A DNA stretch of 64,000 nucleotides from Adineta vaga (lineage: Eukaryota > Animalia > Rotifera), in the NCBI GenBank assembly GCA_021613535.1, contig CP075493.1:14074001-14138000 (forward strand), read 5' to 3'. The notes beneath the pieces were generated by a model that worked only from the letters and a program-made list of their open reading frames with translations, had not been told where the DNA came from and made no database searches. Positions within the stretch are counted from its first letter, which is position 1. Each line of letters starts with the position of its first letter. The position numbers and the translations under genes are program-made. Of the stretch, positions 1-64,000 are shown in pieces.

Positions 1-554
1 AGTGTTGGCTTGGCGAAAGCACGAAGGTGGCAGTTAAATTAGCTAAGCAAATGTTTTCAGTAAGAGTTAGGTAATATATATTCATAGATAGCGACAAATA
101 GTTTGAATATCGTGTTGCAGGTTCATCTAATGCGTCTTTTTGGTTGTTTTGTTTATAATATTCATTTTAAGATTTATGTCGGAATATGGTGCGGTTGTCG
201 GTAGTTTATGATTAGTAAGCATGAATTAGGCTTCATGGTTGTATGGTTTGAACCTCAGTCTCATTTTTAGGTTTTATATTTACTCACAGGGTAACTCAAA
301 CTTCTTTTCTCCTTAGGATGCGAGATTGCGCTGAAAAACAATTCTCTATTCTACAGTAAAGAGGGAATTGAGTTGGTATGACGAGCGTTATTTGTTCTAC
401 AATTGTAAATATTTATTATCATAGAAATCTTACCAATGTTTCTATGAAAAAGACAGATATATCGTTATCTTGCTGCATACATGTATCAATTTGTGTTGTA
501 TAAATATCCGAAAGAATACCTTTAGATTTATTTCGCTATACATAAGACAAAATA

Positions 555-1070
555 ATGCAATTCTTATTTATTCTTCTAATTGTTGTTGGTGAGTTATTTA
601 CAAACAGAGAACATCTTTTTGCCTTTCTAACAATTTTCTCAATAGGATGTATTGTTGTAGTGAACACATATCAATGTTATGTTTGTTCTAGTCCATTAGA
701 TGACGGATGTGGTGATCCATTTAACTCAAACATGATGACTGATGATAAAAAAGAAGATGCTGGGGGACAAGTGTGCATGGTAAGATTTATTCAGCTATTC
801 TTATGATACCGGTTTTATTCTGATTGGTTTTTTAAGAAAATCAAGGCTACGACAGCTGTTACTACAGGAATCCTGCGTATACTATCATCACCTGAGGCAT
901 GTATAGGTATTATGAATGGTTGCAGAGAGCAGAGTTCGGATCTTGGTAAGGGCACTGTATGTTGTTGCAATTCAAACTTATGCAATAGTGCACTAAGAAT
1001 GGGACAGCCGTCTTTCGTTGTCTACTTAATCATAGGCGCACTGGCTATCATCACCTATACATGGTTCTAA
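555..1070 (+). CDS. Ly6/uPAR (three-finger, quiver/sleepless-like) protein, probably GPI-anchored; 3 exons (~555-588, 647-779, 837-1070)
   Basis: Signal peptide, YQCYVCSS...C start, terminal CCNSNLCN motif, hydrophobic C-terminal tail; two short GT-AG introns keep the frame. Confidence 0.85.
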
Positions 1071-1543
1071 TGGTCCTTAATTGTTCCTTCTTTTATTTAT
1101 TTTAATCAAGACTTTTTATAATTAATTATTCGTTTTTAATACTAATTTTAAGCATAAATTAATTCTTGTACTTTCTGAAACACTTGCTTATGACAACTAG
1201 GTTTGTTCATAAACTGTATAATGAAAATCAGTCAATATTTGTTTTGATTGGGAAAGATTTCAACAAAAAAGTTCATTTTTGTGTACTCCGAAAGTGAGTA
1301 GACTACTAGCATTGATTTGCCGGTATCCGGTCGTCTGGGTGTGTAGGACACGGTAATAAACTCGCACCACACCCACACATTCACCACTAAAGTAGCACAA
1401 CTCAAAACTAACCGAGCTATCACACCCTCAATAGCCTTTTTATTGAATTCACCCAGCTTACTAACATCTAGTGAGCTGGAGTCTTTCGAATTAAACAAAA
1501 AGCTACCATGCACAATAGCATCGAATTAATTAAATTCATTCTT

Positions 1544-2008
1544 TTATGCCAAGACAGGTTTCGTACATTGTCGAGGACATCCACCGCAACATTTTTGATC
1601 ACCCGGACAGTTACTATCATTGGTACATCGAGCAATGCAAATACCCATCATACCTGATGATGTTGATGGACAAAAACCTAACTTGGATGAATTGCCTTTT
1701 GGTAATTGTTGAACACGAGGACAGCAGACAGCATAGGCATCATTTGGTGCTATAGTGCAACGGTGTGTTGGTGGACATTCACGACGATTGATACCACGTC
1801 CACAAAAATAACCTTCGAGTGGAGTTTCTTCTTCGTCACATGGGCTCTTTTTGCATGCACACATTGATTGTCCATTAGCATCACGTCGGAAACCGTATGG
1901 ACAATGAATCATACACATACGAAGATTTGATTCAGATGGAGAACTAGCCACTAATGCAAATGTTGCTACTGTAGCACATAGAAGGAAAACAATATTCAAC
2001 AAACTCAT
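1544..2008 (-). CDS. Secreted cysteine-rich protease-inhibitor-like protein (antistasin-like + Cys module + WAP domain)
   Basis: Signal peptide; CMIHCPYGFRRDANGQSMCAC (antistasin-like); KLGFCP...CIARCTNDSNCPGDQKCCGGCPRQCTKP (WAP four-disulfide core). Confidence 0.8.
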   Translation of the reverse strand: MSLLNIVFLLCATVATFALVASSPSESNLRMCMIHCPYGFRRDANGQSMCACKKSPCDEEETPLEGYFCGRGINRRECPPTHRCTIAPNDAYAVCCPRVQQLPKGNSSKLGFCPSTSSGMMGICIARCTNDSNCPGDQKCCGGCPRQCTKPVLA

Positions 2009-4188
2009 TTGTAATAACAGAAATAAACGATAAAGTCAAATGGGATGAATATTCTCTTATACTTCACTTTTTATATTATCAACTTTCAGCTGGCAAATAT
2101 ACCCATAGTATATATGCATTTAACAAACAATGCAAATTATTTTATTTTTATTGATAAATATTATGTGTTATCGGCATGGAATGATTTTTACATACGTAAA
2201 AGTAACTATTGTATTAGTTTAGCTTGCAAAATCACAGTTTTCGAAAATAATGGATGTATTCTGAATACGCTTTACTGTGAACTAACACATTTCTTTCTTT
2301 TATATTCATGATAATATTCTCACTCACAACATCAAGTTTCTATACAAGTTCAAGATGAAAATACTCAGTTGTTTTTTTTTGTCACATATTCTTCTCTTTT
2401 GCTCTGTTTATGATAATTTCTTTTAGATTTGATAAAAAAATAAAGTTGTTGTCCTCATCCTGTGATTATCTATTTTTAATCCATCTTCAAAAGATTTCAT
2501 TTTATAATTCATTTTATATAGTACTAACATTTTAAAAATAATGCAAAAAAGTCAATTCAAATTGAGGTCACTTCTACACCATAAACTCTTATTCTAATTA
2601 TGAAGATTAAGTTTTTATCATCTTTCTGAATACAATCTTCATATTTATGATATAAGTATAGATCTAATATTTTGTCAAAGATAATCTTCAAATCTGCGAT
2701 TCACATTTCAATCAACTGATAGACAATGAATAAATACTATTTTTTATTTTTGATTACGATTAATAAAAAAGAGAAAGAGATTTACAGAATAACCGATCAA
2801 CTTTTTTTTGTTTGTGAATTATCATCACTATAAGAGCAAATACACCAACAACAATACTTTTGTGTGATTCTATCATTCTGACGAGATAGAATGGCTGATT
2901 TAATTACAAGTCTTAATAATATTAAGTTTTGGCTCAATCGCGTTACTATCCGATTCATCTCTCAACTAGCTGAAATATAGACTCGTCAAATACGAACAAC
3001 GTCTGGTGTAAACTACCTAACTTTCTCCTATAGATTTTTTTAAATTAGCCGCCTGATTTCTAGTGCTTCCGAGTATCAGTCGATATCTTTCCAGTTCACA
3101 TGATGCACGCCTTCGTCGATGGAGCAGTTTAGCAACAGCACGAAAGATCATCATATTCAATATTATAATTTATCTGCATATATTTCTTTTTTGAGGTTAC
3201 TCTGATTAATGCTGTATTTGTTTGTTCTGCCTAGCAGTTGATAATCAAAGAGCCAATAGCAATATACTTAGGAGAAAAAATAGAAAAGAAATATTATGAA
3301 TACAGTGCAACAACAAACACAAATGAAGATGACATCTGCTGTTTAGTTACTTACAACAGAACAAGCCTTCCTCTTTAACATACTGTTACAAGGTTTGTCG
3401 AGAGATACAGCATTTACTTACATGAGACTCAATCATTATATCTTTCATTTTTGAAACCTGTGACATTTCTCAAAATTATAAAATTATTCAATCAAGTTCA
3501 CTCTCATGCTTATGTCTGTATAATCATTAGTTGTATACGTGAGATTTATGTAAGAGTAGAAGTATGCTTTGTAATCATCTGACATGAGTACCTGAAAGAA
3601 AATTCGATCAAGTATCAAATTTTGCTCCTTTGAAGCGTATTTCTAATTCTAATATATTCCTTTTTTTGAAAGACTAGTTACGGATCTCGTTTCATTTTAA
3701 ATTTGTGCAAAAAATCACGAGTTCTATTCTTATTTGATAATATAAGATTTACATGAGCATTTTGTTTCATCGAGACTTTTTTAAATCAGTAAACGTGATT
3801 CATTCATTTTTCTCTTTGTTCTCAACAAATTTTCACGATCATCAAGATAAATCTTTACTGTTCAATTCTCAGACAAAATTATTTTGCAATGAAGATTATT
3901 TCTTTTACCTGCTTGTTCTTATTGCTCAAGGTTTGTTCAATTTTTCATTTGCAGAAAACATTTTCTCGCATTCCTATAGATTCAACGTAATCAACAAGTT
4001 TAACTTATTCGAAAAATAATTCCAATTTGGAATTAACTCTTTCCAGTGTATCTCATTTGGAACAAAGTTCAGCAACTAATCGTTCCCTTCCACAATATCA
4101 ACAAAATTATAAGATCTGTCAAGCGATGATCTCTATGGTGCTAATCGAATAGACATTCTAGTTACAAATAATTTTTGTATTTCTCAAG

Positions 4189-4350
4189 TTTGCAAAGGAA
4201 AATTTTTGTTCACCATTTACTTTTCCCGTTGGCTCTTACCCAGGTGGAATTGCTCGTGGTCGTTTCAAGAATCATGACCAAGAAGATCTGACAATCGCCT
4301 ATACTGCATCTAGAACAGTCGGTATTCTTTTGAACACTTATCATTACTAA
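4189..4350 (+). pseudogene. Relic C-terminal FG-GAP/VCBS-like repeat
   Basis: Translates FTFPVGSYPGGIARGRFKNHDQEDLTIAYTASRTVGILLNT, resembling the FG-GAP repeat consensus; no upstream gene body found. Confidence 0.45.
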
Positions 4351-4399
4351 ACATTCAGAGAGTGTTGCTTTCTTTTCGCTATTATTACACTTAAGAAAT

Positions 4400-6343
4400 T
4401 TATTTATGTAAAAAAGACGTGTCATCTTTCATAATCATATCTTTAGGTGGAATTGATTTTCCATATAAAAGATTACGTCCATAAATTTGAGTTAATCTTG
4501 TTAATTCAGATCGAATATTTGATGTTAATTGTGACCATTGAAAACGCCATGACCAATTTTGTGGTTCAGATTTTTCCATAGATGATTCTAAGAATTATTT
4601 TGCAATTTTATCAATAAATAATTCATTACCTTAGTTACCTTTTCCTGGATAATTCATTCGTACGTTAATATTCAATAAATCTTGCATTAGTATAATCGAT
4701 CCATTCGATGAAGATTGTAAGACCATTTGAATAAAATACCAAGATATATATTTCTCCAATCCATCAATAGATTCATTCTGAGAGAAAAATGGACGACGAA
4801 TATATTCCATAAATAGATCTTTTTCTTCACGAGTTGCTATATTTGACCACCATTCGATTGTCGTAGCATTATCATGTGTACCTATTTAAATCTATTTAGA
4901 GAGATCGAAAATAAATTAACAAAACCTGTATATGCAATTGAATTTGGAATATAATTATGTGGTGAATACATATTATCTGGATATGAATAGAAACCCATTT
5001 GTAATATTCTAATACCATAAAATTGAAAATCATCACGTAATTGAAAAACTTCAGTAGTAGCACTACCAATATCTTCAACTATTATCGAAATATTTTCACC
5101 CAATGATTTTTTAACAGCTGTAAACAATTCATAACCACTAAAATTTGGAGAAAAAATCATCGACAAACAAATATCAAGTATATGGATAAATATACATACG
5201 GTGTGTTCATCCAATGTGCATTTGATGTGATTGGTTTCGATGTATTTTCATCTAATGGAATAACATAATGTTGGATAAAGCCACGAAAATGATCGAGTCG
5301 TAAGATATCATACATTGATAAAGATTTTTCAATACGTTTTATCCACCATTGAAATAAATCATTTCGAATAGTTTCATCATTCCACTTATAAATTGGTTGA
5401 TTCCAAATTTGAATATCATATTTTTCATCACCAGGAAAACCTATTTCAATCGAAATTCCATGCAGAATATATTCAATTGTATTGAAAATAATTTACCTGA
5501 AACAACAATTGGTTTCATTGTATTTGAATCTAATTGAAATAGATTTGAATTTGCCCACACATCAACCGAATTATAATCAATATACATTGCCATATCACCA
5601 ATAATTTGAATCTTTCTCTCGTTTGCATAACGTTTTAATTCATTCCACTGTTTATCAAATATATATTGAACAAATAAATGATATTCAAATTGATTTTGAT
5701 TATTTTGACGAATATTTTCTAATGCTAATCGATCATGATGACGTAAAGATTGAGGCCATTCATTCCATGATATTCCTTCAAACTAAACAAAGACTATTTT
5801 CATAAGAAAATTGCTTAACTTACTTGATTTTTAATTATCATAAACAGAATAAAATCATTAATCCAAAAGATTTCATTTTGATAAAATTCATGGAGAATAT
5901 TTCGATAATTTGAGGAAGTTTTTTGATAATTTTCAAAAGATTTTTCTAACAATTTCTCTTTAAATTTTTTTACATCTTTAAAATTAACAAAATCATTATG
6001 AAATTTTGATGAATCAATTAATAAGTTTAATTCATCGAAAGATAATAGATTCATTTCAATTAATTTTTCAGGTGAAATCAACCATGGATTCCCACCAAAT
6101 GATGATTCACCTTAGAAGCAATTTCTTTAAGAATAAAGAAGAAGAAGAAGAAACAATTCTGTTACTTGAATATGGTGATGGACAATTGATTGTTGTTAAA
6201 GGCAAAATTTGCCATAGTTTTTGTTTTGTTTCAACTAAAAAATCAATAAATCGAAATGCATCGGAACCAAAATCTCCAATTCCATATTTTGATGGTAATG
6301 ATGTTATATGTAGTAGAACTCCTGATGATCGTTCTAATTTCAT
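4400..6343 (-). CDS. malQ: 4-alpha-glucanotransferase (amylomaltase, GH77), 7 exons
   Basis: RSSGVLLHITSLPS..GIGDFG, WQILPL, SPYS, LRLDHFRGF, IVEDIG, YTGTHDN and NWSWR motifs joined across 6 short GT-AG introns. Confidence 0.92.
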
Positions 6344-6624
6344 TGTCGAAGGTCAGAAGATAAAATAGAACAATTCTTTTTTGCGACTTGCCATATGATA
6401 ATAAACAAGAAAGGAAAGAAAAAGTGTACTTTTGACTAATTCGAGATCATATATATTCATGGATGAAAATAGACCAATAGGAAAAGAATGCCACATATCA
6501 TTGATTATAATGTGAGAACGAATTGTTGAATACTATGTGAAGATAATTAGACAGAAAGATATGAACTTCTTATATGCGTGTAGTTATTAAAATAAAACTT
6601 GAAAAGTCAATCTGAAAGTTTCGG

Positions 6625-6858
6625 TCACCATTTAATTTCATTTTGACGACCTTTACCATTGCCAGTACCAAATACATATCCTACTACAGCACTGACACCA
6701 GCTCCTACAGCAGCACCCGGTGGACCACCTATTGCAGTACCAACTGCAGTTCCAACAGTAGTTGCTACCGCAACATCACTTTTAGAACCTGGAGTAAATT
6801 TAATCTCTTTCTTTGGCAGATTCACTTGTACTAAATTAGTTTCGGTACCGTTCTGCAT
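6625..6858 (-). CDS. Small 77-aa glycine-zipper hydrophobic protein
   Basis: ATG-started intronless ORF with GTAVGTAIGGPPGAAVGAGVSAVVG; GC-richer than its flanks. Confidence 0.6.
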   Translation of the reverse strand: MQNGTETNLVQVNLPKKEIKFTPGSKSDVAVATTVGTAVGTAIGGPPGAAVGAGVSAVVGYVFGTGNGKGRQNEIKW

Positions 6859-8033
6859 TTTGATTTTTCTAAATTATCAATATTATTATGAAATGTAAAG
6901 CTTAGTAATTTATCTCAATAAATGGTGTTCTAGTAAGAATACGTCGATTGACTATGTTTCGGCTTTTGCTTATCTACATTTCATTGCATACTAATACATA
7001 ACTATTTAGTAAATGAGTGTAAACAATGAGCTACGGATGAATCATCTTCTACGTTTTATTATGCATATCGAAAACAGCATTTTCTTTTCTGAAACGAATA
7101 AGCTAAGTTAAACCTGTAGTTGCTAGATACGATCAGATATAAGAGTTAAAAAGCTTGTTAAACGTAAAAAATATACATATCTAGCTGGTTATTTGGGAAC
7201 AACTCGTATTATTTATCCAAGAAAAATTTCACTTCTACCTCATCGTTTTCGAAGCATTTGCAAATGAGCGAAAGGTTTATTCAGAAATGACCGATCTTCA
7301 TTCACTTTTCAATATATTACATTATAAACCTGTCTGATATTGACATTCTTTGATTACTATAGTAGCATAGAGATTAGTAGTCAGTCATAAAAGAGAGATA
7401 GATTAGGTATTTATTTCCTCTGAATACTGCTGACGCTTTCCCGATAGTTTTACAAAATTGCATAAAATCAATATTTTTACTTACTGCTAAACAAGTGAAA
7501 TTCGTAGATATAAATTAATGAATTGAGTTTACTAAACAAAAAAAAATAATAATAATTAGAATTTCGTATTTTTTTTATTGAATATATACTTATTTGTAAT
7601 TTCTCGACCTTTTAAATGTCGTTTAAAATCAGAAAGAATGATTAGATAAAAACGCTAGTGAGAATCAATCGGTCTTATATACACTGTAGTCTTATTACAA
7701 GGTTTTTTCCTTCGCTTTCTTTATTTTGTTTTTTTTCATGGATTCCTCCAAGTATGATTCGATATATGCAAGGAATGAAAAAAAATATGTGAGTGTAAAT
7801 TTTAAGTCGAGAAATATTCGGCCTGACTCTTCTCCTTTATTACAAACACTTAAAAAGACTTTGCTGAAAAGCTTTTTAAATGAATTTATAAGAATGATCA
7901 ATGATCATCGAGTAAAGTGTGACCATACGTTTCATCTCTTTATCATCTATCCACATCCACACAAATGAATATTCTCCAAGTTTATTTCTAAATATTGACA
8001 AAAAGGAAAATATCAGCACGCGAAAATATTTAA

Positions 8034-9401
8034 TCAGATTTTGGAGCTTTGATTCGATCGAGTAGCTCTGCTTGTCTCTTGACCACGACGGATGCGATAG
8101 AGTGGACGACTGAAACAGGGTAGACAAAAAACAAATTTCAGAAAAATAGTTAAGACTGGAAGATATAAGCACAATGAAGAAAGATTATAGAATGCTTTGG
8201 CAACAGTCAATGGAAACCAGAATGGTATTCCTACTGCAGTAACATGTCCAATAGCAAGTAACAATGTTACAGTACCAAGCTTTGATTGTATGAAACGCCA
8301 TTCTCGCCAATTTAAGAGATTACCGATTGCAGGAATACTCGTTATAGCCAATATAGTCATACAAAGGACAGTAAGAACACCGAGTAGAGCTGCTATTTCA
8401 CCTGTTCCAGTCATCAGACTATCCTGAAAGATAACTCGAGTTTGATTATGAATGTTCAGTATTCGAATTTCAGTACGATGGAACCATGAAGGTATATATG
8501 AAGGTGATACAAGAATAATAGTGAACAAAGCGTGACAAAGAGCGATAGCAAATGTTAATAGACCTAAATATTTCCTACTTAACATCCATCGATCTAACCA
8601 TGCTGGAAATCGTCGTTCTCGTGTTCCATAGCTTAATTGAAAGATACATGCAAGATTCGATGGCATATATACGATAGCTAACATAGTGATGGCACATGGA
8701 CCTAATGCCTTATTTATCATAGTTAAGAAGAGTTGATGCCATGTAGATCCTTCATAATTGATATAGTACATGCAAAGTATGTATGTTAACCATAAACAGA
8801 GAATAATCAATGCAAAAACAACAGGAATTCGCCAATGAGGAAAGAGAGATTTCGTATCATTTTCAAGACGGCGTGCAGCTCGAATTGAACCCGCATTAAA
8901 CGATTCAAAATTCATTTCACGTGCAAGTGCAATTACTTTATCTTTCGCAGCGGAATGATCACTAGCAACAAGAATATTATGTGGTTCACCGGCTGTTATA
9001 CTTTGCATGACAAATGAAGACACTGTATTGAACGCTTTGACAACAAAAGCATTGGGTATTGCCTGTTGAAGTTGTTCAGCATTGGACGATTCTTGAGGGT
9101 GTGTTAGTTCAGATGTTTGATTCGATAGATCAATAAGAATTTTGCCGTCGAATAATAATGGTTCATTGCTGAAGCATGATAGAAGAGAATCTTTATAGTT
9201 CTCAGGATGAACAGCTACAAAGATAATTGATGAACGCCGAATACATTCGACAATAGTTACTACTTCATATTTTGTGCCCTGTCGTTTGGCTGGCGAACGG
9301 CTACCTAGTACTACACGAAATCCACTTTCGAATAGACGATAAGCAATTGCTTGACCCATATTTCCAGAACCGAGAACACCGATACATTGATCATCATTCA
9401 T
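8034..9401 (-). CDS. STEAP: STEAP-family metalloreductase (NADPH oxidoreductase + ferric-reductase TM domain), intronless
   Basis: GVLGSGNMG Rossmann motif, LGSR, IDLSN, SNAEQL, VVKAFNTVS, WLDRWMLSRKYLGL, LNWREWRFIQSKLG, two TM histidines, IRRG. Confidence 0.93.
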   Translation of the reverse strand: MNDDQCIGVLGSGNMGQAIAYRLFESGFRVVLGSRSPAKRQGTKYEVVTIVECIRRSSIIFVAVHPENYKDSLLSCFSNEPLLFDGKILIDLSNQTSELTHPQESSNAEQLQQAIPNAFVVKAFNTVSSFVMQSITAGEPHNILVASDHSAAKDKVIALAREMNFESFNAGSIRAARRLENDTKSLFPHWRIPVVFALIILCLWLTYILCMYYINYEGSTWHQLFLTMINKALGPCAITMLAIVYMPSNLACIFQLSYGTRERRFPAWLDRWMLSRKYLGLLTFAIALCHALFTIILVSPSYIPSWFHRTEIRILNIHNQTRVIFQDSLMTGTGEIAALLGVLTVLCMTILAITSIPAIGNLLNWREWRFIQSKLGTVTLLLAIGHVTAVGIPFWFPLTVAKAFYNLSSLCLYLPVLTIFLKFVFCLPCFSRPLYRIRRGQETSRATRSNQSSKI

Positions 9402-10112
9402 AATGTCAAACTAAGTACAACTTTGATGAGTTATTTTGCCAAATAATATATTTGTCATTTTGAGATTAACGAACAGCAAAATAAATTATAACAAGCGAAG
9501 AATGTCAAAAGAGATTATATTAATAAGAATAAATATCAAAAGAAAATAAAGGTAAAAAACATCATGTAGGTAGCGAAAATGTTAAATGTGAACGTATCAT
9601 AATAATCACGAGATTTAAAAACATTTATTGTGAAAACAATTAATGAATTTCAATTCATCGAAGTTGTGGGTGTAGGCGTACTTTTTCTCATTGTTCTTCG
9701 CTCTTACACGTATTCTCTTTTATTAATATTGTTGATTGATTTTTCTAATATGCTCAGAATCTGAAGTTTTCAGAAGGAAACTTATAGTAAGTCTTAAAAA
9801 CTTGACAAATTATTGTAGCAAAAATGGTTCAAAACGTTTCTTTCAACGATTTCATGAACTTTGTAATCGCCGTGAATTATGACTTAGAAAAATTGTTAAA
9901 TCGCATAACTATCTTCAATCATTGATTCTTCGGTGTCTCATCCACTCTCCCCTAGTTAAGAAGACGTATTCATATAATTCGTCGTTTTATTTCCGAAAAA
10001 AAAGCTTAGAAAGATCACTAAAGCAAATTATAGAAAAACAAGTAAAAAATGACATACACATGTATATTGTCCGATTGCTTATCAAGACAAAGAAAAATTC
10101 GTGTGAATGATT

Positions 10113-13100
10113 TTATACTGGACACCAAGTTGATTTCCAAGGATTTGTAAAACCATGTAAAGGAATATCGGTCTCATTTCTTGGATAGAAAATTCGATAA
10201 ATATTAATCTCCAACATATTTTGTACATAAGCTGAATCAAATGTTGGCATTAGTGATGTAGGCTTAGCAGCAGTGTCAGTTAACATTGGATCAATGTATT
10301 TCCAATTACTGTAGACAATCTTTGCAAAACCATTTAGAACAAATGGTTGTGCTGTTGAAGGAGTACGTCCCTTTTCAGTGTCAATAATACGAAAAGCTCT
10401 CATCATATCATCATCTTCATGAATAAGATTATGACAATGGAACATATAATCACCTTTATGCGGACCAAATCTGATAATAACCCAAACTTTTTGACTTGGA
10501 CCCAGATATATAATATCTTTTGGTGACATATTTTCATAAGTTTTCAATCCACCATCACGATCGCGGCGGATAATATAAAAATCTACAAGATGTACATGTA
10601 CAGGATGAAACCAGCCACCACCTGTTTGAAATTTCCAAAGTTCCCATGTATTTTGTCCAATATCATCAGCAGCAATTTTAAATGAATCCCAAGTTTCTCC
10701 ATTGATTACCCATTGATCATTGCTTCGACCAAATACCATTCTTCGATGAAAATCACCATTTGCTGCCATTCTCACTGCAGTAGCGATATCCGAAGCATCT
10801 AAGACTCGTGCAATTGGTCTTTCTGGTTGTGGATTTGTAAGTTGTTCATTAAACTCTGGTGATGAAGTCGGAGTTGTTGATAATATTTGAAGTTTAGCAA
10901 TGTAATTACTATAACAAAAATAAGGTACATCCTTCATCCAATCATCATCAAAATCATTCCACATGTATAAAGTTTGACCTTTGAATGTTGTAAAATCACA
11001 AACAATTTCATATCTTTCAGCAACTCCAATTAATAACCCAGCTGTTGGGAATGTTACTGTTGTTGCTCGATATCCTCCATCAGTTGCAATAACTTTACAT
11101 ATTTGTTGTCCGATATCTTGAAGTGCAGCATTTTTAATTTTGAGTAGATATGGACGAGATACTGCAGCATTTAACATTCGAAAACGATACCATTTTGCTT
11201 CAAGATTCATTAGAGGAAATGGTATTCCAGATACCATATTTATATCACCATAGAAATTTATTTTATCAACATCCTCTTTATCAATGGCTAATTGACATTC
11301 AGAATCAAGAGCTTTATCTTGAAAAATTAAAAGTCTATCTTCGATATTTTCTAAATTCCATGGTTCACCACATCCACCATGTATTTTCTTCGAACTAACT
11401 ACATATAAACCAGCAAGACCATAATAAGCATTATCAGCTGTTATATGCAGTGCATGATCATGATACCAATCCAATGCTGGGCGATTATTTGGATAAACAT
11501 ATTCTTTTGTTTCATTAAAACATGTCTCATCTTCAGCCCATCCATCAAACGGTGGAGCACTTGCTGAACCATGATGATGAATACCAATTGGTCTTCCGAC
11601 TCGATTTCCGATACAAGGTGAAAAACTTTCTTTAAAAAAAGTACCAATTTTATTATTAAATCTTACAATAGATTCATGTCCTGTCGGAACAATAAGTGTT
11701 GGTCCTGGTACATGACCACCATAAGTCATAAATATGGTTCCTGGTTTTGATGCACATTCAGGTATAAGTAGATTAAATGGTGACAATCTTGTATCAAAAA
11801 CATCAATTGTATACGAAAACATACAATGTCCATCGGGACGACATTCTTTTAATAATGGATCAATAACTGATGGATTTTTAAATTCATCTTGAAATAGGTT
11901 CAAGTTGAATGGTGTTCCTTAAAAATGAACGAAATCGTAACTTAGAATATCTTTCTGAAGGATTCGACTTTCGTAGAATGACTCTGTTCAATTTTGCATT
12001 CCTATACTCTCGTTACGCTAGTTCCAGATGACAAGTAAGACCATACGAATTTGCTCTAGAAAATAAATAGATTAGTTTCTCAACTTTAACCCTTAAAAGT
12101 CGAAAAGGTTTCCGGCGAAGCTAACGGATAAATAATTATAAAAACAAAGTATTTGAGGTCAGAAACTAGTACCTTTTGTAGAAAGTTTACTGCTTTATCT
12201 TTATAGCGATTGATGCAATGTCCTGTAGAACAGACAGTCGGTTTTAAAGGATTAGATTCAAATAAAGACACTTAGACTGAAAAATACTATCTTAAACTAA
12301 AGAATAATTGAAAAAGGATTTATTTCATTTATCCAAAATATTCATAACAATGAAATATTTCATTAGAATTGTAATATATGAGAGCAAACGATAGAAATTG
12401 ACTCACGAGATGGTTCTTTTGATCGACATTGAGGTGAGGATGCATTAATCGGCAGTAAAGTTGTGGTAGTCGATGATACAGTGACACCAACCGATAATAA
12501 AGTTGTTTTAGTCGATGACAAAGTTTGAAGAGTTTTCAGTGGCGTCGTTCCTATAAATAGAAATAATATTAGATTTTTTAAAGCATTTATGTATCAACTG
12601 AGAACGAAAATCTTGCCATTAAGAAAAAAGCATGATTTTTTGTTCAAAGAATCGAATAGTCGCAAAGATAAGCGTGTAAAATAGTGAAGACTAAATAATC
12701 AGATAGATCTATACGGAAATGTTTTTAGAGGAACGGTACTAGATATATGAATAAATTGATGTTAGTTGCGCATTTTCTTTCATCATTCACTATCTATATT
12801 CTAAAAGAAAATATATATTACTAGTAGGTCGTTTCGTTTTGTATGTTCTTTTTTTTGTTCTATATGAATTGCATGGACGTGGGTAATTGTTTTCTTCATT
12901 TTCTTGGCCATCATCATTATCATGTTCTTCGTTTTTTCCTATGCCCCATGTATTATCAATGTTCGGTCGTGCTCCATGGTATCCAAAACTTGGAAACGAA
13001 GCAAAATTGCTATGAATGCCGCCATTAAAGTCACCTGTGAAAGGATTAATCCTTGGAACACCTGGATTGTTTACTAATATATACAACGAAAAATATAGTG

Positions 13101-14222
13101 CAACGTAGTTAGATATAAAACAAACGCACAAGGTGTTGATTTAAAATAACGAAGCATATCTATGTGTTCATGTAATGGCATTCTGCTACTGATCAAACTG
13201 GCATCACCTGAAGCAATAAGTTCGGCAACTGAAAACAATTGACCATGTGCATCGATCAATGGTGGAAGAATATAAACTAAATGAATGAATGAACTCTAAG
13301 TCAATTTCAAAAATAACGATAATTATTTATTACCATCTGATTTTGAATAACAAAGCGTTTGCTTAGTTAATCGATCAGCAACTATGGGAACCCGTGGCAT
13401 AAAGGTGAGAAATGGACCACGAAGTGCTGTAAAACAGAAAGCAAATCAATCAATAAAAAATACTAAGATAACATACGAATGCGACGATGATTATATCGAG
13501 CTGCAGGAAATTCAAGTCGTTCATATGGTTTTCGATTGCATTTCTTTATATAAACACTCATATGACCAATATCATCTGGTACTTGACGTCTCTTTAAAAT
13601 GAATAAAGCATATTATACTATGTACATCTCAATCGTTTACGTTATGTTGTGTAAGTGATCGTAGTTTAGGAAGACGATCATCAGTATTATCATGATTTGA
13701 TGACATAAATTCTTGTACTTCCTTTTCTTCCTTTGAATTATCGAAAAGCATTGCATCTTCTATAAAAAAAAATACATGAAATGATCAGTTATTTATGCAT
13801 TATAGTGAAAATGTAATAACACCGTTAAAGTCGATTATTTCTTATACAAAAAAGAGTTTTTGAGAATGAAAAGTGTTTTCTAATGTTAAAATTATCTACT
13901 CTTACTTGGTTCATTCTCTACAACAGTCTTCTTAGTCCACGACGATTCAGAAGAAATCAAGAACATTATCGAACTAGCCACAATGAAAACAAGCACTACA
14001 CCTGTGCAGATAATTTTCATTTTATTTTCTGAGAAAGTAGTCGACCAGGATGAACTAAACAAAAAGAATGTCGAAAAATATTTAACTTCATTGATTGAAT
14101 GTCACTGATACTCACTGTGTGTTTAGTTGATGTCTCTTTGTTGTATTCTTTGAAGCTAATTCTGCTGGCTTCTCGCCTGCATTCACTTCACTATATTTGA
14201 TTTTAGCTATTAATTGAGTCAT
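10113..14222 (-). CDS. Type II membrane-anchored multicopper oxidase (CotA/bilirubin-oxidase type) with long N-terminal extension. Proposed exons 14222-14116, 14054-13906, 13759-13641, 13591-13477, 13426-13334, 13276-13130, 13073-12822, 12550-12407, 11917-10113
   Basis: Copper motifs HHHG, WYHDH, HPVHVH, HCHNLIHEDDDMM in the last exon, which lacks an upstream in-frame ATG and is preceded by an acceptor (tttttaag). Upstream exons splice in frame. The oxidase call is secure; the 12407->11917 junction is the least certain. Confidence 0.75.
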
Positions 14223-16408
14223 TCAATACAGCGAAGTATCTAAAAGAAAAGATTTCTAGAATAACCACTTATCACGATAATAATGATATGTGAATTAACA
14301 TTATGGGAGTCTAAGTTGAAGATCTAGAAAAAAGATCAGCATACAACTGAGAACTTCTATCGTTTATGATTACCTTATAAAAGCTGATATAATAATTTGA
14401 TTTGTGTTCGTCACCATTTATAAAATGTCCTAAGAATCCATTTCTCTTTCATATTATCATCTTATCTAGTTTGCCCATAGAACGTTGCTACTTGCATCAC
14501 ATCTGACCTGTTAGATTGCATGTTCTTGATGACTTTGTATTCTTTTTTATTCAACTTTAACTTTTCGAATGTCCTGTTATCTCACAGATTAGCAAGTTTT
14601 TGTTTCATTTTTATTAACACGTGATTCTTTCTTCAAGTATTTTATCTCTCATGTGAATTTGAGAAGCATACTAGGGTAGCAACGTATTTATGTCCTCTCA
14701 CTTGACCTTATTTGCTCGCATTTTCTCTTCATCATTATTTATTCAGAGTTTTGCATCCTCTCATATTCATATTTATTATCACATGATTTGCTTTACAGGT
14801 GAATAAAGTTACTGGAAGCTTCGAGTTTTTGTTAGAAACGCACCAAACCTCAACTTTTTGAGTTTGGATATGAGTTTGGGTATGTAATTTACATTTCTGT
14901 GAGTCATAAGTATGCAAATCTTCGAAATCTGACTTCTACCCTACTCAAACTCAATACCGAAATTCAAACTCCCAAATAGTTTAGGTTTGAGTTTGAGGTT
15001 GGTGCATGTATAGATTTCTGCTGGTATTTGCCTAGAAATTTGGAATAGATATGTGAGTGTCGGGACAAATGGTAAATTCAATTCTGCACTCTCATGATTT
15101 AGTTTGAGAAAAAGGTCATCGGTCAAAAAACTAGAGGTTTCATTTGGAATAATGTGTGGATGGGTAGTTTCCCCAGCGTTTTGGGTGCAACCCCCAGTTT
15201 TAATCGATAACTCTTGTCTCAAGTTACAACATGAGAGTGCAGAATCATATTTGCTATGTATTCTCAAAGTCTTATAATCATTCTAAACTCCTGAGCGAAT
15301 GTTACAAGGATATATTGAGTGAAACTCCTAGCGGGAAAACTGCGTTTCGTACCACCTCGTCATTCTGAACTTCCGTAGCAGATGTCTCTTACGAACTCCT
15401 AACAAAAAACTATTCAAACTTTTATTCACGGATGTCGGAATGGAAACGACAGGATGTTCGTGAATAAGTTAAAGTTTACGCACTATCGAGAAAATTATAA
15501 GTAATACGCTAGTCTTCACAATATCATAGTCGATAAGAAAAATTAACAGAGATGTCCATGACGACGTCACCGCTGCCGACGTGGCGGTTGGCGGCGCACT
15601 AGCGGTCAATTTTGATCGTTACAATCTTCATGACTATATCATACACAGCAAAAAACATTCTATTCTGAACTCTGAATCGGCCCGCCACATGAATCTTATT
15701 TTTTCAGTTATGATCTTCCGTCCAGCAGTATTTATGAACTCATGCAAAAAATCGTGAAAAAAATTTTCATTCCAAACTTCCGGTCATGCTGAGAGATGTT
15801 CGTAAAGGGTGATACGAAACATGATTCACTCTTCCTAGCTTTTGATCAAATCCGCTGCAATGTTTGTTTTATCTAAATAAACTTAAAATATTTACTATTA
15901 TTCTTTCTTATAGATTGATGTTATGAATATTAGAAGACTCACCTGGTGGCGTAACTAGAATGTTGATAGTAGTGAGACTAAGCCCAACTGCCTGCTTTTT
16001 TTTCTGGTTAGGCCACTAGATTCAACTATATCATCATCATGTGTTCTCTCGAGAGAAAAATATGATATGAATATCACATGATAACATATGATATTCTATC
16101 CTTTTCTTTCCTCGTAGCACTGCATAAACTCTTGTTAGATAAACAATGTTATTGAGTTGCTTGCCGATTAGTTATAAACATTACATATATATATATATCT
16201 ACATATGAATCACAACAAACAACTGATTATATCACATATTACACAAAAACACATGACTATTTTAACACTTTATTATGAAATTCAACAGGCTATCCCGAAC
16301 TCATCTATTTTTTTATATACATGATAGCTTTTAATTATTATAAAAATGTTCTTTTTATATAATAATATTATAAGTCAATGTAAGAAAGATTCTTTTAGAG
16401 ATTTTCCA

Positions 16409-19400
16409 ATGAAACCAAACGACAAAATCATGACTGAACGAAATCAATTGAAACCAAAATATATGATAAGTACTGACGAACAATGCGAAGATTTCTCAGA
16501 CGATGCCGAATTAAATCAACAAGTATCATCTGAGTGAGTATTTAAAAGAGTAATGGATTATATAAACAGTTGCCCAATTTTGTTATTTATAGATCACAAA
16601 GATTGCATGCTTTTATTTCGACTAGATGGAAACATGTTTATAGAAGTCTTCTACTACTAGCTATTGTCGGTGGAATCATGATGTTGGTAATTCCACATTA
16701 CACACGGCACAATAAAAATAATAGTAGAAGCGACAATCAGGGTAAGCTACCCACAAAAGTTTTTGAAAGAAATATCTAAGAGATTCACAAGAAGAAAAAA
16801 TGAATTTAAGATCCTCTTGATTAAAGTGGTTTATTATTCGATGCATTTTTTCAGCGTAGTTTTTACTTTGGTCCATACCTATTTTGAAAACATTGTTATG
16901 ACGCTACTATCCTATAGTAGCTAGACATGCACTAAACCCATACGGTTTCAGTTTGGTAGGTTTGGATATACGAATTTGGATTTGGACTTGGGTATAGAGA
17001 TTGCGTTTGGATAGAGTCAAGGTCAAATTTCGAAACCTTGCATACTTATGACATACAGAAATGTTAATCACATATCCAAAGCCAAACTCAAACTTCTACA
17101 CCTAAGTCTACCGAATCTAAACTGATTAGTTCTGGTGCATGTCTATTACTAGAGGAAGAACCCGGCGTTGCAGATAAAGTTTTCATCTTTAGAGCATAAG
17201 AATGAGTTGCTTATATATGCATATTCTGACTTTATCTACACGTGCCTTCAGCAACACACTCACCTGTATCTTCAAGATGCGTATTCTATATTAATGTTTT
17301 TGTTTTTCATATATCATAGAGATATGGACTGGAAAGGAATACTTGAACATTGATGATCAACTTCCTCAATTACGATCAGGTTCAATACATGTGAGTATTT
17401 TGTAGATGGCGACACATGAGTTCAATGTTTTCTTTCTATTGACATTAGAGAAAACGTAAGACACCCAAAGATCTCGGTTACGTGGATATTTATATTCGTA
17501 AACGAACTAAAAAGGGTGGCTACCGAAAGTCGAAACCGCTTCGTTTTCCCGTCGCTCGTTATGAACGTCATCAGTTTCGTATGTAACACAAAATGCATCT
17601 ATTTCCTTGAATAATACGATCTGTTTTTAAAGCTTTTAATCGTCCATTGCTAAGTCTTGTACCTTGGGTTCCAGTATTCGTTGATCAACATACCCAGCAA
17701 ACAGTTATATATTCTCCAACTCAAGGCAGTATAAGTAAATATATTTTCAAAAATATTCATTGATGAATACTATTCTTATAGGCTATGTAATACCTCCATT
17801 GATAAACCATGATGGTGAACTTTATTCAGTTGGAGAATTAATTAAATATGGGCACGCTAGTTTAGCTAATAGTAGTAATCGAGCGATGTTTCCTTTGAAT
17901 ATGTTATCTAACTTTCACCAAAAACCATGTTTGTTTTTGTTTGTAATCTTTCTCTCTAGGTATTCTTTTTTGTGTACATAGTATATGGTCCTGGCGTACC
18001 GAGAATTAGCCCCGTAACAGGTAGTTTTATTGGTGGAATTCAAACAAATTATGAACATTTCGATATTCCCAAATATGGAAGCACATCTATGAACGATTAT
18101 TCTTTGCATCGATCACACTCTAAAGTAAAAGGACAAAAAGCAAAAGGAAAGAAAGTAGAAGAACAAGCAGTAGAAGAACAGGAAACAGAAGGAAAAGAAG
18201 CAGAAGAAGAAGATGATGAACAAGAAGCAGAAGAACAAGAAGCAGAGGAACAAGAAGCAGAGGAACAAGAAGCAGAGGAACAAGAGGCAGAGGAACAAGA
18301 CGAAGCAGAGGAACAAGAAGCAGAGGAACAAGACGAAGCAGAGGAACAAGAAGCAGAAGAAGAAGAAGAAGCAGATGCAGAAGCACAAAACAACAATGTT
18401 ATATATAAACCACTGTTATATCCTGCAAAACTCCATAAGAAACCGTACTCACACCCATCAAGTAATGTAAAACACATTATCGTACTCTCTTTCAAGATTG
18501 CAAGAGAGAAGAATATATTAAAATCTACATAATTTATTAATATGAGTAAGACTCGATCGAATAATAGAGTTCTATGAGTTAATAATATTCTATCATTCTT
18601 GAATAAAAACTGAGACTAAAAGACAAGTAATAGCTATTGTTAATGGGTAGATATGGATGACTGTGAGAAGAATATTGCTTTCTCATTGACGCCTCCGCGT
18701 TCTAAAGATCATCTTTTGATTTTCTCACCTTCTGCCTATAGATCATGGTATGAATGGACCTGTTCACAAATATGATAAAAATGCACATCGAATTGCATCA
18801 TCGTACAATAGTGTTGGTTATTCAACATTAAGTCTTTGTGGAAGACATCGTATTGATAAACTCAAAAGACGATATCTTTCGTCAAAGGTGCCCAACGTCA
18901 CACTTGGTGAGAAAAAATTAAAATATAAGAAAGATTTTAGTATCTTGTTTATGCACTTGCAAGAGTCAGATGTAAAATAGTGAAATCGAGAATCTAATAT
19001 TCATGAGAAGAATCATCCTATTTCGTAATGTTGAACTTTGCAGAATCAGTTCCGACCAATCCCTGAAATTGTTGAGAATCGGTAGAACTCGATTCCCGCC
19101 TGTGGATCGGATTTAGAGGATCGGTGCGATGCAGTTGATTCCTATAATTTTCAAAAATATACAAAAAATATCATCAAACTTTTTATTGAAGATGAAAGTG
19201 CGGAGAGCGCTGAAGTCAACGATTCAGGAAAACTAGAGAATTGCAAGTGTCAAAAACCAATTTTAACACCATCTGAACTGTATGAACATGGTCTCTTCAT
19301 CATTCGTATGTAAAAATTAAAGATTTAGATGTGCTGATATATTGAAAAAAAAATTTCTAGTTCATTTAACAAATGTAAGTGATAGCAGTGTTAAAAAAGC

Positions 19401-20454
19401 TTGTCAACGACTTCAACAACTGAAAGAATCGCTTCATCAATTACATCCCGATTTTGGCTTAGAAGTAACATTAGGACTTGGATATGATAAAACCAAAGAA
19501 TGGCTTTCTCAAGCAAACATTTCTTTTCCAAAAGCTTTTATTCGATTTAAAAGAAAACTTGGTCCCACAAAAAAAAACATGCCAAGCACAGGTAATGTAG
19601 TTTTCGTACGATTGAAAATGATTAAAAAATAAGTAATATTCTTATCTACAAATTAATATTTCAGGAGGAGACATTCTTGTTGATATTAGAAGTACTCGTA
19701 AAGATCTTTGTTTTGAATTAGGCCGACAATTCTATCAATTGATTTCTCCCGAATGCATCGAGAAATTAGATGATACATTTGGTTTTGCATATATGAGTTC
19801 TAAAAAAACAGGACTTGCAAAAGATTTTATAGGCTTTGAAGACGGAAATGATAATCCAGAAGGTTATACAGAAAGAGTATGTTATATTATTGAGATGAAC
19901 AACGTATTGTCTTATGTAATTTTTTCGATAGGCAGCAGCTGCACTTATAGGAGAACAAGACGATGAATTGATTCATGTTGGAGGATCTTATGCATTAACA
20001 CAGAAATGGTTCCATAACTTGACTAAATGGAATGAGTACGTTAATATTATTAGATATGATTGATTCGCAATGAAAAGTTTCTTTATAAATAATTAGGCTT
20101 TCCCAAATACACCAAGAACTTGTCATCGGAAGATCGAAAGGAGATGAAAGTATAGAAACAAAACCAAGAACAGATATATCTCATGTTGGTCGCGTACATC
20201 TCGAAGAAGAAGATGGTACAGAAATCGAAGTTGTTCGAAAATCTCTACCACATGGTGATGTGAGCAAGGGTGGACTTTTTTATATTGGATTTGCATCAAA
20301 TACACAAAAACACGAAAGACAACTTAATAGTATGGTTGGCAATGAAAATGGTGTTTATGATCGATTAATGGATTATTCAACACCACATACAGGAAATTAT
20401 TGGTATATTTGTTCAAAATCTGTGTATGAACGATTGTTTTCCTCGAAAAATTAG
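16409..20454 (+). CDS. Type II membrane-anchored DyP-type (dye-decolorizing) heme peroxidase with long N-terminal extension. Proposed exons 16409-16533, 16593-16741, 17320-17390, 17449-17578, 17633-17725, 17782-17928, 17982-18461, 18742-18906, 19192-19305, 19361-19591, 19665-19876, 19932-20035, 20097-20454
   Basis: DyP motifs MPSTGGDI, GFEDGNDNP (GxxDG), GGSYALTQKW.HNL..W, QELVIGRSK, SHVGR, VVRKSLPHG, GLFYIGF, DRLMDYS...TGNYWY; all junction phases are compatible from the first ATG. Confidence 0.8.
16922..17145. mobile_element. MITE-like element in intron 2 of the DyP gene
   Basis: Terminal inverted repeat TAGACATGCAC...GTGCATGTCTA with internal inverted gtttgg/ccaaac motifs; a related decayed end (ggtgcatgtata) near 15001-15012; no clear TSD. 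Confidence 0.6.
18157..18382 (+). repeat. Coding 15/18-nt tandem repeat (gaacaagaagcagag) encoding EQEAE/EQDEAE
   Basis: Directly visible array inside exon 7 of the DyP gene; it generates several spurious ORFs in other frames. Confidence 0.9.
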
Positions 20455-21448
20455 TAGAACTTTTCTTTGTATGATTTAAAGACACTCAAGTTTTTTTTTT
20501 GAAACTATAAATCAAGCAGTTAGCCATTGTAATGTAAAGAAAAAAAGAGAGATAATGGACATGCGACGTTTTTTTTCTGCAAAAGTCATAAAGAAAACTA
20601 CTGCTTTGTTGCGATTCATATTGATTCATTAATTTCTGCGCTTGAAAGAAAACAATAAATTGACGATCGTTACTCTTCTACGTAAAACTTATATTGATAG
20701 TAGAAATTCATTTCGGAAATAATTCTAGTTACGATTCTGACGTCGTTACCATCATTTTAAAAGGTAAAACCGTTTGTATTATGATGATCAATGTTACAAA
20801 GCGATGGATAATCGAAATAAATGATAATAACTTCGTTGGTAATTACTCATAAAATACTGTCTAAAAAGGATGGGCATACTATGATTAGAAAACGGTAATT
20901 ACTGAAAATCGATGTGAAGTACTTTGATAAAGCGTCCATAAAAAAGCATTTGTTAATCTCTATTTACATTGAAATATAGATCTTGAACATTCATAAAGAA
21001 AAATCACATTTCCTTTATATTAAAATGAAGTTACGTAAGGTAAATAAGAACTGGAGTATCTTATAGTTAAGCATGTCCATGTATTTCATTCTTACAGTCT
21101 GAAGATGATGAGAACTTTATGTAGTATTGTTAGTCCAAATGAACTCATTGCTTCAGCCGTATTACCACTTGTATACCAATTGAATCTGATTTTGAACATG
21201 TATTTAAAACAAGTACTACTCATGAACATCTCGATCAAACTAAAACACAATTTTGGCAATATGCACCGAACTATGTCACTATGTACAGTGCTGCAGCGGA
21301 TGATCAATTTCTATAGTAGTGAAAAATGTATTTCCTTCATTGAATCATCAGATAAAAATAGGCGATTTAGTTCAATTTACTATTAATGAATTATTTCAAA
21401 GGAAATTTATTAATGAACATGATGGAATTAGTAATGCTCGAATTAAGT

Positions 21449-24400
21449 TTATTTTCGAAATTTGAGAACTGTATCTAATGCATTTTGTAGATTTTGTTCT
21501 CTTGTTTCAATCCAATGAATATTCATCTTGACTTGATCAATTGCTTGTTGGCGGGCGATTTGTCCAACACCAGCATTTGGATATTTTGTAAATAGTTCAT
21601 TCATCTTAAACAGAAAATAATGTTTAGATAAGGAAATATTGAAGTTTTTACTTCATCAAGATAAGATTCCTTTTCAAATGAACGTGTAATTGAAAGTATA
21701 GCCGAACCAAATCGATAATTTTGTAATGTAAAACTAAAAATTCAAACACATTAGAAAGAAATTTCTTTCATGATATTCAAAAATTCTAACGTATTGATTA
21801 AATTTGCATAGTTATTCTTATAAAAATTCCAAACAATTTCTCTTCCAATTCCATGTCGACTCATATAACCCATCATAGTAAAATAATCTTGACGTCTTAT
21901 TGTATTTGATCCATCTGTTAGTCCCTCATTGAGTAACCTTATTCAAAACAACATAAAATATTGCTGATATTACATTTAGAAAGAATTTCCTTACCGATTC
22001 AATCGATCTCTATTCTGTGTTGAACTAATTGCCATTAAAGCACGTGTTTGTTCATGTGATGATGTTGCTATTTGATAATAGTTCAACATTTGATTCCAAT
22101 CATTCTCATTCTCGTCACTTCTTAAATGATAGGTATATACAGTGGATAAGAAATCTGCAGGAATACTAAATATAAATGAATGTATTCTATTCTTAATTTC
22201 AATGATTTTAAACAATGTTTTACTCAATATTGATATTGCTATTGTTAAAATATTCTTTCGGAATTGATTGAAATAACATACTGGCTTTTAGTATTGCAGG
22301 AACATGATTCATTCGACAGAGTAATGCAAATCGTAAACTTTTGACTAATTTTGAATTATGATTGTCATTTAAATGAAAGATTATGATATTTTCAAGTGTC
22401 ACATCATTCGAAAGAATTTGTTGAATTGTAAAATTCTAAATAAAAACCATCAGATTCAAAAAGAACGCATCTTTTTCTTATTACTTGAAATGTCATCAAT
22501 GTATCAGGTAGATAATCGATGAGATCTACTAAAATATCCCAATGATATTGAAACGTTCTCCAATGAACATATTCCGTTATATTTTGTTCTCCTAATGAAT
22601 TTATAATTCGTAATGGTTCATGATAATCGATTAAACCTTTATAAGCAAGTAGAAAAGTATCCTGAATGAAATTGATTTTATCTTCATTGGAAAAAAACTA
22701 AAATAAAAATGATAAAAACTGATGAAAAGAAGAGTTTATTTACTGTTGGTTCCGATTGGATAACCGATGTAAAACGTTCGGATGAAAATGAATATTTTGT
22801 CACGTGAAAACTTTGAAAATCACGATTACATTTAATCCATGAATAAGTCTTGTTCGATATTGTTCGTGTCTCTTGTTCATTTTCAAGAATAAAATTGATT
22901 CGCTCATGATCAATATCAGAATCGGAATAATTTCCACCGAGAATACAATCTAGATTGATTTTCCAACGGTAATTCTTATTTAAATTTGATATATCAAATA
23001 TATCGGATAAAATGAAACGTGATTGAGTAAATGATAGTTTCGTTGATTTATCTTCATTCGTTAAATCAATGTTAACTAACGGATAATTCATTTCATTTAA
23101 CCAACTTTTCATAAATTCTTTTCCATTTGTTCGATTATTTAATGTTCTATTAAAAAATCGGTTTAAATCACCAACATTAAATGCATTGCTTCTTAAATAT
23201 TCTTGTAGATTTTCACGAAAAACTTCTTCACCAACTATTTTATTTAACATACGCATCAAACTTATTCCTTTTGAATACGCTAATCCATCAAGATAACTCA
23301 AGATTTCCGATATACTTGTCGCATTTTCCACCACAATCGAATGAGAATATGGTTTGGCATCATCCCACATGATTGGTATTGTATCGTCCGTTAAGATTTG
23401 TAATTCCTTTTGAAAACATGAAAATGAATAGTACTCATCTCATTCTTTCTTACCATATTCCAATCAGCATACTTTTCTGCGAATGTTTTTCGACAAAGCC
23501 AACTAATCATAACTTCACTGAACCAAAGATCATTCCACCATTGAAATGTGACATAATTTCCAAACCCTAAATCAAATTTTTTACTTCACGAAAAGGTATG
23601 AAGTTCAACTTACAAGAATGACCAATTTCATGAGCAACAATATCTGCATATTGTTGTTTTTGTAATAGAGTTGCAATTTTTTCATTATAAATTATTCGTT
23701 CTTCACGAAATGTAATTAAACCGGAACTTTCCATTGCCGTCGATCCCATATCATAAATCGCCAAAATATCTAATGAATCTGATTGAAAATCTTTACATCT
23801 CAACTCATTAAGTTACCTTTTTTTGGAGGTAAAGCTTCGGTAATATTGAAATATGTTTTATAAAATGGAATTGCAGTTGAAGCAATATCAAATGCTAATC
23901 TCGAATGATTTTGTTCTGTTAGTTCTCGTCGAGCCCATATTGTTATCTAAATTCAATTCATCACAGGCAATTCTTTTCAATAGCATACAAAATTCGTCTA
24001 CCGTTGGTGATTGATCACTATCCGAGACTTTTCCATATGTATCGGGAAGAATTGCCCAAGAAGCAACATAAGTACTCATACGAAATGTTTCAGCAAATAT
24101 TGTATGACGTAAATTATCTTCAACGGTTTGTTTGATCTTTAATAAAAAGAATTTATAGTTTTAATTGAGAGAAAAATGATAACATACAATAGGAAAATTG
24201 GCTAAAGCAATTGTATTTTGAGGATGACGAATTGTGAGTTTAAATTGAGCTTTGATATGTGGTTCGTCAAAACAAGGAAATGCTCTTCGAGCTTCGGTTG
24301 CTCGAAGTTTTGTTGCTAATAATGTACTAAATAGAGAATTGTTTAACTCTTTCAGATGTTTCGATTCAAATTACATACCCATTTATTTGATTTTTATCGG

Positions 24401-25031
24401 GAAAAAAACTTTGATAAAAACCAATACTAGGATTTTTTAGATTGATGACGAATTTTTGTGTTAATTTATATTGATTTGTTGAAAATAAAGAATTATTTAC
24501 TAAACGTAAACTTATGTAATCATTTGGAAGGTATCTTTTCATGATTAGAGAATGTTGAAGACCATTTTCTAATAGAATTGGTTCTTCAATTTCAACCATA
24601 TCTCTTGCATGATAAATTAATTGTTTTATTGGTTTTTTTAAATTAAAATCAATTGTAACTTGTCCTTTCATAGTTATTTCTTGGATATCATTACAGATAT
24701 ATTCTAATTCATAACTATTAACAAGTAAATCAGTTAATAAACGTGATTGACATTCATCTTCAATACATTCAGTTGGATTTTGTGTTACTGTACTTGATGA
24801 TGATGATGATGATGGTGGTGATACGGTTTCAAGGACAGTAATATATTTTGTTCGTCGTGGAAGAAGGCCAGCTAATAAACCAACAGTAAGAAGAGATGCA
24901 CAATAAAAAAAGATGGCAATGATAATCCATGATTTTGGTAATTGACGTAATGATGAAAAGCGAGTATTTCTTCGACTATTTCTTTCTGATTCACCTAAAT
25001 CAAAACTTTTTTTTGATCGACTCATTGGCAT
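21449..25031 (-). CDS. M1-family aminopeptidase (aminopeptidase N/ERAP-like), type II membrane, multi-exon
   Basis: N-terminal TM and Ser/Thr stalk; ARRAFPCFDEP, MSTY, TAMESSGLITFRE, HEIGH-x18-E, AYSKG; ERAP1-C-like region ending QVKMNIHWI. Confidence 0.9.
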
Positions 25032-26196
25032 ATAGTTTTAATATCTACGATTGGAGATTGTTCGTATTTGTCTTGATGATGTAAATCAAAACTAATATGA
25101 AAGACCGAAAGAAGAAAAAAAGAACTTGTTTCATTGTTCTTCTCGTTTTTTACCCCTATTTATAACTGATAAGAATTTTATGCTGACAAAAGTTTATATA
25201 CGATGACTTGCATTTTGTAAGCTTATCTCTAATTTCTTTTTTACGTGTTTATGAACATTTGATTCAAAGTTGATGGTGTGGATGAGAATGAGAATGTCAA
25301 TATGGATCAGAAATAAGGAGAACAAACACATTCATTGGCTTACTCAGTGTTAGATCCTTTCGTATATATGTTCTTGCTATTCTCTTCAAATATTGATATT
25401 GTATTTATTTTGATTTAATATCATCTATACTTTTGTAAGAAACTATAAAACGACGATGATGAAGAAGGGATTTCATGTTTCATAAAATATAACATTTTGA
25501 TAGATTAATATATATTTCAATTGAATATAGGCTAACGAAATCGAACGATAATAGTTTACTTGATATTTGTTTTGTTTCAAGTCTTTTATATTGTGGTTAG
25601 CAACAATATAAATTGTCTAAATCAACAATACATCGATGAATCACTTGAGAAAGTTCATATTCCAAGAGTTGCAATCATCATAGTCAATACTACTCATACA
25701 CTTTATCAGCATGTATTTGAATACCAATCATCTTGAGGGTGTGAGTGTGATTATTCTGTCAAATGACGATACCAGTACACCAACTAATCTCTCAATAGAA
25801 CCTTGCACAGACAGGCAGCAGTATTCATATGTTACTTTTTCATAATGTTTCAAGACCACTAACGTTCATGCATGTGCCTCTTTTATCAATGCAACTCACT
25901 CTCAACTCTTTCTTTTAGTTCTCTATTTTTTGATAAATTACTGACAAGAAAAGAATGAAATGAAAATATTTACTCTACTTTTATCTTGAGAAAGAATAAG
26001 ATGATACGAAATAGAAATTGCGAGTGAAGCAAGTGAGAACAGATGAGAATAAAAGAAAATACGAGCCTTAACTTTTGCTTGCCCTCAAAAAGATACTCAT
26101 GTACTTTATTGAAATAAAACTCGAATAAAGTTCTGAGAATGATTGCTGGGAAGATTTCATATGATTATATTACACTTTAGATGATAATCTTATCTG

Positions 26197-29100
26197 ATGG
26201 CAAATAAAATCATCAATGATACTATCGATCTGGCAATAAGAACAGACACCAAACAAATTTCTATTCCAATTTCATCTAATGGTCGAAAATCTTGTGGTTT
26301 AGATTGGGCTGAATCCTCTTGGACACGATGGATCTATGTTATTTTCTGGACATGGTTAAATCCAATTTTAAATGTTGGTTACAAACGTCAATTAAATGAT
26401 GATGATTTATTCGATGTCTCGTCAAATGATGAATGTAATCAGTTATTGAACAAATTTGAAACAGTTTGGAATAAACATGAACAAAAATATAAAGAGATTA
26501 GTACATGGAAAATAATCATAGAAACATTTTGGAAACCAACTTTATTCGCTGGTCTCATTTTAATACCTTACATCGCTGTAAAAATAGCACAACCTCTACT
26601 TATAAGACAACTCATTCTTACTATTAATGATCCTACTATACCATCCTATGTCGGTTATTTATATGCTATTGGTTTAGGACTTTCCACTCTTTTACAAGCA
26701 CTCATGCATCAACAACATTTCCTACGTATCACTCGTGTTGGAATGCATGTACGTATTGCATTATCATCTATTATTTATAAAAGATTGTTATCCTTACCAA
26801 CGAATGCTATTTTGCAAACAACAACAGGTCAACTAGTTAATTTAATTTCGAATGATGCAAGTAAATTCGAAGATCTTAGTTTAGTTCTTCATCAGTTATG
26901 GTCAGCACCATTAGAAGCAATTATTTCTTTTATTTTTATTTGGAATCAAATTGGTGTTCCAACATTATTTGGTTATGGTATATTGTTACTATTAGTACCG
27001 TTACAAACATTTTTCAGTAGAAAATCTGGAAAATATCGAAAGAATACAATGGAATGGTCGGATAAACGTGTTAAAGTGATTAATGAAATCTTAGTTGGTT
27101 GTCAAATTGTTAAAATGTATCGATGGGAAGAAGCATTAGAAAATGTTGTTTATGATGCAAGAAAAAATGAACTGAAAAATATTCGAAAAATAGGTCGAAT
27201 ACGTGGATTGAATATGGGTATATTTTTTGCATCATTACCATTGATTACACTGACCACATTTGGCGGAAGTTGGTTAATGGGTCAAATATTATCTGCTACA
27301 AATATATTTACTACTGTAACATTCTTATCTAATATAAGATTTCCAATGATAAACAGTGTCCCTTTTGCAATAGGAAGATTAAGTGAAAGTAGAGTAGCAG
27401 CAAAACGTATTGCTCAATTCATGAATTTATCAAAACAATCTTGTACGAAAACATTTGAAAAACATTCAAGCCATGTTTCTACTTGTACATCAGGCAATAT
27501 AGTAATGAGTAAAGCTTCGTTCGTTTGGGATACAACTCAATCATCTCAATTAGTGAATATAGATTTGAATGTGAAAGATGGTTCACTAATTGGTATTATC
27601 GGAACAATTGGTTCATCGAAATCATCTCTTCTGTCCGCTATACTTGGTGAAATGTCTCTTGTTGAAGGTACTTGTAAGATAGATGGTAGAATTGCTTATG
27701 TATCTCAAATTCCTTGGTTATTTGCTGGTACAATTCGAGAAAATATTTTATTTTGTAAATCATATCAAAAAGAAAAATATGAACAAGTGATAGAATCATG
27801 TCAATTAATTACTGATTTACAATCATTTCCAGCCGGTGATCAAACAATTATTGGTGACAAAGCAGAAAATTTAAGTGAAGGACAAAAAGTTCGTGTCTCA
27901 CTTGCGCGAGCTTTATATACCGAAGCTGATATTTATTTATTGGATGATCCATTAGCTGCCGTTGATCCATCTGTTGCCAAAAATATTTTCAAACATTGTA
28001 TTAGTAACGAAGGTTTTTTAAAGAATAAAACACGATTATTAGTAACACATCAAATTCAATTCTTATCCGAACTTGATCATTGTGTTCTATTAGATCATGG
28101 ACGAATCGAAAAACAAGGTACATTCGATGATTTATTATCTTTAGAGAAAATAAAACAATCCTATGAAAATCAATTCAATGAAACTAAACAACGACATGAT
28201 GATACGCATGTTTTCAATAAAGATTTAAGCAAAGTTCAATCAACAACTATGGATGAAAATAGTATTATCAAAGAAGAAGTATCCATTGATGGATCAACTA
28301 ATCTCAATGTTTGGTTAAAATTATTCACTTCTGGATACGGTTGGTTTGGATTAATTCTATTAATCTTTTTAATGTTAATAGGTCAAGGTATTTATGATGC
28401 GACTAATAAATGGTTAAGTATATGGTCATCAAAAATCGCATCTGAACAACGTCAAATACATTATCCATATATCTATTTAGGATTAGTTATTGGTACATGG
28501 ATTATTTCATTAATTCGTTCGGATTATTTTTTTCATTTGATCTTATGTGGTGCATCAACATTGCATAATAGTATGTTTAAAGGTGTTCTATATACTTCAT
28601 TGAGATTTTATGAAAGTAACCCCATTGGACGAATATTGAATCGATTCAGTAAAGATCAACAAGTTCTCGATGATTTATTACCTTTAGCATTCTATGATAC
28701 AGTTCAAACATTGATACTCGTATTAGGAAGTCTTGTCATTATTGGTATGTCAAATCCGTGGGTTTTATTAATACTACTTCCGATTCTTCCGATAGTTATT
28801 TGGTTACGAAGATATTATATAAGATCGAGCCGAAGTCTCAAACGTTTAGAAAGTGTAAGTCGAAGTCCTGTTTATGCATTATTTTCTTCATCATTGAATG
28901 GATTAATGACAATTCGAGCATTTAATATGGAAAATGAATTTGTCAATCTTTTTATCGAGAAAGTCAATGCAAATACGCGTGCATATTTTATATTTGTTTC
29001 TTCAAGTAGATGGTTTGGTTTACGATTAGATCTAATGACTTGTTGTTTAACATTTCTAACCGCAATTTTATCGATTGTTTTACGTCGTAGTGTAGATTCC

Positions 29101-30039
29101 TCATCGATTGCATTGAGTTTATCTTATTGTATAAGTTTAACTTCTATCTTTCAATGGGCAGTACGTCAATCAGCTGAAACAGAAAATTATATGACGAGTG
29201 CGGAGAGAATCGATGAATATTCTCGTCTTCCTCCTGAAGAAGATTTTTACAATGGAGAAACAAAACCACCGATACATTGGCCAAACGAAGGCAAAATTCA
29301 ATTTGATAATTATAAATTAAGATATCGTCCTGAACTTGAACCTGTTTTAAAAGGAATGAATTTAGAAATAATTCCACAAGACAAAGTTGGTATTATTGGT
29401 CGTACAGGTGCTGGTAAATCATCGATATTTCAAGCACTCTTTCGTTTAATTCCTAAATCAACAACAGAAGGGAAAATTCTAATTGATGGAATTAATATTA
29501 ATGAAATTAGTTTGAATGATTTGCGATCGATATTGAACATCATTCCACAATCTCCCGTCTTATTTAGTAATACACTTCGATATAATTTAGATCCATTTCA
29601 ACAATATACAGATCAACAATTATGGAATGCATTAGAAGCTGTTCAATTGAAAATTAAGATTGAAAATTATCCAGAGAAACTGAATACTCAAATAGCAGAG
29701 TGTGGAAGTAATTTTAGTGTTGGTGAATGTCAATTAATTTGTGTAGCAAGAGCAATACTTAAACCAAGTAAAATCTTACTTATCGATGAAGCAACAGCAC
29801 ATGTTGATACACGAACAGATGAAATGATTCAACAAATTTTACGAGAAAAATTCGTGAATCAAACAATTTTAACAATTGCACATCGAGTAAATACAGTGAT
29901 GGATAGTGATAAGATTGTTGTGATGAATAATGGTTTTGTTGAACAATATGGAACGCCAAATGAAATATTTAGTGAACATAGAGAATTCTTGACTGAAATG
30001 AAGAATGAGAATAATGATGAACTATTGTCTATTACGTGA
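26197..30039 (+). CDS. ABCC4: ABC transporter subfamily C (MRP4-like), intronless
   Basis: TMD-NBD-TMD-NBD without TMD0; YLLDDPLAAVD, GRILNRFSKD, GRTGAGKSS, LLIDEATAHVD, IAHR. Confidence 0.92.
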   Translation: MANKIINDTIDLAIRTDTKQISIPISSNGRKSCGLDWAESSWTRWIYVIFWTWLNPILNVGYKRQLNDDDLFDVSSNDECNQLLNKFETVWNKHEQKYKEISTWKIIIETFWKPTLFAGLILIPYIAVKIAQPLLIRQLILTINDPTIPSYVGYLYAIGLGLSTLLQALMHQQHFLRITRVGMHVRIALSSIIYKRLLSLPTNAILQTTTGQLVNLISNDASKFEDLSLVLHQLWSAPLEAIISFIFIWNQIGVPTLFGYGILLLLVPLQTFFSRKSGKYRKNTMEWSDKRVKVINEILVGCQIVKMYRWEEALENVVYDARKNELKNIRKIGRIRGLNMGIFFASLPLITLTTFGGSWLMGQILSATNIFTTVTFLSNIRFPMINSVPFAIGRLSESRVAAKRIAQFMNLSKQSCTKTFEKHSSHVSTCTSGNIVMSKASFVWDTTQSSQLVNIDLNVKDGSLIGIIGTIGSSKSSLLSAILGEMSLVEGTCKIDGRIAYVSQIPWLFAGTIRENILFCKSYQKEKYEQVIESCQLITDLQSFPAGDQTIIGDKAENLSEGQKVRVSLARALYTEADIYLLDDPLAAVDPSVAKNIFKHCISNEGFLKNKTRLLVTHQIQFLSELDHCVLLDHGRIEKQGTFDDLLSLEKIKQSYENQFNETKQRHDDTHVFNKDLSKVQSTTMDENSIIKEEVSIDGSTNLNVWLKLFTSGYGWFGLILLIFLMLIGQGIYDATNKWLSIWSSKIASEQRQIHYPYIYLGLVIGTWIISLIRSDYFFHLILCGASTLHNSMFKGVLYTSLRFYESNPIGRILNRFSKDQQVLDDLLPLAFYDTVQTLILVLGSLVIIGMSNPWVLLILLPILPIVIWLRRYYIRSSRSLKRLESVSRSPVYALFSSSLNGLMTIRAFNMENEFVNLFIEKVNANTRAYFIFVSSSRWFGLRLDLMTCCLTFLTAILSIVLRRSVDSSSIALSLSYCISLTSIFQWAVRQSAETENYMTSAERIDEYSRLPPEEDFYNGETKPPIHWPNEGKIQFDNYKLRYRPELEPVLKGMNLEIIPQDKVGIIGRTGAGKSSIFQALFRLIPKSTTEGKILIDGININEISLNDLRSILNIIPQSPVLFSNTLRYNLDPFQQYTDQQLWNALEAVQLKIKIENYPEKLNTQIAECGSNFSVGECQLICVARAILKPSKILLIDEATAHVDTRTDEMIQQILREKFVNQTILTIAHRVNTVMDSDKIVVMNNGFVEQYGTPNEIFSEHREFLTEMKNENNDELLSIT

Positions 30040-30801
30040 TAGAATATATCATTTTCTGTTAGTTTAATCCAAACATTAATGCTAATAGTTACGTCATAGA
30101 AACAAAATATTTCAAGTTCTAAATTTATGTTAGAATGAGAGTGAAGTGTTTGAAAAGAACCGTTCATCTATTCACCCACACCTGTAGTATAAATAAAATA
30201 GCATTTCCGATTTTGACCTTCAGCATACTGGTTGACACGTAATAGAAAATATTTCTGTTAATAATATTCTTCATCAAGATTACTATTATATATAAAAATG
30301 CTTCTTTGAACTTCAATACCTTCACAGATTAAAAGATGTAAATCATTTGACATCTGAATACATGACAACTATCTTTTAATAATGATTCATTCACGTCATC
30401 CAGATTACTTCAGCAATGCTAATAACTTGATTTTAGATTTAAAAATACATTCATGCATCATCGACATTTTTTCAATGAATAAAATACAATTTACTTCTGC
30501 AGAAAAATGTTTTGCTTAAAAAACTTTTGTATTTGCGTGACTCTATCAAAATGATATTCTCGACATCCATTTTCTTTTCTTCATTGGCTACTATGACAAA
30601 AATAAACATTAATAATCATGAAGTCAATGACAAAAAAAGAGATTTTAATTCATTGATAGTGCATCTGCATTTTTGACATTAAGATACTAATATCTGTCAT
30701 CATTAAATCTACGTAATTTATAACTTTCTCGTGACGTATTCTAAATTATCTAACTATATATATAGAGAGAGAGAGAGATAAAAGTGGAACAAAAATTAAC
30801 A

Positions 30802-31800
30802 ATGTCGATTTCATTAGCTGACATTAGTATACATATCACACGAGCCATTCTACCCATAATTATTATTATTGGTATTTTGGGTAATTCATTCAATATTGGT
30901 GTATTAAGTCGACAGAGATTATACAATCATGCATGTTCTCGGTATTTTCTTGCCGTTGCAATTAATAATCTATTTTTTACGGGTATTATTCTTATCTATC
31001 GTTTACTTGTAAATGAATATCAATATGATCTAGCGAATAGTTCCATAATATCATGCCGAATAATTAGTTATATTACTACTTTAAGTTCATTTATTTCACC
31101 TTATTTACTTATCTTAGCTTCAATTGATCGATTTTGTGCAAGTTCAAGTAATGTTCATATGCGTCAATTTAGCTGTATTCGAACAACTCAATGGATGATT
31201 TTCATTATTATTGCGATATTTTCAATTTTTTTCATTAATATTCTAATTCTATTTGATATACAACCAACAAAAGGCTTTATTTGTGTTCTACATGCGAATA
31301 CTTTGTACGCTCAAATATACATATTTACGCAAGTTTTTTTGTATGCTGCTATTCCACCTTGTTTGATGGTTCTTTTCGGTTTTATGACTATCCGTAATAC
31401 AAGTCGATCACGTACAGTTCAAGTAGTATCATCACGATATAATCGTACAGAACAACAACTTGCTCGTATGGTATTATTTCAAGTGGGTGTGTATGTTCTG
31501 CTCACTCTACCAACGAGCAATTTTTATCTTATATCAGCTTTACCTAATACTATCAGCACAACACCTATGTTTTCATTCGTATCAAAAATATTTCAATTAT
31601 TATTTTATTGTTCATATAGTTCACCATTTTTTTTATATCTTTTATCTGGTCGTATTTATAGACAAGAACTTATTCAATTACTACGCAAGATATTTCGAAT
31701 TTGTTTTCATAATCAAGTTGCACCAACATTAGGTTCAAATATTAACGCACCAATGCAGACAACAATCCCTCCACGTCAAGAAATCGACTTTATTGACTAA
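30802..31800 (+). CDS. Rhodopsin-like (class A) GPCR
   Basis: 7 hydrophobic segments, GN in TM1, ASIDRF in TM3, PFFLY in TM7; first ATG at 30802. Confidence 0.85.
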   Translation: MSISLADISIHITRAILPIIIIIGILGNSFNIGVLSRQRLYNHACSRYFLAVAINNLFFTGIILIYRLLVNEYQYDLANSSIISCRIISYITTLSSFISPYLLILASIDRFCASSSNVHMRQFSCIRTTQWMIFIIIAIFSIFFINILILFDIQPTKGFICVLHANTLYAQIYIFTQVFLYAAIPPCLMVLFGFMTIRNTSRSRTVQVVSSRYNRTEQQLARMVLFQVGVYVLLTLPTSNFYLISALPNTISTTPMFSFVSKIFQLLFYCSYSSPFFLYLLSGRIYRQELIQLLRKIFRICFHNQVAPTLGSNINAPMQTTIPPRQEIDFID

Positions 31801-32923
31801 GATACCAGCATATGATATCTTATATAATTTCAAAACAGCACAAAAAAAACTGAATATTATGGTTTGATTTTCATGAACATGCTACTTTCAAATCTCAGCA
31901 AGAATTGTCATAGATCTTTATTTTCTCTTTCACTAATTAAAACTTGAACTTGTCAAAAATAAACCTCTACGCAACCAACTCATTTCGTATAGCATAGGCA
32001 AATAATCTTAATTTATATACACCCTCAATCCATATCAATTCTACGCTCAAACGTAATCTCTCTCGGAAAAAAGAATAGATTTTTATATCACTTTTTTCTT
32101 CTTTTAATATTGACTATGAAGTCATCCAAACGAAGAGAATGAAATTGATCGTGACTTTTGGTAAAACCATTTTGAGGGATTACATCTAGTGCAGAGCGAT
32201 AGGAGGTTTAGTCGATTTGGTACTCACCTCACAATTCCCTTTTCCTTATCCTTACAGAGTCAGTGTACAACACTCACGTTTCCTCAATGATAAACATCCA
32301 ATTAATTCTCTTTTTCTCAACAGCTACATCTATCGGTTGTGGTTCAATTAATTAATTCCACAGACATATCTATTTTTACCTGCAATAAACTAACTATTAT
32401 ATGCACTATAGATAACTATTTTACAAGATATTATTTCTCAATCGAACTCGAGATAAACTTCTAATAACATTATTTATTCTTTCAACATAGATTATTGTCA
32501 GTAAATATAATGAACACATGCCCATCTTGAGAATAAGTATAGGAATGAAGATAAGGATGTGATTTTAAACGAAAAAAATAAATGAGATTCTTGATGTTTT
32601 ACCGAAATCATATTCACGTTTTATTCAACGTAGTGAAGAGGCAACATTTTTATTTTCGACATTCTCATGTGAAATCAATGGAATTAACATTATAATGAAA
32701 TATTTCGTGAGCATAAAGAATTACTGATTGAAATGTAGAATATCTTTTTTTCATTCATTGATTTAAATAACATCATACGTCAATGCTGCCATTTTGAAGA
32801 TATAAAACGGAGAGATAAGGGTAATAGTTATTACTGTTTTTTTCACCTTGAAATAACTTTTTTCAAGGTTTGTATTTGTTATTCTGTAATGTAAGTGTCA
32901 TAATATCGTTTTCACTGTTATCA

Positions 32924-33642
32924 ATGACGAACAGTAGAAAATATTTTCAACAAGGACAATTATTTGATGATTATGCAGATTTAAACGTTAGTTTGTATGT
33001 TGCATCCAACGATGATATCGAAGAATTATGTAAAGTAATTAATTGGGCATATGTTGGTAAACCGTCGAAATCAGAACTTGGAGAACTTAAGTTTGATTGG
33101 GTCAATGAAAAATATTTGATGCAAAAAGCACGAATTACATTAGAAGAACTTAGAGAACTGATCGAAGACGAAGAACATTGTATTGTTCTTATTGCAAAAT
33201 TAAAAACACTAACAGGCTTACAGATTGTTGGTTGTACAAAAATCGTGCCGTATGATCAAAGTTTACAGATAGGTGATGATGAGAAACAAGATCTAGCGGT
33301 CGAATTCGGTTTAAATGCTGTCGATCCAGATTATCAAAGTCAAGGAATAGGAACTTTGCTTTACAATGGAGCCATAGTAAGATTAACATCCAGTTATAGT
33401 TATCTATTTAAATAATAAGAGAAAATATTTATTGTATTTAGCGAATTACGAAGGAATATTTCAATGCACAACGAGTTTATTCTCATATAATATCAAGTAA
33501 ACGAAATCAAATCGAATGGTGTTTTCGACAAGGTTTCATTGAGACAGGACGATTCATACCATATCCACGTAAAGAACGACTCTATTCAAACGTTGATCCG
33601 GACACAGTGAAGTTTTCTGTTCTAACTAAACGTTTAAAATAG
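32924..33642 (+). CDS. GNAT-family N-acetyltransferase, 2 exons (intron ~33377-33441)
   Basis: AVDPDYQSQGIGTLL acetyl-CoA motif; INWAY and EWCFRQGFIETG segments typical of microbial GNATs. Confidence 0.8.
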
Positions 33643-33769
33643 AAAATAACCTATGCAATAAAGTGACACAAATATCAATGACAGTCATATAACAAATTTC
33701 ATCTTTTTCTTAGTTTGTAAGTATTTATTATTCGAAAGTATGTTTTTACATAGGTATTCATTAAATAGT

Positions 33770-34834
33770 TTATAGAATTCCAAAGAATCTTTGAAACTTT
33801 CGATATATTGAGCTATTCCTACCAAATATAAAGCTAATAACTTTGCCCATAATTTGAACCATTTCTTTTCGATATATGCTTCCAGTTAAGGTGAACCTAT
33901 TGTTGTAAATGAAAATAAAATAAATCTTAAAAAGATTATATAGAACTTACACAAAGAAACTGATACTGCAATTAATATTGATAAATAATCTCAATATTTG
34001 TGCGATAAAGTTTTCAATTATCGATTGATCAACACTTTGTATTGTATTTTGTCTGAACGTTAAATACAATTTTTGGATTGCAAAAGGTGTTATTAATGTA
34101 ACAGTAGCAATCAACTGAGCTAGTAACATTTTAATTAATTGTCGATCTTTTCTTCGTAATTGATGTGGATTAGTACTGTGCATCGTTGTTGAACGAATTT
34201 GTACACCACTTTGATGAATATTATAAAAAGTTGCGAATCCGACAATAATCATAATCATCGGTGGTGTAAAGCTAAATATAGCAAAATAGAAGAAATCATG
34301 AAAAACTCTGTAAATGCCGACTTGAGCATAGCAAAATGGGCCACTTTTGAGTTGTTCAATCGTAAAAAGAACAAGTGCATGAGAATAAGATATCAAACAG
34401 ATCACTATAGTGAAAACAATTAAATAATGTGCATATTTCAAATTGCTTAATCTCCGTCGATGAACATTTCGAGAACTAACATAATACCGATCAACACTAG
34501 CAAATACAACAAACCATATTCCAAGAAACAATGAACAGTTAAGAATAAAGTAACGAAATCGACAAAATACTAGATTATTCGAAGCAGGATCAATGCCAAA
34601 ACCTTCGGAAAAAATGCGCGCAATCACGCCAAAGACAATAGCACCTGTATGTGCAATTGATGAACTCAATAGATAAATTGAACATGGATTTCTAACAAGC
34701 AAAGGGCGTGTAAAAATCAAAATATTGAAAATATTTCCAATTAAGCCCAAAATACCTATAGGTATTGATATATATATTGATAAATATCGACTGAATAGAA
34801 GAAAAATATTGTTCAATTCACTTGCATCAGACAT
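33770..34834 (-). CDS. Rhodopsin-like (class A) GPCR, 2 exons
   Basis: GNIFN, PCSIYL, FCRFR, ASVDRY; last exon VFTLTGSIYRKEM after an intron near 33950-33897. Confidence 0.85.
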
Positions 34835-36303
34835 TCTTGAATAATCTACTTGAGCAGTTTTAGCAAATATATCATTAAAAAACAGAAAGAGGAAGTAATG
34901 AAAACCCTCCAGATTAATTATAATTACAATTTGGAAGAGCTTTGATGGTAGAATAGTCAAAAAATGTCAAAGTCAGCATTTATTTTAATTGTAATTTTAG
35001 TTCAAAGGGCCTTCATTTTTAAATAATTAATAGAGCGAAAATCATTTTTCTTCAGAATTATATTTCTACTAGTATGGATAAATGAATGGAAGAAAACTGT
35101 TATTTGTTATATTATTTATATCCATGCTCTCAGAATTATTAAAAAAACACGGTAATTAGTCACTGATTTTGTCCTTCGAGGACGAGAATAGGAGTGAGTA
35201 TGTATTCAGAGATACACTATTCTTCATTCTCACCCTAGTTCTCTAGTTTTTGATAATTTAAATATAAATTATTCTCGTACATTATTTTATGTTATTGAGA
35301 ATGTATGGGAGAATATATGTGGTTATGGAGGAAGGTATCGTGTAATAGGATTCAACACTGCTACATTCATACTCTCACTTCTCACCTACAACCTCATGAC
35401 TATCGAATGGAAAGTTAAACAAATCAATAATAATTAAGAAGTTATTTTTAACTTATCAGGATTTGGAATGCTTTTCATTAGTTTTTAATGATGGCCTCGT
35501 ATAATTTTTAGTTTGGAAATCAATTTGTTTCAATATCGACTTATTGTCTTCGTCATCAATGTAAAACACATTATTGACATGTTTTAAAACTCAGATAACA
35601 TACCTCTGTGTTCATCTTGTCTATAGACTCATCGTTTATCATGTCTGTGGATGGCAGGTAGTGTCATTATTTATTTCAGAAACGACTTCAAAGTTAGTTT
35701 CCGTTTTTTTCTCTTTTTTTCTATAAGCTAAACATCTAAACGAAAGAAAATGTGTCGATATTCTCCAGTGTATTTCAGATGCGCTATTGAATTTTCTGTT
35801 ATAGATTTATCGACTTATTCGAAGATAAAGCTCTATTTTATTTTAATTCTATCTTGTGAGATTCGATTAGCAGATAATGTCTGACAAGATATTTGGTAAT
35901 GGTTTGACTGACGATTTCAGCTGTAAGAATCTAATGATTATAAAACCTTGTACTATAGTAGTGTATGCTGTTATGGATCATATCATATTGCAATATAATA
36001 ATGCAATACAGACTTTCTCTATTATATGATTTTATTTAATCTTTCTAAAGAATTCGATCGATTTCCACTCATTTCAGATCTAAATTCCAAAATTTAAGTT
36101 TCTTATAGTAGAACATGTAACACACTATTGAAAAATATAGAGTATATAGTAGTTCATCAATTATTTGGTACATTACATGATATTTATTAGCTGCTTCATA
36201 GTCTACAGTGAAAAACTTTCTGTTTGAAAATAAGTTGCATTTTCGTCAAGTTCAATTCATGTATTATTTTTGAGTCATTTAATATACCATGTATACATTA
36301 TAG

Positions 36304-39168
36304 ATGAAAATCATCTGGATCATTTCTTATCTTGGACTATTGCTTGTCATTTTTTTACAGTTTGTCCTCTGTTCAGTTATTTATGAATACCATGATAATT
36401 CGGCTCATGGAATACGTATATCCGCCAATGATCAATTTACTGTTACTGCATTAAATAATTATGAACGTATAATAATAACTTATCTTCCTTATAATTCTTA
36501 AGAAACATGTGTAATTTCATATCCAGCGCCTGGTTTATACGTTTATAGTGTTGCTGCAACGTTGAATAAGGATAACAACACTCGTGATGAACTATACAAA
36601 ATCTTTCTGGTGGCTGAGCATGTAAAATTTGGTGTAATTCATCTTTTTACTGTTTCTTTCCGGAGATCCTTAAAATGCAGTATGTATATCCATTTCACCT
36701 AAGACGACACGCTAGATCCTTTAAAGCTGAGTATGATACATTAATTGAAAATTTACAGTTAAAATATGAAATGATATACTATAAAGAATATGTATTGATA
36801 TATATATATATATATATTAATGATGGTTATAAGTTTTCATTCTCATTTCTCCTAATTATTGATTTACATGCGACGTAGATATTCGTCTAGTCATCATATT
36901 GACTACTCTTAACAGGAACTATGCAAAGATTGAAAAATTTGGACGAGAAACTCGCATCACGTATCTTATATATTGAGAATCTAATTCGAATAAAAACTTC
37001 ATTGTTTGCGTCGTGTCATAGTCTCACTTTCTACTAGATTTCATGTAGATATTCATATTGACAAGATATATCGAATGCAAATCTTTCCAAAGAATCTGCA
37101 AGCTTTTATATTCATCTAAGCAGAGCATAATAGGATTTTTTTCTATGCTGAACAACATATATATATATATATATATAAACTATTATTACTTTGATCAATT
37201 GTTTAGAATATTATTCTTATGGATCCCTCAGTACTATTTCAACTGACAAACATCAAGAATATATGTTACTCAAATTTGATCTGTCACAAGAGTATTTATA
37301 TTTATTTGCCGATTCATTTATACTTTCGTTCGACATAGTCAAGCATGCTATTTACGAATTCAAACTGATGAATAGTACTTTTCAAGGACAAGAATTCTTG
37401 ACACATGCTGTCGATCTTTCTGATTCCTATGCTATTCTTATTGGATGCTTTCGTATGCGCAATTATGAATGTCTTTCTGTATATATTGCAGTTCTTGTCA
37501 GACTTCGTCCGTTACAAATCGTACACAACATAAATATAAATGACGGTTTCCCTCAAGACGCAGCTTTAGCAATGACTTACAACCGTGCTAATGATATGTC
37601 AGTATCCTTGAATCCGACACGTCAACTAGCTTTCATTGGTTTACCAGTTATCAATAAAGTCGTTTTGGTAAATATCAATACTTCAAGCTTAGATTTGACC
37701 AAATGGACAATGAATATTATACGAGTCGATACTGTCGCTCATCGATTGGCAGGTTTTGGTCGTTCTATTGCATGGGTCAATGATAACACAGTGGCCATCG
37801 CCGTTCTCGAAGTATCTAATTTACCATGGTCTCAATCCGAAGTGTGGGTTTTTGAAGTTGATGAGCCGTTCAAAAATCCTTTCTTTGTATTTCCCAATAG
37901 TCAACAAAGAATTGTATTTCCATCACTACCATTATTTCTTCAAATAGCTTCATGGTCTGGCAATTTGCTTATATTCACCGATCAACCGCAAATAGTCATT
38001 GTATTGTCACAAAAACCTGGCTTCTTTTCTAAACGATCCTCCTATACAACTGAGCATTGCCTTGTATTTGAACAGACTCCATGCATACCCGGCATGTTTA
38101 AAAATACATGTAGTTTTGGACCATGTACTATTTGTCCTCCACAAACGAAAAATAAAGGTGATCAACCCAGCTCAAAATAGGAGCCATGCTTAAATACATC
38201 CTTCTGTCCTTCAGGTGCTATCAATGATATGTCGCTTGATATTTATCCATCATATATACAGACATTTTCCTATCCAAAATCTCCCATTACGAATAATTAT
38301 GACGATCTTCTTGTAAAGAACACATTCAATGTTGGTCACTCACGTCATTGTATTATCGTTTCACCTCTATTTTGGACAATATTGTTTGTTGCTTTATGTT
38401 TTATTTTTTAGTTCTTTATGACATTACCCAAGTTATGTAGTTGTCCGAAAGCATATTCTCATCGAAAAAAAGCTAAAAATTTTTTGAAGAAAGCTGATAT
38501 TGTAAACGAAGGCGAACGATGGGTAGGTGGTTTATTTTCATTTGCCATCATAGTACTTTTTGGGTTTACATTTTGGTTTGCATCGGAATTTTTACAACTG
38601 TATCCAATCGAAACATCGAAAATGTCATATGCATCATATGACGGTAGATTTACTGAATACAGCTGCTGATTGTTCGGCTGTCACTGTTCAACAGAATCGA
38701 CCAGGAGTCAATTATCTCCTGTTACCAATTATATCTTGTGTAGTGCAGCCAGATAATGTTACACGTACTAGTGCTTTACATCTTGTGCTAATTAAAGTGA
38801 TTAATAAAACCGAACCATTGGAAACTGGTAGCAACGCACACTATAGTGGTCGAGGGGCACTTTCGTTTATCGAACGTTCACTCTCGGATAAATTGATCTA
38901 TGAACAATACGGGCATCATCTTCGATATATATCTGAGCGCACCGTTCTATCGATCATATTGAGTGAACAACCGTTCTATCTACAAAATACTCAGCAACCT
39001 ATTGTACATAAAACAGAATTATCATTTCATACACTACTCTTTTGTACGCTTATCATTGAGTTATTTGCGATGGGTTTTCTAGTATTTAGACTTATCATCA
39101 TACCTTTGGTCCGCCTTGTTCTTCGCTGCTGTCAGAGCAAATTACCGCCAAATGACAGCCAGGAATAA
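36304..39168 (+). pseudogene. Disrupted large membrane protein gene (signal peptide, beta-rich ectodomain, Cys-rich TNFR/ephrin-like repeat, TM segments)
   Basis: Collinear ORF pieces broken by in-frame stops at 36499, 38178 and 38409 and a frameshift near 38660; CIPGMFKNTCSFGPCTICPP. Confidence 0.65.
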
Positions 39169-39222
39169 GATTTTCGCATATCTATCTCGTTCCAGCCAAC
39201 TTCATTCAAATCATCAAACTAA

Positions 39223-40294
39223 TCTATATATATAACGAAGAAAGTTTGTCTGTCTGTTCGCTACGCATTCAGTCGCTGTAATAGCCACGATCACCAAACT
39301 TTCTACGATGCTTCTCTAGGCCCACGGGAAGGTCGATATTTACACGTTCCGTATCAAAATATATTGATTTGAGGGTGGGAATCGGTGTCTGGGTGAAATT
39401 TCACCCAAGTCGTATTGAATTTCAATTGTCGTTATTTTGGTAGAAACTTACAGAATGTGCTCCAGTTTTGAGGTTTTTTCATTTGATACTATTTATTTCT
39501 TGCAATAAATATGATAATTAAAGGTTCTTTAATCTATATCTATCTATCTATCTATTTAATCTTCTATATATATATAAAGAAGAAAGTTTGTTCGTTATGC
39601 GTACGTTCCCTCTAACAGCTAACGTCACCAAACTTTCCACAATGCTTCCCTTGATCCAGAGGAAGGTCGACATGGGGTTAGAATGGCCATCAAGGGATGG
39701 GGAGGCGGCGTGTGTGAAATTTCGCTCTCAAAATGGCATATAGGAATGAGGGTGGGTGTGGATGTCTGCATCCAGGATAGACAACTACAAAGCGTGGGTT
39801 GGGTTCTCAAAAAAACTGAATCTGGAGTGAAATGTCTACTCTGCCTGTATAGAGTAGAAGTGAAGTTTATAAAGTAGAGAATGACTTGCAGCGGGACAAT
39901 GGGTGTAGAATGGGGCTGGAGTTGCAGCGGGACAGTAGGAGTGGCTTTAAAAGGAACAGAGCTGTATATCGTATGCATAGCGAGACAAAATCAGTAGGAA
40001 AGAACTAATGAAGAGATGCGAAGTTCTGAAAAGAAGACCTGGTGCATGACGCGAAAAGGGATATAGAAAGGATCTCAGTACGGAAGAGAAAGACGTGTGG
40101 AAGACAGGTAACGTACGCTGAGTGACGACCTGAAAGATTACACTAACTAAGTCAGGGCGGAAAAGGATGGTGCGAGGATCTTTTGATACACGACGGATAA
40201 ATACGAACGGAGAGGTCCTGTGGGTGATAAGAAAAGCACTGCTGTAGATAAAAAACGTAAATTGTGTCGTTTTTGCAGCGGGTATCTCCGTTAG
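39223..40294 (+). mobile_element. Non-autonomous Helitron-like element with two 5' ends (39223 and 39563)
   Basis: Two copies of TCTATATATATAA..GAAGAAAGTTTGT..CACCAAACTTT..GGAAGGTCGA; 3' end GCAGCGGGTATCTCCGTTAG|T resembling CTRR; A|T insertion context; GC-rich interior. Confidence 0.6.
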
Positions 40295-41116
40295 TAACGA
40301 ATAAATTACAATGTACTAATGATTAATATTGATAAATGATTTTATAGGCTCAGAACTGATTGCAAAATCAATATAACAAGAAACAATAATTTCAATGAAG
40401 TAAGCAACTTAAATTTAGACACTTTCTCCTATTTCAGTATTACAATATTCATGATGATCATTTCTATTTCTTAATATGAATATTGATTGAGAGTAAGACA
40501 AAGCCGAATAAAAGTTATAACCCATCTCTATATCTTGAAAATCTTTCTTTGGATAACATTTTATATTATAGTCAATACATTGAATAATCAACAGACATAT
40601 TAATTTTTCTTTAGAGATACAATGCCAAGTCCATGCGAGAAATGGATCCAGTGAATCTTTGTCAAGTAACAAGGATTATTTTATTAGATTCAAATGGAGT
40701 ACAAAGGGAAGCACCGTGTTATTGGAATCCAGACACGATCGACAAAAATACACATACTATTCAGTATGGCCATCATACACAGAACTGAAAAATATCATAT
40801 CATTGTACTCTTTTCAAAGACATATTGTGGTTTGCATTTTCCAAACTAAAACATATCCTTTAGCTTAGTGAATTGGACAAACGATCGAATCATTGTTTGC
40901 AATAACGGACAAAATATAAGCGTCATAAATCTTATACAAGTGTCACAAGGCCATATTCAATATGGTTTTCTTTCTATCTCATTCATTTGTTGAGAAGAGT
41001 TGAAGGATTAGGATGATAGGTAAATTTGATTTATCACTCACACCCACACCCTCAAGTGATAGTGTATTTTTGAGTTCGATGAGTATGAGAGTTTATTTAA
41101 TGTGGAAAACTGTTAT

Positions 41117-41767
41117 TCAAAAATGCATAATACTACAATTTGGATCTGTTATTACATGTGGACAATAGTCAGGTACATCGAAAATACCTTTGGGTAATAA
41201 ATTACGATCTTCAGAATAATATGAAAAATCAGCATGCATAGCATTTAACCAACCAAGACGACAGGGTACACCAGTTGTAACTGATGTTAACCATGAAAAT
41301 GTTGCAACATCTGGCACATCTTTTGTCCATGAATGACATGCATGTTCCATAACTGTCACAATTCCATCGTAAGTTGTTTGATTACCCATTTGTAACCAAT
41401 CTAAAAAAACGCAATTTAACAAAAAACGAGTTTTGTTTTCATTTTTACCGGGTCTTGGTGGCGTTACACCTGTTTGTAGTGGATCAATGCAACAAGTTCT
41501 ATTTGTACGTTCTAATCGCCAAACTGTTGTTCCATTATGCATTATTGTATATGTATAAGTATCTTCTCTCATCAAATTCATAACTTGTGCTGGACGAGTC
41601 CAATCATAGAATATTTGTGTACCTATTGTTTGATTATTGAATAAATAATGTGCACTTCCAGTTGCCATCCAAACCGAAGGCCATCGTGGTGGAGAAGGTG
41701 TTACAGATGAAACAATTGCAATATTATAGACTGTAACGAATAAAACGAGTAATACTTTATGAAACAT
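41117..41767 (-). CDS. Secreted ependymin-related/At4g14100-like protein, 2 exons (intron 41449-41402)
   Basis: Signal peptide; PPRWP, YDW, CC..G..PP.PDWL, C..W.K, F..P.YC pattern; removing the 48-nt intron restores PPRPDWL. Confidence 0.65.
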   Translation of the reverse strand: MFHKVLLVLFVTVYNIAIVSSVTPSPPRWPSVWMATGSAHYLFNNQTIGTQIFYDWTRPAQVMNLMREDTYTYTIMHNGTTVWRLERTNRTCCIDPLQTGVTPPRPGKNENKTRFLLNCVFLDWLQMGNQTTYDGIVTVMEHACHSWTKDVPDVATFSWLTSVTTGVPCRLGWLNAMHADFSYYSEDRNLLPKGIFDVPDYCPHVITDPNCSIMHF

Positions 41768-42890
41768 ATTGACTATCTTGAAAAAAAGTGAGATCACAAC
41801 ACATTTTAAATATCGTTTTGATAACAATCTTTATCAAAAACCGAAGTAGAATGAGTAAATGTATATGACGCATATATTCTTATCTTAGTTTACCTCAGGC
41901 CATATCTCTTCTATGTATATTTATGAATCATATTAGTTGTTAACATATTGTTTTTTGCTGATAGTGCATATTAAGAGTTTCGATGACAATGATAGGCTTA
42001 GTGTTCTTCTAGACCTATCTCTCATGCTTGACAAGTCATTCTTTTATACGAGAAATGTAAGAAAACTCTGACAAGCTACAATATAAAAAATTGGTTCTCT
42101 ATGGTTACTTTATTTTCTGATATAATGATTACAAGTATTAATGTATATACAGAGTCAACGGCACCAATTATGATATAAATATGTCGATGTTTATTGAGAA
42201 TGGAAATCAATGCACACAATTATAAAACTTGATATTTAATATGTAATAAGATAATAAATATATGAAAACATGAGATTTTATCAATATCTAGTAAATAAAT
42301 GTTGAAATGTAGTAATTTATGAAGTTTTATTTTATTTCTATTGTATCATGAAAATTTTCGATCATCTTGACGACCATTATCAACCGAAGAACCTTTTACT
42401 TACAAAGTGATGTGATGAAGCACATATGAAAACGAAAACAGATGTAAAAAGGAAATGATGAAAAATGACGATTTTGACGGGGTGGGTAGTGTAAAGAGGC
42501 TTCTTTCACGCCCACAGCCTGTTCTGTACGCATTTGGAGTGTTGGACTGTGTACTGTGTTGGTGCTATCATTCCGGCATCTATCGTAAGTAAATTTAATC
42601 AGAGTGTTTTAGAACATTGGATAATTTTTTAATTTAGATTGTTTTTGTGAACGGTACAATATATAATCAGCAGCAATCAGAAAATCTAATCGATTCAACA
42701 ACATTTTTTCATGTTTATGCCGCAATGGCAATTGTATTAACGTTGATGGTTTTGATTCGACCAATCCTCTAACTTGGCAATACAATTGCTGATTCTTTCA
42801 GAAACAAACTATCAGCATCAAAAACACAATTAAAACGAATTACTGTTCCGCTCTTCCTACTTCAATTCATATTTTTTGTTTGTTAATATT

Positions 42891-43047
42891 TGTTAACGAT
42901 ATAAACCCTCGACAGAATTACTTTCGTCTTTGTTCTCTCTCTTTCTCTCTCTCTCTCGCTCTTCTTTCTATATAAGGTGATGTATTTTCTCTTTTTGATA
43001 TGATTAATTCTGAATAAAGAAGAAGTCGCTCGACTAGCGAGCTAACA
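42891..43047 (+). repeat. 5' LTR (157 bp)
   Basis: Direct repeat of 53838-53982; contains TATATAA and AATAAA. Confidence 0.95.
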
Positions 43048-43049
43048 TT

Positions 43050-43062
43050 TGGTGCCGTGACC
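43050..43062 (+). promoter_or_regulatory. Primer-binding site, tRNA-His type
   Basis: TGGTGCCGTGACC 2 nt after the LTR; complementary to the 3' end of tRNA-His (GTCACGGCACCA). Confidence 0.8.
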
Positions 43063-43416
43063 GATCTTTTCCTATTTATTCCATCGAAAAAGAATCAAGT
43101 ACCGGGTCTTTTTGAACTCATCCTTTATTAGGAAAGAATGATTATTATCTCATCCGTGACGGAAAGAGAGTCAAGTGAATTCATTAAGTACAAGTATTAA
43201 TTATATGTACTGAAATCATTCAGTCGAAGAAGGTATAGTATTCTTCACATATCTTATTTTCTTTCATCCTTTAAAAACATCTATACGAACACGGTGGACG
43301 GCATTCGAAGAACAACAAAGAGAAGCAGTGCAAACCTTTATCCATACGAAATAATAACATAATCATCAAAACGAACACGTCGGAAAAACACACGTAAAAA
43401 TTTGTCTATATACAAC

Positions 43417-44415
43417 ATGACGAAAGACACCGCATTAAACAATACCTCGACGAACGAAACGCACTCGGACGATATGATGACGAAAAACACCTCGATGCAG
43501 ATGGGAGCAATGAAAAATACCTCGACCGATGTGAAAACGATGGAACTTCGACAATTACATTGCAGTCAACAGGAAGCCATGAAGAAAATTAATGAGTATT
43601 CGGGAGAATCTAATGAATTGGATATTGATGAATGCTTATATGATTTAACTAATTTATTCTCGCTAATGCAAGTGCAAGATGAAACAAAGATATTCTTGAC
43701 GATGGGAAAATTAACCGAATCAGCATTACGATGTTATCAAGGAAATTTAACATCATTTGGTGATTGGAAGGAAGCAGAAGAAGCATTACGAGACCGATTC
43801 AAAACATTTGTATCAGATGGTCAATTAGTACAAGAGTTCTTTCAGCTTCGACAAGAAGACGATCAATCAACTATAGCATTTTATGATACGGTTATGCGCA
43901 AATATCGAAAAGCAAGTGGATTGATTACTGAAAAACAAATTATTACGGTATTACAAGCAGGTGTAAAGCATTCATTAAAGGAACAATTAATTCGAAATGA
44001 ATTAAACATCTCGAAACCTGAAGAATGGCTGCTGATGGCAAGGGAAGAAGAACATATACAACGACGAATTCAACAACGTAATACACCGCCACGAGCAGCA
44101 GCACAGAAACCATATTTCGAATCGACATTACCTGTAGCAACAATCCAACAACCATCATCATATCACCAATATACAAAACCATATGCTGGTGGAGATCAAC
44201 AGCAATATCAACGGTATGAACGACGTTCGAATACAGTACGACAATGACCAACGGATCGGCGAAATACACCTCAACAATCGAAACCATGTCTAGTCTGCAA
44301 TCGAACGAACCATTCAACGATGCAATGTTTTTACAAGAAGGACAGTGGTTGCTTTAGATGTGGACAGTCAAATCATCGAATACGTGATTGTCCTCAACGT
44401 TATTTTTTCGAATAA
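43417..44415 (+). pseudogene. gag: gag with a premature TGA at 44245 ahead of two CCHC knuckles
   Basis: Retrotransposon gag-like core; after the stop the same frame reads CLVCNRTNHSTMQC and CFRCGQSNHRIRDC. Confidence 0.85.
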
Positions 44416-47400
44416 GGGGATCGGTTGATGGCGACGATCCTTGTGGAGCTCAAAAGTCATCATCATCGACAACAACATCAACATCATCACTTACCACAAC
44501 AACATCATCACTTACCACAACAGCATCAACAAGTGCGACATACAATCCAATCTTCGTCAAAATCTTATGCAATAATACTCTACAAAAAGCACTAATCGAT
44601 ACAGAATCGGCCATCACAATAATTCACAAACGCTTACTAAACAAGATCCCATACAAACAATTTATACCACGAACAAAAAATCATTTATCAGCAAGTTCCT
44701 CAGCAGTGAACGTCATCGGCGAAGTATCATTATTCATCAACATTAGTGGAATTACAACACAAGTTACAGCTGATGTAGCAACAGATCTCGTCACAAATTT
44801 AATACTTAGTAGCGATTGGATTCAAACAAACAATGTTTATATTCTTACACCAGAAAAACGTATTATGATCAAAAACCAAGGCAGAGAAGTATCAACTCCC
44901 TTTATTAAACCACCACTTTTGAATTTTTCAGCAACTCTGATTAACTGCATTACACTCTCCCCATTTTCAGAACATGTCGTCGAAGCACAATTACAACAAA
45001 GAAATCTATCCGATGCATTATTTGAACCAAATCCTCGACTACAACATAAAGCATTATTTACAGCATGTACACTTCTTAATGTCAAAGATGGAAAAGTTAA
45101 TATTAGTATCATCAATGCAACGAATCGACAACAAACGCTTTCTGAAGGAACGAAGATTGGTGTGGTCACACAAGTATCAACTGCAGTTAGTCTTATTATA
45201 CCATCAAATTATTCTCAAGAACGCATTCCGCAAGGAAAAGAAGCGAACGAAATACAAGATCCACAATCAGGAAACCTACGAACATCAACAGTAGAAGACA
45301 GTGAACATCGGTGTCGAAGTTGTTCGCAACGATTTGTCACAAAAAATGATTTATTTCACCATCTTAGGGAACAATGTTATCCAGATGAAATACGAGAACA
45401 AATTAAAAAACTAACCGAACACATCGCTAATGATAAACAACGAAATCAAATTACAACTATCCTTTGGAAATATGGCAAATTATTTGACATTAGACAACCG
45501 TCAAAAATCGACATAACTTTGAAAAATGCAATTGATACTGGAACTCATCGACCAATACATACACCACCATACCAAAAATCGAATAAAGATCAAGAAGTTC
45601 TCGTTGAAGAAACACAAAAATTATTACAAAATGATATTATTGAACATTCAACTTCTCCATGGTCTTCCCCTGTAGTATTAGTAAAGAAGAAAGATGGAAC
45701 AACAAGATTTTGTGTTGATTACCGTCGACTCAATCAAATTACAACAAAAGATGCGTTTCCATTGCCAAGAATTGATGATATTTATGATCAATTAACAAAA
45801 GCAACATATTTCAGCAAATTCAATTTCAAGGCAGGTTATTTCCAAGTACCATTAGACAAATCAGATCGATCAAAAACGGCATTCTCGACTCGCGATGGAC
45901 ATTTTCAATTTAAAGTATTACCACAAGGATTAACCAATGGACCACCAACATTTCAACAAATTGTAAATCAAATATTAGATCCAAATCGGTGGAAACATAT
46001 GTTAGCATACATCGATGACATCATTATATATTCACGAACATTTCCTGAACATGCACAACACATTGAAGAAGTATGCTCATTATTGAACGACGTAAACTTC
46101 AAATTAAACATTGTCAAATGTGAGATAGCAAAACCAGAAATATTATTCCTTGGGCACATTATCGAAGCAGGTACAATTAAACCAGATCCCGAAAATATTC
46201 GTGGTTTAGCAGACGCTCGAGAACCAACATCTGCAGAAGAAGCATTTAGATTCGTCAAAGCTGCAGAATATTATCGAAAGTTCATCTCGAAATTCTCCAT
46301 CATCGCTGCACCACTTCATAAATATTCACCAACAACATTACAACAACAACAGAAAGGAAACAAGAAATTAAAATTTGAATTATCAGTAGAAGCAAGAACA
46401 GCATTCCATCGACTCAAGCACATATTAACAACTGATCTTATTCTCAATTTACCTGATGATAATATGCCATTTAAATTACAAACCGATGCATGTGTCGATG
46501 GAATAGGTGCAGTGCTATTACAAATTACTCCAAGTGGTGATCGACCATTAGCATGCATGTCCAAAAAATTAACTAAAACACAACTTAACTGGCCCACAAT
46601 TGAGCAAGAATGTTATGCAATTGTTCAAGCTGTTGAGAAATGGGACAAATATTTACGTGGACATGAATTTATACTTGAAACAGACCATGAACCATTAGTT
46701 AATTTTTCAAACAAAGAACAGTTGAACAAAAGATGTAAACGTTGGAGATTACGATTAGCTGAATATCGCTTCAAGGTGACACATATAGAAAGCAAGAAAA
46801 ACAACATGGCAGATTATCTATCTCGATCACCGGTGGAAGAGGCACAAGAAGATAATGATGATAAAATTAGTTATGAAACAAAATCAACACAAACTGAAAC
46901 ATCATCACCTTTGATAATAACAGCTATTACACGAGCTCAAGCAAAATTACAGAAACCAAATGAGCTCATCCCAGACGGGAAAGAAGCGAAAGATCCATCG
47001 AACGATGATCCGAATAAGATCGTTCCGTTCGATATGGGTAACTTAATGAAACAACAAGAAGAAGATGACATGGTTAAGAGAATTAAAATGAATCTGAAGA
47101 AACACGAACAATATATAATTCAAGATGGAATATTATTCCGAAAACAAAATCCACCACTTCCATCAACAGTACCATTCGTTCCGCAAGGGAGGATGCGTGC
47201 TGATATTTTAAAAATTTATCATGATACACCTGGTAACGGTGCTCATTTCGGTCGTGATAAAACGACAAGAAAAATACACGAACGTTACTATTGGCCAACA
47301 ATGTTAGCAGATATTAAAAATCATATAAATTCATGTTTACCATGTGCACAGAACAATCATCGTCGTCAAAAACCACCAGGCAAATTACAACCAATACCAC

Positions 47401-48259
47401 CACCCGATGGAATATGGAAGTTACTAAGCATGGACTTTCATAGTCCAATAAATCCAACATCACGACGAGACAATCGATACATCAATCATTAACAGACGTC
47501 CTATCAAAATTCGTTATAGCAAAAGCAGTACGTGATTGTTCAGCAAAAACAACAGTTGATTTCCTTACCAACGATGTTATCTTGAAATATGGAACATCAA
47601 CATGCATTTTAACTGATAATGGTACTCACTTCACAGCAGAAACAACGAACAATTTACTCACGAAACTTGGTGTCACTCATTTATATACAACAGCTTATCA
47701 TCCACAAACAAATGGACAAATTGAACGTTTTAATGCAACAATGGATGGGAAAATAGCATCATTATGCAATGATCAGCGTACAGATTGGGATGAAATGTTA
47801 CAATTTGTTACATTTAATTACAATACATCCGTACATGCAACAACAAAACATACACCATTTGAAATGATGCACGGTCGACAAGCTAGTCTTCCATTCGATC
47901 AACAACGGACACTTATTTCACTTACAAACGACACTGAACATGGAGAAAAACTTCGAAATTACCTTGAAAAACTAACAGATGATGCACGAAAAAACATTCA
48001 AAAATCTCAGTAACAATATAAGACTCGATATGATCAACATCGACAAGAATTATCAATCCAAATTAATGATTTAGTCCTGATTAAAACCAGAAATTTTCGA
48101 AACAAATTCGATGTTAGGTACGAAGGTCCATTTCGAATGATCGAACAATTAGGAAGAAAATCATTCATTGTACAACATGCGAAGAAAACAACATTAACAA
48201 AACAAGTTACGATGGATGTCATCGTTCCACTAGTGGAGCGGTGGAATCTATGTGATTAA
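44388..48259 (+). pseudogene. pol: pol (protease, RT, RNase H, integrase) with a frameshift near 47485 and a stop at 48011
   Basis: ALIDTE (protease), RFCVDYRRLN, YIDD, LQTDA, TDH, H..H..C..C, TDNGTHF, HPQTNGQIER, YEGPF. Confidence 0.92.
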
Positions 48260-48819
48260 ACACATCCCAATAGGGAAAGGTGTGAATCGACTATAATAAG
48301 AATTAATCGAATGAAAATGGTCAATTGTACTTATTTGATTAAAATATTTGAATTTGATTTAGCAGTTCATATCGGGGAGATAGGTTTCCCCTTCTCACTG
48401 ATAAGATGAGGCTATCAAAGACATATATACATCATAATCATATATGTATAAGCGACATCTATTTTTTTCTCTTCATATGAACATTTAATCGATATATCAT
48501 TGCGATCACGCGCGGACGACATGATACGACGGATGATTCAGATGGACGAAGTCGATTACCTTACAGGAACACGACACGGTCGATCTCACCACATCACAGA
48601 ACAGGAAAGAAAAAGATGTAAACAAGATCATATAGTCATGCCACTTACATCTATACGCGTACACGAAGACGCGAACATATATATGTACGAATACATATAT
48701 AATCGACAGGAAGGAAAGAAAAAGAAAAGAAAAACAGGAATAAAAAATCCAGGCCAACGAAAATAGAATAAAGAAAAACCTAACCTTTAACCGAATCTTA
48801 GTGCATTTTAGAAACGAAG

Positions 48820-50329
48820 ATGTCTAGACATACATGCAATAACGACAACAACTGGAATGAAACTCGAAAACCAACATCGAAAACGCTAGCAGACAGAAGG
48901 AAAAATGCTAGAAGGATGGAAAAAAATGAACGATTACGAGAACAATATCCTCAATATCGTCCAGCAACAAACGTCAACATCATCCACATCCATCATCGAA
49001 CCAACATCCACATCATCGAACAACTGATAGGTCGAGCAAAAGAAACACCGATATACAATCGACACTGAATCACAATCAAGTCAATCTGGTAATATAGGTC
49101 CATTGGTCCAAATCGAAATGGTGCATTCATGTGATTATTCAACAGTGTTATTGCTCGAAACTTTCCATTTTCCAGATGCAAATTCATCTATGATGGACAA
49201 AATAAAGCAATTATGGTCAATCATCTTCAACTCCGGCAACACGATCATCACCTGGGGTACAATCAGCAATGAATTTAAAGATTTTCATCGATTCGAACGG
49301 ATGAAGATAGGTAAGATCATACGAAAAAATTTACAAGCTTTATTTCAGGATCATCAAGATGAAGAAATCACGCATCTCGAAAGGGAAAGTCGTGAAATGA
49401 AAACCGGAGTATCGTATGATATACCTGGTTATGCTGATTATAATGATGATGATGATGATGACGAAAATGCAAAGAAAATCAAATATTCATTAAAAACAGC
49501 CGTTGAAATGACATTAAAACGATTTATCGACAAATCATTAACACGAAATTCATGGGGTTGTGGTTTGGATTGGGAATTAGGTACATGGCGATGGAAAACA
49601 TTTCAAACAAAATATTATGATATGCAATTAGAAAAACAAACTCGGTTAGATTTGATAAATTATGCTTCATATGATTGTACCTCGGTTACCGAAATCTATT
49701 CGATTATATATCCCGGACGGGCACAGCAAATTACTAATCAACAACAAACAACAACATTCATAGATCGAAATTCAACACCAAAAACCACATCGACAAACCA
49801 TTATTATCAGGATGGCATTTCAGATGTAAGTGATGATGAAATTGAATTATTTGCATCACAAACACAACACATTAATGATCAAGAACTTGAACTAAATGTT
49901 AATCCTGAACCAACAAAAAGAATTAAAACCATTAATAATTATATCGATGATATGGTTAATATTAGTGAAGATGAATTAATCGAAATTCTCAAACCAAAAT
50001 TCGATCCAAAACCACAACAACAAACAACCACCATAAGATTAATCAAACAAGAAAAACAAAAGAAAAAGAACGAAAAGCTCAAATGGAAACGAAAATATCA
50101 ACCGAATTTCCAAAATTACATTATTCGTCCAATATACAATCGGTAAGATTATATGAAGATCAGAGCTCAAATGGTGGAAGATAAGATATACACCAGCCAC
50201 TTCCAAAACATCGATAGAAGAAGGGGTCAGGTGAAAATTGGATTTAGATCAAGTGAAGAAAAAGAAGAAGCAAAATTAAAAATGAAAATAAATTATTTCT
50301 CACGAGAACAATTCTACGCTAGATGGTAA
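48820..50329 (+). pseudogene. ORF3: DEDDy (RNase D-like) 3'-5' exonuclease, with a frameshift near 49045 and a stop at 50144
   Basis: ExoI YTIDTES (~49052), LVQIE, IITWG, NLQ, SLKTAV..IDKSLT..W, ExoIII YASYD. Confidence 0.8.
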
Positions 50330-51287
50330 AAAAAAACAAAAACAAACAAACAAATATGTACGGAAAAACAAATGGAAAAATTGAATGGAATAGACAACAA
50401 CAGCGCCAACTACAAATTCTACTAAGTAAAATTTTTCATTAGTAAATACATTTTCTACTTGAAGTGACTCATCACATTTACAAGAATATTCACAATCAAC
50501 AACATCTTACTACAACAATCAGCTCATCAATGTTTAACCTTCATCATCGATAGATATGGTTCACAATATCATCACATCTGGCTTATCAATCAATCGTACA
50601 AATTAACATTAGTACAAATTTAAATGGAAATTAAATATTTTTCATTGACATGAACTAACACATTACAAATCAACGATGAATCAAGAATTAATATCATATA
50701 AAGGATAAACAGAATTAATTCCATATAATATTCCATCGAATTCAACATATTTAACAAATGAAAAAGATTTACACAATCAAATGATTTAACCAATATTCCA
50801 TGGAAAATCTTGATTACTCAGCTATAATGAAATAAATGGAAGAATAAATTCGTTTCAATTAAATCATTTTTTTCCTCATCATCGAAATGTTAATGATAGT
50901 TCATCAACAACAATTATTCTTTTTGGAGAAGAACTCGGTCTTGATTATAATTCAAATCGTTCAATAGTATGGAAATCAAATAAACCATCAGATGGATTTT
51001 CAAATTGTACAACAAATGGTAATCCACGATTATCTTCATTATTTAATATTAAATCATTTCAAACAAATGTTAAACAGAGAAACAACTGATGGAAATCCAA
51101 ATAAATAGTTATTAGAATTATTTGAATATTTAACAAAATTACGTGAAGAAGATTCATTTCTTTATGGTTTGTAAAAAAATAATATTCCGAAGAATTGAAT
51201 TTATTTTGGTCTATAAGAGAATGTTCTGGTTCATGTAGTAATCTTATTTTCATTAATTTCAATAATGAAGATGAAGATTTACCAAGT

Positions 51288-53694
51288 GAATACAGTCAAG
51301 AATGTCCTTCAGAAAATGTCCTTGGGTTTTGGTCCTTTGGAAAATGTCCTCTAGACAAAATGTCCTTGCAAAAATGTCCTTAAAAATCTTTCTCTTCTTA
51401 AATAAAGTAAACTACTCAGGTAAAATTATTGATAATGGAAATTAATTAAAAAAGAACGTTTAAAATTTTATAGATTTAATTATTCAGCACAAAAAAGGAA
51501 AGTTTTTCCAATAATTCTTGTACTGTAATTGTGTTGTTTTTAAATTGATTATATAGTTCGTTGGTTCGATCTTCAGCTATTCTTGTTACTAATCGTTTTG
51601 TACGTGGACATACTCCGCAATTAATTTGAATGATCATACTATGGATAATATCCACTTCTTTTCGAATGGCATCGATAAAATACCAAATGTTGGGTTGGCA
51701 TTTTTCCAAACGATTAGCAAACCTGTTGTTGTATCCTAAAAAAGCATCCGTTAATTAGAAATTTGTAATTAATATAGTTTTTTTAACCTACCTTCGCTGA
51801 AATTATTCGTTCTATCAGGAATATCAAATACATTCCATATCGAGATTCGTTGTAACCAGTATTTACTGAAGTACTTGAAGAATGGTGCTAATGTATCACG
51901 TTCATCTTCACTTAAATCATTTTGTAGACCATCGAATAATGCTGAAACAAAATTTGCAGGTACTAAAGCCAGTGCCATCATTCGACGAATAACATTACGA
52001 ATCATCATATTGTCCAAATAAACAGATGCTAGTCCACATGATTGAACATTCCTATAAACAGCCTTCGCGAAATGGAAAAAACACCCTTTTTGAAGTGTTC
52101 TCTGTAAACTAGAAAAAAAACAAATTTTTAAAAGAACTTCTGACAGTTTTGTTAATCGTCACGTATTACACACCTCAAGACTAATTGCTTTTGCGAGACC
52201 TGGTTGAAAGTCAGTCATAATTATTTTAGGATCAAACTTCTTGTTCAATCGTTCTGCTTCATTAAACAATACGTTGAACAGGTGGATATACGTGGGTGCT
52301 TTCCGATCAGATAACAATGCATATAATACTGGCACACCTATTTCAAAATAGACATTAATATAACAAGTAAGTGATGTATTAAACCTAGCTTACATGAACC
52401 ATGAAGAAATGCTAGAATTATAAAGACTTGCTCGAAGTGCGGTGGTGAGGTACTAAACGTACAGTCCATATGAAGCTTTTGACTGTTGAACAATACGTTC
52501 AATTGAATATCTGAGGACCAAATCAACATCCGTCCCTCAGATCGCATATGTCCCGATTGTTTTAGTTGAAATTTAAGATCGTTACTATCATATAATATCA
52601 GACGATCTTTATCACAATAATCCTTTGTGAACGTTTCTGGTATGAATAAGGATGATGATTGTGGTACTGGAGGAGTTGCTTTACGACGTTGATGCATTAA
52701 ATTGTGACCTAAAACGATGATTAAAAGGAAACACATAGTTTAATTTGTTGTGTAGATAGAGAGGAGATATCACACCTAAATTGTTAATACGAGGCAAAAC
52801 TGCTAAGGCTTCACCTGTCAACAACGCTTCTCGTATTTCTTGTTCAGCAATTTTCTGTAATGGTGTTGCTTCATTTTCGGCCCTTTTTCGCATAGCTTCT
52901 CGTAAATTTCGTACTTCAGTTGCAGATGGATTTGGCAAATGAGAATGAACAGATGATTTTGCACCATAACGTATAAATTCATTTTCAACAGTTGTATGTG
53001 CAATTACACGACATGCTCTGTTAGCACATCGGCAAAACTTCTTAGTTCGGTCTTTACTATGATCCTTCAGCTGAAATTGATAACCTTCAGTGTCCAACAT
53101 CATCTTTCGTTTATTTGACACTGTTTTATTAATGACGGGTTTTGGTAAATCAGTCAATGACGATAAGGATGAATGTTCAGTTAGTGATGAAGAAGAAGAT
53201 GATGATGAATATTCAGTTGATGACGATGACGAGGATGATGAAGATAACCATGATATATCATCATCCATCATTGTTACTTCTTCAGTAGCCATTTCGAAAA
53301 TAATTCGTTTGACTTTATTCTTTTCTTCTATGTATTAATTAAGCAACCAATCCCAATCCTCAGAGTTTTTCTCTCTAAGTTGGTTCATTTTACACGTAGA
53401 ATAAATTATATTTTAATATAGGTCGAATACGTATGTATATACACTCAGTCTAGAGCGTACTCTCATCTATACTCAAAACATCATATATACACAAGCATAA
53501 TAAATTAGTTCAAAAATATTTTTTATAGATGAAGAAATTTTCCACAGGAAATTTTCCAAAGGACATTTTTCAGAGGACATTTTCTAAAAGACAAGAAACT
53601 TAAGGACCTTTTGTCCGAGGACCAGATCCCAAGGACATTTTTGCAAGGACATTTTTGCAAGGACAGATTCTAAAGGACATTCTTGACTGTCACC
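51288..53694 (-). mobile_element. Mutator-like (MULE) DNA transposon nested in the LTR element
   Basis: TIR core ACAGTCAAGAATGTCCTT at both ends, subterminal AAAATGTCCT repeats, near-perfect TSD TACCAAGT/TATCAAGT. Confidence 0.88.
51476..53292 (-). CDS. MULE transposase (FLYWCH/WRKY-GCM1-like Zn finger + DDE domain), multi-exon, possibly inactive
   Basis: FCRCANRAC..HSH, LHMDCTF, MTDFQ, GCFFHF, RTNNFSEGYNN, PNIWYFI across short introns. Confidence 0.85.
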
Positions 53695-53825
53695 TATCAA
53701 GTTATCATTATGTAAACTAATAACTTTTCCTTTCTGTCGACTCTGTGAACTTTTTCTCATGTTTTTTGTCATGGTTCTTTTCCTCACACTGTTTCATAGT
53801 TTGGTGTGCGGACACACCACTTCAT

Positions 53826-53837
53826 GAGGGAAGGGCG
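53826..53837 (+). promoter_or_regulatory. Polypurine tract
   Basis: GAGGGAAGGGCG directly before the 3' LTR. Confidence 0.8.
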
Positions 53838-53982
53838 TGTTAACGATATAAACCTTCGACAGATTTACTTTCGTCTTTGTTCTCTCTCTCTCGCTCTTCT
53901 TTCTATATAAGGTGATGTATTTTCTCTTTTTGATATGATTAATTCTGAATAAACAAGAAGTCGCTCGACTAGCGAGCTAACA
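53838..53982 (+). repeat. 3' LTR (145 bp)
   Basis: Differs from the 5' LTR by about 3 substitutions and a shorter CT tract. Confidence 0.95.
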
Positions 53983-54574
53983 ATATTCTATAGTTCCTTC
54001 TCAATATTATTGATTGTCTTCATTTTCTAATTAATAAAAGAGACAAAACTGACTTTAACGTGTCAGATATCTTTCGAAGCTGGATTTAATATAATATTTT
54101 ATAAAATTTATGTTCAAAATGTTAATGAAATCTTCTCTGGTTTTAATCTTTCCCAGAAGGGATCAAGTGACATGACAAAATCTTGTTTCTCAAAGATGAT
54201 AAACTCATTCTGACAGAAATATAAGTCAATTTAATATACTAAATATTTGAGAATTGCTTGAAAATATTTTCCGGTGCTTTATATATACAAATATACATTG
54301 AAAGACAATAACTTCCAAGTGGTTGCGTCACAAATCTTCTCTCGTAAAATTATGTCGTATTATATGTGCTTTAGTCTATATACAATCCATTTAATTATCT
54401 TTTTCTTTTCAGGCATAGAACTACATATAAAAGACTCAGAGAGTAAAGATTTCGTTGAGAGAAAAGCAGAATGGGTTTATGTAGAAATATTAGAATTTTT
54501 ATGTTTAAGTATACTTTATTTTGCTTTATATATAGATCAATTATTCGAAGTTCTTAATTGAAACTATTTTAATT

Positions 54575-55598
54575 ATGCTCGATAACGAAAATAAGAAAAT
54601 TGGCTTTCCACTTACTTTGTTGACAGTTATTGCTGGCATAGTTGGATGTTTAGTATCATGTATTGTTTTGATTTTAATTATTCATAATCTTTGTTATAAT
54701 CGTTCAAACCGCCAAGATAAAATAGTTCTTATTCTCTGTATTAATATATATATCTGGATATTCATGGTTTTGATAATATTTACTTCGATGAATATTAAAA
54801 CAATATTAGGCGATTTGTATGGACAAGATTTTGATTCATCAGGGTGTATATTCTTGGGGTATCTATCTATGGTTAGTGGCGGTCTTGTGTATATCACGTT
54901 CATCAATCAGGTAATTATTTCTTATATTTACAAATGAAAAATAATAAATATGTTTAGAAGAAAGAATGTAAAATGTTTTTTAGGCGTTTTTTCGTTTATG
55001 TCGTATTGTATATACTCAATACAGATGGCTTCAATTTTATTGGTTATATGTAATAATACCTCCCTTTCAAGTAATATTACTGTGTGTTTTACTGTGTCCT
55101 CTGCTTATTTGGGTTGATATCATTTATTTACCAACGGAAAATTATTGTTATTTTCATTTGTCAAATGTTCGTGTTGTTGCTTGGGCTGGATTTATTTGTT
55201 ACGGAATTCCTCTCCTGTGTTTATTGTTAATATATACTCGTATAACAATATATCTTCGTCAACAAACAAATAATCAAAGAATATCAATTAAACGACGACA
55301 AGAGCGAGATTTAGTTGCTATTCGTCGTATCTTTATTGTCTTCAGTATGTTGGCTACTCTTGGATTGCCGAATATCATTCTTTTAATAATGTTTTTCATG
55401 ACAGGTGAAGAACATCCTCTAAGTTTACGTATTGAATTTGTATCAATGACTATAAGTTTCGCAGCATTGACTGTAGGAATTGTTTTATCTACATCTCAAC
55501 TAAAAAAAATTATTTTCAAAAGAGGGCAACGAAATCAAGTGATACCTTTTAATGGCTCGTTGGCAGGATCAATTCCAATGAGAGCTATAAATACTTAG
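54575..55598 (+). CDS. Rhodopsin-like GPCR, 2 exons (intron 54911-54983)
   Basis: 7 TM pattern, CIFLGY, NQAFFRLCRIVY across the junction, YGIPL, RDLVAIRRI. Confidence 0.8.
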
Positions 55599-56232
55599 AA
55601 ATGAACTTCTTTTATGCTTATATGGCAATAATTTTATCGTGAAATTTCGATCTTTGCTCTAGCATTAATTAAAAATTGTCAATTGAATGCTTTTATTTAT
55701 TTATCTAAAATTTTGTTTCTATACAACTTTTTTTAAAATTTTCTTCGATGTTGTTTCAAAGAAAACCTAGTTGACGTCCGTATTTATCATTTGTTGTCTA
55801 TCTTCAAGAATAAAGGATTTTTGTTTATTAAAAAAAGAATCTTAAATAATCAGTTTTGCATAGATTAATAGAAAAAAATGTAATGCATTTTTGGTAAGAG
55901 TTTTTCATTGGATTTAATCTGTATAAGTTATTTTGATATATGGTAATGCTTGTCCATATCAATAAATAATGAATTCATCTTCTGCATCTGACTTTCGTTT
56001 TCTTTTTTTCATTATTTGCGAAATTAAATCCCACGACCATATCGATCCTAAAGGAACAGTTGAGCTTTAAAATGTTATAAAGACATAGTAACAGAAAAGA
56101 AATATTAGATTGGCAAGACATTTTTGACGTTTTTTTTAAGAATTTACTAGAACAGTCAAGACAGTTCTAGAAGTTTCTATAATAAGGGTATAGAAAGAGA
56201 GTACGAATATGTTCCGAATAACAACAAAACAA

Positions 56233-56535
56233 TGGATGTGGATATGGATGTCATACAGCAGCTTATCGAGGAAGATTCTAGACTAACTATACACGGTGCT
56301 TAGCAGAGCGACTTGAGTGCTCTCATACTACAGTGGAAATATATCTGGGTGAATTAGGCAAAACGTGGGCATACAGTGTATGGATACCAAATGATTTGTC
56401 ACACTCACCCCTGCAATACAGGGTTGATACTTGTATGAAATTAATGACATCTCACCGCAACTTCCAATAGTTCCAAAATCTTATTACCGACGATGAAAAT
56501 TGGGTGCTACATGTTAATCATATACGCAAGCATGA
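56233..56535 (+). mobile_element. Decayed mariner transposase fragment
   Basis: LIEEDSRLT..LAERLECSHTTV (HTH), WIPNDL (WVPHEL-like), ITDDENW (TGDEKW-like), with a stop and a frameshift. Confidence 0.8.
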
Positions 56536-57278
56536 CACACTCATTCCTTCTGATGAATGTGAGTAATGTCAGCCTATATAGATTCAACCATGTGTATTAG
56601 ATTATTTGAAACATTTCAGTATTTTATTCTGTATGCCTTTAAACACTTCTCGTGCATAAATGATAAACTATAATCTATATTCATCATTTTGAGCAAAAAC
56701 ACCACCCAAGAGTATTTATTGATTTTTATAGTAATTTCCATAAATCAACAAATATACAAACCTTAGACACATCGAGCAAAGCTTACATCTGTTTATTTCA
56801 GTGGATTTAAAACTCAATAAAGTCTAATAAGTAATAGTTTATTCTCTGTTCGTAAGATATTTACATTGATATTAGTGTGACTGATTGTTTTATCAAGAAT
56901 GTTACTTATTCTTGAACGTATTGTAGATGAATTCGCAACAGAAAAGCCAAAAATATCATGACAAACTTCATCATATTTCATCTGACGTTTGATTTTCTTT
57001 GCATTTCAGGCACATTCAAGATCTGATGATCAACTGGTCTAGACCATTATTAACAAATTCAATGTTCTCTTCTACATTTTATATTTTGTGTAAATATTCT
57101 TTGTTTTTCCTATGCAATCAATTCTCTTCCGATTTGAGAAAAAAAGAGTAAGCTTTAGAAAATAATTAGTGAAAACTCGATCGGTTACGGGAAAAAAGAA
57201 AAAAAGATTTTATTGCATAGATTTTTATTAGAAACAAAGTATTTTTCTATTACATTCAACGACGTTTCTGCGTAAAGA

Positions 57279-57551
57279 ATGTCTTACAACCAAGCACCAC
57301 CACCGTATTCAGGAGAGCCGCATACAAATACTCAAGGTCCTCAACCATATCCAAATCATCCACCCTATATGAATCCTTATCCATATGGAGGAGGAGGATC
57401 ACCGGTTATTATCATGCAACAACAACAACAACAACAACATCAAGTTATTGTACGACCATCAGGAACTAATCATGCTGTATGTTGTCTGATTTGTATTCTA
57501 ACAGGTGGCTTGAGTATTCCTTGTTGGATTTATGGCTGTATTACGGATTAA
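57279..57551 (+). CDS. Small Pro/Gln-rich protein with a Cys-rich hydrophobic tail (CYSTM/BRI3-like)
   Basis: PPPY motif, polyQ, TNHAVCCLICILTGGLSIPCWIYGC. Confidence 0.7.
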   Translation: MSYNQAPPPYSGEPHTNTQGPQPYPNHPPYMNPYPYGGGGSPVIIMQQQQQQQHQVIVRPSGTNHAVCCLICILTGGLSIPCWIYGCITD

Positions 57552-57712
57552 ACAATCATTCTAAGACTTTACCATTTTTTCTTTCGTAATTATATCAAAT
57601 TATTCAGAACGAAAATCAGTGATCTCTAATATTTTTCAATATCTTTAAATAAAATTTATTCATAGAAACCATCTTGAGGGCGTGGGTGAGACGAAAAACA
57701 AATATATTTATT

Positions 57713-59452
57713 TTATTGAATCCATAGTGCGATAGAAATACAATCTCGATAAATGTGAAATTTGCTGATGGAGCATGTCGTTGGTAGTTGAGAAAATAAG
57801 CAGTCCTTTATTTTAGTTTCAGTCGTTGACGATAAATTTTCAGTTTTACAAGTGATAGTCAATGCTCGAAGATTGGCCATAGTGCTGAGAAGATATATTA
57901 AATTTGTTGAAGATTTTAAAACCATACCAGACAAAACTTCACATTGACGACCAAGTGATGATTGAGCAAATATAACACAATCTTCATCATCCACAATATA
58001 CATTGGAGCAAAATCACGGTCAGATACATAAAAATAAAATCGACGAATTGACTTACTCCTAAGTTTTGACAATTGTAAAAAATCATATTTAAATGGATCA
58101 GGAATAATAAATTCATAGAGATGAGGTGTTAGATCAAATAATTGTTGAAGGTCTGTCTCATTTCTATATCTATCAAATAAGCATAATGACGTCAAATACT
58201 TCAATGTTGAAATACTACTGCAAAAGTATTCATGTATCGGTAGTGAAATAGTAAGTTCTTGAATATTTGGGAAAATAACGGGATGTATATCTAGTTGTTG
58301 TTTTTCGTCTGAAATTTTAGAAATAAATTTGCATACTTTATGAAATATCCAATATTCTCGTTTATCATCAGGACTAGTCCATTTTGATCGTCCGTTTTCT
58401 ATAGTCTTGAATATACTAAACCAATATGGCAACGTATATATGAGACCACTATTTGAATTCCAATCACATCGAACAAACCATCGGTGTTCATCAAGCCAGA
58501 ATGGTGTTCGAAATGTATCAATAATTTCATCAATTCGTTTTTCTTTGTCACTAACATTGTAAACTGAAATATGCATTTTAAATCGGAATATTTTAAGTTT
58601 TGGTAAATGATCAATGATTATCTGTTTCCATTCATGTCCTGTAAAATAAGATATTTCCATATCAATAATTAAACAACATAAATTCGACATATTTTGCAAA
58701 AGATTATTTAATGAATGTAATGAATTACGAAACACGAAGTTTAACGTCGTAAGTGACGAAAATACAATGGGATTTATTTCATTAATACTTTCACAATGAA
58801 TTTTTAGCGCTAAATTTTGAAGATATAATGTACATTGAAAGAGATATATCAGATTACGGTATTGATAGGAAGCAGTCGTGCCAATTGATAAGTATTTAAG
58901 GGTATTTGAAACGACTATTATTTTACTGAAATCGATATTGATGTTATCAAAGGACGTAAGAACAAGGTGTTTAAGTTTTGGTAAAGCCCATATTTGATTC
59001 CAGTAATAGGATGTATTTTCATCTTGATGAGGAATAGAACAATGGGTCATATTAAGATAAATCAAATTTTTAAGATGATGAATATTGTTGAGTACGTTAA
59101 CTGTTTCATCGTTTGATAGTTTAATCAATGTAATAGATTGTAAACGAATGAACTGAACGAATGTAAAATTAAACGAAAGAAAAATTGAAGGTAAATTTGG
59201 AGTTATATCAGAATTTACAAGGCAAAGTAATGCAACTCGATCAAGTATCGATGGAAGATATTGTTGGCAAACAATTTGAAAATCTTGTCTGGATATATAT
59301 TGAAAATTGAAACGATGTTTTCGATACAATTGATAAAGTAGGATGTTAAAACGAGAATTAATATTATGAAAAGCATTAAATAATGGTAAACTATCAAAAT
59401 ATTCGAAAAGTTCTAATAAGATCTCATTTGGTAACGATTCAAACTGCATCAT
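57713..59452 (-). CDS. F-box + LRR-like protein
   Basis: FESLPNEILLELFEY F-box start, leucine-rich repeats, FRTPFW...IYTLPY motif. Confidence 0.8.
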   Translation of the reverse strand: MMQFESLPNEILLELFEYFDSLPLFNAFHNINSRFNILLYQLYRKHRFNFQYISRQDFQIVCQQYLPSILDRVALLCLVNSDITPNLPSIFLSFNFTFVQFIRLQSITLIKLSNDETVNVLNNIHHLKNLIYLNMTHCSIPHQDENTSYYWNQIWALPKLKHLVLTSFDNINIDFSKIIVVSNTLKYLSIGTTASYQYRNLIYLFQCTLYLQNLALKIHCESINEINPIVFSSLTTLNFVFRNSLHSLNNLLQNMSNLCCLIIDMEISYFTGHEWKQIIIDHLPKLKIFRFKMHISVYNVSDKEKRIDEIIDTFRTPFWLDEHRWFVRCDWNSNSGLIYTLPYWFSIFKTIENGRSKWTSPDDKREYWIFHKVCKFISKISDEKQQLDIHPVIFPNIQELTISLPIHEYFCSSISTLKYLTSLCLFDRYRNETDLQQLFDLTPHLYEFIIPDPFKYDFLQLSKLRSKSIRRFYFYVSDRDFAPMYIVDDEDCVIFAQSSLGRQCEVLSGMVLKSSTNLIYLLSTMANLRALTITCKTENLSSTTETKIKDCLFSQLPTTCSISKFHIYRDCISIALWIQ

Positions 59453-59663
59453 TTGTTTGGATTCTAATGCAATCGTATGTTTGTCCTTGTGACTTTGTTT
59501 TTTATTCTTTTACTATTCTCTTTATTTGATTATTGGTTGGTTGAGATAAAGGTTTCTTTTGCTTTCTGCATTATCGAGTAGGTTTTTTATTAAAATCAAA
59601 AAAAGATCATCCGAGAAGAAAAATATCACAAAATCTTGTTCAAAATGTCTTTTTTCATCATCA

Positions 59664-60722
59664 TCATTTTGGTTTAGGAGGAGGATAAAATGTAAATTCT
59701 GGTGTTCGAATAATGCCAGAATCCGCACTATCTTCCTCTTGTTTGTTAGCAACAGCATTTGCCTTCTCTCGTGATTGAACCCATGCTTTAGCAATAGCTC
59801 GTTTCGTAGCATCATCGCCATTTTCATACATTTCCTCAACTGCATCCATAAATCCTTCGTTTGAGCCTCTCAAACGATCCAATTTTGGCAATGCTCTATA
59901 TCAGATAATCAGTGAAATTAATTTTATTCAACAGTAAATATAACTTACTCCAGTGCTGATTTCTTTTCCTCTTTTAAAAGGCTTCCCCAATTTTTTGATT
60001 CAACTTTTCGTAAAGATAAAATCACCATATCTTTTTTCACCTAAATATATGATAAGACAAATTAAACAAGCATTCAATATTTGAAGCGAACTTTAAAAGT
60101 CGATTGATCCGGTTGAATGTCATGCAGAAGATGAACTCGTTTCAACGAATAATTAATATTTTTTAGATTTTGAATTTGTAGATAAAAGCCACTATAATAG
60201 ACTAAATTACAAAAGTATAAAACTCGATGACGATCTTACTTTTTCTCAAATGAACATTGAATCTGGCTTTCTGGTAAATCTCCAACACCATCGAGATTTT
60301 GAACGTAAACTTTCACAAATTTATCACTTTGATCCCATGCTATGATCAATCATAATAAAGAATATAGAAATAGAAATAATCAGAGCACTCGTGTCCTACC
60401 ATAAACTGTTATATCTTTTGTATATGAATGAGTAGGGTTTGGTAAGGTATTGGATTTTTGTTCGGCTGCTTTAACAGCAGCTTGTTGTTGCTGCTTCTGC
60501 AACTTTTCTTGCAATTGAGTTAATTCTTTTTCCAATTTCTGTTGATGTACTCCTAACATTTGTATAATTCGAGGTTGAGTAGTTTGCTCGATTAAACGTT
60601 TAAGTTCATCAATATCAGTGCTGACCTATGATGAACGAAATATTCGCGTGAATAATAAATTTCAAAAAACAAATCAACTATGAATTGTCTCATACTTCTT
60701 GTATCTGTTCATCAAGCGTCAT
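59664..60722 (-). CDS. CACYBP: Calcyclin-binding protein / Siah-interacting protein, multi-exon
   Basis: N-terminal helical hairpin (DIDELKRLIE), CS domain (YAWDQSDKFVKVYV), SGS domain (MYENGDDATKRAIAKAW). Confidence 0.9.
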
Positions 60723-61399
60723 CTTGTCTATTATTTAAAATTCAATACACTAGATACTCTTTTGAATTGTAATAAACAACTCTGGTCTGGTTGGAAAAAA
60801 AATCGGTTTATATTTGTCGACCATGATTGAGCGAGAAAAAAACCTATCACAGAGGATCGATAGAATAACAAATCTGACAAGAAAAGGTGACCAGCAAGTA
60901 GCGCTATCTGTTGAAATAAACAGAACTATAGTATAGTATTATTAAACACATCGATGTTTGTCTGTAATTATTTATTGATTAAAAGATATATCTCTATAAG
61001 AAGAATTCGATATTAAAATACTGTGACGCTTAATACGGATTCTTTACGTTTTGGTTGATCTTGTTTATCATCGTTTCGAAGAAATAAATAAAACAGTTAT
61101 ATTGTTAAATTTTTGACAAGTTAAACATGCTTGAGTTGCATAATTAAAATTAGGCCTTTGGGAACAAATCATATGTTGTACAATAGCAATCCATCCCATT
61201 CCCAAAGCATAGTAACAATCAGTCCCCAAGTAATGTGTTCTATTGGGGCGAGGGTGGGTGAGGGTGTGGGTTGTAAAAGATCATTTGGTAAAGGTCCTTC
61301 ATTTAGAATAATTGGATGTATATTTAACGTGATTAAATAGTTCGTCGCTTACCCACATTCATTTGTGCAGCTTATGAGTTTAAATTCGTTACTTCTTGA

Positions 61400-62278
61400 T
61401 TAAAACACATCCAGAAGAGTGGAAAGAAGACAAATACTCGACATGCATGAAGAGTTTGTTTCTCTAGTTTCCATAGATTTCTTAGTGCAGCGTATGTCAC
61501 ATGAAATGCACGAACAACTAATGAACCAGTTGCTGTTATTAATTCTGCAATAAACGCACCGAAATTTTCTGCCCAATAAAACCAATTGAAAAAAGATTGA
61601 ATAGTCCTATAAATTAACGCAAACGAATAGTTCAAACAAGAAGTACGATTTACATGTACACATACATTTCAGGACTAATAATTTTTCTTTGTCCTTTGAT
61701 AACTAAATAAAAACAAGAGATTATGATTTCAAAATTGACATTTCATCTTCACCTTTGATTACAGGTAATTTTCTTATATATTGTTCAGCCATCAATGGAC
61801 TCATTATTGATTTAAATGCACCGACTGGCACTCCAGGAAATCCTATTCCCACTTTGCTTAATTCAGGAATACTGGTTAATACAAGAACTATCAAACCAAA
61901 AAAATAGATAAAAGATGCAACAGTTAATGTTTTGTATTTGCCACAAAATTAATCGGCACTGATCGCTGCACCGATTGGTGATAAATTACATAAACAAGAG
62001 TAGGACATTGTCACTTCTGTGTCCATTTTTCTACCATAACCAAGCGCTCCTGGTTGTTTTTCGCCGTGAGTTGGTATTAGAAATTGAATATAGTTCTGAA
62101 ATACGATATACGTACCAAAATAAACAAATTGTTCACACAATTGACCAAAAATTAAAAGTCAGGCAGTGGATGGAAATCGATTATAAATATGTTCGAGCGT
62201 CGTCAATTCATTCTGTGTCGGTTCAATTTCAGTCTGTTTTTCATCATTTGTATCATCTATCATTGATGTGTTCATCAT
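61400..62278 (-). pseudogene. POT/PTR peptide transporter (fungal PTR2-like) pseudogene
   Basis: EPTQNELTTL, CEQFVYFG..FQNYIQF..PGALGYG, GAAISAD*FCGKYKT, PLMAEQY, FNWFYWAENFGA; stops, a frameshift and truncation. Confidence 0.75.
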
Positions 62279-62479
62279 TTTCGTTCGAAAATCACATATG
62301 CAACTGAATCGTTCAGATGTTATATTTAGAAATAATCACTCATAGTTCATCTCTATACGAACAAAAACTACGATTGAACATCCGATAATAAAGAATTCAA
62401 AACTTATTACAAAAAAAAACTCATTCACATTTTGAATCACATAATTAAATATTCTTTGAAGTTAAACCATATACTTCGA

Positions 62480-63676
62480 TTATTTCGTTTAATAAATTCC
62501 TCCAACCCTAAATCATATAATTATGTTTAACTTATGTATTGAATTTTTGAAATGGACAAATTTTATCTACCATTTTTTCATGTAAACTTGCATAAATTGG
62601 ATCTTGCACTAAAATTAAATGAACAGAATGAAATTCCGATTGAGGTACTTTTGGAAATAAATGATGAATCTATATAAGAAAAAAAAAACAAGATTTTCAT
62701 CGTTATTTCTGAATTAGGAAAACTCTTCTTACCATATGATAATGTTCATTATGTATTCCGAAGAAAAAATTCCATAACCATCCACAAATTCTATTACGTG
62801 TCATATAAATATCAATCCGTTCAAAAGAGTAATGAAAAGAATTTTAAAAAAAAAGAGAAGAAAAAAAACAATTCTTATCAATGGATAATGTTCAAGTAAT
62901 TTAATAAATGATCCGATCCACACATGTCTTGTCAGATAAGGAATAAACCGAAATAAACATAGCTTAATCAAATTCTTCGTAGAGATAAAAAAATATCAAC
63001 CATCCAATTAACTAAATACTTCGAATACATGTTTCATATTTATCTTCAACCTAAAAATATTCATTTTTCTCTCAAAATACAACTGATTTCATTGATAATC
63101 AAATACACGAAATAATTCCATGATGATATAGGTGAAAAAAGATTTCGTAGATATTTTTTAATATTTTCCTTTGTTCGTTCTTCACCACAAGTGTCACTGC
63201 CATGAAAACTTTGAAAGATGAGATAACCAGATGAAAATGTTCCGAGAAAGTAATTTAAATACTGATTCGATGCAAAACAATGATGTGTTGCTTGATGTAG
63301 ACAATTAGCAAGACCACGTTGTCGAGCACTAACAATACAAACTGAGATGAAATAGATCATTATTTCTAAAAAATAATACGAATAATAATGAATATAAACA
63401 TATTTTGAAAGATAAATCGATAGAAATATAATTGACCAATCTTCAATTAAGGATAATAAACCATATTGTATTATTTACTTTCTGTGTAATTGTATTGTTG
63501 AAGTACTTGTGCACGAATTGATTCATTAAAACGATATCGTTTAAATGCTTTAATCTTCTTCACTTCGATATTCATGATAAATGTACAACAAATGAATAGT
63601 TCATCTTTCGTTTATATATACGTAGAAGATCATTTGATTGATAGAGAATCGATTTTGACATGGTACATGACGTCAT
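62480..63676 (-). pseudogene. Membrane di-iron fatty-acid-desaturase/hydroxylase-family pseudogene
   Basis: ARQRGLANCLHQATH (His box 1), LEHYP, HNEHYHM/IHHLFPKVP (His box 3); His box 2 is missing and there are frameshifts. Confidence 0.7.
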
Positions 63677-64000
63677 TTTGGTTGTTGTGGTTTTTTTTAA
63701 TGAATAATAAATGTCGAATACTATGAGATGTCCTTGTAAGCATGATGCATAGTATCTATAGGTGAGGTGTAGGGAAAATCGCATTCCCCATTCATGGGCG
63801 TATTGTTGAGATATGTTAATCTTGGAAAAAAACGAAAGAAAAAGGTGTGTTAATTAACTCTTGTAAAATTTGACAAAAAGTCTCAATTTCTTCTTCTGTA
63901 TTGAAATAATGAATTGAAGTTCGAATCATTTGATTTAAATTTCGTGCTGTCATATCGATTAATGTATGATGACGAACTGCAACTGAAATATCTACATGTT

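Follow-up and report, generated by a model that had tools for sequence, protein, structure and literature searches.

A bdelloid-specific module with a predicted membrane anchor is joined to a multicopper oxidase and to a DyP-type peroxidase in two divergent genes of Adineta vaga

Type II transmembrane serine proteases such as enteropeptidase, matriptase and hepsin begin with a short cytosolic tail and a signal anchor that is not cleaved; a stem made up of SEA, LDLa, CUB or SRCR domains then leads to the catalytic domain, which is C-terminal and lies outside the cell. Sucrase-isomaltase and aminopeptidase N, type II enzymes of the brush border, combine a signal anchor with an O-glycosylated, Ser/Thr-rich stalk. 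Among multicopper oxidases (MCOs), hephaestin and Fet3p are ferroxidases held in the membrane by a single C-terminal helix (type I), whereas the bilirubin oxidase of Myrothecium verrucaria (2xll) and the CotA laccase (1gsk) are soluble, secreted or spore-coat proteins. The class B (P) DyPs, among them Dictyostelium DyPA (7o9j), YfeX (5gt2) and DypB (3qnr), are soluble, mostly cytosolic proteins of about 300-350 aa. To our knowledge, no other animal carries as many foreign genes as the bdelloid rotifers. Little is understood of how such genes come by promoters, introns and, most of all, targeting signals, and the module family described here is a concrete, sequence-defined case.

The window analysed, 64,000 nt of A. 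vaga chromosome 1, contains two divergent genes whose start codons are separated by a spacer of 2186 nt (14223..16408), in which one arm of a repeated element lies at 14861-14955. In exon tables built from the sequence, both splice into open frames, using AG acceptors and GT donors. The intron phases after exons 1-7 are 2,1,0,1,1,1,1 in each gene and both have an exon 6 of 147 nt, as a first-pass annotation of this DNA had reported; exon 2, too, has one length in the two genes, 149 nt. Exons 3-7 gave collinear same-strand tblastx matches at ~40-60% identity (linked E 5e-22), a homology that, as judged by these matches, is far beyond chance, and the shared seven-exon part with equal phases described in that annotation was recovered.

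The plus gene (16409..20454, forward strand) has 13 exons encoding ~795 aa: an anchor module, an (AEEQE)n linker and a DyP peroxidase. Exons 1-2 (16409-16533, 16593-16741) encode a tail and a membrane helix, exons 3-6 and the first part of exon 7 (17320-17390, 17449-17578, 17633-17734, 17782-17928, and 17982 to 18100) encode an orphan domain, and a 15-nt tandem repeat in exon 7 (18153..18368) encodes the acidic linker. All 12 splice junctions were found in RNA-type contigs of X1, X2 and X8 (three runs from two studies), including both fusion joints, 18461>18742 and 18906>19192, each seen in these three runs. The DNA run X5 contained 0/12 of these junctions, although it covers the introns. No RNA-type contig extends past exon 7 into intron 7, so there is no read-through to the stop at 18532. 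Transcript contigs start at 16397-16407; no single contig covers the whole module-to-DyP span, the breaks falling in the 15-nt repeat of exon 7. The plus gene is a real spliced fusion of the anchor module to a DyP, and the in-frame splice predicted by the first-pass annotation is thus observed in RNA. The GC donor at 17726 proposed there, which would make exon 5 93 nt, is not the one used: RNA-type contigs take the GT at 17735, giving an exon of 102 nt that is still phase 1.

Exon 8 (18742..18906) was originally the first coding exon of a DyP gene that stood alone. An in-frame ATG at 18750, 8 nt past the acceptor (18741/18742), is homologous to the start codon of the stand-alone DyP paralog L030. 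Exons 9-13 (19192-19305, 19361-19591, 19665-19876, 19932-20035, 20097-20454) encode the peroxidase domain and align in order, exon by exon, to DyPs or to rotifer paralogs. Dyp_perox_C was matched by exon 13 (70.7 bits) and exon 12 (22.4 bits; cut-off 20). GFEDG in exon 11 aligns with GFVDG of DypB (the GxxDG motif), and SHVGR and VVRKSLPHG in exon 13 align with SHVSR and IVRQSLPYG of 8ohy, so that the GxxDG motif, the proximal His and the distal Arg all align to solved DyPs. By these alignments, the plus gene encodes a class B-like DyP haem peroxidase. This DyP is one of three copies in an intron-bearing gene family of rotifers, the others being stand-alone genes; L030 and L031 share the exon structure of exons 9-13 and start at a Met homologous to ATG 18750 or within the equivalent of exon 9. 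No module was found near these paralogs, and no signal peptide in them.

The minus gene (10113..14222, reverse strand) has 9 exons totaling 2931 nt and encodes 976 aa; its sequence-built model equals the public model P0001 (I4U23_004634) in length and sequence. The public annotation holding P0001 used an evidence-weighted method (PMC8494291). Exons 1-2 (14222-14116, 14054-13906) encode a cytosolic tail and a single membrane helix (P0001 residues ~50-68). Exons 3-7 (13759-13641, 13591-13477, 13426-13334, 13276-13130, 13073-12822) encode the orphan juxtamembrane domain (P0001 ~112-264), then an acidic and then a basic low-complexity stretch. Exon 8 (12550-12407), with phase 1 on both sides, encodes a Ser/Thr-rich linker, and the 596-aa exon 9 (11917-10113) a complete bilirubin-oxidase/CotA-type MCO. 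P0133 of A. ricciae matches P0001 collinearly from Met1 onwards, across anchor, module, S/T linker and MCO, with an identical exon layout. S/T-rich exons also lie upstream of the MCO exon in A. ricciae L102 and in L047, a 76% ortholog with the same acceptor context. On the basis of the public model and the conservation in A. ricciae, the minus gene is very probably a real module-MCO fusion. It may be weakly expressed in the RNA-type samples: the word shares of these runs, 0.27-0.30, are roughly what the plus gene alone would yield. The earlier statement that neither enzyme's first exon has an in-frame start of its own holds for the MCO exon and for the exon beginning at 19192; it fails for the DyP part as a whole, given ATG 18750.

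The MCO exon matched Cu-oxidase_3 (36.4 bits, cut-off 21) and Cu-oxidase_2 (72.1 bits, cut-off 20.4), as did P0001. Four copper-ligand motifs are present in P0001 (HxH, HxH, HxxHxH and HCHxxxHxxxxM), and in alignment A5 no variation occurs in the columns of the ligands (H113/H115, H152/H154, H437/H440/H442 and H493-C494-H495/H499/M504). Full-length matches to solved proteins were obtained with bilirubin oxidase 2xll (E 2.4e-66) and CotA 1gsk (E 4e-29). The enzyme, single copy in the A. vaga genome, is by these matches of the bilirubin-oxidase/CotA type and catalytically intact-looking. Its nearest non-rotifer relatives are genes on giant-virus contigs (55-61% identity), while the best prokaryote match among 185,579 bacterial and archaeal species genomes has 38% identity. 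In a quick tree rooted on bacteria, the bdelloid MCO clade (support 100) lies inside a virus/metagenome clade. Taking horizontal acquisition to mean that the closest relatives outside the clade are non-metazoan and that the recipient clade is nested among them, the MCO by its relatives and this tree counts as horizontally acquired, and the finding points to giant viruses as its nearest source, though the transfer may have gone either way. The first-pass annotation called both enzyme families microbial-type and took both oxidases to be horizontally acquired. Both enzymes are of a non-animal type; the nearest outside relatives of the MCO are giant-virus rather than bacterial, and the DyP sits in the rotifer family described above. 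The MCO relatives of Rotaria and A. steineri carry a signal peptide in place of the module.

How widely is the module used? It was found at about 27 loci (27-28 places) in the A. vaga genome, and 128 representatives were retrieved at E<=1e-3 among 1.84 billion proteins. Every named carrier is a bdelloid (Adineta vaga, A. steineri, A. ricciae, Rotaria socialis), and by these searches the family is bdelloid-specific. Besides the MCO and DyP of these genes, the module is joined in Adineta to at least 12 kinds of C-terminal domain. These include proteases and hydrolases (S8 subtilases, S53 sedolisins, M28/PA, alpha/beta hydrolases), oxidoreductases (a three-domain laccase-type MCO, flavin amine oxidase, GMC oxidoreductase) and others (Cupin_1, SBP_bac_3, NHL, FG-GAP, MORN). 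The first-pass annotation had suggested listing the C-terminal partners of the shared domain, and the outcome, many enzyme types in bdelloids only, fits the modular carrier it envisaged. Short module-only proteins of 264-340 aa occur in A. vaga, A. steineri and Rotaria socialis. Public annotation already includes these gene models; we found no paper describing the module family.

The orphan domain is conserved over ~155 aa. None of 29 members gave a Pfam match to the module at E<=5, and no fold match was found, the best Z being 3.5 with a low-confidence model (mean pLDDT 57) as query. Identity as a SEA-domain stem was considered and rejected on the same Pfam and fold results. The topology of the fusion proteins, like their location and physiological role, we infer. 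The membrane helix of module proteins is N-proximal, with a Kyte-Doolittle value of 2.0-3.4 over 19 residues, and no cleavable signal peptide was seen in them. In 18/19 members the flank on the N-terminal side of the helix carries more positive charge than that on the C-terminal side (on average about +3.3 vs +0.3), and this charge bias predicts an N-in, C-out orientation. By the positive-inside rule, the sole basis here, the module proteins are predicted to be single-pass type II (signal-anchor) membrane proteins.

We consider it quite probable that both genes are real fusions in a bdelloid-specific family of type II anchor-plus-stalk proteins generated by exon shuffling. The carrier-plus-enzyme reading of the first-pass annotation gains from the spliced RNA of the plus gene, the public model of the minus gene and the further C-terminal domains in Adineta; homology, reading frames, family size and conservation in A. 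ricciae are likewise direct observations. The cassette would comprise a cytosolic tail of ~45 aa, a signal-anchor helix, a putatively beta-rich juxtamembrane domain and a low-complexity stalk that is acidic, basic or Ser/Thr-rich, joined through phase-1 introns to interchangeable C-terminal domains. Because it would supply ER targeting and a membrane tether to enzymes without a signal of their own, the anchored enzyme would face the lumen or the exterior, held by a flexible stalk, and cleavage at basic stretches may release it. The enzymes may serve, as the first-pass annotation suggested, in matrix, egg or adhesive cross-linking or in detoxification. The fusions would have arisen when transcripts of the module came to be spliced to the 5' part of an enzyme gene lying downstream, as suggested by the DyP seam, with its acceptor just upstream of the former start codon, and in the MCO the module would have taken the place of a signal peptide still present in the relatives from other bdelloids. 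Class B-type DyPs are normally cytosolic and might not receive haem in the secretory pathway, a point against a lumenal DyP; MORN repeats, too, are usually cytosolic, which counts against a uniform outside-facing topology. More tentatively, and with somewhat less than even confidence, we suggest that tail, signal anchor, orphan domain and stalk, with phase-1 introns as borders, may form a lineage-specific 'domestication cassette' that picks up genes for foreign or cytosolic enzymes (viral, bacterial, fungal-type) again and again by exon shuffling and converts them into ectoenzymes displayed at the surface. If so, it would represent a general route to secretory targeting for horizontally acquired genes in an animal.

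Could the minus gene fusion be an artefact of prediction, with a module gene that ends near the read-through stop at 12790 or behind the linker exon, and with an MCO that is a separate gene or a pseudogene? RNA support is confined to the plus gene, and module-only members of the family exist. However, the frame of the MCO exon is closed by a TAA two codons upstream of its acceptor, the first in-frame Met of that exon would cut residues invariant in all relatives, and the copper ligands are all intact. The fused layout recurs in A. ricciae and the linker exon in L047, and the sister architecture of the plus gene is backed by RNA; we regard an artefact as very improbable. A less remote alternative concerns the fate of the protein: the module may be a sorting or pro-region that directs enzymes to a secretory granule, the egg shell or the gut lumen and is cleaved at basic stretches, freeing a soluble enzyme. 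Basic runs after the module are conserved in most members of the alignment, the S8 and S53 partners have pro-domains and are typically released enzymes, and the module-only proteins also fit such processing, but no cleavage motif is strictly conserved. We think this rather unlikely, and it is compatible with the anchor-cassette explanation rather than exclusive of it.

The two remaining alternatives take their cue from the neighbourhood. The genes could form a dedicated oxidative unit, in which an O2-using MCO and an H2O2-using DyP share a divergent promoter, a substrate and a compartment. Both encode oxidoreductases and stand head-to-head, and at another locus (L016/L017) a module-cupin gene is likewise paired with one for a module-amine-oxidase fusion. 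The closest giant-virus MCO relatives adjoin a PF00141 haem peroxidase gene, and the metagenome protein P0075 carries MCO and PF00141 peroxidase domains, so the pairing of MCO and peroxidase recurs independently. Against this, the two modules are not sister copies: their identity over exons 3-7 is 46%, both are more similar to modules at other loci of the genome, and their similarity to each other ranks 10th to 13th among family members. The special paralog pair of the first-pass annotation is therefore not supported. Nor did the shared bidirectional promoter and co-regulation proposed there find support. Such promoters have divergent starts within ~1 kb and correlated expression; here 2186 nt separate the ATGs, with the plus transcript beginning at ~16397 and no RNA-type contigs on 14650-16240. 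Judging by their word shares, the RNA-type runs seem to represent the two genes unequally. Family members are mostly dispersed, with non-oxidative partners, and eight family loci crowd 13.3-16.3 Mb of chromosome 1, so adjacency of module genes can arise by chance. Such a unit seems unlikely to us. More doubtful still is that the anchored MCO would be a metal oxidase (ferroxidase or cuprous oxidase) paired in iron or copper handling with a neighbouring STEAP-like metalloreductase, as hephaestin and Fet3p are with reductases. Downstream of the MCO, after a gap of ~700 nt and in the same orientation, a 455-aa ORF (8034-9401) combines F420_oxidored and Ferric_reduct (the STEAP architecture), and giant-virus MCOs and ferric reductases have been discussed as iron-uptake genes (PMC7162819), but the closest solved relatives of this MCO are bilirubin oxidase and CotA laccases, not ferroxidases.

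Set beside the systems described above, the family places one rotifer-only N-terminal module on at least 12 kinds of enzyme or binding domain, and the two genes analysed here provide the first candidates in an animal, on predicted topology, for a DyP peroxidase and a bilirubin-oxidase-type MCO tethered to the membrane. The giant-virus neighbourhoods resemble this locus in setting the closest MCO homologs beside a peroxidase gene, although that peroxidase is of the plant/fungal/bacterial type (PF00141), not a DyP, and there is no fusion to the rotifer module. Class B DyPs are the best sequence matches of the DyP exons, but the rotifer DyP is spread over five to six exons behind ~480 aa of anchor, module and linker. 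Bilirubin oxidase and CotA belong by sequence to the same MCO subfamily, with the same four copper-binding motifs, whereas the rotifer MCO is an exon of a predicted membrane-anchored animal fusion. Hephaestin and Fet3p share the tether of a single membrane helix; they come from another MCO branch and have no N-terminal cassette. The brush-border ectoenzymes match the signal anchor and, in exon 8 of the minus gene, the Ser/Thr-rich stalk. They show no sequence relation, however, and the rotifer proteins add a conserved domain between helix and stalk, which in the plus gene is an acidic repeat. The type II transmembrane serine proteases share the overall layout, from short tail to C-terminal catalytic domain; their stems are of known domains where the rotifer stem is an orphan domain, and they constitute one protease family, whereas the rotifer cassette carries a dozen unrelated enzyme types.

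The assembly comprises six contigs (100.8 Mb), on which the window is C1:14074001-14138000. Exon ends were located in the sequence, and lengths, phases and splice signals were computed for each exon. Exons 1 to 9 of the minus gene lie on the reverse strand at 14222-14116, 14054-13906 (149 nt), 13759-13641, 13591-13477, 13426-13334, 13276-13130 (147 nt), 13073-12822, 12550-12407 and 11917-10113, the last being the multicopper oxidase (MCO) exon. Its introns have GT donors and AG acceptors throughout, its exons sum to 2931 nt, exactly matching the length of the Adineta vaga NCBI protein I4U23_004634 (P0001, 976 aa), and their translations give the P0001 sequence, with 100% identity over the MCO exon. 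The plus gene has 13 exons running from 16409 to 20454. After exons 1-7 both genes show the phases 2,1,0,1,1,1,1, exon 2 (149 nt) has the same length in both, and exons 3-7 give same-strand, collinear tblastx matches with a linked E-value of 5e-22. Pfam assigns the large minus exon to Cu-oxidase_2 and Cu-oxidase_3, and the final two plus-gene exons to Dyp_perox_C. Phases, tblastx matches and Pfam assignments together show that the two divergent genes with a homologous seven-exon part, as proposed in the first-pass annotation, are real and beyond chance. A distance of 7.3 kb separates the two fusion junctions.

For the plus gene, contigs from sequencing runs were compared with window:14650-20600. 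Runs X1 and X2 come from one study and X8 from another, while X5 is of DNA type; the run label 'RNA?' is a guess, and we regard X1, X2 and X8 as cDNA because their contigs lack introns. All 12 plus-gene junctions, each with GT..AG ends, were present in contigs of X1, X2 and X8: from exon 1-2 to exon 12-13 on the forward strand, these are 16533>16593, 16741>17320, 17390>17449, 17578>17633, 17734>17782, 17928>17982, 18461>18742, 18906>19192, 19305>19361, 19591>19665, 19876>19932 and 20035>20097. They include both joints, through 18461, 18742 and 19192, by which the module had been proposed to splice into the DyP peroxidase. The DNA-type run X5 showed 0 of the 12 joints and covered the introns. 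The depth in bin 18431-18629 equals that expected if only the final 31 nt of exon 7 were covered, so there is no read-through to the stop at 18532; plus-gene transcripts ending at that stop, which had been named as the outcome that would undo the fusion, were looked for and not found. The RNA-type contigs break within a 15-nt tandem repeat of exon 7 (18153-18368), and module and DyP are thus linked in RNA by cover that overlaps within one genomic exon, not by a single contig; contig cover says nothing on expression level. Equal exon lengths had been proposed for exons 5 and 6. Exon 6 is indeed 147 nt in both genes, but the GC donor at 17726, which would have made plus-gene exon 5 match the minus gene at 93 nt, was ruled out, as RNA-type contigs use the GT at 17735 and exon 5 is therefore 102 nt, with phase 1 kept. 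The plus-gene product is ~795 aa, and searches with this gene were run exon by exon.

The module-MCO fusion in the minus gene is supported by several comparisons at the sequence level. P0001 derives from an evidence-weighted annotation (funannotate with PASA, Augustus, GeneMark and EVM) (PMC8494291). A TAA stop closes the MCO reading frame two codons before the acceptor at 11917, and starting at its first in-frame Met would cost residues that are invariant in all relatives. In A. ricciae, P0133, a partial protein truncated where its contig ends, aligns collinearly with P0001 from Met1 across the helix, the module and an S/T-rich linker to the MCO (48% identity across 530 columns), and the locus L102 has the exon layout of the minus gene. 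A Logan contig, L047, carries a 76% identical ortholog in which an S/T-rich frame precedes the MCO exon and the acceptor context is the same as in the minus gene. Among RNA-derived protein fragments we found none from A. vaga spanning the minus-gene junction, the sole match being the A. ricciae ortholog.

Every member of the module family has 35-60 N-terminal residues followed by a single strongly hydrophobic helix. In 18 of 19 members, the N-terminal flank of this helix carries more positive charge than its C-terminal flank (means of ~+3.3 vs. ~+0.3), and by the positive-inside rule these charges predict a type II protein whose enzyme part is outside. The helix is followed by a variable spacer, the conserved ~155-aa core (mean column identity of 74% among seven members), an acidic stretch, a basic Pro/Arg/Lys stretch and usually a Ser/Thr-rich stalk, which in the plus gene is replaced by an (AEEQE)n repeat. 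The core returned nothing from Pfam, even at E<=5. Its AlphaFold2 model is mostly β, with low confidence (mean pLDDT of 57), and a fold search of solved structures (VIA) with this low-confidence model as the query gave nothing above Z 3.5; a feature search of the ESM Atlas with the module gave no usable match. From exon 5 onward, phase-1 introns lie on both flanks, and this symmetry makes exon shuffling possible.

What the module is joined to was determined by Pfam from database proteins and from downstream reading frames at 14 + 5 A. vaga loci, a census that leaves out L019-L021, L024, L025 and L028. This listing of C-terminal partners, which the first-pass annotation had proposed as a check, yielded many unrelated enzyme and repeat types: S8 subtilases (with fn3_5 or PA), S53 sedolisins, a three-domain laccase-type MCO, Cupin_1, flavin amine oxidase, GMC oxidoreductase, α/β hydrolases of two kinds, PA/M28, aspartic protease, SBP_bac_3, NHL, FG-GAP and MORN repeats, and several orphan domains. 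At C1:15.18 Mb, two adjacent same-strand module genes (L016:2214-2660 and L017:1986-3140) have Cupin_1 and flavin amine oxidase as partners, both potential H2O2 producers. At L035:3485-5689 (minus strand, C5) and L037:3388-5766 (plus strand, C2), the module leads into a 735-793-aa frame that belongs to no Pfam family, and a family-2 glycosyltransferase gene comes next; the two loci look like a duplicated pair across two chromosomes. With this diversity of partners and the plus-gene RNA joints, the reading of the module as a carrier joined to an enzyme is supported, and it widens to a bdelloid-specific cassette family.

When 1.84 billion proteins were searched with a core profile (P0001:112-264 plus six relatives), 128 representatives matched at E<=1e-3. 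The organism-named matches were only from Adineta vaga, A. steineri, A. ricciae and Rotaria socialis, and the remainder were short unnamed metagenome fragments, a distribution that supports a bdelloid-specific family. In full-text searches of the literature we found no description of this family, nor of a bdelloid DyP or a bdelloid MCO. Module loci are clustered in the A. vaga genome, with eight on a 3-Mb stretch of chromosome 1 (C1:13.3-16.3 Mb) and five on a 2-Mb stretch of chromosome 3 (C3:13.5-15.4 Mb).

Were the two genes a special paralog pair, born by local inverted duplication, each module should find its closest relative in the other. Exon 6 of either gene matches 27-28 places in the genome. 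The minus-gene module (exons 3-7 summed) is 57-64% identical to seven other loci and only 46% identical to the plus-gene module, which is its 13th-ranked relative; the plus-gene module is closest to L014 (54%), with the minus gene ranking 10th. Compared exon by exon, each module thus scores closer to loci elsewhere, which rules out a sister pair; the minus and plus genes belong to one family and happen to stand head to head. The proposed bidirectional promoter and co-regulation likewise lack support: 2186 nt separate the ATGs, RNA-type runs give no cover on 14650-16240, and the word shares in these runs (0.27-0.30) are close to what would come from the plus gene alone. The spacer holds one of two inverted copies of a small repeated element (14861-14955 and 17000-17094; 95 nt, 78% complementary), which may be a MITE; the other copy is in plus-gene intron 2. 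Elsewhere in the window, a 1034-aa frame at 44388-47492 (plus strand), with reverse transcriptase, RNase H and integrase zinc-binding domains, is an LTR-retroelement pol, and the neighbours at 26197-30039 (plus), 22684-25031 (minus), 30784-31800 (plus) and 33947-34960 (minus) include a full ABC transporter of 1280 aa encoded by a single exon, an M1 aminopeptidase split into pieces and two ORFs for rhodopsin-family receptors.

The MCO is a single-copy gene with complete copper ligands; among solved proteins it matches Myrothecium bilirubin oxidase best (E 2e-66), followed by CotA. A bacterial-type origin was considered for it. The top prokaryote match among 185,579 species genomes, from cyanobacteria, reaches 38% identity. 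Relatives of ~650 aa, 55-62% identical and automatically named 'FtsP/CotA-like' by IMG, were absent from the same genomes in a pattern scan for invariant motifs, and the contigs bearing them resemble giant viruses; one of 327 kb has chitin synthase, PL14 lyase, HNH/AP2 and D12 methyltransferase genes, and another has a PBCV_P4 homolog. In IMG/VR, 29 giant-virus contigs carry full-length relatives at 55-61% identity (query P0001:377-976; L064-L096). In a quick maximum-likelihood tree, with SH-aLRT support only, the bdelloid sequences form one clade (support of 100) nested in the virus/metagenome clade, which a long branch parts from bacteria. Giant viruses are known to carry MCOs (PMC7162819, PMC9270025). 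A bacterial origin thus finds no support, as the closest non-rotifer relatives are on giant-virus contigs. Next to the MCO, chlorovirus-like contigs carry another MCO, of laccase type, and a PF00141 haem peroxidase, and P0075 is an MCO-peroxidase fusion; these viral neighbourhoods are the only real support we found that an MCO and a peroxidase may work together. The DyP exons best match class B-type DyPs (Dictyostelium DyPA, YfeX, DypB), with which the GxxDG motif, proximal His and distal Arg align, and the last exon had no giant-virus or prokaryote relative in pattern scans, which detect close relatives only.

Both enzymes have relatives that lack the module. MCO relatives in Rotaria and A. 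steineri (646-647 aa, 67-70% identical) carry a normal signal peptide at the N-terminus; in the A. vaga and A. ricciae genes the module takes this place. The two paralogs of the DyP in this genome, L030 and L031 (C5:2.96 Mb and C1:11.6 Mb; last-exon identity of 53%), share the exon structure of the fused DyP; they have no module exon in their neighbourhoods and no signal peptide, and both stand alone. One begins at a Met homologous to the in-frame ATG 18750 (window 18742-18906; L030:2893-3021, minus strand; L031:~640-723), and the other begins inside the exon 9 equivalent. The plus-gene acceptor (18741/18742) is 8 nt upstream of ATG 18750, a former start codon that, as read from these alignments, marks the fusion seam. 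In the simplest reading, an upstream module gene would have begun splicing into the 5' end of an existing enzyme gene, which would let the enzyme enter the ER and tether it to the membrane. An intron-less 455-aa ORF with F420_oxidored and Ferric_reduct domains (8034-9401), a STEAP-like metalloreductase, follows the MCO gene on the same strand at a distance of ~700 nt; a reductase next to an MCO recalls, by analogy, iron/copper uptake pairs. The plus and minus genes themselves would be type II anchored ectoenzymes built by exon shuffling, a kind that is already known.
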